Shown here: piece after piece, positions 1-32,000 of the stretch
How the letters are laid out: the number at the start of each line of letters is the position of its first letter
Position numbering within the stretch: position 1 is the first letter of the stretch
Source of the DNA: Candidatus Micrarchaeum sp.
Lineage (GTDB): Archaea; Micrarchaeota; Micrarchaeia; Micrarchaeales; Micrarchaeaceae
Assembly (NCBI RefSeq): GCF_016806735.1
Contig: NZ_CP060530.1
Location: forward strand, 840,001 to 872,000
Reading direction: 5' to 3'
Length of the DNA: 32,000 nucleotides
Made by a program: the position numbers and the translations under genes
The notes under the pieces: model-generated
Seen by the model: only the letters and a program-made list of their open reading frames with translations
Database searches by the model: none
Told to the model about the DNA's origin: nothing

Positions 1-114
1 AGATTAGCGATAATAGTTTAGCATAAAAACCTATAAAAAGATTTGGAAATCCCTGCTCAGGTATTTAGGATTATACATTTAAACTTTAATTGAGTATGTT
101 TTGCAGGTGACACC

Positions 115-1167
115 ATGGAGCTCTTGGACAACGCTTTGAACAACAATGATTTTGACGACACGCTTTTCAAGGCCAAGATTGCAGTATGCGGACTTGGCGG
201 CGGGGGCAGCAACACGATACAGAGGATGGTAAAGCAGGGCATAAAGAGCGCCAGCTTCATAGCAGTCAATACGGACTCCAAGCACCTCAACAGCCTGGAT
301 CCGTCAATAAACAGGATACTTATCGGCGGGCCGCTGACAAAGGGCCTGGGAGCAGGAGGCTTCCCTGAAATGGGTGCTAGGGCCGCTGAATACTCAAGGG
401 GCGACCTCAAGAAGGCTTTAGATGGCTATAACCTGGTGTTCGTATGCGCCGGAATGGGCGGAGGAACAGGAGGTGGCGCAGCTCCAGTAGCTGCAGGCAT
501 AGCCAAGGAAAACGGAGCCATAGTTATAGGCATAGTCACATTCCCGTTCAGGCTGGAGAAGGTAAGGCTGCAGGTTGCAATGAAGAGCATACAGGACCTA
601 AGAAAGAACGTCGACACGCTCATAGTCATAGACAACCAGAGGCTGGTCAGCCTGTACCAGAACCTTGCACTTGAGCAGGCGTTCAGGGTTGCCGACGAAG
701 TGGCGTATAGGGCAGTAAAGGGGATTACCGAAACCGTCAATACTCCAAGCTTCATAAACCTAGATTTCGCAGACGTCAAAGCAGTGATGAACAGCGGCGG
801 CCTTGCAATGATAAGCATAGGCGAAGGCAAGGGCACCAACAAGGTCGAGGAAGCCGTCGAAGACACGCTGAAGAACAAGCTTCTTGACGTGGATTATGAC
901 GGAGCTACCGGAGTGCTAATGCACATAACCGGAGGCGACGACCTTACGTTGGGAGAAGCAAACGAGATAGGCAGGAAGCTGACGGAGCACATATCCCAGA
1001 ATGCCAACATACTGTGGGGAGCCAGGGTCGACCCCGCATACAACGGCAAGATAGAGCTCATAGCCATATTCACCGGAGTGAAAAGCCCATCGATACTCGG
1101 AAGCTCTGAAAGCAGCGAGTTCGGGCCAAGCAACGAAAAGAGGAGCTATGGCATAGATGAAATATGA
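115..1167 (+). CDS. ftsZ: Cell division GTPase FtsZ (tubulin homologue)
   Basis: 350-aa ORF. N-terminal 'GLGGGGSNTIQRM' loop and tubulin/FtsZ signature 'GMGGGTGGGAAPV'. GGTGA Shine-Dalgarno-like motif at 106-110, 4 nt before the ATG. Confidence 0.95.
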   Translation: MELLDNALNNNDFDDTLFKAKIAVCGLGGGGSNTIQRMVKQGIKSASFIAVNTDSKHLNSLDPSINRILIGGPLTKGLGAGGFPEMGARAAEYSRGDLKKALDGYNLVFVCAGMGGGTGGGAAPVAAGIAKENGAIVIGIVTFPFRLEKVRLQVAMKSIQDLRKNVDTLIVIDNQRLVSLYQNLALEQAFRVADEVAYRAVKGITETVNTPSFINLDFADVKAVMNSGGLAMISIGEGKGTNKVEEAVEDTLKNKLLDVDYDGATGVLMHITGGDDLTLGEANEIGRKLTEHISQNANILWGARVDPAYNGKIELIAIFTGVKSPSILGSSESSEFGPSNEKRSYGIDEI

Positions 1168-1170
1168 ATG

Positions 1171-1180
1171 ATTTAAATAT
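1171..1180 (+). promoter_or_regulatory. TATA-like box ATTTAAATAT upstream of the disulfide oxidoreductase gene
   Basis: AT-rich 10-mer centred about 38 nt upstream of the ATG at 1213. The identical 10-mer recurs at 9597-9606 upstream of the cassette A operon. Confidence 0.35.
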
Positions 1181-1212
1181 ATTTTCCGGCACAATGAAAT
1201 TTTAGTGATTTA

Positions 1213-1869
1213 ATGAGCATGCTGAACGACGGAGACAGGAAAGCGCTAGAAGAAACTTTCAAGAAGGAGATGTCGGATGACGTCTCTGTAATGTATTTCA
1301 CGGATTCCAAGGACAGATGCGAATACTGCGGGGAAAACCTGAAGCTGCTTGAGGAGCTTAGCTCCATAGACAGCAGGATAAAGCTCACGGTATACGACAT
1401 AAACGAGCACCGGAGCGAGGCAAAGTTCCTTGGAGTTGATGCCACGCCGTCTACAGTAATCGGTGGAAAGCGCATTTACGGAGTGATTTACAAGGGCATA
1501 CCAGCAGGGCATGAATTCGCTTCTTTGATTGGCGACATAATAGACGCATCGAGGAATTCGACAACCCTTTCGGAAAACACGAAGAAGAAGCTTAGTGGGC
1601 TCAAGAAGCACGTGGACATAAAGGTATTCGTGACTCCGACATGCCCGTGGTGCCCGAAAGCAGTCAGAATAGCGCACCAGTTTGCGATGGAGAGCAAGTT
1701 CGTCAGGAGCAGCATGATAGAGGCTTCAGAATTCATGGACTTGGCGAAGAAATATGCAGTAATGGGAGTGCCTAAGATAGTCATAAACGACAAATACTCT
1801 TTTGAAGGCGCGCAGCCGGAAGATGTTTTCCTGAACTACGTAATGGCGTCAGCAGAGGACGCGGCATGA
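1213..1869 (+). CDS. Protein-disulfide oxidoreductase, glutaredoxin-like, two thioredoxin-fold units
   Basis: 218 aa with two CXXC active-site motifs, 'CEYC' in the N-terminal half and 'CPWC' in the C-terminal half, plus 'GVPKIVIN' (cis-Pro loop type). Same architecture as archaeal PDO proteins such as Pyrococcus PDO. Confidence 0.8.
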   Translation: MSMLNDGDRKALEETFKKEMSDDVSVMYFTDSKDRCEYCGENLKLLEELSSIDSRIKLTVYDINEHRSEAKFLGVDATPSTVIGGKRIYGVIYKGIPAGHEFASLIGDIIDASRNSTTLSENTKKKLSGLKKHVDIKVFVTPTCPWCPKAVRIAHQFAMESKFVRSSMIEASEFMDLAKKYAVMGVPKIVINDKYSFEGAQPEDVFLNYVMASAEDAA

Positions 1870-1877
1870 GCTTGCGC

Positions 1878-3107
1878 TCATGCTGATTTTATCGCGTCCA
1901 CAAGATACTGCGCAAATTCCTTTGTCCCTAGCGCTTCGACACCCATGAACCTTGCTATGTCAGGAGTGACCTTGCGCTCCTTCATGGCCTTTTCTACGGC
2001 CTTTGATATGAGCCCTGCGGCTTCAGTCCACCCCATGAAAGTCAGCATGAGCTCGCCGGCCTTAAGTATGCCCATCGGATTTGCTACGTTCTTGTTGGCA
2101 TATTTAGGAGCGGTCCCGTGCGCAGCTTCAAACATGCCACCTTCTGCGCCAACGTTTGCGCCGCCGAGCACGCCTATATCTCCTATTAGCGCACCGCACG
2201 CATCGGATACGTAATCGCCGTTGAGGTTCGGAGCCAGTATCACGTCGTACAGCTCCGGCTTGGTTATTATCTGCTGGAACATGTTGTCCGCTATCCTGTC
2301 GTTGAAAAGTATCTTTCCCTGCGGGATCTTGCCTTCGTATTTTGAGTACAATTCTTCTTCGGTAACTATTTTGTCCCCGAATTCCTTCTGCGCTACTTCA
2401 TACGCCCAGTCCTTGAATGCGCCCTCAGTATATTTCATTATGTTGCCCTTGTGCATTACCGTTATGGATTTCCTCCCGTTTTCTATGGCGTATTTTATCG
2501 CCATCCTCGTTATCCTCTGCGTCTTCGCCTTGCCTATCGGCTTTATGCCGATGCCGGCATCCGGATCTATGTTGACGTTCATCGAAGTTTTGAGGAACTC
2601 CCTGACCTTCTCCGCTTCGGCGCTGTTGTACGGCCACTCTATTCCGGTGTATATGTCGTCAGTATTTTCCCTGAATATGACCATGTCGACCCTTTCCGGA
2701 TATTTGAGCGGGCTGTCCAGGCCTTCTATGTATTTTACTGGCCTTATGTTTGCATAAAGGTCCAGCATTATCCTGAGCGTGACGTTCAAAGACCTGAACC
2801 CTGAGCCAACCGGGGTAGTTAGCGGCCCCTTGTAGACTATCTTATATGCTTTTATTGTGTCCAAGGTCTCTTCCGGGAGGCCCGTATTGTATTTCTTCTG
2901 TGCCTCCTCGCCTGCTTCCACACGCAGCCAGTTTATGCCCTTTGAGCCGTTGTATGCCTTTGCAACAGCAGCATCTATTATCGATACCGAAGCCGCTGTT
3001 ATTTCCGGGCCTATTCCGTCGCCGTATACGAGGGGTATGGTTGGGTGATCCGGAGTTATCCATTTCCCGTTTTCAAAACTTATTGATTCTTTTTTCTGTT
3101 CTTCCAT
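1878..3107 (-). CDS. icd: NADP-dependent isocitrate dehydrogenase
   Basis: Carries 'GFRSLNVTLR' (substrate / phospho-Ser loop of prokaryotic IDH) and 'NLNGDYVSDA' (metal site). The ORF track starts at GTG 3116. I prefer ATG 3107 because AGGTG (3118-3114, minus strand) lies 6 nt upstream of it. Confidence 0.92.
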   Translation of the reverse strand: MEEQKKESISFENGKWITPDHPTIPLVYGDGIGPEITAASVSIIDAAVAKAYNGSKGINWLRVEAGEEAQKKYNTGLPEETLDTIKAYKIVYKGPLTTPVGSGFRSLNVTLRIMLDLYANIRPVKYIEGLDSPLKYPERVDMVIFRENTDDIYTGIEWPYNSAEAEKVREFLKTSMNVNIDPDAGIGIKPIGKAKTQRITRMAIKYAIENGRKSITVMHKGNIMKYTEGAFKDWAYEVAQKEFGDKIVTEEELYSKYEGKIPQGKILFNDRIADNMFQQIITKPELYDVILAPNLNGDYVSDACGALIGDIGVLGGANVGAEGGMFEAAHGTAPKYANKNVANPMGILKAGELMLTFMGWTEAAGLISKAVEKAMKERKVTPDIARFMGVEALGTKEFAQYLVDAIKSA

Positions 3108-3130
3108 TTTACACACCTTAATCTAGAGAG

Positions 3131-5434
3131 TTAGCCCGTATCTATTTTTGTGGGCTCGTTTATTGACTTGTCCCTGCTGAATTCGTATATTCTTGCGTTG
3201 TGAACCTGCTTGAGCGCGTCGTCATGCGTTATGACGAATATCTGCTCGACTATGCTTGGCAAGGAATTGCTAAATACCTCTATCATCTTTGCTATTCCCT
3301 GTGCGTCAAGATTGTGCGTAGGCTCATCCAGTATGAGCCATTTGAGATTCGGAACTATAACCATTGACATGGCTATGCGTAGCGCAAGGCACGCTATGCT
3401 GCGCTCGCCGCCGCTTGAGACTCCGTCTACTTGAACCCATGTCTGTTCCCCGTCTATAGTTACCGCAGCTTCAAGAGAATAGTCGTCAGGATATGCCCTG
3501 AGCGCTATGCTGGAATAGTCCCCGTACGGATATAGACCAATCCACAGCTGCTCTAGCAGCTCGTTTATCGAAGATACAAGCCTTGTCCTAAGCTGGGCTT
3601 CTGTATCTATAAGCGCATTCTTGAAGCGCATAATTTCGGCTGAAATCCTGCGCCTTTCTGATACCTTTTGCTCTATTTCGTTGAGCCTTGCTATTGACTT
3701 TATTATTTCCTCCAGCTGGAGCTGAAGCTTCGATGAAGCTTCTGAAGACGCCTTTAGTTCCGCATTTGTCTTTGCGTATTCTGCGTTCTTTGCGTTGTAG
3801 TTCTCGCGCAGCTCTTCCAATTCCTTGTCCGTAACCTTTATTTTTGATATTCTGGAATTCGCCTCGTCCAAAGCCTTTTTTGAAGATTCTATCTCTGATT
3901 TTATCGAATCGGCACGATTTATGGCTTCTATTTCTGACCTGTTCTTTTCGGACTTTTCGGCCAAGGCATCGCGTTTTGGCTTGATCGCTTCGGCTGCCTT
4001 CTCGAGTTCAGCAACATGCGCTTCGGCAGAAACCATTTCGGCACGCAGGATTTTGGCTTTTTCAGACGAACCCTTGTAAGACGCAAGCTTTGCAATCAAG
4101 GCGTTTATCTCGTTGAACTTTGCATTCAGCGCAGAAAGCTCCTTTTCTGTTGAGGTTACCTTCTGCTCGTTGGCGGATATTTCTTCTTTGAGCTTTTTGA
4201 TTAGGGAATCCCTTTCCTCGAGGAGGCGCTTCTTGAGCTCTTTGCTGAGCGGCCTTTCGCATATCGGGCAATTGCTTTCGTGCTTCCTGAGCTCGTCAAG
4301 CCATTTCTGGGCCTCTGCAAGCCTGCTTCTCGAATCGGCAAGGCCTGAAACCGCTGCCTTTACCTCGCTGTCCTTGGAATTTATCGAAGATTTTATCTCT
4401 TCCAAGTCCGATTTTCCTATCTCGTTTTTTATCTTTGATTCTTTTTCCGCATCCGAAATGCACTGCCTCAGCTGTGCATCTACCGTGGAGCGCTTCTTTA
4501 TGGCTTCTTTCTCCTTAGTTAGGAGCGACTCTATTTCCTTGTCCGCTGACCTGAGTTCCTCTGCGATTTTTGAGCCCTCCGATTCCAGTTCCTGTTTGGT
4601 ATTCTCTGGGAGCTTTATTTTTTCCAGCTGTGATGAAAGAGTGGAAAGCCTGCTTTCTATGCTTGCAATATCCTTAGAAAGAGCTGCCTTTGCATCTGAC
4701 TGCTCCTTCATTTTTTGATATTCCTGCTTCATGAGCAAGAGCTCTTCGCGCAGCGACTTTGCAGCCTTTGAGAGCTCTTCCGCCTTTGCTTTTTCCTCCT
4801 TCTGCTCTTTGCGCAGGGCCTCGGACCTGTCCTGCATTGACTTCAGGTCTGCGCTCTCTATCAGCTTTTCGTCTTCCTGTATATATGACTTGAGCGCATT
4901 AATCAATGATGTCGCGTTCTCCTCAGCAAGAGCGAACCTGTCAAGGCCAAGCATCTCGTCTATCTGCTTCTTGCGCTCTCCCTTCCTGAGCTCTAGGAAA
5001 TAATCCAGCCTGTTCTGTTCCGCGTATATGGCGCGCGAAAAGACTTCATAATTTATTTTGAGTATGGATTCTATCTCTTCGTTTACACGCTCTGACTGCG
5101 TCTGTAGATACTGCCCATTCTTCTCTATTTTGGCTTCTGCCTTCTTGCTCCTGCCTATGGTCCTGGTTATTGTATATGTGTCGCTGCCGAGAACCAGCTC
5201 CAGCTCGACACCGGCCGTGCTTTTCCTGCTTGGCCTGTTCATTATTATGTCTTCTACCTTGTAACGCCTGTGCTCCAGTGCTGGAAAAGTTCCGAAAAGC
5301 GCAAACGACATTGCGTCCATCATGGAGCTTTTTCCGGCACCCATTAGGCCGACTATAACGTTGGTTCCCTTCTGGAATTCTATTTTTGTGTTATCATGGG
5401 TCTTCCAGTTGGTTAGTTTTATGGATTTTATCAT
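3131..5434 (-). CDS. rad50: DNA double-strand-break repair ATPase Rad50
   Basis: 767 aa. Walker A 'GLMGAGKSS' at the N-terminus, long K/E-rich coiled coil, central zinc hook 'CPICERP', ABC signature 'SGGE', Walker B 'LILDEPT' and 'ITHD' H-loop at the C-terminus. Confidence 0.9.
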   Translation of the reverse strand: MIKSIKLTNWKTHDNTKIEFQKGTNVIVGLMGAGKSSMMDAMSFALFGTFPALEHRRYKVEDIIMNRPSRKSTAGVELELVLGSDTYTITRTIGRSKKAEAKIEKNGQYLQTQSERVNEEIESILKINYEVFSRAIYAEQNRLDYFLELRKGERKKQIDEMLGLDRFALAEENATSLINALKSYIQEDEKLIESADLKSMQDRSEALRKEQKEEKAKAEELSKAAKSLREELLLMKQEYQKMKEQSDAKAALSKDIASIESRLSTLSSQLEKIKLPENTKQELESEGSKIAEELRSADKEIESLLTKEKEAIKKRSTVDAQLRQCISDAEKESKIKNEIGKSDLEEIKSSINSKDSEVKAAVSGLADSRSRLAEAQKWLDELRKHESNCPICERPLSKELKKRLLEERDSLIKKLKEEISANEQKVTSTEKELSALNAKFNEINALIAKLASYKGSSEKAKILRAEMVSAEAHVAELEKAAEAIKPKRDALAEKSEKNRSEIEAINRADSIKSEIESSKKALDEANSRISKIKVTDKELEELRENYNAKNAEYAKTNAELKASSEASSKLQLQLEEIIKSIARLNEIEQKVSERRRISAEIMRFKNALIDTEAQLRTRLVSSINELLEQLWIGLYPYGDYSSIALRAYPDDYSLEAAVTIDGEQTWVQVDGVSSGGERSIACLALRIAMSMVIVPNLKWLILDEPTHNLDAQGIAKMIEVFSNSLPSIVEQIFVITHDDALKQVHNARIYEFSRDKSINEPTKIDTG

Positions 5435-5486
5435 ATATGCAACCCTGACAACTAGGATTAGGATTTAAGGTTTTTATGCAATGTGC

Positions 5487-5492
5487 AAAAAA
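5487..5492 (-). terminator. Oligo-T tract (T6 on the minus strand) downstream of the 118-aa ORF
   Basis: AAAAAA on the + strand, about 44 nt after the stop at 5536. It is preceded on the minus strand by a short 5-bp stem (cgcca...tggcg, 5503-5522). Archaeal terminators are typically oligo-T runs. Confidence 0.3.
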
Positions 5493-5535
5493 CGTTGGAA
5501 GCGCCGCCAAGCTTTGTGCTGGCGGGCGGTGCGGC

Positions 5536-5892
5536 TTATCTCTCCGCTTTGAGGTAATTCTTTGCCGCTTCCATTATCGAAACGAATTCGTCGATTTCCT
5601 TTGGATCGTATGGGTCTTCGCAGTGTGCCCTCATCGTCAGGACTTTGCGCCCCTCACTGAGGCTGTTTATTACGAATTCATACTTGTCTACCCTTACCAG
5701 GCTAGACGGATCTGAAACGTCATTGCTGACAGAGATTTTAGCTTTGGGAATTCCGCCCAGTACATCTTCCGCAATCTTCCTTACTGCTTCCCTGGCAGAT
5801 ACCGCTTGTTCGTCGCTTTGGACTGATAGGGGCAACTGCGTAACCAGCCTTGACTTGCTGTCAATCTCGAATGTCGATATGCTCTTGAACAT
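5536..5892 (-). CDS. Hypothetical protein (118 aa, acidic, no recognised motif)
   Basis: Clean ATG-initiated ORF between ef1b and rad50 on the same strand, with AT-rich TATA-like elements 25-45 nt upstream (5913-5942). No family recognised by eye. Confidence 0.45.
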   Translation of the reverse strand: MFKSISTFEIDSKSRLVTQLPLSVQSDEQAVSAREAVRKIAEDVLGGIPKAKISVSNDVSDPSSLVRVDKYEFVINSLSEGRKVLTMRAHCEDPYDPKEIDEFVSIMEAAKNYLKAER

Positions 5893-5999
5893 CTTAGCAC
5901 CTCTTTATGCATGTGGTATAATGTCCATTGCCTTATATATTAAGCCTTTTGTGTAGAATCGACATTAAGCGAATGGGCTGCTTTTAGGACAAGAACGCC

Positions 6000-6248
6000 T
6001 TATATGAGGCTTTCCTCAGAAACGTCGACCTGGCTCACTCCGGATATCGCCTTGAGCTGCTCCTCGATCTTGGACGAGCTGTTTTTCTCGTCATCGAAGG
6101 TGAAGAACACCTTGAGCACCTTTATGCCGAAAGCGACCTCCTGCGAATCCATGCTTGCAGGGCTAAGGCTTGCTTTTATGTTTTGAGAAACCTCGTCAAA
6201 TCTGCCTTCCTCTGCGTATACGTTGAATACTACTCCTACTTTTGCCAT
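6000..6248 (-). CDS. ef1b: Translation elongation factor aEF-1 beta
   Basis: 82 aa. The layout 'VVFNVYAEE...EVAFGIKVLKVFFTFDDE....EEQLKAISGVSQVDVSE' follows the conserved aEF-1beta pattern (AFG-hydrophobic-K/hydrophobic...GV..V.V). It sits next to the Zn-ribbon gene that normally accompanies it in archaea. Confidence 0.85.
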   Translation of the reverse strand: MAKVGVVFNVYAEEGRFDEVSQNIKASLSPASMDSQEVAFGIKVLKVFFTFDDEKNSSSKIEEQLKAISGVSQVDVSEESLI

Positions 6249-6418
6249 TATGGTCCCTCAAATCCGCAGTTGCTGCACTTATATGTGTTTGCTATCTCCC
6301 TGCAGTGGGAGCACCTGACTATGTTGGTTTCGCCGCAGCTGGGGCACTTGAATTCGCTGTATTCATGAGTCAGCCTGCCGCATGAAACGCACACTTTTCC
6401 TGGTAAATCGTTTGCCAT
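6248..6418 (-). CDS. Small Zn-ribbon protein with four CxxC pairs (COG2888-like, translation-associated)
   Basis: Absent from the ORF track because it is under 60 aa. Hand translation: MANDLPGKVCVSCGRLTHEYSEFKCPSCGETNIVRCSHCREIANTYKCSNCGFEGP (56 aa). CxxC pairs are CVSC, CPSC, CSHC and CSNC. Its TAA stop overlaps the ef1b ATG (TAATG). This family is conserved next to aEF-1beta. Confidence 0.7.
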   Translation of the reverse strand: MANDLPGKVCVSCGRLTHEYSEFKCPSCGETNIVRCSHCREIANTYKCSNCGFEGP

Positions 6419-6424
6419 AAATTG

Positions 6425-8269
6425 TCACCTTGCCCGCTTGCCCCTTTGATTTCCGCCCCTAAGCTCGTTCCTGAGCTCGCTAAGGGTAATGAATGCAACC
6501 ACCAGAGTGGCAAGCAAAAGCGCGATTATGATTAGCAGCAGAATAATTATTATATTTATCGTTGACGGCAGGGCATGGCTAGGGCTCGATGGCTGGGTAG
6601 TCGATGGCTTTGATACCGGGGCAGTAGTTAGCATGCTATATATCTCCTTCGTGGAATTGCTAATTTCGCTGCCGAGGAGCGCAGCGTAATAGCCGCTGGA
6701 AAGCATTGAGGCAGATCTCTGCGGGGACACGAGCGACGATTCGTTCATGTAGAAGAGCGCTTCATCGGCAAACTGCGTGGCCCACGCGCCGAAGCGCGAC
6801 GAGTTTATAAGGGAAGCCGTAGCGTTGTATATTCCGCCTTCCGAAACGTTTGACGGTATGCTGTGCTCGTCAGAGACCATGTAATCAGAATCGAGGAGTG
6901 CCAGTGCGTAGTTTCCCTGGTCCAAGGCAACCTTTGCCCCTATTATATAAACGCTCGGGACCGAAGATGAAGAGGGGGATGACAATGCAGAGGATATTGC
7001 CGACTGGGCAACGGGCTTTAGCTGGTTGCTCACGTTAACTGCCTGATAGCTGCCCGAAGGCGAGCTTTCGGAGTATATCTGGCTGGCGGCCTTGCACCAC
7101 GCGTATGCCTCTGCTGCAGAGTATACGTTCCTGAGAACCCCGTCGGAGTCTATCGCGGTCGAATTGTACTGGCTGAGCAGCGCGTTTATTGTGACGTTTC
7201 CCCAGAGCTGCCTGAGCTCCCCGTTCAGCACGTCGTTATAGTTTGAACGGGTGAGAGGCGGAGGATTCAGGGAGCTGCAGTAGTAGCTCACGGAATTCAG
7301 CAGGGCCTGGCCGCGCGATATGCTCAAGTTTGGATTCTGAAACATGAAGCTGTTTATGAAATCTATGAATGCAACGTCAGCAGAAGTGTAATAATAGCCC
7401 TTCTGTGCCAGCTGCGATGCTTCCAACGCGTTTATGGACAGGTTTCTGGCTATTGGCGCGAACCTGCTGAAAGCCGAGACATTGCTTATTGAAGCATTGG
7501 TGAAATTTAGCGTAAAACTTGCAAGCTCTGCCAATGCGGTTTGGTTGCACTGGTTCGAGCATGAGAGATTTGCCTGTGGTATTCCGGATATATTATAGTT
7601 GTCCGAAACGTTGAAGCTGACATTTAAGCCAGAAACTGGAACGCTGCCCGTGGCATACAAGAACGCCTGGCTTACATTATTTATCGGGATGACACGCATG
7701 CCAAAATACCTTGAAGCAAGGTAGTATATTTCGGTTTCCAGCGAATTGTTTCCTGCGAATGGGACCATTATGAAGCTCATCCCGCGCGCTTTTGCGGCTT
7801 CTATCTTGTCGTATACTCCGCCTATTTCGCCTATCGTGCCGTTATAGTTTATTACTCCGGTAACGGTAAAATTGTCTAGCAGGCTTTTGTGCGAAAGAGC
7901 GGAAAGCGCAAGAAGGGTCATAGCCGTTCCAGCGCTCGGGCCGGATACGTTGGCAAAGTTGTCATTTATTTGATAGTGGAAATTGTAATTCTTGTAGTTG
8001 AGCCCGAGCTTCGAAGATGCGACAATGGCTGCAGCCTCAGATGAATTTATTGTAGATTGGCCCACGCTCAAGGGCCCGGTTATGTTTACTATGCCTGTTC
8101 CAGTGGTCACATTTAGCTTTATTATAGTAAGGGTGCCATTGTTTGTCTGCAATATTACCGCTGGCGCATGTATCGTTGCGTTCCCTACGAAGCCGGCAAA
8201 AGACATCGTTGCCAGCAGTATTGGCAGTATTGCCAGAAGCATTGCGCGGTTTTGCATCCCCACATTCAT
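6425..8269 (-). CDS. Exported, C-terminally membrane-anchored S16 (Lon-type) serine peptidase domain protein
   Basis: N-terminal signal/TM segment 'AMLLAILPILLATMSFAG'. Lon proteolytic-domain motifs 'NVSGPSAGTAMTLLALSAL' (catalytic Ser) and 'GEIGGVYDKIEAAKARG' (catalytic Lys). About 400 aa of unassigned region follow, then a Ser/Pro/Thr linker, TM helix 'INIIIILLLIIIALLLATLVVAFITL' and a basic tail. 28 N-x-S/T sequons by hand count. Confidence 0.7.
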   Translation of the reverse strand: MNVGMQNRAMLLAILPILLATMSFAGFVGNATIHAPAVILQTNNGTLTIIKLNVTTGTGIVNITGPLSVGQSTINSSEAAAIVASSKLGLNYKNYNFHYQINDNFANVSGPSAGTAMTLLALSALSHKSLLDNFTVTGVINYNGTIGEIGGVYDKIEAAKARGMSFIMVPFAGNNSLETEIYYLASRYFGMRVIPINNVSQAFLYATGSVPVSGLNVSFNVSDNYNISGIPQANLSCSNQCNQTALAELASFTLNFTNASISNVSAFSRFAPIARNLSINALEASQLAQKGYYYTSADVAFIDFINSFMFQNPNLSISRGQALLNSVSYYCSSLNPPPLTRSNYNDVLNGELRQLWGNVTINALLSQYNSTAIDSDGVLRNVYSAAEAYAWCKAASQIYSESSPSGSYQAVNVSNQLKPVAQSAISSALSSPSSSSVPSVYIIGAKVALDQGNYALALLDSDYMVSDEHSIPSNVSEGGIYNATASLINSSRFGAWATQFADEALFYMNESSLVSPQRSASMLSSGYYAALLGSEISNSTKEIYSMLTTAPVSKPSTTQPSSPSHALPSTINIIIILLLIIIALLLATLVVAFITLSELRNELRGGNQRGKRAR

Positions 8270-8384
8270 TACCTTTGTTTGCGTTTTTGGGCATCGAAAA
8301 GTGCGATCGCCTTAAAATTACAGCCCTTTACTTTTTAGGAAAGCCAATCGTAATAAAGCTTGCGGTTTATTTTTATTTTTGTTT

Positions 8385-9359
8385 TTATTTTTGAGGTTTT
8401 TTGTTGTAGTTCTCGTATTTTGTTGAGCGCTGCCATATCTCTTCGAATCTGGAAAGAGCCTCAGACCTGTTTATCGAGACTATGTGCTCGCTCTTCTTGT
8501 TTATTATGTTTATTGGAGGTATCTTGTACGCACTCTGCGAGTCTATTATAAGCCTTTCGTGCTGCTGCTGCGCGTCCGTATCCGACATAACCCTGAGCTC
8601 TAGTGAAACTCCCTTGTTGGACAACTCCTCTTTGAAATCGAAATAGCTCCTTTCAAAGTGGGAACCTAGCCTGTTTGCGCTTGTCAGCACCCTTACCAAG
8701 CTGTGGCCCTGTTCGTTGCCGTTCAGCAGCAGAAGAAGGTTTTCCACTGCCTTGTTGTCAAAGTGCATGTCGAGTATGCTCATGTCTCCTGAGAGCTTTG
8801 CAAAGAACTTCCTGGAGAGCACTAACATATTGGAATACGGTGTATCCGGGTTTATGTTTATCGGCCTTGCTGAATGCGTAGAATGCCTCCTGCTTGAATA
8901 TGAAAGCTCTAGAGAGCCAGCTATTATTCCCAGTGCAACGCCAAGGAACGGGCCAAGGCCCCGTATCGGGCCGAGGTAGAAGTCGGTGTTTAACACCCCG
9001 AGCAGCATCCCGAATACAACAGAAGAGAAGATAAGGCCGATGCCAAGCACCCTATAGCTTTGCTTTCCCAATAGCCATATCGCGCCTATTGCGAACATTA
9101 TCAATGCAAATGGCAGCATCACGTATGTGATGTGCACTGCTATGACTACTGCAGAAGATTCTGACAGTGATGCGAGGAGGGTGTTGGACGGGGTAATGTT
9201 GTATTCCGTTATCATTGAAGTTATGCCCTTTACCAAGCCCACAGAATATGACAGGATTTGCATGTAGTAGAAGTCAGAAAGCATCGCTATGAATCCTGCA
9301 AGAAGAGCCGAATACGCTAGGATTGCGTGATTTGATCCCTTGGACAGATTATCCTGCAT
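8385..9359 (-). CDS. Polytopic membrane protein with cytoplasmic C-terminal domain (cassette A, divergent partner)
   Basis: The ORF track gives 8385..9404. I prefer the ATG at 9359 (MQDNLSKGSNHAILAY...). It matches the N-terminal length of the paralogue starting at 23175 (MEIQRPSRSAHGRLAY...) and lies about 25 nt from a TTTAAATA box. Four to five hydrophobic helices, then a soluble domain of about 170 aa ('ILDMHFDNKAVENLL...VRVLTS...LELRV...HERLIIDS'). Confidence 0.65.
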   Translation of the reverse strand: MQDNLSKGSNHAILAYSALLAGFIAMLSDFYYMQILSYSVGLVKGITSMITEYNITPSNTLLASLSESSAVVIAVHITYVMLPFALIMFAIGAIWLLGKQSYRVLGIGLIFSSVVFGMLLGVLNTDFYLGPIRGLGPFLGVALGIIAGSLELSYSSRRHSTHSARPININPDTPYSNMLVLSRKFFAKLSGDMSILDMHFDNKAVENLLLLLNGNEQGHSLVRVLTSANRLGSHFERSYFDFKEELSNKGVSLELRVMSDTDAQQQHERLIIDSQSAYKIPPINIINKKSEHIVSINRSEALSRFEEIWQRSTKYENYNKKPQK

Positions 9360-9379
9360 ATGCATTACCAATAATTCAG

Positions 9380-9389
9380 ATTTAAATAG
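9380..9389 (-). promoter_or_regulatory. TATA-like box (CTATTTAAAT on the minus strand) for the cassette A membrane-protein gene
   Basis: Centred about 25 nt upstream of the ATG at 9359, which fits a leaderless transcript. It lies inside the longer ORF-track version of the gene. Confidence 0.35.
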
Positions 9390-9596
9390 CGCGGGCTCTT
9401 TCATCGCCCCAAGCGTATTTAGGCTGCAAACAATACCGTAAGCTTTATGCGCAAAGAAAAATTATATAGGTTTGTCCTTTTTATATAAGCGTATATTATT
9501 CTATAAGTAATTTTTGCTAGTAACATCAGCCATATTTAGAATAGGAGTGTATGTAAGTTTATTATAAATAGCATTCAAAACCACTATTGGATAATA

Positions 9597-9606
9597 ATTT
9601 AAATAT
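9597..9606 (+). promoter_or_regulatory. TATA-like box ATTTAAATAT upstream of the cassette A operon
   Basis: Same 10-mer as at 1171-1180, centred about 34 nt upstream of the ATG at 9635, within a 230-bp AT-rich divergent intergenic region. Confidence 0.35.
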
Positions 9607-9609
9607 CGT

Positions 9610-9623
9610 CCGGAATGTTCCGG
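9610..9623. promoter_or_regulatory. Perfect palindrome CCGGAA-TG-TTCCGG between TATA-like box and start codon
   Basis: 6-bp arms with a 2-nt spacer. It is the only GC-rich element in the AT-rich intergenic region, 12 nt upstream of the ATG at 9635. Candidate operator site. Confidence 0.3.
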
Positions 9624-9634
9624 GGTAATATGCC

Positions 9635-11677
9635 ATGAACTTGCATGCAATGCTTATGTCATTTGTAATTTTTGCCAGTATTGCAATACTCCCGTCTTAT
9701 TCTTTCGCAAGCAGCAACTCAAGCTCCACGCTCAGTGCCAATGTAGTGGTTGGATGCCCTTTCTCATTAAGCATGGACTTGCCAAGCAACAGCCTTACCG
9801 TTATACCTGAATATGGCAATTACCTAATTAGTTATGAATTGAAGCCCTTGGTAAACTGCAGGGTTCCCGGAATGGATGGAAAATTGCTAATAGAATCAAG
9901 CAATGGAAGCATAGCCGAATCGGAAAGTGCCAGCGTTAAGTCGTTCAATTCCTTAGTAAACGGCACGGTTGGGTTTAATGCGTCGGAATTGGAAATTGGT
10001 AATTACAACGCTTCCCTTGGCTTTAAAAACAATCAGACTGAAAATTCAATAACTTCGGCTTTCACCGTTTTGGCCCCAGTAAGTATCGTGCTTAAGAACT
10101 TCACTGTCAGCAGCTCAGTGACTATCGGATCGCCTGTAAACTTTTATATTGAGCTTTCGAACATTGGCAATTATAGCCCCAGTGACATAGAACTATTTAT
10201 CAACTCTACCGCTCCAGGTGCTAGGATAATTACAAATGATGTAAAAAACATAACTGCTTATCCCTCCACAGAGAATGTAACACTTACTGAGTATGGATTT
10301 GCAGGTAAGCCAGGCACTTATACTGCATACGCTTATGCAGAATATAAAAAGTCGGCCCATGGAAGAAACTACACCAAGAGCAACGTATTGAACTTCACAT
10401 ATACGGTAAACTTACCAAGCCATTCTGCACCCCATCCGATAACAGTACCGCCAACTCCGATACCGAAGATACCCAAGGCAAATCTCACAACGGTACCATT
10501 ATACTTAACTAGTGTGCCGAATGCGACAATAGGCACCAGCATAGGCATATCAAACCCGTCAAATTCCACAGAGACCATAAACTTCACCGTTCCGTCATAT
10601 CTAAGCAATATCGTAAAGCTTTCAGAGAATAGCATCGCCTTGAGCGCTGGTGGAACCGTTTCGGTAAATTTGCAAATAAACAGCAGAAACCTCAGCTCTG
10701 GCATCTATAACATACCGATAAATGTAACTGCTACTCTCAACAACAGGACTAGCGTTTATACCGATTACGTTACTTATTCGGTCTCAGGGAAGGAACCCAA
10801 CAAACCGGTTATAAACACGGCAGTTGAGCTGCTCAACAACACTAACGATGGATACATAGTCGTTAGCATAAGCACCCCAAGCAACGTGACCATAACCAAC
10901 GGCACGGCAATAACCTATTTGCCGCAGGGGCTAATACCAAACGAGAGCTACATGGACGCGTACGGCGTACCAAACAACATAACTGAAAGCAACGGCTATT
11001 ATTACATAGAATGGCATATAAGCAAGCTTGGCCCTAACCAGAACATATACGCATACGTATACGTGAAGAGGCCCAGCAGCCAGCTCCTGATGAGCGGCAT
11101 AACCACCAATATATTCGTTCCGACATCGAGCACTGCTAGCATATTGAGGCTGCTTTATGTTGATTCCCCGACTTTCAGGACTTACGGCAATGGAACAACC
11201 GAAGTGGAATTGTTGTATACTGGATCATACGCAGAAAACATTACATTCGGCCTCACAGGGCCATATTATATGACAATACACAACTCTTCTCAGACAGTGC
11301 TTGCGGTTCCAAACCAAGTACTGTATATTTACTTCAACCAGCATGCGGGAGGAATAGCCGGCACTTCGAATGAGAAACTCTATATAACTGCGCCGAACGC
11401 AGCGCTTAACTACTCGGTAGCACTTATAGTGATGCCAAGCCCAGTCAACACCACAACAACCACTACAATAAAGCCAAACGCGCTTGCAACCGCGTTGAAT
11501 TCCATAGGCAATGTAGCACGTAAGTATTTTATTGTTTTAATAATTGTAGCTCTGGCAATAATATTAAGCCTTGCTTATTATTCTTACAATAATAAATCGC
11601 ACTATAAGAGGGATAGGATAGATAGGATAGAAAGTATAAAGAAACAGATAAAAAGGAATTTGGATGAAAAGCGATAG
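9635..11677 (+). CDS. Exported type-I membrane glycoprotein with CARDB/Ig-like beta-sandwich domains (cassette A)
   Basis: Signal peptide 'MNLHAMLMSFVIFASIAILPSYSFA'. CARDB-like stretch 'FTVSSSVTIGSPVNFYIELSNIGNYSPSDIELFIN' and Pro-rich linker 'HSAPHPITVPPTPIPKIPK'. Further beta-rich domains, C-terminal TM 'YFIVLIIVALAIILSLAYYSY' and a basic tail of about 30 aa. Dense N-x-S/T sequons. Paralogue at 23267-25273. Confidence 0.7.
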   Translation: MNLHAMLMSFVIFASIAILPSYSFASSNSSSTLSANVVVGCPFSLSMDLPSNSLTVIPEYGNYLISYELKPLVNCRVPGMDGKLLIESSNGSIAESESASVKSFNSLVNGTVGFNASELEIGNYNASLGFKNNQTENSITSAFTVLAPVSIVLKNFTVSSSVTIGSPVNFYIELSNIGNYSPSDIELFINSTAPGARIITNDVKNITAYPSTENVTLTEYGFAGKPGTYTAYAYAEYKKSAHGRNYTKSNVLNFTYTVNLPSHSAPHPITVPPTPIPKIPKANLTTVPLYLTSVPNATIGTSIGISNPSNSTETINFTVPSYLSNIVKLSENSIALSAGGTVSVNLQINSRNLSSGIYNIPINVTATLNNRTSVYTDYVTYSVSGKEPNKPVINTAVELLNNTNDGYIVVSISTPSNVTITNGTAITYLPQGLIPNESYMDAYGVPNNITESNGYYYIEWHISKLGPNQNIYAYVYVKRPSSQLLMSGITTNIFVPTSSTASILRLLYVDSPTFRTYGNGTTEVELLYTGSYAENITFGLTGPYYMTIHNSSQTVLAVPNQVLYIYFNQHAGGIAGTSNEKLYITAPNAALNYSVALIVMPSPVNTTTTTTIKPNALATALNSIGNVARKYFIVLIIVALAIILSLAYYSYNNKSHYKRDRIDRIESIKKQIKRNLDEKR

Positions 11678-12476
11678 CAATTTTATAGTAAGCGATAGGC
11701 CTTACATACTTAGGATATCTGCCCAGAAAGGAGGTGTGGGCAAGACAACCATAGCAGTGAACCTTTCTGTCGCGCTGAAATTGAAAGGCTATTCCGTATT
11801 GTTAGTGGATGCAGACGCGTCGAATCCATCCGTAGGGCTTCATCTTGGGCTCGAAAATTCTACAGGAGGATTCATAGACCTCTTGAAGGGAAAGGCTAAT
11901 TTAGAATATACCGTAATTACGCACGGGCCCACAGGGCTTGCAGTAATATGCAGCCCCATAAGCATGCAGGCCTTCGGAATGAATGAGCATGAAGTGGAAG
12001 TCGCGTACAATACCCTCAAGAAATCGGATTATGACATCGTAATAGTCGACACGCAACCGGGATATTTCCCTGATGTAATAACAAGGAAGATAGACCATAC
12101 GCTTATAGTAACAAATCCGGACATGCCTAGCTACATGAGTGCATTGAGGCTTTCCGAGTATTTTTCTAGCAGGAAAGTCCCAAACATGCTGCTTGTGAAC
12201 AGGGTAAGCAATAAAAAATATGAGATAAACATAAAGGAAATAAGGGAAACCTACGAAGGGGAAATAGCAGCAATAGTGCCTGAAGACGAAATAGTACCTG
12301 TGAGTATAGCCTCCAAGATACCGGCTTTCTTGCTTAGCCCAAAAAACAGGTTCAGCAAAGCGATTTTAGATCTTGCTGAAAAGTTGATAGAGGAATCCGG
12401 AATCCCGAAAGCTGGCGATTCTGCATATATCACAAAAACTGACAAGCATAAGCCAGGCGCAGGCCGCAAAAAATAG
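11664..12476 (+). CDS. MinD/ParA-family (SIMIBI) P-loop ATPase (cassette A)
   Basis: Deviant Walker A 'SAQKGGVGKTT', 'VLLVDAD' and Walker B 'DIVIVDTQPG'. No signal peptide or TM segment. The start overlaps the upstream stop by 14 nt. Paralogue at 25274-26092. Confidence 0.85.
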   Translation: MKSDSNFIVSDRPYILRISAQKGGVGKTTIAVNLSVALKLKGYSVLLVDADASNPSVGLHLGLENSTGGFIDLLKGKANLEYTVITHGPTGLAVICSPISMQAFGMNEHEVEVAYNTLKKSDYDIVIVDTQPGYFPDVITRKIDHTLIVTNPDMPSYMSALRLSEYFSSRKVPNMLLVNRVSNKKYEINIKEIRETYEGEIAAIVPEDEIVPVSIASKIPAFLLSPKNRFSKAILDLAEKLIEESGIPKAGDSAYITKTDKHKPGAGRKK

Positions 12477-12553
12477 AAATATTGCATTTATTGCAAGGAT
12501 CATTGAATTTGTATTTTGCCGTATGCAATTCATGAATATTATGCAAATGGGAG

Positions 12554-15500
12554 ATGGAAATGAAGGGATACCTAATCACAATATGCATTTTTATTATGGC
12601 CCTTTCAATCTCATCGGCACAGGCTTTAGGAACAGCAAATTATAATTCGATAGTACCATCGCAAGCGAACAATCAAAACCAAAACGGAATAGGCAATACT
12701 TATCCGAACGGGTTAGCATATCCTGAAAATGAGCTTTCATCAATGTATTCCAATTTGTTCAACAAGAGCATGATAAAGGGCATAAACAGCCATTTTCTTG
12801 CCAATATTTCCAAAAATTTGGTAGCTTATGGCATAGGCCAGAGTTTTCAGAACGGCTCATACGTTTATAAAATAAACGCAGTGTATCCAAAAAACGGAGA
12901 TATAAATAGCATAGGAAACGAAACTTTTAGCCTGAGAATAATAAAGCCAATAGTTGGGAGTGACGGAAGTGTTATCCTGAAATCCAACTCTGCTTACATA
13001 CCGAGCATGATTAAGGTGCCTATAATATACAATGGAAGCAATCTGCTCTTGAACCTTTCTGTAAAACTCGATTCATCATATAAAAATGAGATAACAGACA
13101 TAGTATTGAGCAAAACACCCCCGCCGAACTTAGAAAGCCGGTTCAGCGGAACCCCATATTATTACATTCATGTAAATAGCTCGATAAACGACACGAATGT
13201 CATAGATGCAAATTACACTTTTGCAGTAAACAAAAGCTGGATAAATTCCCAGAATATAAGCCCAGGGCAGGTTGCCCTATATAAGTATGTGGGTGGCAAA
13301 TGGATGGAAATGCCAACCTTGCTGATAGGCAACAATTCCACTGCGTATTTTTACGATGGTGAATCTGATTCCCTATCCGATTACGTAATCTCATATTCTA
13401 CAGGCAGCGCAACGGGCAGCGCGAATCCGCTGAGTGTTACATTGCCCGCAGGCTACAAGCTTTACCTATGTGATGCAGGCGCGAACTACACTTTCTCAAC
13501 GACAGCGGCAAACAGCTGGACTGCTCTTCAAAATGCTACTTCCCCTTCAAGCCCGCCGCCGGCAGCTTCAGTAGGTTATCAGACAAACAATGTATGTACA
13601 GCATACACCCCGGCAATAAAGGGGCGCAGGAATGCTTATACAGTAGGCCTTGCAGTAGCAGGCATTGGCCTAAATATAACAAATTACAATTTTTATGGCG
13701 CATCGGCCAACAGCAGCACAACCGCAAGCTTGACGTATCCAGTCACAGTTAATGGCTCTTTTGTTGCCATACTTGTAGCTTCTGGTTATTACGGATTGAC
13801 AGGCTTGCCCACGGTCCCAAGCGGTTGCAGTATTCAGCAGATAACTACAAATGCTACAAGCTATGAATCTGCTTACATATCAACCTGCAATAACGTCCAA
13901 AAAGGAAGCTATAACGCAACTGCAAGCAACGGCGATGGAGGGGCAACAGTAATAGGATCTTTTGTATTCCCGCCAGGCAATGTAATATTGGATGACAACC
14001 CGACTGGAGCAGGAAGCATATTTACTAACAATAAGACTTATACTAATGGGCAGAACAGCTTGCTCTTAGGAAAAGGAGAGATATCTGCAAAGCCTGCGAA
14101 CAACTTTGTATTCACTAACTGGAGCGTTAGCAATGCGAACCTGACGGTGCAGAATGCATATGCGCAGACTACGAACCTGACAGTAGTCGGAAACGGAATA
14201 TTGACTGCAAATTACAACGGAATAACCACTTTCTCAGAAAGCGGGCTGCCTTCCGGAGCCACGTGGAGCGTTGTTTATGACGGAATAACCAACAGCAGCG
14301 CATTGAGTTCTATATCTTTTGACACTGTGCCAGGCAGCCACACTTTCGCAATAGCAAACGTGACGTACAACGGCAAAACATATATCGCAAAGCCGAGTTC
14401 TGGCAGTGTTGTTGCGGGAAACGTTACAAGCGTAGCATTCAGCGAGGAAGGAGTATTGTCTTTAGTAGTATCGTCTAACAGGACTGCATATGACACATCA
14501 GATATAGTAACTGCAACTGCGCCTCTGCCATCGCAAAGCATTGAGATATTGATAGGCCAGGGCACTGCAAAAGGCGTTCTTGTTTCATCAGGCACTGGAA
14601 GCGCATCGTGCAACCTTTACAGCACATGCAATGCAAATGTACCGTTGGCTGCAGGACTCTACAACGTTAGCGCATACCTTCCGTCCACAGGGAACGTAAT
14701 CAGCGAAGAGGTAAACATAACGAAGGCTTCGCCTTCATTAACTCTTTCAGTGCCTAATAGTTATGTTTATGATGGAAGCGGAGGAACCATAGATTTTGGG
14801 ATAAGTTCATACAACAATCAATTGCAAGGCACGCTTTACGTTAACAATGCAAGCGTAGCTTCCACATTTTCCAGCAATACTTACACAACATCTGCAAGCG
14901 TAGGAAACTACAGCATTGCGTTCAAAACAAGCGGCAATGTGAATTATACGAGTGCATCGAGAACGGGAAAATTCAGCATATACCCAAAGCTTTATACTGT
15001 AAATTATACTTCTGCAGGAGCAGTTGGGACAACCGATACTCTTTCCGTTAGCACTTCAACAGGTTATGATATTTATTTATGCGATGGTGGAACAAGCTAT
15101 GGTACGCTAACTTATACTACAGGAACCATAGACCTTTCTAACACTTATTCTTATATAGGAAACCAAACAACAAATACGTGCACTGAAACTACAACCGGTC
15201 CGGATCTTGCCGAGGCAATACTAGGAGTTAAAGCTTTGCATACTTATACTTTATACGATTCTTCAGGAACCGCAACCGACAGCTTTACTTATAATGTAGT
15301 AAAGAACGATTCGTTTGTGGCAATAATGCTGTCTTCGGGATATTATGGCCTTTCTTCTGCACCTACAGTTCCAAGCGGCTGCATAGAAAAGGTTTATGAT
15401 ACTGGAGGCGATACATACGAAAGCAGCTACATAGCAATATGCCAATCGCAGATAGCTGGGCAGTATACAGTAAGCTCTTCTTCTACGCTTGGAGGGTATA

Positions 15501-17914
15501 TAACTGCTGGCGCTTATGTATTTTCACCTTACCAACTGGTTCTTGATGACAACCCAATAGCAGGAACAATAACGACAAATGGAAAGACCTTTGCCAATGG
15601 GCAAACGACCAATGTTATAGGAACTGGAACAATAACTGCGAATCCGCCGAAGAATTTTGTCTTTACTAACTGGGGCGTGAGCAACGCAAACCTGACGGTG
15701 CAGAATGCATATGCGCAGACGACGAACCTGACAGTAGTCGGAAACGGAATATTGACTGCAAGTTACAACGGAATAACTACTTTCTCAGAAAGCGGGCTCC
15801 CTTCCGGAGCCCCGTGGAGCGTTGTTTATGACGGAATAACAAACAGCAGTGCATTGAGTTCTATATCTTTTGACACTGCGCCAGGCAGTTACACTTTCGC
15901 AATAGCAAACGTGACGTACAACGGCAAAACATATATCGCAAAACCCAGTTCCGGCAGTGTTGTTGCGGGAAACGTTACAAGCGTAGCATTCAGCGAGGAA
16001 GGAGTATTGTCTTTGGTATTATCGTCAAATAAAACAGCATACGACATATCAGACATAGTCACAGCAAGAGCGCCGCTGCCATCGCAAAGCATTGAGATAT
16101 TGATAGGCCAGGGCACGGCAAAAGGTGTTCTTGTTTCATCAGGCACTGGAAGCGCATCGTGCAACCTTTACAGCACATGCAATGCAAATGTACCGTTGGC
16201 TGCAGGACTCTACAACGTTAGCGCATACCTTCCGTCCACAGGGAACGTAATCAGCGAAGAGGTAAACATAACGAAGGCTTCGCCTTCATTAACTCTTTCA
16301 GTGCCTAATAGTTATGTTTATGATGGAAGCGGAGGAACCATAGATTTTGGGATAAGTTCATACAACAATCAATTGCAAGGCACGCTTTACGTTAACAATG
16401 CAAGCGTAGCTTCCACATTTTCCAGCAATACTTACACAACATCTGCAAGCGTAGGAAACTACAGCATTGCGTTCAAAACAAGCGGCAATGTGAATTATAC
16501 GAGTGCATCTAAAACTGGCAATTTTTCCATCGCCCCAAAACTGTATACAGTGAACAGTACCGAGGCATTGAATTCGAGCACCACTGACACATTAACAGCT
16601 TATGCCCATGCAAATTATCTAACCTACATATGCGATGGCGGGGCTGGGACTGCAGCGGTTACGTACACAACCGGAACTGTAAGCCAATATTCCGGAGGTG
16701 ATGACTCTTATATAGGCGAGCAGACAACCGATGCGTGCACCGAGACCACAACAGGGCCGGATCTTGCTGAGGCTGCAGCAGGAGTCTATGCAAAACCTTC
16801 TTATTCCCTTTATAAAGGCTCATACACTTATGGAGGCACGCTTGATTACAAAGTAAATGAAACTGGATCGCTCGTAGTTGTTGCAATAAGCTCAGGCGGA
16901 GGAGAAATATCAGGAATTCCTAGCGCTCTCAGCGGCTGCTATAGCAAAGGCATAGAATCCGGCAGCGATGGCCTTGAATCAGCCTACATTGCGATATGCC
17001 AGGACCAGAAAGCAGGCTCATACTCGATTGCTGAGAGCGTTTCTAGTGGAGAAAATTTTGCAATGGCGGCTTATGTATTTCCGCCATACGCTTTGACAAT
17101 GGATGACAATCCAGTAGCTGGAACCATAACCACTAATGGCAAGACATTTGCAAACGGACAGACAACAAACGTAATAGGTACCGGGACAATAACTGCGAAT
17201 CCGCCGAAGAATTTTGTATTCACGAACTGGAGCGTGAGCAACGCAAACCTGACGGTGCAGAATGCATATGCGCAGACTACGAATCTCACTGTTGTGGGAA
17301 ATGGAATATTGACTGCAAGTTATAACGGGATAACCACATTTTATGAATCGGGATTGCCTTCAGGGACTCTGTGGAACTTAACTTATGATGGATTCAAAAA
17401 CGCAAGCACAGGAAATTACATAAGCTTTGACACCGTTCCTGGACCACACAGCTATGCAGTAGGAAACGTGCTCATAAACGGCTATAATTATACACCATCG
17501 GTTTATTCCAGCACTTTGACCGCAGGAAATACAACAATAATAAAATTTACTCCGCCCGTTTGCACTATATCGCTTAACACGAATACGATATCCTTTGGGA
17601 ACCTCGACCCAGGCACGATATATCCTGACAGCGTGCAGATTATTGACACCAATAGCGGAGACGCTACGGCAAACATTCTGCTATCAGGCACAAATTGGAC
17701 AAATCCGACAATAAATTTCGGAGCAACAAATACTTCATGGAGCATAACCTCGTTGAGTTCATTTGGCCCGAATTTGCTTTCAAGAAGCCCAAGAAACACA
17801 GCAATAAGCATAGGGCCAAGCTCGTCGAACAGCATATACTTCGGCTTGAATGTTCCAGGGGCAATACCTGCAGGAACGTACACACAGACAATAGTCATAG
17901 AAAACAGCTGCTGA
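12554..17914 (+). CDS. Giant secreted repeat glycoprotein / putative adhesin (1,786 aa, cassette A)
   Basis: Signal peptide 'ITICIFIMALSISSAQA'. PGF-pre-PGF-like segment (about 13157-13399: 'YYYIHVNSS...FAVNKSWINSQNISPGQVALYKYVGGKWMEMPTLLIGNNSTAYFYDGESDSLSDYVISYS'). Three super-repeats of about 517 aa follow. Each has a Cys-containing module ('YLCD[AG]G...PSGC...ESAYI..C') and an InlB-B-repeat-like module ('ANPPKNFVFTNWSVSNANLTV...LTVVGNGILTASY'). Each also has an 'ESGLPSG..W' beta-sandwich module of the kind seen in Thermoplasmata/Sulfolobales surface proteins; the first two units also carry Ig-like modules (absent from the third). Ends in a 120-aa Cys-bracketed module. No TM anchor. Confidence 0.8.
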   Translation: MEMKGYLITICIFIMALSISSAQALGTANYNSIVPSQANNQNQNGIGNTYPNGLAYPENELSSMYSNLFNKSMIKGINSHFLANISKNLVAYGIGQSFQNGSYVYKINAVYPKNGDINSIGNETFSLRIIKPIVGSDGSVILKSNSAYIPSMIKVPIIYNGSNLLLNLSVKLDSSYKNEITDIVLSKTPPPNLESRFSGTPYYYIHVNSSINDTNVIDANYTFAVNKSWINSQNISPGQVALYKYVGGKWMEMPTLLIGNNSTAYFYDGESDSLSDYVISYSTGSATGSANPLSVTLPAGYKLYLCDAGANYTFSTTAANSWTALQNATSPSSPPPAASVGYQTNNVCTAYTPAIKGRRNAYTVGLAVAGIGLNITNYNFYGASANSSTTASLTYPVTVNGSFVAILVASGYYGLTGLPTVPSGCSIQQITTNATSYESAYISTCNNVQKGSYNATASNGDGGATVIGSFVFPPGNVILDDNPTGAGSIFTNNKTYTNGQNSLLLGKGEISAKPANNFVFTNWSVSNANLTVQNAYAQTTNLTVVGNGILTANYNGITTFSESGLPSGATWSVVYDGITNSSALSSISFDTVPGSHTFAIANVTYNGKTYIAKPSSGSVVAGNVTSVAFSEEGVLSLVVSSNRTAYDTSDIVTATAPLPSQSIEILIGQGTAKGVLVSSGTGSASCNLYSTCNANVPLAAGLYNVSAYLPSTGNVISEEVNITKASPSLTLSVPNSYVYDGSGGTIDFGISSYNNQLQGTLYVNNASVASTFSSNTYTTSASVGNYSIAFKTSGNVNYTSASRTGKFSIYPKLYTVNYTSAGAVGTTDTLSVSTSTGYDIYLCDGGTSYGTLTYTTGTIDLSNTYSYIGNQTTNTCTETTTGPDLAEAILGVKALHTYTLYDSSGTATDSFTYNVVKNDSFVAIMLSSGYYGLSSAPTVPSGCIEKVYDTGGDTYESSYIAICQSQIAGQYTVSSSSTLGGYITAGAYVFSPYQLVLDDNPIAGTITTNGKTFANGQTTNVIGTGTITANPPKNFVFTNWGVSNANLTVQNAYAQTTNLTVVGNGILTASYNGITTFSESGLPSGAPWSVVYDGITNSSALSSISFDTAPGSYTFAIANVTYNGKTYIAKPSSGSVVAGNVTSVAFSEEGVLSLVLSSNKTAYDISDIVTARAPLPSQSIEILIGQGTAKGVLVSSGTGSASCNLYSTCNANVPLAAGLYNVSAYLPSTGNVISEEVNITKASPSLTLSVPNSYVYDGSGGTIDFGISSYNNQLQGTLYVNNASVASTFSSNTYTTSASVGNYSIAFKTSGNVNYTSASKTGNFSIAPKLYTVNSTEALNSSTTDTLTAYAHANYLTYICDGGAGTAAVTYTTGTVSQYSGGDDSYIGEQTTDACTETTTGPDLAEAAAGVYAKPSYSLYKGSYTYGGTLDYKVNETGSLVVVAISSGGGEISGIPSALSGCYSKGIESGSDGLESAYIAICQDQKAGSYSIAESVSSGENFAMAAYVFPPYALTMDDNPVAGTITTNGKTFANGQTTNVIGTGTITANPPKNFVFTNWSVSNANLTVQNAYAQTTNLTVVGNGILTASYNGITTFYESGLPSGTLWNLTYDGFKNASTGNYISFDTVPGPHSYAVGNVLINGYNYTPSVYSSTLTAGNTTIIKFTPPVCTISLNTNTISFGNLDPGTIYPDSVQIIDTNSGDATANILLSGTNWTNPTINFGATNTSWSITSLSSFGPNLLSRSPRNTAISIGPSSSNSIYFGLNVPGAIPAGTYTQTIVIENSC
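14102..17365 (+). repeat. In-frame tandem super-repeats, period 1551 then 1557 bp, mosaic identity (giant gene A)
   Basis: The anchor 'ctgacggtgc' occurs at 14141, 15692 and 17249. Block 14576-14958 is base-identical to 16127-16509 (383 bp, compared by eye). Flanks carry scattered substitutions, and the second half of each unit is strongly diverged. Confidence 0.85.
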
Positions 17915-17930
17915 ATATGGAGTGTGCCAA

Positions 17931-18620
17931 ATGCGATTCTTTGAGTTAATTGCTATTGCAACGCTTTTGGCAGTTTTTTCTTTTTCTATTCTTTCAACTA
18001 CGGCACACGCGCAATTGGGAGAAGTTGCTGGTGAGCCTACATTCTATGTAAACATAAGCGGAACCTACAGCTACAATTACACCTTCATAAACCAGGGATC
18101 AACGCCCATACCTTTTAAGACCATAATAACAAATTTCAGGACTGCAGCAAAAAATGCTACTGCACCGATAGTCACAGCTTCCCCGATGTCTGGCACCATA
18201 CCTCCAAACTCTCAGATCAAAGTAAGAGTAAACATATACCTTCCGTCCAAGAATAATACACCAGGGATGGAATGGCAGGGAGTGCTTGAAGTAGTCGTAA
18301 ATTCTACTTCTAGCAGTACTGGTGGCGCAGTAATAGATGAGGGAGTTGCAAAAGTAGTTACCATAGTGGCAACCGCACCAAAGCCCAATTACACCGCTGA
18401 AATTCTAGTAATACTTGCAATAGCGGTTATTGTCATAGTAGTTGCAGCATTCGCATACATGAAAAGGTCCAAGAAGACGGCAAAAGGCAAGTCACAGATT
18501 TCTGGGGCAAAGGCCAGAGCTACAGTAAAGAAGCCTTCATCCGCAGGCAGGAAGAAAGCATCAAAGAGCAGGAAAAAAGGCACACGCAGGAAGAGGAAAA
18601 ACAGCAGTAATAAAAGATAA
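17931..18620 (+). CDS. Exported beta-rich protein with C-terminal TM anchor and poly-basic cytoplasmic tail (cassette A)
   Basis: The ORF track starts at GTG 17922. The ATG at 17931 (MRFFELIAIATLLAVFSFSILSTTAHA) with GGAG at 17914-17917 is more likely. Beta-rich ectodomain of about 130 aa, TM 'AEILVILAIAVIVIVVAAFAYM', then about 50 aa of K/R-rich tail ('KKASKSRKKGTRRKRKNSSNKR'). Confidence 0.6.
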   Translation: MRFFELIAIATLLAVFSFSILSTTAHAQLGEVAGEPTFYVNISGTYSYNYTFINQGSTPIPFKTIITNFRTAAKNATAPIVTASPMSGTIPPNSQIKVRVNIYLPSKNNTPGMEWQGVLEVVVNSTSSSTGGAVIDEGVAKVVTIVATAPKPNYTAEILVILAIAVIVIVVAAFAYMKRSKKTAKGKSQISGAKARATVKKPSSAGRKKASKSRKKGTRRKRKNSSNKR

Positions 18621-18657
18621 TGCTCACGTTTATATCCCTTCCATGAGAAGATAAATT

Positions 18658-20514
18658 ATGGACTATTTATTCAGGTTTGACAAGCCGAGGCCCAATCAGG
18701 AAGCCATGATAGGCGACGTTTATTCCGCGCTTGAACATAGGCGCGACATATTCATAAACGCGCCGACAGGCATAGGCAAGACCGACGCATCTCTTGGAGC
18801 TGCTCTCACGTTCGCGCTGAAGAACGGGCTTGACGTTTTCTTCCTTACGCCGAAGATATCGCAGCACAAGATAGCGATGGAAGCGGTTTCCGGAATAAAA
18901 AAGAAATTCGGGCTTGATTTCAGCTTTGCAGACATAGTTGGAAAGCGCAACATATGCATAAACGACAAGGTAAACGCCATAGAAAGCGACGCTTTTTACG
19001 GCTCGTGCGAAAGCCTGGTCAAGGCAGGAAAATGCACATATTTCTCGCGATCGAAGAATTTTAGCACAGACGATAAAGGGCTTGCAGATGCCATGGAGAA
19101 CGGGCACAATGCGCTTCTAGACTATTCCTATGGGAAAGGAGTATGCGCTTATGAGATAGCAGCCAAGTACGCGAAGAACTGCAGGGTCATAATAGCAGGG
19201 TATTCGCATTTATTGAATCCTTACAACAGCGGCGCTTTCCTGAAGAAGATAGGGCACAGCATAGACAATGCGATTATAATATGGGACGAGGCGCACAACC
19301 TCATAAACATAGCGAATTCATATTTAAGCACTTCGATATCAGAGCTTGGAATAGATGCGGCCGAAAGGGAATTGAAGGCGATAAACAACAGCATAGATCT
19401 TGATTACCTGAAGTTCGCAATGAAGAAGCTCGCCGCAAAGAAGCTTTCAAAAGGGATGAGCGAGGCCTTGGTTGACAAATCGGACATGTCTGAATTCATG
19501 GAAAGCGAGTATGAAAAATTGATAGATGATCTTGAGAAGGCGGGTCTTGAGTACATACAGGCAAAAAACGCCAAGCGCTCTTCCATACTGCATATAGCAA
19601 GGTTCCTAAGGGGATTCCTTGATGCGGATGAATCCGCCGCGAGGATAATAAAGGCGAGGAACGGGCTCGCAAGGCTCAACGTTAGCTGCTTATACCCCGA
19701 TAGGGCACTGCCGATATTGCAGGAGGCCTATGCAAATGTATTCATGAGCGCCACGATGGAGCCCATGAGGATGTATTCTGATATGTTCAAGGTGGCAAAC
19801 TCTGAGATGAGAAGCTATGCGTCCCCATTCCCAAAGCACAATAAGGCCGCATTCATAGATAATGAGTTTACGACAAAATTCTCACAAAGGTCCAACGAGC
19901 AGTATATGAAGATGGCAAAAAGGATAGAGGAGATAAAGGACAGCGTGCCTGGGAGCGTAGCCGTATTCTTCCCGAGCTTTTCCGTGCTCGAGGGCATATC
20001 AAGGCACGTGAATGTTGCGAAAAAATATGTGCAGAGAAGGGAGATGCAAAGCCAGGCTACAGACGCATTGATGAAGCGCTTTACAGAGGACGACGGCTCG
20101 ATGCTAATGGCAGTCATGGGCGGCAGCTTCAGCGAGGGCATAGATTACAAAAACAACTCGATAAAGGGCATAATCATAGTGGGCATACCGCTAACTGCGC
20201 CTGACCTTGAATTGAAGCTGAGGATTGCATATCTCGACAAGCGCTTTGAAGGCAGGGGAATGGATTACGCTTACATAATACCTGCGATAGTGCGCTCGGT
20301 CCAGGCGGCAGGAAGGGCGGTAAGGAGCGAGAGGGACAGGGCTGTGCTCGTCTTTATGGATAAAAGGTATTCGTGGCGCATGTATATGGCTGCCATATCC
20401 AACAGCATAGAGATCTCGGACTCTAAGGATTACATGAAATCAATAAGGTTCTTCTGGGACTTAAATGATGTAGTAGATAAGGTAGTAAAGGCCAAGCCCG
20501 ATAAGAACTCCTAA
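18658..20514 (+). CDS. xpd: XPD/Rad3-type Fe-S DNA helicase
   Basis: Walker A 'NAPTGIGKT' and DEAH box 'WDEAHN'. Four Cys between them (NIC..GSC..GKC..GVC) fit the XPD 4Fe-4S domain. C-terminal helicase motif 'QAAGRAVRSERD'. Confidence 0.9.
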   Translation: MDYLFRFDKPRPNQEAMIGDVYSALEHRRDIFINAPTGIGKTDASLGAALTFALKNGLDVFFLTPKISQHKIAMEAVSGIKKKFGLDFSFADIVGKRNICINDKVNAIESDAFYGSCESLVKAGKCTYFSRSKNFSTDDKGLADAMENGHNALLDYSYGKGVCAYEIAAKYAKNCRVIIAGYSHLLNPYNSGAFLKKIGHSIDNAIIIWDEAHNLINIANSYLSTSISELGIDAAERELKAINNSIDLDYLKFAMKKLAAKKLSKGMSEALVDKSDMSEFMESEYEKLIDDLEKAGLEYIQAKNAKRSSILHIARFLRGFLDADESAARIIKARNGLARLNVSCLYPDRALPILQEAYANVFMSATMEPMRMYSDMFKVANSEMRSYASPFPKHNKAAFIDNEFTTKFSQRSNEQYMKMAKRIEEIKDSVPGSVAVFFPSFSVLEGISRHVNVAKKYVQRREMQSQATDALMKRFTEDDGSMLMAVMGGSFSEGIDYKNNSIKGIIIVGIPLTAPDLELKLRIAYLDKRFEGRGMDYAYIIPAIVRSVQAAGRAVRSERDRAVLVFMDKRYSWRMYMAAISNSIEISDSKDYMKSIRFFWDLNDVVDKVVKAKPDKNS

Positions 20515-21432
20515 GAACAACGGAGGTATTGCAGGGAGGGCCCTCTTGAATTTTCTAAGTATGAACATTGTTATCATAAGCCCCAGTATTGCTCCGAACA
20601 CTATGAAGAAGCTCGGGACAAAGCTCAATGTAAGCTTGTATGCCGCCACAGCGACCATGAGCGGTATGGCAAGATCCCCTGTGCCCAATGCCACGTTGGC
20701 GGATACCGGCACCATACCGTTTGTATTGGATCTCTTCATTATCGAGAGTATCCTTTTGCCTCTTGAGCCAGATTCCTTGAGCTCCTTGTTGTATTCCCTC
20801 AACTCCTTTTTGCTGAAGCTCGATTTCGGAAGCCCTTCCACCTCGTTCATGTCCACCATGAAGGCCAGATTGTTCTCGGTAACCACATTGGCCAGCGTTA
20901 TCATGTGCTTGGTTATGAACACGGCAACGAAGTCGTATATGGCAAGCAGGCCCATGAAGATAAGCGCTACGAAGAAGCTGAAGCCGAACCCCAGCACCAC
21001 GCCCACTCCGATACTTGCCAATATTGCAGCTACGTTCTTGAGATTCGTCCATTTGTTCTTTGCGACTACAAGAGCTATGGCTATGATCACAGCTCCTGCT
21101 GTCGATATATTTGAGCTTTGCGTAATATACGCGAGGATTATGAAGAATACGTAGAATGATGCTATGAATATTATCACGGCCTCTATTATCCTAAACAGCT
21201 TAGCCCCGTGATAGAACTTGAATACTATGATCATGGCGATTGCTATGACGATTATGTAGCCTATAAGCAGGAATGCGCTTGTCGGGCTGTTTGCGACCTG
21301 TGCGCTTGCGACCTCGGAATAGGTTGCACCGTTAAAATACAACGTGGATATCATGAGCCCTCCGAATTGGACAATCATGAACATTGCTAATATCCCAAGC
21401 AGTTGCCTGTTCTCTATAAGCCTTTTTTCCAA
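20461..21432 (-). CDS. Presenilin / signal-peptide-peptidase-like intramembrane aspartyl protease (A22 family)
   Basis: Polytopic protein with 'LLAIYDFVAVFITKHMITLA' (YD motif), 'ALGTGDLAIP' (GxGD motif) and a C-terminal 'LPAIPP' (PAL-like). TTG start preceded by AGGTG with a 5-nt spacer, only 13 nt after the mcm-fragment stop. Confidence 0.8.
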   Translation of the reverse strand: MEKRLIENRQLLGILAMFMIVQFGGLMISTLYFNGATYSEVASAQVANSPTSAFLLIGYIIVIAIAMIIVFKFYHGAKLFRIIEAVIIFIASFYVFFIILAYITQSSNISTAGAVIIAIALVVAKNKWTNLKNVAAILASIGVGVVLGFGFSFFVALIFMGLLAIYDFVAVFITKHMITLANVVTENNLAFMVDMNEVEGLPKSSFSKKELREYNKELKESGSRGKRILSIMKRSNTNGMVPVSANVALGTGDLAIPLMVAVAAYKLTLSFVPSFFIVFGAILGLMITMFILRKFKRALPAIPPLFLGVLIGLGLYYLIYYII

Positions 21433-21445
21433 ATATACACCTTAG

Positions 21446-22390
21446 TCAATCCGCCTCGTGATGGACAAGCTTTATTATCCCCTGCCTTGGCCTGTATATG
21501 TCGCCAGAGCGCTCAAGCTCCGATAGATATTTGCTTGCGGTTGTGGAGTCTATGCCTGCGGCTTCGGCATCCTCTATCACTTTTTGTATCTTTATGTTGC
21601 TGTCCGACTCCTCAAGCTTCTTTATTATGTTAAGTATTGAATTCATGCGGTCTACCTTCTCCCTCGGCATTCCGGTCAATATCGTATCTATGTCTATGCG
21701 GCCTCCCGTATCCAATGCCAATGACTTAAGCATGAACCTGCTAAGCTCTATTGCAGTCTCAGAATCGGATAATTCAACCACGTCAGAAAGCCTTGACTTC
21801 GCGCTCGCCTCGCTCATCCTCACCAATCCCTCTATCTGCCTCGGGGTTATGGGAACGGCGCCCTGCCTTTGGCCAGTCTTTCTCAAGTCGACATAATATT
21901 TCTGTAAATATTCGCTGGCCTCCTGGCTCAGCCTTGGCGATACGTTCTTGCGTGCATATGCAATGTATTTCCTTAACAAATCCGAGTCTATAGGAGGCTC
22001 TTCGACTTGCTCAAACCCTTTTATGTCAGCAAGCCTTGCGCCTGCCGCCTCATGCTGCATAAGTATGTGCTTTGCTATGTTCCTATCCGTGTCCTCGTCC
22101 ATCACGTCGGTTATTGGGAATATGAGGTCGAACCTTGACAATAGCGTAGGAGGTATGTCGAACTGCTCAGCGGGATACTGGTGGGGATCGAACCTTCCGA
22201 ATTTCGGGTTCGCAGCAGCAAGCACAGCAGCCCTTGCACTGAATGTGGCTATTATACCCGCTTTGGCTACGCTTATGGTCTGCGATTCCAAGGCCTCGTG
22301 AAGCGCGGCCCTGTCGTCCTGGCTTATCTTGTCGAATTCGTCTATGCACACTATGCCGCCACTGCCCAGGACCATGGCTCCTGCCTTCAA
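21446..22390 (-). CDS. mcm: MCM replicative helicase, C-terminal half only (5'-truncated; probable pseudogene or gene remnant)
   Basis: Starts inside the AAA+ core: 'LKAGAMVLGSGGIVCIDEFDK' (Walker B), 'ALHEALESQTISVAKAGI', 'AAANPKFGRF' and the arginine finger 'LSRFDLIF', then a winged-helix-like tail. The N-terminal domain and Walker A are absent. The ORF-track start is a TTG. In-frame MCM-like sequence ('AERDDFSEGGWT') continues upstream to about 22430 and then stops. Confidence 0.8.
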   Translation of the reverse strand: MKAGAMVLGSGGIVCIDEFDKISQDDRAALHEALESQTISVAKAGIIATFSARAAVLAAANPKFGRFDPHQYPAEQFDIPPTLLSRFDLIFPITDVMDEDTDRNIAKHILMQHEAAGARLADIKGFEQVEEPPIDSDLLRKYIAYARKNVSPRLSQEASEYLQKYYVDLRKTGQRQGAVPITPRQIEGLVRMSEASAKSRLSDVVELSDSETAIELSRFMLKSLALDTGGRIDIDTILTGMPREKVDRMNSILNIIKKLEESDSNIKIQKVIEDAEAAGIDSTTASKYLSELERSGDIYRPRQGIIKLVHHEAD

Positions 22391-23175
22391 TGTCCAGCCG
22401 CCCTCGGAGAAATCGTCGCGCTCTGCAACTTGTTTTTCATTTCCTCCTCGAAATCAGTATAACCCCTGTCGAAATGCGCTCCGAGCCTTTCAGGCCCAGA
22501 CAGTATCCTTACATTTTTGACGTTTGATGCGCTGTCATTGAACAATGCGAGCATGTTTTCCATGGCCTTGCTGTCGAAATGCATGTCCAGTATGCTTATG
22601 TCGCCCTTAAGCCTTGCGAAAAAGTCCTTTGACAGCAACAGCATGTTCGAGTATGGGGTTTCCGGATCTATGCTTATGGACCTTAACGAATGGGCCTCCT
22701 GCAACCTGCTCGCTATAGTAATGCCCTTTATGCCTACGTATATGCCCAATGCAACGCCTATGAAAGGCGCCAGGGTTATTATGGGCCCTATGTAGAAGTC
22801 AGCGTCCATCAGGGCAAGCAGCATACCGAATATCAAAGATGAAAAAAGCATCCCTACGCTCAATGTCTTGAGGTTCTGCCTTGTTATGAGCAGCATTGCG
22901 CCTATGCTGAACATTATGAGCGTGAATGGCAGCATAACATATGTTATATGGACAGCTATTGCAAGCGCGGAAGTGCCCTCGAGTGATGTCAATAATGTGT
23001 TTGAAGGGGTTATGTTGTATGTAGTTATAATGGAAGTAATTCCCCTGACCACTCCTACGCTATATGACAGGAACTGCATGTAGTAGAAATTCGAAAGCAT
23101 GGCTATGAATCCTGCGGCGAGCGCAATGTACGCCAACCTTCCATGTGCACTTCGTGATGGTCGCTGAATTTCCAT
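22387..23175 (-). CDS. 3'-truncated paralogue of the cassette membrane protein (cassette B)
   Basis: Collinear with 8385-9359 ('AAGFIAMLSNFYYMQFLSYSVG...ILDMHFDSKAMENML...FDRGYTDFEEEMKNK'). It then diverges into 13 unrelated codons that are out-of-frame mcm sequence before the stop. It lacks about 75 C-terminal residues present in copy A. Start taken as ATG 23175; the ORF track uses TTG 23196. Confidence 0.6.
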   Translation of the reverse strand: MEIQRPSRSAHGRLAYIALAAGFIAMLSNFYYMQFLSYSVGVVRGITSIITTYNITPSNTLLTSLEGTSALAIAVHITYVMLPFTLIMFSIGAMLLITRQNLKTLSVGMLFSSLIFGMLLALMDADFYIGPIITLAPFIGVALGIYVGIKGITIASRLQEAHSLRSISIDPETPYSNMLLLSKDFFARLKGDISILDMHFDSKAMENMLALFNDSASNVKNVRILSGPERLGAHFDRGYTDFEEEMKNKLQSATISPRAAGH

Positions 23176-23207
23176 ATTTATAGTTTTGAAAGGCAAGTAA
23201 TAAAGTT

Positions 23208-23225
23208 CTAATTATTTATAATTAG
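23208..23225. promoter_or_regulatory. 18-bp AT-rich perfect palindrome CTAATTAT-TT-ATAATTAG in the cassette B divergent promoter region
   Basis: 8-bp arms with a 2-nt spacer. It contains TTTATA and its complement TATAAA. It lies 42 nt from ATG 23175 (minus strand) and 50 nt from ATG 23267 (plus strand). Could be a bidirectional TATA element and/or an operator. Confidence 0.3.
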
Positions 23226-23266
23226 ATGAATATGCTTTAGGTATTTGGATGACAAGGTAATAGTAT

Positions 23267-25273
23267 ATGAGAATGTTGGCAGGTTTTATTTTTGTTTTCT
23301 TAATCCTCACCGTATTTTTAGTGTCATACTCTATTGCCGCTTCATATAACAATGCTTCGTTGACAGCTAACGTTGTTGTTGTGCCTGGATGCCCCTTTTC
23401 AATAAGCGCCAACGTGCCTAGAGTTATAGCAGGAGTTGGTAATTTCAATATTAATTACTCGCTAAGCCCAACCGTCAACTGTACCTTGCCCAGCATGTAT
23501 GGGATGTTAAGGCTCTACAATAATAAAAGGATGGTTTATTCCGAGAATCTCAGTGCGAATGTTCCTTCTTCCAACACCATAAGAATAAATACGTCCAGCC
23601 TAAAGGGTGGTCAATATTCTGGAAACCTGAGCTTTGCAAACAACCATACGAGCAATTTCACGAATGTGGATTTCACGGTGCTGAGCGCAGCAAAGCTGGT
23701 AATCTCAAACTTTAGAGTAGTGGGCCCCGTAAACACGGGATCCAATATAAACATGCACCTCATTCTGAAAAGCGAGGGCGATTACGGCGCCGGCAATGTC
23801 ATATTATTCCTTAACCTGACATCGCCCTATATAAAAAACCTAACGATTCCCATAAAAAATATACCGGCCGCCCCGGCTTCTGTAGACATAGCATTACCAT
23901 CGGAAAGCAATCTTGCCTTATACGCCGGCACCTACAAAATCTCGGCTTATGTGGAATATACCGACCCTATGGTAAGCAACAAGACTTATACGACAGCGCC
24001 GTTTAACACTACTTATATTGTAAATGCACCAAGCCACCCATCCAAGCCCGTAAAATTGCCGGCAGTGCCGATACCTAAGATACCCAAGATAACAATAACC
24101 TCTGCGCCTTTGTACATAACAATGAACTCGAATAGCACGATATCAACAAGCATAGGGATTTCTAATCCATCCAACTCAACCGAAACGCTTAATCTAAGCG
24201 TGCCTGGATATATTAGCAATATTGTCAAGCTTTCAACGCACAGCTTAGAACTGACCCCAAATTCCAATATCTCAATTAGCGTGCTAGTTGATGGCAAGAA
24301 CCTAAGCTCTGGAGTATACAACATACCGATAAATGTAAGCGCGACCATAAACAATAAGACAAGCAGCTATACGGATTATGCGACTTTTTCCGTATCCTCA
24401 AGCGGAGTTAATGAGCCAGTAGTTAATACTGCAGTTGAACTGCAAAATAACACAAATGACGGCTATGTGGTAATAAGCATATCTACCCCAAGCAACGTGA
24501 CTATAACCAACGGGACAGCGATAACATACCTGCCGCAGGGGCTTGTACCGAACGAAAGCTACATGGACGCTTACGGCATGCCCAACAACATAACGGAGAG
24601 CGATGGCTATTATTACGTAGAATGGCACATAAGCAAGCTTAAGCCACTGCAAACCGTATACGCGTATATATATGTCAGGAAGCAGGTTAGCCAGCTCCTT
24701 TTTAGCGGCATACATACAGATATATTAGCTCCTTCTGTTACAACACCAAGCATACTGCACTTGCTTTACGTGAATTCTCCATCATTCGAGACATTAGGAA
24801 ACGGGACCACGGTAGTCGAGCTTTTGTACACGGGCGCATACCCCTCTTCCGTAAATCTGGAGCTTACGGGGCCGCCATATATGCATATCTATAACGCATC
24901 GCAAAGCCTGCCTGCCTTGCCTAACCAATTATTGTACGCTTATTTCAAGCAGACTGCCGGGAATACTTCAGGTACCTCGATAGAGAAGCTATTAATAACG
25001 GCCAAGGGGGCGGCGATAAATTATACTGTGCCATTGGTAATAAACAGCAGGCCGGTTAAAATAACCACTACAACTACAATAGCACCCAATATCATAGGCA
25101 CAGCTGCAGAAGCCATAAAGGGCGCAGTGCAAAGGTATTTTATCCTTCTCTTAGTAATAATTATTGCGATAATTATTACAATATCTTATTACAGGTATAT
25201 CAATAAGCCACATTATGACAGGAGCAGGTCGGAGTACATAAAGAGCATGAAAAAACGTATAGGAAAGAAATAA
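23267..25273 (+). CDS. Exported type-I membrane glycoprotein with CARDB/Ig-like domains (cassette B paralogue)
   Basis: 668 aa, with signal peptide, 'SLTANVVVVPGCPFSISANVP', Pro-rich linker 'HPSKPVKLPAVPIPKIPK', C-terminal TM 'YFILLLVIIIAIIITISYY' and a basic tail. The C-terminal two-thirds is highly similar to 9635-11677, for example 'VNTAVELQNNTNDGYVVISISTPSNVTITNGTAITYLPQGLVPNESYMDAYG'. Confidence 0.7.
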   Translation: MRMLAGFIFVFLILTVFLVSYSIAASYNNASLTANVVVVPGCPFSISANVPRVIAGVGNFNINYSLSPTVNCTLPSMYGMLRLYNNKRMVYSENLSANVPSSNTIRINTSSLKGGQYSGNLSFANNHTSNFTNVDFTVLSAAKLVISNFRVVGPVNTGSNINMHLILKSEGDYGAGNVILFLNLTSPYIKNLTIPIKNIPAAPASVDIALPSESNLALYAGTYKISAYVEYTDPMVSNKTYTTAPFNTTYIVNAPSHPSKPVKLPAVPIPKIPKITITSAPLYITMNSNSTISTSIGISNPSNSTETLNLSVPGYISNIVKLSTHSLELTPNSNISISVLVDGKNLSSGVYNIPINVSATINNKTSSYTDYATFSVSSSGVNEPVVNTAVELQNNTNDGYVVISISTPSNVTITNGTAITYLPQGLVPNESYMDAYGMPNNITESDGYYYVEWHISKLKPLQTVYAYIYVRKQVSQLLFSGIHTDILAPSVTTPSILHLLYVNSPSFETLGNGTTVVELLYTGAYPSSVNLELTGPPYMHIYNASQSLPALPNQLLYAYFKQTAGNTSGTSIEKLLITAKGAAINYTVPLVINSRPVKITTTTTIAPNIIGTAAEAIKGAVQRYFILLLVIIIAIIITISYYRYINKPHYDRSRSEYIKSMKKRIGKK

Positions 25274-26092
25274 ATGAAAAAGAATATAATAACACGGAAT
25301 AGCATATCACAACGCACAAACCCGTATATAGTCAGAATATCCGCACAGAAAGGAGGCGTAGGCAAGACCACTGTTGCAGTAAACCTCGCGATAGCTATGA
25401 AGATGCGTGGATATCTGACTTTATTGGTTGATGCTGATACCTCAAATCCAGCGATAGGCATACATTTGGGGCTTGATTATGTCAATGCAGGATTTATTGA
25501 CCATGTGCGTGGAAGGGCAAGCACGGAGAGCGTAGTGGTAACGCATGCACCCAGCGGATTGGCCGTAATATGCGGCTCTATAACCAATGCCGCTTTCATG
25601 CTTACTTATAAAGAGGCAAAGACGAGCTATGACGAACTCAAAAAATCGAGATACGACCTAATAGTTATAGACACGGAACCTGGCTATGTCCATGACGTAG
25701 TTACTGAGGGCATAAATGAAACAATAATAGTAAGCAACCCTGACATGCCAAGTTATATAAGTGCGTTAAGGATATCGGAATATTTCAGCTCCAAGGGCAT
25801 ACTCAACAGCATGGTAGTAAACAGGGTAGCCGGAAAAAGACATGAGATAAGCAGCAGAGAAATAATAGAGAACTTTAACGGTAAGGTTGGATTCCTGCCA
25901 GAGGATGACATAGTACCAATAAGCATAGCTGCTAAGACTCCTGCTGTTATGCTTAACCCGAAAAGCAAGTTTTCAAAGGCAATCGATGAGATAGCAGATG
26001 ATTTATCTTCCCGTATAGGAATGCCGCTTGACAACGATGTGGTTTATGGCTACAAGGCAGGAAAGAAGCGAATTTTTGGTTCAAAGCGATAG
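25274..26092 (+). CDS. MinD/ParA-family (SIMIBI) P-loop ATPase (cassette B)
   Basis: 'SAQKGGVGKTT', 'LLVDAD' and 'DLIVIDTEPG'. The ATG directly abuts the upstream TAA (25271-25273). It aligns without gaps to 11664-12476 by eye. Confidence 0.85.
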   Translation: MKKNIITRNSISQRTNPYIVRISAQKGGVGKTTVAVNLAIAMKMRGYLTLLVDADTSNPAIGIHLGLDYVNAGFIDHVRGRASTESVVVTHAPSGLAVICGSITNAAFMLTYKEAKTSYDELKKSRYDLIVIDTEPGYVHDVVTEGINETIIVSNPDMPSYISALRISEYFSSKGILNSMVVNRVAGKRHEISSREIIENFNGKVGFLPEDDIVPISIAAKTPAVMLNPKSKFSKAIDEIADDLSSRIGMPLDNDVVYGYKAGKKRIFGSKR

Positions 26093-26159
26093 ACTTTAAT
26101 CAATAATCTGCATACAGTGGAATAGTTGATTTTAGCTTTCAAAAAGAGTTGATAATGCA

Positions 26160-29100
26160 ATGGCAGGGAACAAGAAGGAATTGGCCATTATGTGCTTTTG
26201 CATGGCAGTAGTATTGCTTGTTTCCATGGCATATATTGAAACCGCATTTGCGGCCTCTAGTCAGATCCTTTATGGAAACGTAATAACAAGCAATGGCATT
26301 TCCAAAACCGCCGCCACAACCAGGGGCATAACAAATATAGGAATAACCAGCGCGCAGGGTTATGGTTTAAAGAGTAAGCTCGTAGGTTCTTTAACCAGTA
26401 TTTTGAACAAATTATCCCCTAAGGTGAAAAACCGCAGATTGCTAATCTCGGCTGCTTCGAATTTAGAGTATTATAATATAGCATCAAGGGGCATTGGTTA
26501 CAATAAATCGATAAACATATCGATAGCTTATCCGAAAAACATTACAGCATTTATAAGTAACAACCTAATCAATATTTCAATAGCTAATCTTATTATAAAG
26601 CAGAACCTGTCCAGTATGCAGAATGAACATCGGTTAAGCAGCAAGGTAAATTATGTTCCAAAAGGATTGAAAACACCAATATTGATTAATGGAAGCACTT
26701 CATTGATCAATCTTACTGTTAAACTCAACTACAATTATACAAACACCCATACAGTAGTAGCGATAACACATACGCCGCCAAATAACACGAAGCCAATGCC
26801 TAGATCGGCAGCTTATTACTTTCATGTAAACAGCACTATAAGCGACACGCATGTGCAAAACGCCAATTATACATTTGCAGTCAACAGAAGCTGGATAATT
26901 GAAAACAATATAAGCGAGGGCCAAGTATCCCTTTATAAATATGTAAAAGGGTCATGGGTGCAGATGCCAACCATAATGATAGGCAACAATTCAACGGCTT
27001 ATTTTTACGATGGAAGATCTGATTCTCTTTCGACTTACGCCATATCGTATTCTACCGGAAGTGTCACCAGCAGCGCAAACCCGTTGAGTTTGACATTGCC
27101 CACTGGGTATAATCTTTACTTATGCGCAGCAGGAGCAAACTACACATTCGCCAAGAGAAGCCCGATAAGCTGGGTGGCATTGCAGAATGCAAGCGGGCCT
27201 AGCAGTCCTCCTGCTGCTGCTTCTATAGGATATCAAACAAGCAATATATGCAAGGCATCTGTACCGACTAAAAAAAGAAACGATTATTATTTAGGGTTGG
27301 CAATTGCAGGGATGGGCTTGAACCTTACTCATTATTCCTTTTATGGAGCTGCGGCAAACAGCAGCGCCGCTACGACATTGAATTATCCTGTAAATGTTAA
27401 CGGCTCTTTCGTTACAATACTAGTAGCTTCTGGATATTACGGATTGAGTGGACTTCCAACAATACCAAACACGTGTATAACACAGCAGATAACCACAAAT
27501 TCCACAAGTTATGAATCGGCTTATATAGCGACATGTAAAGATGCAGCTCCTGGCAATTACACAGTATCTGCAAGCAATGGCAATTTTGGGGCGACTACCA
27601 TTGAGGCCTTTGTATTCCAGCCAGGAAACGTAATATTTTATGATAATCCACAAGGAGCAGGTTATGTATCGGCAAACAATAAAACTTACAGTAATGGACA
27701 GAGCGCGTTATTATTAGGTAGGGGAGAAATTTCTGCAATTCCAAAAACGAACTTCGTGTTTACCAATTGGACAGTCAGCAGTGCAAATTTGAGCATTGCA
27801 AATGTATATGCGCAGACAACAAACCTTACCGTAATGGGCAATGGAGCAATAACGGCAAGCTATAACGGGATAACAAAATTCGAGGAGAGCGGGCTGCCCT
27901 CAGGTGCGACATGGAGCGCAGTTTATGACGGGATAACAAATACAACAACAGGCAATATGGTATCGTTCGATACGGTTCCCGGAAACCATGCATTCGCCAT
28001 AGAGAACGTAACGTATAATGGAAACACGTACATACCGAAGCCTTCATCGGGAAGTTTGGTTGCAGGAAATGTTACAAGCGTAGCATTCAGTGAGGAAGGA
28101 ATACTTTCTTTGGTTATACAGTCTAACAAGACCGCATATGATACTTCTGATTTGGTTACGGCAACTGCCCCACTGCCTACGCAGGACATAGAGATATTGA
28201 TAGGGAAGGGTTCATTGCCCGGCGTTGAGGTTGCCGATGGAATCGGAAGCGCATCATGCAATCTTTACAGCACGTGCAATGCAAATGCGCCATTGGGTGC
28301 AGGGATTTATAATGTAAGTGCAGAGGTAACCTCAACAGGCAATGTAATCAGCAAGAGCGTTAACATAACAAGGGCAATTCCTAAATTGAGCCTTTCAGTT
28401 CCAAACAGTTATGTGTATGATGGCAATGGAGGAGCTGTAACGTTTAACATATCGACATACAACAATCAATTGGAAGGGCTTCTTAATGTAAACAATGCCA
28501 CAGTTGCGAGCACATATTCCACAAATACATATACTACTTCTTCAAGTGTAGGCAATTACAGCGCATTGTTTTATGATAACGGAAACAACAATTACACGTC
28601 TGTATCAAAATCAGGAAGCTTCTCGATACTCCCGAAGCTTTATACTGTGAACTTTACTGAAAATGCAAGCACAGGCACTACAGGCACATTATCCGTAAGC
28701 GCACCTTCAGGATATAATTTGTATCTTTGTGATGGAGGCGCAGGTAATGCTGGGATAACATATAGCACAGGAACAACTGATGCTTCCGATACATATTCTT
28801 ACATAGGGCACCAGACAGCTAATACATGTACAGAAACTACTACAGGGCCTGATTTAACGGAAGGAATAATAGGCATAAAAGCATCACCAACCTATTCATT
28901 GGCAACAAGCACTGGAACAGCTACAGACAGCTTAACGTATAACGTAACAAAAAATGACTCGTTCGTTGCGATAATGATCTCTTCGGGATATTTTGGCTTA
29001 TCCTCGGCACCCGTGATACCAAGCGGATGTACGGAAAAGGCATATATTACTGGAGGGGATACCTATGAATCCGCATATATAGCGATATGCCAATCCCAAA

Positions 29101-31565
29101 TAAAGGGTCAATATTCAATAAGTGCATCTTCTTCCTCGGGAGGTTATATAACAATTGGCGCATATGTGTTTCCGCCATATTCATTGACATTGGATGACAA
29201 CCCAGCGGCTGGCACCATAACCACCGATGGGAAAACATTCTCGAATGGAGAAACCACCAACGTAATAGGCACAGGAACAATAACGGCAAACCCTCCGAAT
29301 AACTTCGTGTTTACTAATTGGACAATCAGCAGTGCAAATTTGAGCATTGCAAATGTATATGCGCAGACAACAAACCTTACCGTAATGGGCAATGGAGCAA
29401 TAACGGCAAGCTATAACGGGATAACAAAATTCGAGGAGAGCGGGCTGCCCTCAGGTGCGACATGGAGCGCAGTTTATGACGGGATAACAAATACAACAAC
29501 AGGCAATATGGTATCGTTCGATACGGTTCCCGGAAACCATGCATTCGCCATAGAGAACGTAACGTATAATGGAAACACGTACATACCGAAGCCTTCATCG
29601 GGAAGTTTGGTTGCAGGAAATGTTACAAGCGTAGCATTCAGTGAGGAAGGAATACTTTCTTTGGTTATACAGTCTAACAAGACCGCATATGATACTTCTG
29701 ATTTGGTTACGGCAACTGCCCCACTGCCTACGCAGGACATAGAGATATTGATAGGGAAGGGTTCATTGCCCGGCGTTGAGGTTGCCGATGGAATCGGAAG
29801 CGCATCATGCAATCTTTACAGCACGTGCAATGCAAATGCGCCATTGGGTGCAGGGATTTATAATGTAAGTGCAGAGGTAACCTCAACAGGCAATGTAATC
29901 AGCAAGAGCGTTAACATAACAAGGGCAATTCCTAAATTGAGCCTTTCAGTTCCAAACAGTTATGTGTATGATGGCAATGGAGGAGCTGTAACGTTTAACA
30001 TATCGACATACAACAATCAATTGGAAGGGCTTCTTAATGTAAACAATGCCACAGTTGCGAGCACATATTCCACAAATACATATACTACTTCTTCAAGTGT
30101 AGGCAATTACAGCGCATTGTTTTATGATAACGGAAACAACAATTACACGTCTGTATCAAAATCAGGAAGCTTCTCGATACTCCCGAAGCTTTATACTGTG
30201 AACTTTACTGAAAATGCAAGCACAGGCACTACAGGCACATTATCCGTAAGCGCACCTTCAGGATATAATTTGTATCTTTGTGATGGAGGCGCAGGTAATG
30301 CTGGGATAACATATAGCACAGGAACAACTGATGCTTCCGATACATATTCTTACATAGGGCACCAGACAGCTAATACATGTACAGAAACTACTACAGGGCC
30401 TGATTTAACGGAAGGAATAATAGGCATAAAAGCATCACCAACCTATTCATTGGCAACAAGCACTGGAACAGCTACAGACAGCTTAACGTATAACGTAACA
30501 AAAAATGACTCGTTCGTTGCGATAATGATCTCTTCGGGATATTTTGGCTTATCCTCGGCACCCGTGATACCAAGCGGATGTACGGAAAAGGCATATATTA
30601 CTGGAGGGGATACCTATGAATCCGCATATATAGCGATATGCCAATCCCAAATAAAGGGTCAATATTCAATAAGTGCATCTTCTTCCTCGGGAGGTTATAT
30701 AACAATTGGCGCATATGTGTTTCCGCCATATTCATTGACATTGGATGACAACCCAGCGGCTGGCACCATAACCACCGATGGGAAAACATTCTCGAATGGA
30801 GAAACCACCAACGTAATAGGCACAGGAACAATAACGGCAAACCCTCCGAATAACTTCGTGTTTACTAATTGGACAATCAGCAGTGCAAATTTGAGCATTG
30901 CAAATGTATATGCGCAGACAACAAACCTTACCGTAATGGGCAATGGAGCAATAACGGCAAGCTATAACGGGATAACAAAATTCGAGGAGAGCGGGCTGCC
31001 TGCGGGGACGGTTTGGAACATAACATACGATAGCATAAGGAATTCGAGTAATGGCAACATGATAAGCTTTGACACTGTGCCAGGAAGCCATGCCTTTAGC
31101 GTAGGCAATGTAATGATAAACGGATATAATTATACGCCAACTACGTATTCTGGAAGCGTAGTAGCAGGAAATACTACGTCCATAATATTTAAGCCCCCAA
31201 TATGCACCATATCGCTCAGCTCCAATTCAGTATCGTTTGGATCTTTAGGGCCTGATAGCACATATCCAGATAATGTAATGGTAACAGACTATAACAAAGG
31301 AAGCGCAGAGGCGCATGTTTTTGTATCTGGGACTAACTGGACATACGGATCTAATAATGCATTCGGATTCGGCGTATCAAATACGACATGGAGCAGTAGT
31401 GCGTTGGCAATATATGGAGGCAAGGTGTTGGAAAAGACAGCCTTCAATACTTCCATAGCAGTATTGCAGAATGGCTCAAGCCCAGTATACTTCGGGCTCA
31501 GCGTGCCGGGAGCAATACCTGCAGGGACATACACACAGAGAATAACGATAACAAACAGCTGTTAA
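26160..31565 (+). CDS. Giant secreted repeat glycoprotein / putative adhesin (1,801 aa, cassette B)
   Basis: Same architecture as 12554-17914: signal peptide, PGF-pre-PGF-like segment (about 26814-27053), three super-repeats and a 123-aa Cys-bracketed C-terminal module ('PPICTISL...VPGAIPAGTYTQRITITNSC'). No TM anchor. Confidence 0.8.
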   Translation: MAGNKKELAIMCFCMAVVLLVSMAYIETAFAASSQILYGNVITSNGISKTAATTRGITNIGITSAQGYGLKSKLVGSLTSILNKLSPKVKNRRLLISAASNLEYYNIASRGIGYNKSINISIAYPKNITAFISNNLINISIANLIIKQNLSSMQNEHRLSSKVNYVPKGLKTPILINGSTSLINLTVKLNYNYTNTHTVVAITHTPPNNTKPMPRSAAYYFHVNSTISDTHVQNANYTFAVNRSWIIENNISEGQVSLYKYVKGSWVQMPTIMIGNNSTAYFYDGRSDSLSTYAISYSTGSVTSSANPLSLTLPTGYNLYLCAAGANYTFAKRSPISWVALQNASGPSSPPAAASIGYQTSNICKASVPTKKRNDYYLGLAIAGMGLNLTHYSFYGAAANSSAATTLNYPVNVNGSFVTILVASGYYGLSGLPTIPNTCITQQITTNSTSYESAYIATCKDAAPGNYTVSASNGNFGATTIEAFVFQPGNVIFYDNPQGAGYVSANNKTYSNGQSALLLGRGEISAIPKTNFVFTNWTVSSANLSIANVYAQTTNLTVMGNGAITASYNGITKFEESGLPSGATWSAVYDGITNTTTGNMVSFDTVPGNHAFAIENVTYNGNTYIPKPSSGSLVAGNVTSVAFSEEGILSLVIQSNKTAYDTSDLVTATAPLPTQDIEILIGKGSLPGVEVADGIGSASCNLYSTCNANAPLGAGIYNVSAEVTSTGNVISKSVNITRAIPKLSLSVPNSYVYDGNGGAVTFNISTYNNQLEGLLNVNNATVASTYSTNTYTTSSSVGNYSALFYDNGNNNYTSVSKSGSFSILPKLYTVNFTENASTGTTGTLSVSAPSGYNLYLCDGGAGNAGITYSTGTTDASDTYSYIGHQTANTCTETTTGPDLTEGIIGIKASPTYSLATSTGTATDSLTYNVTKNDSFVAIMISSGYFGLSSAPVIPSGCTEKAYITGGDTYESAYIAICQSQIKGQYSISASSSSGGYITIGAYVFPPYSLTLDDNPAAGTITTDGKTFSNGETTNVIGTGTITANPPNNFVFTNWTISSANLSIANVYAQTTNLTVMGNGAITASYNGITKFEESGLPSGATWSAVYDGITNTTTGNMVSFDTVPGNHAFAIENVTYNGNTYIPKPSSGSLVAGNVTSVAFSEEGILSLVIQSNKTAYDTSDLVTATAPLPTQDIEILIGKGSLPGVEVADGIGSASCNLYSTCNANAPLGAGIYNVSAEVTSTGNVISKSVNITRAIPKLSLSVPNSYVYDGNGGAVTFNISTYNNQLEGLLNVNNATVASTYSTNTYTTSSSVGNYSALFYDNGNNNYTSVSKSGSFSILPKLYTVNFTENASTGTTGTLSVSAPSGYNLYLCDGGAGNAGITYSTGTTDASDTYSYIGHQTANTCTETTTGPDLTEGIIGIKASPTYSLATSTGTATDSLTYNVTKNDSFVAIMISSGYFGLSSAPVIPSGCTEKAYITGGDTYESAYIAICQSQIKGQYSISASSSSGGYITIGAYVFPPYSLTLDDNPAAGTITTDGKTFSNGETTNVIGTGTITANPPNNFVFTNWTISSANLSIANVYAQTTNLTVMGNGAITASYNGITKFEESGLPAGTVWNITYDSIRNSSNGNMISFDTVPGSHAFSVGNVMINGYNYTPTTYSGSVVAGNTTSIIFKPPICTISLSSNSVSFGSLGPDSTYPDNVMVTDYNKGSAEAHVFVSGTNWTYGSNNAFGFGVSNTTWSSSALAIYGGKVLEKTAFNTSIAVLQNGSSPVYFGLSVPGAIPAGTYTQRITITNSC
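27775..31000 (+). repeat. Base-perfect in-frame tandem duplication, 1551-bp unit, about 2.08 copies (giant gene B)
   Basis: 27775-29449 matches 29326-31000 at every line I compared. The last mismatch before the block is 27774 vs 29325, and the first after it is 29450 vs 31001. The ORF track shows four pairs of identical antisense ORFs offset by exactly 1551 bp. Confidence 0.9.
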
Positions 31566-31576
31566 GAGTAGGCAGG

Positions 31577-31581
31577 TTTTT
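31577..31581 (+). terminator. Short oligo-T tract after giant gene B
   Basis: TTTTT 12 nt after the TAA at 31563-31565. It is weak, and the next ORF starts 39 nt later, so at most partial termination. Confidence 0.2.
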
Positions 31582-31619
31582 AAGCTTTATTAATAAAAGA
31601 ATATTCGGAAGGTGATTTA

Positions 31620-32000
31620 TTGGATATATTAAAGAGAAATTTAAAGGCATCGCTCGCGATTCTAGCAAGCTTACTAATTATGAGCGGCACCATAGCATTG
31701 GCATTGGGAAACGTGGCTTTTGCAAGCTCATCGAATACAGTTACAGCAAATGTTGCTGTCGAAGGGGTGTGCTACATAAGCCTAAGCCCTAATGCGATAT
31801 CGTTTGGTAGCTTATACCCTACGGCAACGCATGCTGACAATGTTTTGGTAACTGATAGCGACCCGTACGGAAATGTGGCGGCCAATGTATTAGTATCAGG
31901 TACTGATTGGGCAAGTTCAACTTACAACTTTGGTGTATCTAATACCACATGGAGCGCTACATCGTCAAACACGTTCTTAACTACAACTCAGCTTACAAAT
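31620..32000 (+). CDS. Small exported protein, free-standing paralogue of the giant proteins' C-terminal module (partial, runs off the window)
   Basis: Absent from the ORF track because it has no stop inside the window. TTG start 4 nt after GGTGA (31611-31615). Hand translation: LDILKRNLKASLAILASLLIMSGTIALALGNVAFASSSNTVTANVAVEGVCYISLSPNAISFGSLYPTATHADNVLVTDSDPYGNVAANVLVSGTDWASSTYNFGVSNTTWSATSSNTF... It parallels 'PPICTISLSSNSVSFGSLGPDSTYPDNVMVTDYNKGSAEAHVFVSGTNWT...FGVSNTTWSS'. Confidence 0.6.
   Translation, partial: MDILKRNLKASLAILASLLIMSGTIALALGNVAFASSSNTVTANVAVEGVCYISLSPNAISFGSLYPTATHADNVLVTDSDPYGNVAANVLVSGTDWASSTYNFGVSNTTWSATSSNTFLTTTQLTN

Follow-up and report, generated by a model that had tools for sequence, protein, structure and literature searches.

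Micrarchaeota and other DPANN archaea live on host cells, and the molecules that make the contact are largely unknown. Chaperone-usher assembly is ATP-independent. Archaeal donor-strand filaments, built of Sec- or Tat-exported subunits, include cannulae and Tat-dependent bundling pili, and ATPases of the ParA/MinD type are known as organisers of envelope machines (TadZ/CpaE, FlhG/FleN, BcsQ and MinD4 of Haloferax). In the threads of Sulfolobus (Saci_0406) and the bundling pili of Pyrobaculum (AbpA/AbpB), the exported subunits are beta-rich and an Ig-rich partner is the proposed cap or anchor; their assembly machinery is unknown, and no ATPase was reported in the papers describing them (PMC9715654, PMC9245690). 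FleN/MinD ATPases (arCOG00589, arCOG05608) are found in archaeal type IV pilus loci (PMC4858521; bioRxiv 10.64898/2026.04.22.720090). The WxL/Csc clusters of the Firmicutes encode a small WxL protein, a large one in which variable N-terminal binding domains precede the WxL domain, and a TM-anchored Ig-fold partner, WxLIP (DUF916 + DUF3324), a beta-hairpin of which is predicted to enter the WxL domain (PMC10599100, PMC9772566).

Two paralogous cassettes in Candidatus Micrarchaeum

The window (the whole stretch of DNA that was analysed, 32,000 nucleotides) carries two paralogous cassettes, and ftsZ lies in the same window, at 115-1167. The features, with the basis of the assignments in brackets, are these:

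8385..9404, minus strand: Memb1, membrane protein (ORF; 4 predicted TM segments; soluble C-terminal domain of ~170 aa)
9405..9634, no strand: AT-rich divergent intergenic region, presumed promoters (GC 0.41; TATA-like runs visible)
9635..11677, plus strand: A1, predicted exported multi-Ig stalk/anchor (ORF, hydropathy, family alignment)
nt 9731-9757, plus strand: strand motif of A1, LSANVVVGC, aa 33-41
nt 11501-11590, plus strand: TM helix of A1, aa 623-652 (hydropathy scan)
nt 11591-11674, plus strand: cytoplasmic tail of A1, aa 653-680 (family alignment)
11664..12476, plus strand: ATPase1, MinD/ParA type (Pfam, PDB matches, tree)
nt 11724-11747, plus strand: deviant Walker A of ATPase1, QKGGVGKT
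12554..17914, plus strand: Giant1, secreted, adhesin-like, 1,786 aa (ORF, Pfam/NCBIfam, hydropathy)
nt 13127-13393, plus strand: PGF-pre-PGF domain of Giant1, aa 192-280 (46.4 bits, cut-off 28)
nt 17561..17911, plus strand: C-terminal handle domain of Giant1, aa 1670-1786 (alignments, profile)
17931..18620, plus strand: D1 gene (family alignment, AF2)
nt 18039-18374, plus strand: predicted PapD/MSP-like beta-sandwich of D1 (AF2, Foldseek)
nt 18381-18470, plus strand: TM helix of D1, aa 154-183 (hydropathy scan)
nt 18471-18617, plus strand: Lys/Arg-rich tail of D1 (composition)
22387..23196, minus strand: Memb2, Memb1 paralogue with a C-terminal truncation
23267..25273, plus strand: A2, A1 paralogue, 52% identity
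25274..26092, plus strand: ATPase2, ATPase1 paralogue, 51-53% identity
26160..31565, plus strand: Giant2, 1,801 aa, with a C-terminal handle domain
31620..32000, plus strand: small stand-alone handle protein, 5' part (the window end cuts the gene)

All five cassette 1 ORFs of the initial annotation are present, and its coordinates held in an ORF check except for one start. The membrane-protein ORF exists, but position 9359, which had been taken as its start, is an in-frame internal ATG, and the ORF runs over 8385-9404. For D, the proposed start ATG at 17931 matches where the homologues begin; the ORF itself opens at a GTG at 17922. The reported overlap of 14 nt between A (9635-11677) and the ATPase (11664-12476) is real, and through it ATPase1 is translationally coupled to A. 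The N-terminal hydrophobic and TM segments of the cassette 1 proteins were called from a hydropathy scan, which bore out the earlier descriptions of A and D, each with an N-terminal hydrophobic segment and a single TM helix, and of the giant as secreted without a membrane anchor, no TM segment being seen past its signal peptide. The PGF-pre-PGF domain does lie near the N-terminus of the giant, and the window has, as claimed, neither a type IV filament core nor a sortase or PGF-CTERM. There are 31 NxS/T sequons in A, 60 in the giant and 7 in D, against 2 in the ATPase, and because of this density we consider the first three to be extracellular.

The whole arrangement had been said to recur at 22387-32000. 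Memb2, A2, ATPase2 and Giant2 are indeed there; Memb2, however, is truncated, a small gene is added, and the D gene falls past the window end. Memb2 is C-terminally shorter than Memb1 (269 vs 339 aa) and adjoins a 5'-truncated MCM gene at what looks like a duplication junction, across which a second locus (L002) is 100% identical to the window. ATPase2, whose start directly follows the stop codon of A2, has the same sequence as P0008, a database entry that bears the name 'ParA-like protein [Candidatus Micrarchaeum sp.]'. The small protein from 31620 has a signal peptide, then the strand NTVTANVAVEGVC, then a handle domain; its full-length orthologue has 177 aa (L001:6623-7156), with D2 next downstream. 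Comparison of the divergent intergenic region (9405..9634) with cassette 2 showed no conservation. Since both cassettes stem from one duplication, their co-occurrence is not independent evidence of a functional link.

Conserved linkage of protein A and a MinD/ParA ATPase

Evidence of that kind came from other genomes. A is directly upstream of the ATPase in 18 of 27 species-level loci of Micrarchaeota, and in 15 of the 17 loci measured the gap is -11 to +22 nt, the genes often overlapping. The order is kept with only 33-48% (ATPase) and 21-31% (A) identity to the window proteins and in differing genomic contexts. The genes flanking the cassettes are unrelated housekeeping genes, and among 124 neighbour genes of the 18 linked loci no family recurred in more than four. 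Handle-domain genes follow the A-ATPase pair wherever contigs allow, except in L014, L015 and L021, which have the pair and no detectable handle or D genes within 10 kb. D is always preceded by a handle gene. The handle gene is immediately upstream of D in ten loci (L001, L006, L007, L010, L011, L012, L013, L016, L018 and L027) as well as in cassette 1, and in L028 a small ORF lies between the two. The order A-ATPase-(giant/small handle proteins)-D recurs across the Micrarchaeota and, because it is conserved in other genomes, chance linkage is excluded. The three exceptional loci, together with a handle-bearing cargo protein encoded on a short contig without cassette genes (P0196), indicate that the pairs A + ATPase and handle + D are separable.

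The divergent polytopic membrane protein had been counted as part of the cassette, and here the initial annotation did not stand. Apart from cassette 2, Memb1 has homologues only in near-identical strains (L002) and none at the other loci, and searches of Pfam, NCBIfam and the PDB gave no match for it. Memb1 does not belong to the core and is better seen as an accessory or lineage-specific neighbour.

The ATPase is, as first described, a MinD/ParA (deviant Walker A, SIMIBI) ATPase. It carries QKGGVGKTT, and ATPase1 scores above the Pfam cut-offs for AAA_31 (63.2 bits), CbiA (59) and ParA (49.7); K22, G23-K27, D49, D51 and D129 are invariant in 29 sequences, giving a deviant Walker A with the signature Lys. 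The best PDB matches of ATPase1 are the archaeal MinD structures 1hyq, 1g3q and 1ion. The canonical archaeal MinD model TIGR01969 (cut-off 201.75 bits) is missed by ATPase1 (120.8 bits) and ATPase2 (101.8 bits), and linked and free paralogues of the Micrarchaeota all score 96-124 bits. In a NJ tree the A-linked ATPases are monophyletic, apart from the free MinD-like paralogues of the same phylum, which have a conserved context of their own, different from the cassette; the closest homologues are not ordinary Min or Par proteins with unrelated neighbours. By inspection, most members of the A-linked clade appear to have a C-terminal amphipathic helix of the MinD type (GFWGRLLGIFRR, GFWARLFGR, SFWQRFIQRFRKKY, GLIGWIRRILGI). 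ATPase1 ends in a basic tail only, with no obvious amphipathic helix, and ATPase2 in a helix remnant, KKRIFGSKR.

Proteins of the A family (~670 aa) are exported and multi-Ig, with a signal peptide and one C-terminal TM segment. The label 'CARDB-like' holds for 7 of 16 A homologues, in which CARDB is matched, and not for A1, in which no such domain is detectable. WxLIP_HBD is weakly matched by one of the 16 (E=1.5e-4), and no DUF916 match was found. The cytoplasmic tail follows the consensus PxYxxERxxxLxxxRExIKR in the family alignment, a motif kept among homologues only 21-31% identical, which makes the earlier suggestion that this basic tail contacts the ATPase credible. The tail of D, proposed for the same role, is conserved in composition alone (7-28 K/R in the last 50 aa; at least 12 in 12 of 14).

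With the known ParA/MinD organisers the module shares the ATPase family, a putative membrane-targeting helix in most clade members, and an ATPase gene inside a surface-structure locus with large Ig-rich adhesins. It differs from them in its partner machinery, for the ATPase is not paired with a type IV filament, a flagellum or a synthase. Instead, its conserved and translationally coupled partner is an Ig stalk that is exported by Sec, spans the membrane once and carries a conserved motif on the cytoplasmic side. We know of no MinD/ParA protein that acts on Sec-exported Ig proteins.

The handle domain and protein D

The initial annotation had overlooked the handle common to the giant and small secreted proteins, the PapD-like fold of D and the putative membrane-targeting helix of the ATPase clade. 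The handle comprises ~120 aa at the C-terminus of the giants, bracketed by an invariant first Cys and a Cys as last residue (Giant1 ends ...TQTIVIENSC). Its profile finds 562 clusters, always with the domain at the extreme C-terminus, either single, in tandem or in giant proteins of 500-3421 aa; cargo domains in other genomes include DUF2341 and Spherulin4. The last residue is Cys in 166 of 172 handle proteins. In P0191 the first handle domain has lost both Cys together, and in L027 the first handle domain also lacks its first Cys. No Pfam family at threshold and no PDB match was found, and the AF2 model has a pLDDT of 41. The handle appears to be a new C-terminal domain family.

Small handle-only genes reach five copies in one locus (L011). 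Their products begin with variable hydrophobic regions ending in AxA-type cleavage sites, just before a conserved strand, [ILV]xAx[ILV]x[ILV]..C. This motif occurs in 23 of 48 small handle proteins (37 when relaxed) and at the mature N-terminus of 13 of 20 A proteins (16 when relaxed), against 0 of 260 background proteins (7 when relaxed); before the handle of giants it is seen in only 3 of 71, at least two of which have tandem handles. In hhalign only the 22-column motif aligned between the A N-terminus and the handle (E=0.14), with no domain-level homology.

D has a conserved mature N-terminus (QLGEVAGEP) and, in AF2, a beta-sandwich with a pLDDT of 80-89. Foldseek matched the model to MSP, ASH and PapD-like domains and to the chaperones FaeE, CsuC, CupB2 and Caf1M (E 1e-6 to 5e-5), the latter through the chaperone N-terminal domain only, and to the WxLIP structure 9i1y (E=8e-5, rank 48). 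Against archaic chaperones, hhalign gave P=2.6e-4 and a probability of 42% over 83 columns. As modelled, D is a membrane-tethered PapD/MSP-like single Ig domain (aa 40-151).

WxL/Csc clusters are put together in the same way, from a small protein that consists of one domain, a large protein that ends in that domain and an Ig partner anchored by a TM helix; the likeness is one of organisation alone and not evidence of homology. The WxL domain PF13731 found no match at E 0.1-1 or better in 24 + 81 handle proteins. The Micrarchaeota module differs further in having no dual Trp-x-Leu motif, in being archaeal, with no peptidoglycan to bind, in its second tethered protein, the PapD-like D, and in the MinD-like ATPase coupled to the anchor protein, for which WxL clusters have no counterpart. 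In being a conserved module that ends secreted proteins of very diverse kinds, the handle also recalls the T9SS CTD and PGF-CTERM/archaeosortase systems, and the giants share the PGF-pre-PGF domain with the latter. No PGF-CTERM helix was seen, the giant C-terminus having no TM segment, and no archaeosortase is encoded in the window; T9SS components are absent from the module. Unlike such sorting domains, the handle also occurs in stand-alone and tandem handle-only proteins and ends in a Cys paired with the Cys at the domain start. Identity of a cassette protein with the micrarchaeal S-layer protein was considered and rejected: S_layer_N (PF05123) matched no cassette protein, and SLP_Mh is a different protein of 978 aa (~100 kDa; top-abundance protein Micr_00292; 10.1101/2021.04.28.441871).

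A candidate surface-display module and its alternatives

Our preferred reading, tentative and with not quite an even chance of being right, is a Sec-dependent surface-display or short-fibre module specific to Micrarchaeota, made up of the pairs A + MinD-like ATPase and handle protein(s) + D. The cargo would be giant, heavily glycosylated adhesin-like proteins and, elsewhere, also DUF2341/Spherulin4 proteins, exported by ordinary signal peptides and lacking an anchor of their own. D, a TM-tethered PapD/MSP-like Ig domain, would first hold the handle at the membrane, and the handle would then dock on the membrane-distal N-terminal strand of A, a multi-Ig stalk. With a pLDDT of 41 for the handle model, a strand-accepting groove in it is conjecture. 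Small handle-only proteins, having the same N-terminal strand, could sit between cargo and A and give short chains; cassette 2 has one, and since cassette 1 has none, a direct giant-A complex is implied there. The ATP-bound ATPase dimer would bind the membrane through its C-terminal amphipathic helix and the helical motif in the ~30-aa tail of A, and this binding might cluster or position the complexes, perhaps where the cell touches its host or during division. The gene linkage, the domain architecture, the conservation of the motifs, the fold class of D and the family of the ATPase are shown; we infer all protein-protein contacts, the strand docking and the positioning role, as well as two proposals of the initial annotation, control of placement or assembly by the ATPase and formation of a filament by the module.

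The module occurs throughout the phylum and twice in this genome. If our reading is correct, it brings huge, glycosylated, lectin-like proteins to the cell surface and represents a concrete candidate attachment apparatus in the cultivable Ca. Micrarchaeum harzensis with its Thermoplasmatales host. The handle would be a new family of C-terminal domains tagging surface cargo, and the A tail would allow one to test whether a short conserved motif links a MinD/ParA ATPase to a Sec-exported protein with a single membrane span. The module might also explain the anchoring and positioning of archaeal surface structures that are not of type IV, a question that the thread and bundling-pilus studies left open. 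It is possible, though doubtful, that we are dealing with an unknown class of archaeal appendage machinery, a Sec-dependent strand-complementation adhesin or fibre with a tethered PapD-like chaperone, a stalk anchor and a MinD-type ATPase reading the tail motif of A. In that case it would be the first archaeal surface-display system outside type IV to be coupled to an ATPase, and probably a means by which episymbiotic Micrarchaeota attach to their hosts.

Several features recall chaperone-usher pili of the archaic sigma (Csu) type: the PapD-like Ig fold of D, small subunits with an N-terminal alternating-hydrophobic strand and then a Cys, a large adhesin whose C-terminal subunit-type domain lacks that strand, and the handle's C-terminal strand motif, FG..P....G.Y...I.I, which resembles SCPU. 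The cassette could encode an archaeal analogue, a donor-strand filament in which the giant is the tip adhesin, small and tandem handle proteins form the shaft, A is the terminating anchor, D the chaperone, and the ATPase positions or gates the site. The copy number of small handle-only genes (in L011) and the common tandem versions favour this, as does the N-terminal strand, present in small and tandem proteins and missing from single-handle giants, just as the tip adhesins FimH, PapG and CsuE have no N-terminal extension; the CsuA/B donor strand, AVTGQVDVKLNIST, likewise precedes 'GC', and weak sub-threshold Pfam matches fall on the pilin families SCPU, DUF4402 and Mfa_like_1. We nevertheless think such a filament unlikely. 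Cassette 1 has no shaft gene, cargo that reaches 3421 aa and includes enzyme-like domains (Spherulin4, DUF2341) is more easily understood if the handle is a general tag for anchoring than if it belongs to a pilus tip, and the handle's well-conserved final strand and bracketing Cys pair suggest a complete fold. The SCPU matches to the handle were sub-threshold (best E=0.004; 2 of 81 and 3 of 24 members), and comparison with 13 genuine SCPU proteins by hhalign (P=0.027, last 20 columns only) gives homology no support. Real periplasmic chaperones are two-domain boomerangs, whereas D consists of a single Ig domain and a TM helix; no usher family was found in the window, nor does one recur in the set of 124 neighbouring proteins, and the module belongs to an archaeon without an outer membrane and carries a dedicated ATPase. 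With the archaeal donor-strand filaments it shares exported beta-rich subunits encoded with a larger Ig-rich partner; it differs in that the handle also tags giant multi-domain cargo, and no sequence similarity was detected between the handle and these filaments.

The cassette might otherwise supply adhesins and a regulator to a type IV filament system with its core genes at another place in the genome; the ATPase would then be a FleN/MinD-type regulator, as has been proposed for archaeal type IV pilus clades. Archaeal type IV pili are repeatedly accompanied by FleN/MinD ATPases (arCOG00589), adhesins and S-layer-like proteins, often encoded apart from the core (PMC4858521; bioRxiv 10.64898/2026.04.22.720090), and three loci, L011, L021 and L092, have genuine class III pilin genes within 10 kb, which in this phylum read QSAMEYLMTYGWAIL. 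Pilin genes are near only 2 of the 18 linked loci, by a rough estimate about chance level in ~1-Mb genomes, and PilB/FlaI, TadC/FlaJ and prepilin peptidase are absent from the window and from the families recurring among the 124 neighbours. The handle proteins lack the class III signal peptide and conserved hydrophobic N-terminal helix, the small ones having AxA-type cleavage sites instead, and we regard this explanation as improbable.

An equally small chance attaches to the ATPase being a division or partition MinD paralogue with A as its membrane receptor or topological marker, and the surface proteins sharing the operon merely to be regulated together, with no ATP-dependent control of their display. 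Among families, archaeal MinD is matched best (TIGR01969, PDB 1hyq, 1g3q), the clade has a putative MinD-like membrane-targeting helix, ftsZ is in the window, and three loci have the A-ATPase pair with no handle or D nearby. Against this, the free MinD-like paralogues of Micrarchaeota are distinct from the cassette ATPases and have another conserved gene context; two diverged A-ATPase pairs in one genome, each with its own giant, are hard to square with a single division function, and a cytoplasmic tether has no need of a glycosylated ectodomain of ~600 aa. MinD/ParA, Get3 and the SRP GTPases form one P-loop class, and the ATPase could in principle be a SIMIBI-type targeting or insertion factor (as Get3, SRP, FlhF) for A and D, both of which end in a TM helix and then a strongly basic tail, an unusual arrangement; ArsA/Get3 models do match the ATPase weakly. 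This is very improbable: N-terminal signal peptides make A and D type I Sec-routed proteins, not tail-anchored ones, and the ATPase lacks the methionine-rich client groove and insertions of Get3 and best matches MinD, not ArsA. Finally, an accidental neighbourhood or hitch-hiking duplicated island with no functional coupling, for which the single duplication behind both window cassettes and the unrelated housekeeping genes on the flanks could be cited, is effectively refuted by the monophyly of the A-linked ATPases and by a gene order, with overlapping start and stop codons, that persists at the low identities and in the other contexts given above.

The giants of the two cassettes are repetitive. 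In Giant1, which has InlB B-repeats, a unit of 1551 nt is repeated in tandem about 2.5 times; Giant2 has a near-perfect 1551-nt direct repeat, with a self-identity at offset 1551 of 1.00 in scan windows from 27810 to 29160 and of 0.97 at 29310. The adhesin genes of the module differ in repeat number between strains, and one strain variant of the giant, P0155 (1269 aa), has one repeat unit fewer.

Gene layout of the cassettes and conservation of the linkage

The ORF map confirmed the five genes that the initial annotation had placed at 8385-18620 (cassette 1). Its claim that the arrangement recurs at 22387-32000 (cassette 2) held for a second set of four paralogues, to which a small gene that it had not listed must be added. 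The genes are:

8385-9404, minus strand: Memb1, membrane protein, divergent from the other cassette 1 genes
9635-11677, plus strand: A1, exported multi-Ig protein
11664-12476, plus strand: ATPase1, MinD/ParA-type, overlapping A1 by 14 nt
12554-17914, plus strand: Giant1, secreted protein
from 17931, plus strand: D1, membrane-tethered PapD/MSP-like Ig protein; the ORF opens at GTG 17922, though the homologues agree with the annotated ATG 17931
22387-31565: Memb2, A2, ATPase2 and Giant2 of cassette 2
from 31620 (start only): small extra gene, directly after Giant2

A hydropathy scan showed that A, the giant and D each have a hydrophobic N-terminal segment, placed one C-terminal TM helix each in A and D, and detected no C-terminal TM helix in the giant. 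There are 31 NxS/T sequons in A, 60 in the giant and 7 in D, versus 2 in the ATPase. Comparison of the intergenic regions of the two cassettes revealed no conserved element in common. ATPase2 is identical to the database entry 'ParA-like protein [Candidatus Micrarchaeum sp.]', Micr_00921 is the orthologue of the D2 type, and the homologous locus L002 (GCA_027316705.1) is 100% identical to 21570-29359. The source matches Ca. Micrarchaeum, which makes it an acidophilic DPANN episymbiont; the S-layer protein of this organism is encoded by another gene, Micr_00292 (PF05123). For Micr_00917-00921, publication supplements and the searchable literature, where the cassette is undescribed, gave neither expression nor proteome data.

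The cassette is real and conserved. A pattern scan covering a single genome for each GTDB species gave 27 loci in Micrarchaeota, beyond which identity fell sharply to bacterial ParA-like proteins, and these loci were annotated by ORF calling and BLAST. The proposal that homologues of the ATPase are flanked by exported proteins across genomes was borne out: in 18 of the 27 loci an A homologue (570-730 aa, with a signal peptide, a C-terminal TM helix and a basic tail) lies directly 5' of the ATPase, with a gap of -11 to +22 nt in 15 of the 17 measured cases. Wherever the contig of these linked loci continues, the genes after the A-ATPase pair encode relatives of the giant C-terminus and a homologue of D. 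The ATPases lacking a linked A (at most 37% identity) sit in unrelated, partly conserved gene contexts, and a neighbour-joining tree places the A-linked ATPases in one clade apart from these free paralogues. Outside the cassette, the 124 neighbouring genes of the 18 linked loci are a mixture of housekeeping genes, with no family present more than four times. The A-linked ATPases are therefore not ordinary Min or Par proteins with unrelated neighbours, nor is the gene order unconserved, two of the outcomes against which the initial annotation had set its proposal. By contrast with its other members, the divergent membrane protein did not stand as part of the module: Memb1 and Memb2 are absent outside near-identical strains, and Memb1, unconserved and with no family or structure match, was dropped as a core component.

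Handle proteins, their partners and the ATPase

The last ~120 aa of the giants, here called the handle, were also found by BLAST in tandem pairs and as stand-alone secreted proteins of 160-190 aa, whose genes reach five copies in locus L011. A profile search of 1.84 billion representatives gave 562 clusters (277 at E ≤1e-10), in which the handle always occupies the extreme C-terminus and occurs in three architectures: single, tandem, and in proteins of 500-3421 aa. The domain opens with an invariant Cys, and the final residue is Cys in 166 of 172 proteins. The first handle of protein P0191 lacks both Cys together and that of L027 likewise lacks the first, which argues for an intradomain pair. 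A thioredoxin/glutaredoxin-like two-domain protein of the protein-disulfide oxidoreductase type, encoded at 1213-1869 (plus strand) and adjoining ftsZ, may be relevant to these conserved Cys.

The cargo regions of handle proteins include PGF-pre-PGF, B-repeats, DUF2341 and Spherulin4. In a Pfam search no family reached threshold for the handle; its commonest sub-threshold match was GH123_N_2 (21 of 81 members, final strands only), and SCPU, DUF4402 and Mfa_like matches were rare. Handle and A profiles found nothing meaningful among PDB sequences, the handle search being empty, and an AlphaFold2 model of the handle from a 12-sequence alignment was of low confidence (pLDDT 41).

In Giant1, aa 192-280 form a PGF-pre-PGF domain, and InlB B-repeats are also present. 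The giants hold tandem units of 1551 nt (517 aa) at 14054-16500 and 27810-31011, a period beyond TRF's limit, which were found by a repeat search and an offset-identity script. Self-identity of Giant2 at the 1551-nt offset was 1.00 for windows starting at 27810-29160 and 0.97 at 29310, so that it comprises two copies that are nearly identical over ~1.5 kb. One unit fewer is present in other strains (1269 aa in P0155 versus 1786; 1286 in the L001 giant versus 1801), which suggests copy-number variation of an adhesin or collapse during assembly. At L092:2590-18266, giant-like ORFs of 1822 and 3421 aa overlap by 58 nt and are probably a single ~5200-aa surface protein interrupted by a frameshift or an error in sequencing. 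This protein has tandem handles at its end and is encoded two genes upstream of a MinD-like ATPase, with two class III pilin genes ~3 kb away.

The gene directly before D encodes a handle protein in cassette 1 and in 10 loci, and in L028 a small ORF separates the two. In D homologues the mature N-terminus (Q-h-G-E/Q-x-A-G) and a GAVIxEGVAKI strand are conserved, together with a TM helix and a tail with 7-28 Lys/Arg in the last 50 residues (at least 12 in 12 of 14). The AF2 model of D is a beta-sandwich at aa 40-151 (pLDDT 80-89), for which Foldseek against the PDB returned MSP, ASH and PapD-like domains first and also the chaperone-usher chaperones FaeE, CsuC, CupB2 and Caf1M and the WxLIP 9i1y; hhalign of D with five archaic chaperones gave P=2.6e-4 over the PapD_N hallmark motifs. 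A homologues match CARDB (7 of 16), NEW3 and other Ig families, and their cytoplasmic tails have PxYxxERxxxLxxxRExIKR in common despite 21-31% overall identity.

A strand motif, [ILV]xAx[ILV]x[ILV], links A with the small handle proteins. It stands just before the first Cys in small and tandem handle proteins, either at the mature N-terminus or following a preceding handle, and was found in its strict form in 23 of 48 small handle proteins (37 when relaxed) and at 13 of 20 mature A N-termini (16 when relaxed). Before the handle of giants it occurred in 3 of 71, at least two of them with tandem handles, and the strict form was present in none of 260 neighbour proteins. Homology of the A N-terminal domain to the handle was rejected, as hhalign aligned the 22-column strand motif only.

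The assignment of the ATPase to the MinD/ParA type was upheld by AAA_31, CbiA and ParA matches above the Pfam threshold and by QKGGVGKTT. Catalytic and dimer-signature residues are invariant, and by inspection most members of the A-linked clade end in an amphipathic helix like the MinD membrane-targeting sequence. ATPase1 (11664-12476) has lost this helix and carries a Lys/Arg/Gly-rich C-terminal tail instead, and ATPase2 (25274-26092) keeps a remnant only, KKRIFGSKR; this may mean that the way these ATPases associate with the membrane has changed in the genus. A second Micrarchaeota MinD-like clade (L017, L019, L026, L018:10517-11317 and others), not A-linked and in a different, partly conserved context, likewise ends in amphipathic helices.

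Proposed surface display and alternative readings

What the cassette does we infer throughout, and we tentatively favour a surface-display module. Handle-bearing cargo would be exported via Sec, D would keep the handle close to the membrane, and A would serve as the cargo anchor, its N-terminal strand probably pairing with the handle. The small handle proteins may lengthen the A-cargo link into short chains, and the ATPase, contacting the membrane and the A tail, would cluster or position the complexes. By analogy, the WxL/Csc cluster of Firmicutes is the closest match in organisation: it encodes a small protein made up of one domain alone, a large protein that ends in this domain, and an Ig partner, anchored by a TM helix, with predicted beta-hairpin insertion (PMC10599100, PMC9772566). 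Unlike it, the cassette has neither WxL domain nor peptidoglycan, and the ATPase is absent from WxL clusters.

A true donor-strand fibre appears doubtful. Chaperone-usher pili have the PapD-like fold and strand logic in common with the cassette; their tip adhesin lacks the N-terminal extension that shaft subunits carry, and in CsuA/B the donor strand precedes 'GC', as the motif precedes the first Cys here, a circumstantial parallel. These pili are ATP-independent and depend on an usher and on a chaperone with two domains. An hhalign comparison of the handle with a reference SCPU alignment from six plasmid operons aligned the last 20 columns only (P=0.027) and was not accepted as evidence of SCPU/Csu homology. 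Papers on threads and bundling pili report no ATPase in their loci.

That the cassette is accessory to a type IV filament system whose genes lie elsewhere we consider unlikely. FleN/MinD ATPases and adhesins accompany archaeal type IV pilus loci (PMC4858521), and 2 of the 18 linked loci have class III pilin genes nearby; no filament core occurs among the recurrent families of the 124 neighbours. TadZ, FlhG and archaeal FleN/MinD belong to the same ATPase family, with type IV filaments or flagella as targets; the small handle proteins were ruled out as type IV pilins by their signal-peptide features. Apart from the ATPase superfamily and the likeness to WxL/Csc clusters in organisation, no defining feature of the systems compared was clearly established in the cassette.

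Just as improbable is a division or partition MinD with A as its tether. Both ATPase clades score only 96-124 bits with TIGR01969, below the curated archaeal MinD cut-off of 201.75, so that neither stands out as the true division MinD of Micrarchaeota. A SIMIBI-type insertion factor seems very improbable, and accidental linkage is scarcely credible.

Probable duplication junction and neighbouring genes

At 21446-23196 a 5'-truncated MCM gene, retaining only the C-terminal 314 aa from the Walker B region, abuts the 3'-truncated Memb2, with stop and start overlapping at 22387-22390. Such an arrangement would be expected after tandem duplication of a unit Memb-A-ATPase-giant-(small)-D-XPD-SPP-MCM. 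The L002 sequence matches through the junction at 100% identity; XPD-SPP-MCM follows cassette 2 in L001 with 97.6% identity to 18651-22353, and the trio also follows D in other strains. The signal-peptide peptidase (presenilin-type) gene at 20461-21432 (minus strand) converges on the XPD-like helicase gene at 18658-20514 (plus strand), overlapping its 3' end by 54 nt.

Upstream, 6425-8269 (minus strand) encodes an exported, membrane-anchored protein with a C-terminal Lon-protease (S16) proteolytic domain, 28 sequons, a C-terminal TM helix and a basic tail. It may act in the processing of surface proteins, yet it shows no conservation with the cassette and was rejected as a component; L011, where a 40%-identical homologue lies three genes 5' of A, is the one other locus in which it occurs near the cassette.

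Follow-up and report, generated by a model that had tools for sequence, protein, structure and literature searches.

The systems closest to the locus described here are the chaperone-usher pili, the WxL/WxLIP (Csc) clusters of Lactobacillales and Bacillales (PMC1534035, PMC9772566, PMC10599100) and the usher-less donor-strand polymers of archaea. The genetic logic of the WxL clusters, at the level of architecture only, is shared by clusters A and B of the present locus and by about 30 related loci: a small protein consisting of a signal peptide and a domain, a large protein that ends in this same domain, an Ig-like partner ending in a TM helix, and a further small anchored protein. In AF2-multimer predictions for the WxL system, the membrane-anchored WxLIP protein supplies a strand that completes the WxL sandwich (PMC10599100), a precedent for the docking proposed below. 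The archaeal AbpA of Pyrobaculum, Sulfolobus threads and Pyrodictium cannulae are Sec-secreted sandwiches that polymerise by donor strands in the absence of an usher; they are homopolymers with no giant tip, no donor-strand TM anchor and no conserved ATPase operon, unlike the arrangement considered below. The question addressed here is how DPANN archaea such as Micrarchaeota, whose genomes abound in giant surface proteins that lack both an annotation and a visible anchor, hold physically on to their hosts.

The window, i.e., the whole stretch of 32,000 nucleotides of a Candidatus Micrarchaeum genome that was analysed, contains two related gene clusters, A and B, with the following features:

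8385-9404, minus strand: polytopic membrane protein of 339 aa, divergent, upstream of cluster A
9635-11677, plus strand: putative anchor A, 680 aa, with a signal peptide, CARDB-like beta-sandwich domains and a C-terminal TM helix (residues 624-652)
11664-12476, plus strand: MinD/ParA-type ATPase A, 270 aa, with the deviant Walker A motif KGGVGKT, overlapping the end of the anchor A gene
12554-17914, plus strand: giant A, 1786 aa, with a signal peptide, a PGF-pre-PGF-like region, repeats and the terminal module
17552-17911 (stop codon 17912-17914), plus strand: module of giant A, the last 120 aa
17561-17563 and 17909-17911, plus strand: first Cys of module A and its terminal Cys
17922-18620, plus strand: Ig-TM protein, 232 aa, with a signal peptide, one Ig domain of ASH/PapD-like type, a TM helix (residues 155-183) and a long Lys/Arg-rich tail
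22387-23196, minus strand: truncated paralogue, 269 aa, of the 339-aa protein (61% identity over 241 aa), upstream of cluster B
23267-25273, plus strand: putative anchor B, 668 aa, 52% identical to anchor A, with a C-terminal TM helix (residues 616-646)
25274-26092, plus strand: MinD/ParA-type ATPase B, 272 aa, beginning right after the final base of the anchor B gene
26160-31565, plus strand: giant B, 1801 aa, of the same architecture as giant A, with the PGF-pre-PGF domain at residues 179-296
31194-31562 (stop codon 31563-31565), plus strand: module of giant B, the last 123 aa
31203-31205, plus strand: first Cys of module B, whose terminal residue is also Cys
31620-32000 and past the window end, plus strand: small free-standing subunit Micr_00920 of Ca. 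Micrarchaeum, with a TTG start, 177 aa in its full form
31620-31724, 31734-31760 and 31770-31772, plus strand: signal peptide, NTVTANVAV strand and first Cys of Micr_00920, followed by its module

The first-pass annotation had proposed that both giants end in one and the same module of 120 or 123 residues, which is confirmed by 63 identical positions of 123 (51%, E 1e-45), and that the open reading frame at 31620 encodes this module directly behind a signal peptide, which also holds (52% identity to module B over 69 aa, E 7e-21), the final 25 residues of Micr_00920 recurring unchanged as the last ones of giant B. Both giants terminate in ...IPAGTYTQ.I.I.NSC with the Cys as the final residue, and the conserved Trp residues of the module are found in the contexts G.NW and SNT.W. 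Giant A contains three repeats of about 517 aa with InlB-B-repeat-like domains; in a search of both giants for membrane spans, none was found beyond the N-terminal hydrophobic segment, leaving these proteins without an anchor. Micr_00920 is absent from the protein list of the published co-culture proteome table.

A profile search with the module retrieved 418 cluster representatives at E <= 1e-3, of which 209 were at E <= 1e-10, i.e., a likeness far beyond chance, and all 418 belong to Micrarchaeota and bear no family name. In the searches of Pfam, NCBIfam and PDB sequences no match to the module reached the threshold. The PDB sequence and profile matches were rejected as noise (the LCI peptide at E 0.07-0.26), as was a match to BasC (E 0.015, 15 bits against a cut-off of 260). 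By its sequence, the module is thus a previously unnamed family restricted to Micrarchaeota. It is always found either in small proteins, in tandem doubles or at the extreme C-terminus of large proteins. Only three Pfam families recurred among the sub-threshold matches of the 76 members: GH123_N_2 in 16 (best E 1e-4), SCPU in 10 (0.0035) and DUF4402 in six (0.0066), with Micr_00920 itself scoring 14.4 bits against DUF4402, for which the cut-off is 25.2.

The gene order of anchor, MinD-type ATPase, giant (where there is one), one to three small or tandem subunits and Ig-TM protein is kept in dozens of Micrarchaeota loci. Each operon has a single anchor and never more than one giant, so that the numbers of strand donors and acceptors would be equal. 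In almost all related loci the final module gene is followed by a homologue of the Ig-TM protein; the copy belonging to cluster B lies beyond the window end (L001, 1949-2677). This protein gives sub-threshold matches of the ASH/CFAP65/Hydin type, and its PDB profile matches include CFAP65 (E 5.6e-6) and the FaeE chaperone (E about 1). The ATPases contain KGGVGKTT and exceed the cut-offs of AAA_31, CbiA and ParA, while the match to TIGR01969 (minD_arch), at E 3e-29, is below the cut-off of that model. No usher-like or other assembly pore and no two-domain chaperone of the PapD type is encoded in the operon. The 339-aa membrane protein was not found beside the related operons elsewhere, and its membership in the system is therefore doubtful.

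Cys is the final residue in 155 of the 159 module proteins. In an alignment of 275 sequences the first and the last Cys form the top co-varying pair (0.373 against 0.279 for the next one), and in the tandem proteins inspected the two Cys of the first module are either both there or both missing. This co-variation indicates that the module is clamped by a disulfide between its first and last Cys. The terminal Cys and the invariably C-terminal position in the large proteins could also be read as marks of a sorting or secretion domain, comparable with the T9SS C-terminal domain or the archaeosortase signals, in which the terminal Cys would be the site of processing or attachment and which would be recognised by a dedicated apparatus comprising anchor, Ig-TM protein and MinD-type ATPase; the same operon does encode an ATPase and two membrane proteins, and the giants possess a PGF-pre-PGF domain in the absence of PGF-CTERM. 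However, proteins consisting of one or two modules only would then be signals without cargo, all these proteins have ordinary N-terminal signal peptides, and the last Cys co-varies with the first one even in the internal first modules, which fits a disulfide rather than a terminal modification. Moreover, MinD/ParA ATPases are known as positioning factors, not as translocation motors. A sorting function is thus highly improbable.

The AlphaFold model of the module monomer, built from an alignment of 76 module sequences, is a beta-sandwich with pLDDT of 94.9 and pTM of 0.85; these sequences were used instead of an 11-sequence alignment of the full small precursor, whose model was unusable (pLDDT 51). 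Residues 1-18, comprising the N-terminal strand (Nte) considered below and Cys16, participate in no beta-ladder of the model. The 'FG' that had been taken from the sequence for a turn lies within a beta-strand (residues 24-30 of the mature small protein) of this confident model, and no such turn is seen. In the comparison with PDB folds no match was significant (E of at least 4.4e-3, none at 1e-3, TM 0.34-0.50), and against the viral structures Foldseek gave nothing at E <= 1e-3. The proposed likeness to donor-strand fibre subunits is retained insofar as the top-ranked PDB matches are rich in donor-strand pilins (E 4e-3 to 0.4, TM 0.34-0.47), such as CfaB (E 4.4e-3, prob 0.98), FimG (5.7e-3, prob 0.99) and FimA, PapH and the PapG pilin domain (TM 0.44-0.47), but it is weakened by the N-terminal domain of GH123 (5l7u/5l7r), a self-complete fold that matches equally well and has the best TM of all (0.50, prob 1.0). 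The more specific likeness to the SCPU/Csu pilins was not upheld, with SCPU and DUF4402 being below threshold and CsuA/B giving hhalign P of 0.088 with a single sequence and 0.13 with a profile, which was narrow and derived almost wholly from Acinetobacter and metagenome records. Likewise, neither TasA nor the Sulfolobus thread subunits are among the 50 fold matches listed, and the module members scanned have no match to the Peptidase_M73/TasA Pfam family; the TasA-like archaeal AbpA (7ueg) is found at rank 9 with a weak score (E 0.079, prob 0.63) and a cannula subunit (9h8b) at E 0.53, both with TM of 0.34-0.36 (AbpA 0.34).

The equal standing of the GH123 N-terminal domain brings in a different reading, by which the module, as a self-complete sandwich of lectin-like or S-layer-binding type without strand exchange and a functional counterpart of the WxL, SLH and CBM domains, would fix proteins non-covalently to the glycosylated surface of their own cell or bind host glycans, with the small proteins as soluble or surface-bound lectins. 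The module monomer does fold confidently alone, GH123_N_2 is the commonest of its weak Pfam matches, and the conserved Trp, Asn and Thr residues of the G.NW and SNT.W contexts could make a sugar-binding face. The S-layer of the Micrarchaeon is heavily glycosylated (bioRxiv 10.1101/2021.04.28.441871), a further point in favour of this reading. The carbohydrate-binding modules CBM35 and CBM36 themselves, however, come lower among the fold matches and with low probability (0.16-0.25). We consider the lectin reading unlikely, and the distribution of the Nte, which it leaves unexplained, speaks against it.

The Nte is a conserved strand, V-x-A-x-V-x-V, located just upstream of the first Cys. It scores at least 8 bits in 92% of the modules behind a signal peptide (n=130), in 92% of those behind another module (n=119) and in 5% of those behind a non-module domain (n=106). 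No such motif precedes the module in giants A and B, and in two large proteins that end in a pair of modules it is present on the second module only. Since the Nte matrix was derived from the small and tandem proteins, their own scores involve some circularity, which does not extend to the contrast with the giants or to the matches on the anchors. In the 275 sequences the strand was too conserved for its covariation with the module body to be informative. The monomer model is very confident in the absence of a partner, and the Nte itself has pLDDT of 87-93 in it, so that this strand may just lie against the domain that carries it, a point against strand exchange. Judged by eye from the sequence, the precursors have n-h-c signal peptides ending in A-x-A (..NVAFA, then SSS) followed by a polar beta-strand, and the traits of type IV pilins, namely a class III signal peptide and a retained hydrophobic N-terminal helix, are not found in them.

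The lectin reading gives no reason why the Nte is carried by free and tandem modules and by the unrelated anchors and is missing from 95% of the modules behind other domains, nor why the operon is tight and contains exactly one TM-anchored Nte protein. The same distribution bears on the view that sees in the module a common structural Ig-like domain of Micrarchaeota surface proteins without a special part in assembly, with the Nte as a lineage-specific context of signal-peptidase cleavage or maturation. Beta-sandwiches are ubiquitous in archaeal surface proteins, and all the database similarities are weak, as this view would have it. However, in the tandem proteins the second Nte is kept on a short linker behind the first module, far from the signal peptide, the position of the module is invariant, and the operon is kept across the phylum, all of which leaves an ordinary Ig-like domain with a very small chance.

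In the 680- and 668-aa proteins, the strands TLSANVVV (9728-9751, anchor A) and SLTANVVV (23357-23380, anchor B) are followed by Cys41 and Cys42, respectively, and a short charged tail follows the TM helix of anchor A. Their mature N-termini had been described as resembling the module. The short strand plus Cys is indeed shared (TLSANVVVGC and SLTANVVVVPGC), but the module itself is not contained in these proteins, and homology of their N-terminal domain to it was rejected (hhalign P 0.083). The Nte matrix picks the mature N-termini of the anchors, with seven of 25 scoring above all 600 control ORFs and anchors A and B reaching 13.5 bits (top 0.17%).

That the anchorless giants are held on the cell through this module by partner proteins, as had been hypothesised, is backed by the conserved operon and by the Nte distribution, the strand being carried by the anchors as well as by free or tandem modules but not by those of the giants; together they suggest that the parts clip together in the manner of a pilus. 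The best reading is docking by strand insertion among a tip giant, subunits and a membrane anchor, to which we give somewhat less than an even chance. The module would be a secreted docking unit, each copy accepting an Nte strand given by the next protein in the chain. Since their C-terminal module has no Nte, the giants could only accept a strand and would sit at the distal tip as adhesins; the small and tandem-double subunits, carrying both Nte and module, could donate as well as accept and would serve as a stalk or adaptors; the 668/680-aa proteins, with an Nte behind the signal peptide and a terminal TM helix, could only donate and would be the proximal membrane anchor. The chain of cluster A would run from giant A straight onto the 680-aa anchor, and that of cluster B from giant B through the small subunit onto the 668-aa anchor. 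The Ig-TM protein (ASH/PapD-like) may cap or chaperone the subunits at the membrane, and the MinD-type ATPase, encoded by a gene that overlaps or adjoins that of the anchor, may act from the cytoplasm to position the complex. Against the docking reading, it leaves the role of the MinD ATPase in the operon without explanation, and a pore for assembly is missing from the genes of the operon, as is Micr_00920 from the proteome table; moreover, two papers on A_DKE that were consulted describe no filaments. No paper linking Micrarchaeota to donor-strand assembly was found, and a broader search of the literature gave nothing relevant among the papers listed.

Thus, a phylum-restricted module family, a conserved five-gene cassette and a sequence rule for the carriers of the donor-like strand are defined here, which make a model of tip, adaptor and membrane anchor directly testable. 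A more far-reaching proposal, which we regard as rather doubtful, is a strand-exchange assembly of Micrarchaeota's own, unrelated in sequence to the chaperone-usher, TasA/ABP and thread systems, in which an Nte-less giant is clipped through Nte-bearing subunits onto a TM protein donating the last strand, with a membrane-tethered PapD-like Ig chaperone and MinD-type positioning, and by which these DPANN symbionts would attach to their Thermoplasmatales hosts. If true, it would be an independent, usher-less and membrane-anchored strand-exchange assembly in archaea, parallel to the Gram-negative pili and the Gram-positive WxL system, and likely host-contact adhesins would have been named for a cultivated Micrarchaeon.

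Among the known systems, the GH123 N-terminal domain differs from the module in being self-complete within an enzyme and in having no Nte, terminal Cys pair, free-standing form or comparable operon. Homology to the WxL domain was rejected, there being no WxL Pfam match or W-x-L motif in the 38 and 76 module members scanned. The WxLIP matches of the partner proteins are too sparse for a claim, with WxLIP_PGBD in three of 28 Ig-TM proteins (best E 2.3e-5) and WxLIP_HBD in one of 27 anchors (22.2 bits, the cut-off being 28.9). The organism lacks peptidoglycan, the putative donor strand is N-terminal rather than an internal hairpin, and nothing in the WxL clusters corresponds to the MinD ATPase or to the tandem-double subunits. 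From the chaperone-usher pilins the module differs by the absence of a significant sequence or fold match and by a disulfide that would link the region of the first strand with the terminal residue. There is neither an usher nor an outer membrane, the chaperone candidate is a membrane-anchored single Ig domain, and the proximal end is a 670-aa TM protein with a MinD-type ATPase in the operon, in an archaeal host. However, as in the chaperone-usher systems, the subunits are small secreted beta-sandwiches with a long closing strand, G.Y.Q.I.I, and an Nte of alternating small hydrophobic residues soon followed by Cys (CsuA/B starts with AVTGQVDVKLNISTGC, the Micrarchaeota subunits with ..NVTANVAVEGVC). 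The giants are like FimH and PapG in having the subunit domain at the C-terminus without an extension, the second Nte on the linker of the tandem proteins recalls the engineered pilins complemented in cis by a donor strand, and an Ig protein similar to the PapD superfamily is encoded next door.

Two paralogous cassettes, both on the + strand, were recognised in the window by reading its ORFs, with the following components:

9635-11677, +: cluster A, 680-aa membrane-anchored protein (anchor-680)
11664-12476, +: cluster A, MinD/ParA-type ATPase
12554-17914, +: cluster A, giant protein of 1786 aa (giant A)
17922-18620, +: cluster A, 232-aa protein
23267-25273, +: cluster B, 668-aa membrane-anchored protein (anchor-668)
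25274-26092, +: cluster B, ATPase
26160-31565, +: cluster B, giant protein of 1801 aa (giant B)
from 31620, +: cluster B, small ORF, extending past the window end

The in-window part of the small ORF is identical to Micr_00920 of Candidatus Micrarchaeum sp., a DPANN archaeon, and its full length of 177 aa is given by the public contig L001, which has the same sequence as the window; there, the gene for a 242-aa homologue of the 232-aa protein comes next, ahead of the helicase gene that also follows cluster A. The XPD/Rad3-type helicase of the window lies at 18658-20514, and the stretch 115-8269 is occupied by housekeeping genes (FtsZ, a thioredoxin-fold protein, isocitrate dehydrogenase, a Rad50-like SMC ATPase and a Lon-C-domain protein). 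Between the two clusters, a presenilin-type signal-peptide peptidase (20461-21432, -; Pfam SPP, E 1.2e-20) could be relevant to processing their many signal peptides. The MCM ORF at 21446-22390 (-) is a C-terminal fragment only: it lacks the N-terminal domain and Walker A, and retains positions 112-224 of the Pfam MCM P-loop together with lid and winged helix. It shares 4 nt with the ORF of a 269-aa membrane protein (22387-23196, -), a truncated form of cluster A's 339-aa membrane protein (61% identity across 241 aa). Cluster B looks like a segmental duplication of roughly 13.6 kb, whose left edge has cut both the MCM and the membrane-protein genes.

The terminal module attributed to both giants by the first-pass annotation was borne out: their final 120 and 123 residues are 51% identical (E 1e-45) and end in ...YFGL.VPGAIPAGTYTQ.I.I.NSC, so that Cys closes both proteins. 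The 177-aa protein is indeed the same module behind a signal peptide, its last 25 residues being the same as those of giant B. Hydropathy agrees that the giants are anchorless, since the N-terminal signal segment is their sole hydrophobic segment; the 680/668-aa and 232-aa proteins combine such a segment with a single C-terminal transmembrane helix. The proposed resemblance of the 680/668-aa N-termini stood in part: a strand and a Cys are in common with the small protein, but the first domain of these anchors was rejected as a copy of the module by profile-profile comparison (P 0.083). The anchors, which include CARDB/NPCBM-type sandwiches, have exactly two Cys, both within that first domain (C-P-F ... 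N-C). The giants carry 60-68 N-glycosylation sequons, and each anchor about 30. Within each giant, a unit of about 1551 nt (517 aa) is present in three tandem copies (14008-17415 and 27681-31082, +) and includes a Cys-containing domain and an InlB-B-repeat-like (Flg_new_2) domain; the copies are 72-89% identical over a 300-nt reference stretch, and two of them look identical across several hundred residues of the giant B protein. A PGF-pre-PGF domain occupies residues 179-296 of giant B (26694-27047; TIGR04213, 51.6 bits against a cut-off of 28), despite which the PGF-CTERM archaeosortase signal is absent.

The profile search against 1.84 billion cluster representatives retrieved 418 proteins with the module at E <= 1e-3, 209 at <= 1e-10 and 46 at <= 1e-30, any name given by a source being 'hypothetical protein'. 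Three architectures were distinguished, namely small proteins of about 165-190 aa with a signal peptide and one module, tandem two-module proteins of about 315-340 aa, and large proteins, the longest of 3421 aa, in which the module comes at the very C-terminus. The credible organism labels are Micrarchaeota throughout, and a few short contigs labelled Marsarchaeota, Methanothrix or Gammaproteobacteria are probably mis-binned. The module matched no Pfam, NCBIfam or PDB sequence model at threshold. When 76 non-redundant modules were scanned, recurrent Pfam matches were limited to three families, every one sub-threshold: Glyco_hydro_123_N_2 (16 modules, best E 1e-4), SCPU (10, best E 0.0035) and DUF4402 (6, best E 0.0066); the remaining listed families gave one match each, except the related GH123_N with three. 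The alignment of the window's small protein to DUF4402 runs almost end to end, at 14.4 bits against a cut-off of 25.2.

Cys is the final residue in 155 of the 159 family sequences compared, and in the tandem proteins inspected the first module has either both Cys (P0014-P0016 and others) or neither (P0011-P0013). In APC-corrected mutual information over 275 unique modules (effective number 204), the first and last Cys form the top pair of the whole matrix, at 0.373 with the runner-up at 0.279, which is the co-variation signature of a putative intramodule disulfide tying the domain's beginning to its final residue. The same co-variation counts against the terminal Cys as an attachment site. A sorting domain is an improbable reading of the module.

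A shallow alignment gave an AlphaFold pLDDT of 51, and the mature small protein modelled with the 76 module sequences reached pLDDT 94.9 and pTM 0.85. The model is all-beta (strands 19-21, 24-30, 35-45, 53-59, 74-77, 95-101, 114-122 and 130-141); the 'G.Y.Q.I.I' segment forms the long strand that closes it, and the supposed 'FG' turn falls inside the second strand. Residues 1-18, containing the strand motif and Cys16, enter no beta-ladder in the monomer model, yet have pLDDT 87-93.

The likeness to donor-strand fibre subunits is partly supported by Foldseek, in that such pilins dominate among the PDB matches listed, with weak statistics and none at E <= 1e-3. CfaB (E 4.4e-3, prob 0.98, TM 0.36), FimG (E 5.7e-3, prob 0.99, TM 0.43) and FimA, PapH and the PapG pilin domain (TM 0.44-0.47) are among the top-ranked matches, and MyfA, SafA, EcpA, PapE, the archaeal bundling pilin AbpA (E 0.079) and a Pyrodictium cannula subunit also appear; viral structures returned nothing. 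The N-terminal domain of GH123, a self-complete sandwich, scores as well as the pilins (prob 1.0, TM 0.50), in keeping with a self-complete lectin-like domain for surface binding, which is a rather unlikely reading of the module; a plain structural domain is as improbable as the sorting one. Membership in the SCPU or Fimbrial families was not established, because the profile-profile comparisons with CsuA/B were not significant, either with CsuA/B alone (P 0.088; query sequence an exact match to PDB 7zl4) or with a profile of 70 relatives (P 0.13).

The most informative result is the distribution of the strand directly ahead of the first Cys. It is conserved in the small proteins (n=61) and in the first (n=29) and second (n=92) modules of the tandem proteins, with the consensus N-V-x-A-x-V-x-V at positions -11 to -4 relative to the first Cys, Ala at -8 in 55-97% per group (at least 75% in small proteins and first modules) and Val at -4 in 84-95%. 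No position upstream of the first Cys is conserved in 69 large proteins. With a scoring matrix built from the small and tandem proteins, and presence taken as at least 8 bits, the modules divided as follows:

Strand motif according to what precedes the module
Signal peptide: n=130, motif in 92%, median 14.8 bits
Another module: n=119, motif in 92%, median 12.9 bits
Non-module domain: n=106, motif in 5%, median 1.2 bits

The two distinct large proteins ending in two modules (P0029, P0071) bear the motif on the second only. The module can therefore exist without the strand, yet free modules and those that come after another module keep it strongly conserved. The same matrix detects the mature N-termini (L-x-A-x-V-x-V-x-C-P-F) of the unrelated, membrane-anchored proteins of 570-720 aa: 7 of 25 such anchors scored above all 600 control ORFs and 20 within the top 2% of controls, the window's two at 13.5 bits each (top 0.17%).

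Scanning one genome per species yielded 56 loci, essentially all in Micrarchaeota, whose gene order was derived from ORF-level BLAST against the window's proteins. The recurrent order is anchor, MinD-type ATPase, an optional module-ended giant, module proteins (one to three small or one to two tandem) and the 232-aa homologue, as in L008, L023, L027-L030, L032, L040, L050, L053 and L054. The anchor and ATPase genes overlap or abut, and in almost every locus the final module gene is succeeded by one of the 232-aa type; no counterpart of the window's divergent 339/269-aa membrane proteins was found beside the operon in the related loci. Within L040, L047, L050 and L053, some operons have three consecutive single-module subunits and others one or two tandem-double subunits, which suggests that the length or composition of the stalks is defined but specific to the lineage.

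The 232-aa family comprises one Ig domain, a transmembrane helix and a Lys/Arg-rich tail. ASH, CFAP65, Hydin and Cep192 families belong to the PapD-like superfamily, and the Ig domain has consistent sub-threshold matches to domains of these types (Cep192_D6 in 21 of 28 members, sub-threshold; CFAP65 E 5.6e-6 and Hydin 4.8e-5 in the PDB profile search). In the protein of 17922-18620 (+) and its homologues in L001-L057, the mature N-terminus A-Q-L-G-E-x-A-G is strikingly conserved, and a conserved strand G-A-x-I-x-x-G-x-A-K-I stands immediately ahead of the helix; the cytoplasmic tail, 40-100 residues long, consists almost purely of Lys, Arg, Ser and Ala.

Docking of the module by strand insertion is a possible, tentatively held reading. 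The strand distribution fits the logic of donor-strand systems, in which neighbour-binding subunits carry the extension, the large adhesin bears a subunit domain without it, and the last strand is supplied by a proximal element. Since every operon has a single anchor and none has more than one giant, strand donors would equal acceptors. Giant A would sit directly on anchor-680, and the chain of cluster B would run from giant B through the small subunit to anchor-668. A short heteromeric stalk would be a likelier product than long polymerised filaments.

Within the library searched, the literature search found no paper linking Micrarchaeota with donor-strand assembly. In two papers on the cultivated strain, the S-layer protein Micr_00292 is described and there is no mention of pili, adhesins or these genes, and Micr_00920 is absent from the strain's proteome list. 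The module family and cassette appear undescribed so far. In gene logic, the nearest overall counterpart comes from Gram-positive bacteria, the WxL/WxLIP cluster, where the WxL sandwich is predicted to be completed by a strand of a membrane-anchored partner (PMC10599100); at sequence level, no relationship to WxL was found. In the tandem proteins, the second strand lies on a short linker behind the first module, the same arrangement as in engineered in-cis complemented pilins (CfaB fusions 3f83/3f84, among the Foldseek matches). The family and cassette are best filed, mechanistically, as a variant of strand-complementation docking outside any named family.

Follow-up and report, generated by a model that had tools for sequence, protein, structure and literature searches.

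A second, divergent surface-protein cassette in 'Candidatus Micrarchaeum harzensis' A_DKE, probably imported from an unsampled Micrarchaeum lineage

The locus and its two cassettes

The stretch of DNA analysed here, referred to as the window and 32,000 nucleotides long, comes from 'Ca. Micrarchaeum harzensis A_DKE', whose chromosome was closed with PacBio data, and an exact-protein look-up placed its proteins on a contig of 989,838 bp (Candidatus Micrarchaeum sp.). It holds two sets of genes for putative surface proteins, cassettes A and B, each with a divergently transcribed membrane protein (mem), an anchored Ig-repeat protein (gp), a MinD-like ATPase, and a giant secreted protein. The DNA was examined up to window position 32000, and the genes beyond were placed by exact-protein look-ups and accession order. 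The features of both cassettes, with the small genes that follow each giant, are:

8385..9404, minus strand: A_mem (Micr_00908), intact, with about 5 TM helices and a cytoplasmic PLD-fold (MITD1-like) domain
9635..11677, plus strand: A_gp (Micr_00909), 680 aa, with a signal peptide, about 6 Ig-like beta-sandwich domains, a Thr-rich linker, a TM helix, and a basic cytoplasmic tail
11664..12476, plus strand: A ATPase, 270 aa, MinD/ParA-type, with a deviant Walker A motif (KGGVGKT)
12554..17914, plus strand: giant A, 1786 aa, with a signal peptide and an N-terminal domain with PGF-pre-PGF, without membrane anchor, ending in ...IENSC
14081..16509, plus strand: near-identical repeat block of giant A, 878 nt repeated at +1551 with 95% identity, 383 nt of it exact
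17931..18620, plus strand: 229-aa anchored Ig-like protein (Micr_00912) with a Lys/Arg-rich cytoplasmic tail
22387..23196, minus strand: B_mem' (Micr_00916), annotated with 262 aa, homologous to A_mem up to ...EEEMKNK, followed by 13 out-of-frame mcm codons and a stop
23267..25273, plus strand: B_gp (Micr_00917), 668 aa, intact
25274..26092, plus strand: B ATPase (Micr_00918), 272 aa, MinD/ParA-type
26160..31565, plus strand: giant B (Micr_00919), 1801 aa, with the architecture of giant A
27775..31000, plus strand: perfect tandem repeat of giant B, 1,675 nt exact at +1551 (27775-29449), about 2.08 units
31620..32000, plus strand, cut by the window end: 177-aa gene (Micr_00920), its product small, secreted, and paralogous to the C-terminal domain of the giants
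beyond the window end, after cassette B: 239-aa Micr_00921, a homolog of the 229-aa Micr_00912

An earlier note on this DNA had described cassette B (22387-32000) as a diverged copy of cassette A (8385-17914). Cassette B is indeed its collinear homolog, gene for gene, with the open reading frames where that note had placed them. By blastp, the membrane proteins are 61% identical over 241 aa (E 9e-110), the gp proteins 52% over 669 aa (E 0), the ATPases 54% over 251 aa (E 2e-103), and the giants 64% over 1765 aa (E 0); by blastn, the DNA of the two cassettes is collinear and 64-71% identical. These matches are far beyond chance and reflect collinear homology, not low-complexity composition. Divergence is uneven and greatest at the N-termini, as had been proposed: the gp proteins are 32-46% identical over residues 1-250 and 58-90% over residues 297-600, and the giants 20-40% over residues 1-180 and mostly 62-84% over the remainder. 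Two finer claims need correction. The ATPases, described as well conserved, are 53-54% identical, no better than gp, and have the highest dN; and the segment of the giants said to differ at about a quarter of positions is 68% identical, so that about one third differs.

Products of the cassette genes

The damage reported for the membrane partner of cassette B is real, since B_mem has 262 aa where every homolog has 302-340 aa. The half of its PLD-fold domain with ELRVM...HERLIID is missing, and HERLIID (HxRxxxD) is conserved in 13 full-length homologs of the protein. Foldseek matched the cytoplasmic domain most closely to MITD1, BJ-TSA-9 (FAM83), PLD, and Zucchini (E 1e-4 to 1e-2, TM 0.46-0.55 on target). 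In contrast to these proteins, the Micrarchaeum domain is fused to 5 TM helices and carries the HERLIID motif, and domains related to it in sequence are located C-terminally in STAND/AAA NTPases and in a GmrSD-like protein. A phospholipase D (HKD) enzyme was considered and rejected, HERLIID standing in place of HxK(x)4D; the fold alone is PLD-like.

The gp proteins carry 31 (A_gp) and 28 (B_gp) N-X-S/T sequons. Their Ig-like domains are read from generic structural matches; the structure models in this analysis have moderate confidence (pLDDT 63 and 66). The exact A_gp protein is also found in an ARMAN-1 MAG.

Both ATPases contain SAQKGGVGKTT, the deviant Walker A of MinD/ParA (SIMIBI) ATPases, and exceed the Pfam thresholds for AAA_31 (63 and 55 bits, threshold 27), CbiA (59 and 54.5 bits, threshold 25.4), and ParA; their best PDB relatives are archaeal MinD structures. 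They were rejected as cell-division MinD proper, scoring 120.8 and 101.8 bits for TIGR01969 and 83.8 and 73.9 bits for TIGR01968, for which the NCBIfam cut-offs are 201.75 and 212.9. Positioning ATPases of the MinD/ParA family are known from several envelope machines, among them archaeal MinD4, FlhG, TadZ/CpaE, and BcsQ. As with TadZ, BcsQ, and FlhG, the cassette ATPase sits in an operon of envelope proteins, whereas its partners, an Ig-chain anchor and a giant secreted protein, are unlike any characterized MinD client.

The modules of giant A are ordered X1-Y1-X2-Y2-X3-Y3, with an InlB-type B-repeat opening each Y. A repeat search and offset identity established the 1551-nt period in both giants, as the earlier note had read it; Tandem Repeats Finder reported no repeat because its maximum period was 500. 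The accompanying claim that repeats are identical or nearly so within each gene holds for part of each unit, whereas other modules are 33-56% identical in amino acids. Y1 and Y2 are 96% identical in giant A and 100% in giant B, where X3 is also an exact copy of X2, and they are 73% identical between the genes. Homogenization thus operates inside each giant and not between the two, the latter being mainly a consequence of separate histories and recent juxtaposition. A 2017 draft (L010) has another repeat number in giant A.

NCBI names the giants 'PGF-pre-PGF domain protein'. With archaeal surface proteins of the PGF-pre-PGF and InlB B-repeat type they share this domain (46 bits, cut-off 28) and three Flg_new_2 repeats; the X modules, Y cores, and C-terminal domain, the bulk of the protein, gave no family match. 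They differ from such proteins in having neither a PGF-CTERM sorting signal nor a C-terminal TM helix. A role as PGF-CTERM/archaeosortase substrates was rejected, since they end in ...PAGTYTQ.I.I.NSC without hydrophobic tail and have only the PGF-pre-PGF domain. By description they can be likened to the SPEARE proteins, which we take to be giant surface proteins of the DPANN symbiont Nanohaloarchaeum antarcticus, in being very large secreted multi-domain proteins of a host-dependent nano-archaeon and candidates for host contact. Unlike SPEARE, the Micrarchaeum giants are modular, with 1551-nt repeats, and are encoded in a conserved cassette of six genes, one of them for a MinD-like ATPase.

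The main S-layer protein of A_DKE is SLP_Mh, Micr_00292, of 101 kDa (bioRxiv 10.1101/2021.04.28.441871), and by locus tag it is distinct from the cassette products (Micr_00908-00921), which were rejected as candidates for that role. PADLOC defence models gave no match for mem, gp, giant, or the 229-aa protein and only weak P-loop matches for the ATPase. A search for known RNA families found none, and of promoter elements TATA-like boxes were noted.

A partial tandem duplication around cassette B

Two types of sequence can be told apart in the DNA between the cassettes: alpha, the common resident Micrarchaeum type, and beta, a divergent, otherwise unsampled lineage. The features between the cassettes are:

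18658..20514, plus strand: xpd copy 1 (QRF74377), hybrid, its 5' approximately 280 nt of alpha type and the remainder of beta type
18940..18971, no strand: crossover S, 32 nt identical in both lineages, with 100% identity to alpha contigs on its left and to beta contigs on its right
20461..21432, minus strand: presenilin/signal-peptide-peptidase (SPP) gene copy 1 (QRF74378), beta type
21446..22430, minus strand: mcm remnant, beta type, the C-terminal 327 codons, cut in the P-loop domain
22430..22431, no strand: junction J, illegitimate, where 5'-truncated mcm meets 3'-truncated B_mem out of frame

The xpd, protease, and mcm sequences had been taken for mere spacers between the cassettes. Instead, all three belong to the repeated unit, and a second xpd and a second protease gene follow cassette B. 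The unit is larger than first read, about 14.3 kb, and adds to the cassette two small genes, xpd, the presenilin-type protease gene, and part of mcm. By accession, the A_DKE proteins run from giant A (QRF74375) through the 229-aa protein (74376) and the hybrid XPD (74377) to SPP_beta (74378), and then from cassette B (74381-83) through the 177-aa (74384) and 239-aa (74385) proteins and a pure-beta XPD (QRF74386) to an identical second SPP_beta (QRF74387). J, the two xpd copies, and the two SPP copies make up two direct copies joined truncated end to truncated start, as in tandem segmental duplications. J together with two xpd and SPP copies in beta DNA thus indicates a partial tandem duplication, with a repeat period of 14,264 nt. 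At most 2-3 nt of microhomology are found at J, no 25-mer there is common to alpha mcm, and a homology search with the mcm remnant returned fragments only, among the matches listed.

Tandem copying within this genome with uniform divergence was rejected as a description of the locus: the xpd 3' and SPP copies are identical, while cassettes A and B are 53-64% identical in amino acids with saturated pS. Synonymous divergence (pS 0.60-0.77) is equally saturated in the cassette genes and in XPD, SPP, and MCM, which makes A and B homeologs from two lineages. The notion of paralogs that diverged in place, as the earlier note had it, is contradicted by this equal saturation, by the presence of A only in other strains, and by the lack of close relatives of B. 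Its fullest form, an ancient tandem duplication in place, with loss of B from single-cassette strains and later gene conversion making xpd and SPP identical, we regard as unlikely. It does fit the direct, collinear, and adjacent arrangement of the copies, their classic junction of truncated right-end and left-end genes, and the gene conversion clearly active inside the giants at this locus. All other sampled strains and species, against this, have one cassette and an intact mcm; the alpha xpd, SPP, and mcm have gone from A_DKE, replaced by versions as diverged as B, with saturated pS; identity to alpha strains drops abruptly inside xpd from 100% to about 78%; and metRS, too, departs from alpha, a difference that cannot be put down to conversion between the repeats.

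Origin of cassette B

Other Micrarchaeum strains carry cassette A alone, and behind it an xpd, a protease gene, and an intact mcm of their own. In other assemblies the alpha haplotype reads A-(176)-229-XPD620-SPP-intact MCM687-MetRS, with a single cassette. The different gene downstream of giant B is accordingly no novelty of B, as had been suggested; it is the 176-aa gene after giant A that was lost in A_DKE. A distant Micrarchaeote keeps the order gp-ATPase-giant, and a further species shows synteny for mem-gp-ATPase. Identity to every A-clade type amounts to 52-54% for B_gp and to 60-66% for B_mem, and among 5.8 billion clusters no close relative of the B-type proteins was found elsewhere; the XPD_beta cluster has two members only, both from A_DKE.

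Cassette A and the 5' end of xpd are 100% identical to strains without B, and window positions 1664-18939 are 100% identical to alpha contig L007. Beyond 18939 and up to 22430 the sequence is of a lineage some 20-25% divergent, about 72-89% identical to alpha but 100% identical to beta contigs L001, L015, and L016. The foreign block starts at the 32-nt identity in xpd and comprises the beta xpd 3' part, the protease gene, the mcm 3' half, J, the truncated B_mem, cassette B, the two small genes (177 aa and 239 aa), a full-length beta xpd, and the second, identical protease gene. An intact mcm would follow SPP copy 2, with a return to alpha in or just after metRS. The right boundary is bracketed between SPP2 and Micr_00926, and A_DKE proteins from 74390 onward exactly equal alpha proteins. 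The exact alpha XPD, SPP, MCM, and MetRS sequences are absent from the closed A_DKE genome. As a candidate for a beta-to-alpha crossover in mcm copy 2, the tail of L001 proved to be a third variant, with no clean switch.

From these data, cassette B is probably a homeolog (xenolog) of A that arrived on a block of approximately 19-20 kb from a divergent, unsampled Micrarchaeum lineage. In the proposed course of events, an illegitimate recombination, perhaps as the first step, would have produced the tandem duplication, either within beta or in a recombinant intermediate; a segment spanning J would have replaced the resident xpd 3' part, SPP, and mcm by homologous recombination, with crossovers in xpd on the left and near metRS on the right. 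The resident cassette A would have been left untouched and cassette B added. If cassette B arrived with the block in this way, A_DKE so carries two versions of the surface system side by side. Counted against import is the shortness of S, since k-mer assemblers can create chimeras at a length of 32 nt.

The A_DKE genome was closed with PacBio HGAP3 and Illumina data from a two-member co-culture, and the accessible part of the genome paper mentions neither the duplication nor the cassette proteins (PMC8975820). An assembly chimera of co-occurring alpha and beta strains, joined at short shared sequences and with one cassette per cell, seems to us rather unlikely. It would suit the 32 nt of S, the removal of 'potentially misassembled' contigs mentioned in the methods of the genome paper, the differing repeat number of giant A in the 2017 draft, and a MAG with 100% identical flanks (L007/L020) that runs from alpha to alpha through xpd, so that a sister strain without the island is also present or else one of the assemblies was mis-threaded. 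Neither J nor the hybrid xpd join has a match in JGI metagenome contigs, all support coming from data of the A_DKE lineage. HGAP, however, assembles long reads by their overlaps and would make no join at an identity of 32 nt, and contig L016 starts at 18936 with the alpha-specific base at 18939 and continues in beta sequence. J joins the unrelated mcm and mem with at most 3 nt in common and recurs in independent short-read assemblies from several runs: contig L002 spans it, and it is a graph branch point in four others, of which two stop at 22430 (L015 and L016) and two begin close by, L003 at 22398 and L004 at 22401. Moreover, no second beta-type genome appears, beta versions existing for the island genes only across the whole protein collection.

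Two further routes would also bring in beta DNA. Campbell-type integration, by a single crossover at S between the alpha chromosome and a beta circle of about 14.3 kb closed at J, would account in one event for the direct repeats, J, and the hybrid nature of xpd copy 1; we consider it quite improbable. It predicts a beta-5'/alpha-3' xpd copy 2 with alpha SPP, mcm 5' half, and metRS downstream, whereas xpd copy 2 is beta throughout, SPP copy 2 is likewise of beta type, both alpha MetRS variants are missing from the genome, and the alpha-N/beta-C MCM chimeras constructed for an exact-protein look-up are not on record; its rescue needs an extra long conversion tract. Delivery by a provirus, plasmid, or integrative element with the cassette as cargo would accord with the block being an island of foreign DNA, and archaeal integrated elements often carry mcm and surface-protein genes. 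We find this scarcely credible, since 18.9-32.0 kb hold no integrase, transposase, or viral hallmark ORF (32-40 kb being known by protein names), no tRNA or att-like target, and no defence or mobile-element matches, 2.9 million viral contigs contain no gp relative, and gene-for-gene synteny links the island to the chromosomal locus in other strains.

Recombinational import remains the reading we prefer, and it has parallels. In bacteria, capsule and O-antigen loci are switched by recombination-driven exchange of surface loci; acid-mine-drainage archaea such as Ferroplasma have mosaic genomes with inter-species recombination; and homology-facilitated illegitimate recombination is a known kind of exchange. 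As in surface-locus exchange, a divergent surface-protein allele would have entered A_DKE via crossovers in conserved housekeeping flanks (xpd on the left, mcm/metRS on the right), and one illegitimate junction adjoins a homologous anchor. The import in A_DKE would differ in being additive: the resident cassette is kept, a partial tandem duplication is carried in, and the genome ends up with a pair of homeologous cassettes, duplicate xpd and protease genes, and an mcm pseudogene. It would also involve a DPANN archaeon and an unsampled donor.

Possible function and significance

Micrarchaeota are DPANN archaea that require physical contact with Thermoplasmatales hosts, and we know of no described mechanism by which they recognize and attach to them. 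To our knowledge, A_DKE is the sole cultivated Micrarchaeon and the cultivated model. Judged from sequence and structure models, the cassette may encode a MinD-associated surface or adhesion module. The gp protein would be a membrane-anchored stalk of Ig-like domains, heavily N-glycosylatable, and the giant a secreted multi-module protein with its most variable domain at the N-terminus. Two small accessory proteins per cassette would also be displayed on the surface. The cytoplasmic MinD/ParA-type ATPase probably positions or organizes the assembly via the basic cytoplasmic tails, and the divergently transcribed 5-TM protein is predicted to carry a non-catalytic PLD-fold domain. In an ectosymbiont, a host-attachment or cell-cell contact system is plausible.

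A_DKE would then display two specificities, with B using A_mem or working without that partner. Functional diversification for different ligands or hosts, or expression switching between A and B, is an idea raised by the sequence. A bolder proposition, tentative and doubtful, is that of a new, MinD-organized, Micrarchaeota-specific host-attachment apparatus, whose versions are swapped by homeologous recombination between deep DPANN lineages and of which A_DKE recently stacked two. Its parts would be the 5TM-PLD-fold protein, the Ig-chain anchor, the MinD-like ATPase, the giant, the small C-domain paralog, and the basic-tailed Ig protein.

For annotation, caution is advised: the extra xpd and protease genes, together with the mcm fragment, are best read as by-products of one event and not as independent features. 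The two cassettes offer concrete, experimentally accessible candidate surface modules in a cultivated organism, and the locus would be a clean, datable case of an import of about 20 kb from an unsampled lineage, with a 32-nt crossover. If the import is true, homeologous recombination can add surface-protein operons, beyond replacing them, in a reduced symbiont genome.

Homology of the two cassettes

The two cassettes of strain 'Ca. Micrarchaeum harzensis A_DKE' each comprise genes for a membrane protein (on the minus strand), an anchored glycoprotein (gp), a MinD/ParA-type ATPase and a giant protein. An ORF check of the window found all the ORFs that had been read from it, at the coordinates given, and the collinear homology claimed in the earlier note was borne out by blastp and blastn, the similarity being long, ordered and far above chance. 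At the DNA level, collinear blastn matches have 64-71% identity, and the claimed internal repeat of 1551 nt was detected in giant A and giant B. The degree of similarity had been judged less accurately: the compared nucleotide segment of the giants, said to differ at about a quarter of positions, is 68% identical, not ~75%, and the ATPases, described as well conserved, are no more conserved than gp.

Features of the window
8385-17914: cassette A
18940-18971: left crossover (S) inside xpd
22387-32000: cassette B
between 22430 and 22431: junction (J) of mcm and the cassette B membrane-protein gene

Similarity of the encoded proteins, cassette A versus cassette B
Membrane protein: 61% aa identity, 241 aa aligned, E 9e-110
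gp (680/668 aa, anchored): 52% aa identity, 669 aa aligned, E 0
MinD/ParA-type ATPase: 54% aa identity, 251 aa aligned, E 2e-103
Giant protein: 64% aa identity, 1765 aa aligned, E 0

Mosaic structure of the window

Positions 1664-18939, which span cassette A, the gene for a 229-aa protein and the first ~280 nt of xpd, are 100% identical to public contigs of a common haplotype, called alpha. Positions 18972-22430 are 100% identical to contigs of a diverged haplotype, beta, and only about 72-89% identical to alpha. The switch takes place within the 32-nt stretch 18940-18971, common to both haplotypes, and the xpd of the window is thus a hybrid gene. At J, a beta mcm cut short within its P-loop domain meets a 3'-truncated B membrane-protein gene (B_mem') out of frame, with a possible microhomology of at most 2-3 nt. 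Contig L002 spans J, L015 and L016 stop exactly at 22430, L003 and L004 begin 30-33 nt before J, and no 25-mer at J is common to alpha mcm. J is therefore a real branch point, with two continuations of beta mcm. The convergent xpd and SPP genes, the latter encoding a presenilin-type (signal-peptide-peptidase) protease, overlap at their 3' ends by 54 nt (20461-20514), an overlap also found in alpha contigs (59-60 nt in L007).

The repeated unit in the two haplotypes

The exact cassette-A ATPase is present on many public contigs, and the long ones among them bear no second cassette. Their gene order is Lon-like protease, A_mem, gp, ATPase, giant A, (176-aa gene), 229-aa gene, XPD (620 aa), SPP, MCM (intact, 687 aa) and MetRS. 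The exact cassette-B ATPase was found on six short contigs only, and on the beta contig L001 the genes after cassette B encode, in order, a 177-aa protein, a 239-aa protein, XPD (618 aa), SPP and MCM. The ancestral unit therefore consists of six genes and their conserved neighbours. The "different downstream gene" once noted for cassette B exists, as a paralog of the giants' C-terminal domain (177 aa); the difference itself arose because cassette A of A_DKE has lost its 176-aa counterpart, by deletion at the 3'-terminal ~90 nt that giant and small gene share almost unchanged. These shared ends can be seen in the window (17835-17935) and in L009 (16100-16880), and both kinds of protein end in ...PAGTYTQ.I.I.NSC. 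The 176-aa gene has been deleted at this repeat in L007 as well, and L002 shows the same skip of the small gene after giant B.

Extent of the beta island

The A_DKE chromosome, from a laboratory co-culture with a Thermoplasmatales host, was closed by PacBio HGAP3 assembly with Illumina polishing, in a paper that is silent on the duplication, on adhesins and on MinD (PMC8975820). Beyond 32 kb, the gene order was taken from exact protein look-ups in this closed genome and not from DNA.

Proteins encoded in the closed genome from giant A onward
QRF74375: giant A
QRF74376: 229-aa protein
QRF74377: hybrid XPD
QRF74378: SPP_beta
QRF74381-74383: gp, ATPase and giant B of cassette B
QRF74384: 177-aa protein
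QRF74385: 239-aa protein
QRF74386: XPD, identical to the pure-beta XPD of L015
QRF74387: SPP_beta, identical to QRF74378
Two genes after QRF74387: presumably MCM and MetRS
QRF74390 onward: h224, OTCase, FtsZ, Rce1-like and SpoU, exactly identical to alpha proteins

The offset between accession and locus tag is constant at six anchor points, so that exactly two genes, presumably those for MCM and MetRS, lie between SPP copy 2 and h224. Exact look-ups found the alpha XPD, SPP, MCM and MetRS in the ARMAN-1 and AZ1 MAGs; none of the four is in the A_DKE genome. Because beta genes thus lie between alpha flanks, the beta DNA forms an island of ~19-20 kb in an alpha-type chromosome, with a partial tandem duplication within it of period 14,264 nt. 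The MetRS on L020 (8225-9886), a MAG contig whose flanks match A_DKE at 100%, departs from the common alpha MetRS (L021, L022, L023) at a single residue, G387D. The closed genome has neither alpha version, so its metRS is a third one and possibly contains the right crossover of the island. Three FtsZ-family genes lie within ~45 kb of the locus, one to the left of the cassettes (115-1167) and two to the right of the island (L020 2658-4759).

Origin of the duplication

Two events would be required to produce this arrangement: an illegitimate join (J) and a homologous exchange with its left crossover at S. The tandem duplication would have arisen either within the beta lineage itself or in some intermediate, and a segment spanning J would then have entered through a double crossover, its left side lying in xpd and its right side in mcm/metRS. 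Such an import would replace the resident 3' part of xpd, SPP and mcm, and add cassette B beside an untouched cassette A. A circle closed at J and integrated by a single crossover as the sole event was rejected: it predicts a beta/alpha hybrid xpd copy 2 and an alpha-type SPP copy 2, neither of which is observed, no constructed alpha-N/beta-C MCM chimera is on record by exact protein look-up, and metRS is not alpha. Duplication followed by double crossover is the simplest remaining model. It is unlikely that the closed chromosome is an assembly chimera of alpha and beta. Although S is short, S and J both lack a match in JGI metagenomes, and one MAG whose flanks are identical runs from alpha to alpha, the assembly was made by long-read overlap, J recurs in independent short-read assemblies, L016 runs from alpha base 18939 into beta sequence, and a whole beta genome has left no trace. 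No sign of a mobile element was found among the ORFs and domains of the window or in defence, tRNA, RNA-family and viral-contig searches.

We infer that recombination between lineages set two homeologous cassettes side by side, and that A and B are not paralogs diverged in place as the earlier note assumed; xpd, the protease gene and the mcm remnant, which it took for spacers, belong to the recombination event itself. Its observation is confirmed and its interpretation supported in part.

Divergence and age

Synonymous divergence (Nei-Gojobori) is saturated between A and B genes (pS 0.60-0.77), and likewise between alpha and beta XPD (81% aa identity), SPP (76%) and MCM (92%). The dN/dS is ~0.10-0.17 for cassette genes (A versus B) and ~0.05 for the housekeeping genes where it is computable, XPD and MCM. 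The two beta SPP copies of A_DKE are identical, as are the two XPD copies downstream of S. B_gp shows 52-54% identity to all members of the A-type clade, which themselves are 98, 76, 72 and 58% identical to A, and B_mem is 60-66% identical to all homologs. Given this equidistance and the saturated pS, cassette B and the genes flanking it derive from a lineage that branched off earlier than the diversification of the known Micrarchaeum types. This donor lineage is otherwise unsampled, and the 90% cluster of XPD_beta consists of the two A_DKE proteins only. Among the MAG proteins deposited under 'Candidatus Marsarchaeota archaeon' or 'Methanothrix sp.' are cluster-mates (90% identity or more) and closer homologs of proteins from Micrarchaeum; they probably stem from mis-binned or mislabelled contigs in public MAGs.

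Intragenic repeats of the giants

Both giants have the module order N-domain, X1, Y1, X2, Y2, X3, Y3.

Identity between modules of the giants (aa)
A_X1 versus B_X1: 67%
A_X2 versus B_X2: 74%
Y core, A versus B: 73%
Y1 versus Y2 within A: 96%
Y1 versus Y2 within B: 100%
B_X3 versus B_X2: 100%
A_X3 versus A_X2: 56%

X1, X2 and the Y cores are orthologous by position between the two giants; the three-module layout is therefore older than the A/B split, and homogenisation was separate in each lineage. The claim that repeats within a gene are identical or nearly so stands for part of each repeat and fails for the remainder. In giant B, a stretch of 1,675 nt recurs without a mismatch at +1551, an identity that short-read polishing of repeats could exaggerate. 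Depending on the assembly, giant A measures 1269, 1786 or ~3337 aa and giant B 1286 or 1801 aa, some of these lengths reflecting repeat collapse. In the 2017 draft of the same organism (L010 10933-20813; GCA_002204695.1 MWKQ01000001.1), giant A has three extra 1551-nt modules (~3337 versus 1786 aa; window 12554-17914). Such differences in module number are either real copy-number instability or assembly error.

Proteins and possible function

The gp carries a signal peptide, 28-31 sequons and a C-terminal TM helix followed by a basic tail; AlphaFold models it (pLDDT 66) as about six beta-sandwiches of Ig-like type strung in a chain. In the giants, which lack an anchor, a signal peptide is combined with a PGF-pre-PGF domain, 60-68 sequons and three B-repeats of the InlB type. 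The 176/177-aa proteins repeat the C-terminal domain of the giants in secreted form, and the 229/239-aa proteins are anchored and Ig-like, their Lys/Arg tails being long. Genes of the window bear locus tags of the series Micr_009xx; the main S-layer protein in A_DKE is Micr_00292 (bioRxiv 10.1101/2021.04.28.441871) and therefore lies outside this cassette. The ATPase is of MinD/ParA type with a deviant Walker A, and scores under the family cut-offs for MinD proper. The gp and ATPase genes overlap by 14 nt in cassette A (11664-11677) and are exactly adjacent in cassette B, a stop followed by ATG (25273-25274); they look translationally coupled in both.

The membrane protein (8385-9404, minus strand) combines about five TM helices with a cytoplasmic domain of PLD fold, nearest to MITD1 and FAM83, in which the motif HERLIID takes the place of HxKx4D. 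Sequence relatives of this domain (residues ~197-339), among proteins P0283-P0346, form the C-terminal part of STAND/AAA NTPases of 800-1700 aa and of a GmrSD-like protein containing GmrSD_N. STAND/AAA NTPase and GmrSD_N architectures are typical of conflict systems. The membrane partner of cassette B is indeed damaged, as had been noted: B_mem' is without the conserved half of the PLD-fold domain and, judging from its sequence, is probably non-functional. Directly upstream of A_mem, a 614-aa protein (6425-8269, minus strand) with a signal peptide, a Lon_C (S16) protease domain, a Ser/Thr/Pro-rich linker, a C-terminal TM helix and no ATPase domain looks like an extracellular anchored Lon-like protease; it has a weak BrxL-like match (PADLOC). 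The synteny of its gene is kept in alpha strains and L017, and it was not duplicated with cassette B.

A distant Micrarchaeote has the same gp-ATPase-giant order, and another species shows synteny for mem-gp-ATPase. In cassette B the ORFs are still intact, and the promoter region is AT-rich and contains a TATA-like box. Sequence features and the structural model suggest that the cassette may be a MinD-organised module for surface display or attachment, whose strongly diverged N-terminal parts would be distal, ligand-facing regions. To our knowledge, A_DKE is the only cultivated Micrarchaeon. Recombinational import of a surface-protein locus is a known process; here it would have been additive, and would have acted on an uncharacterised, lineage-restricted cassette.
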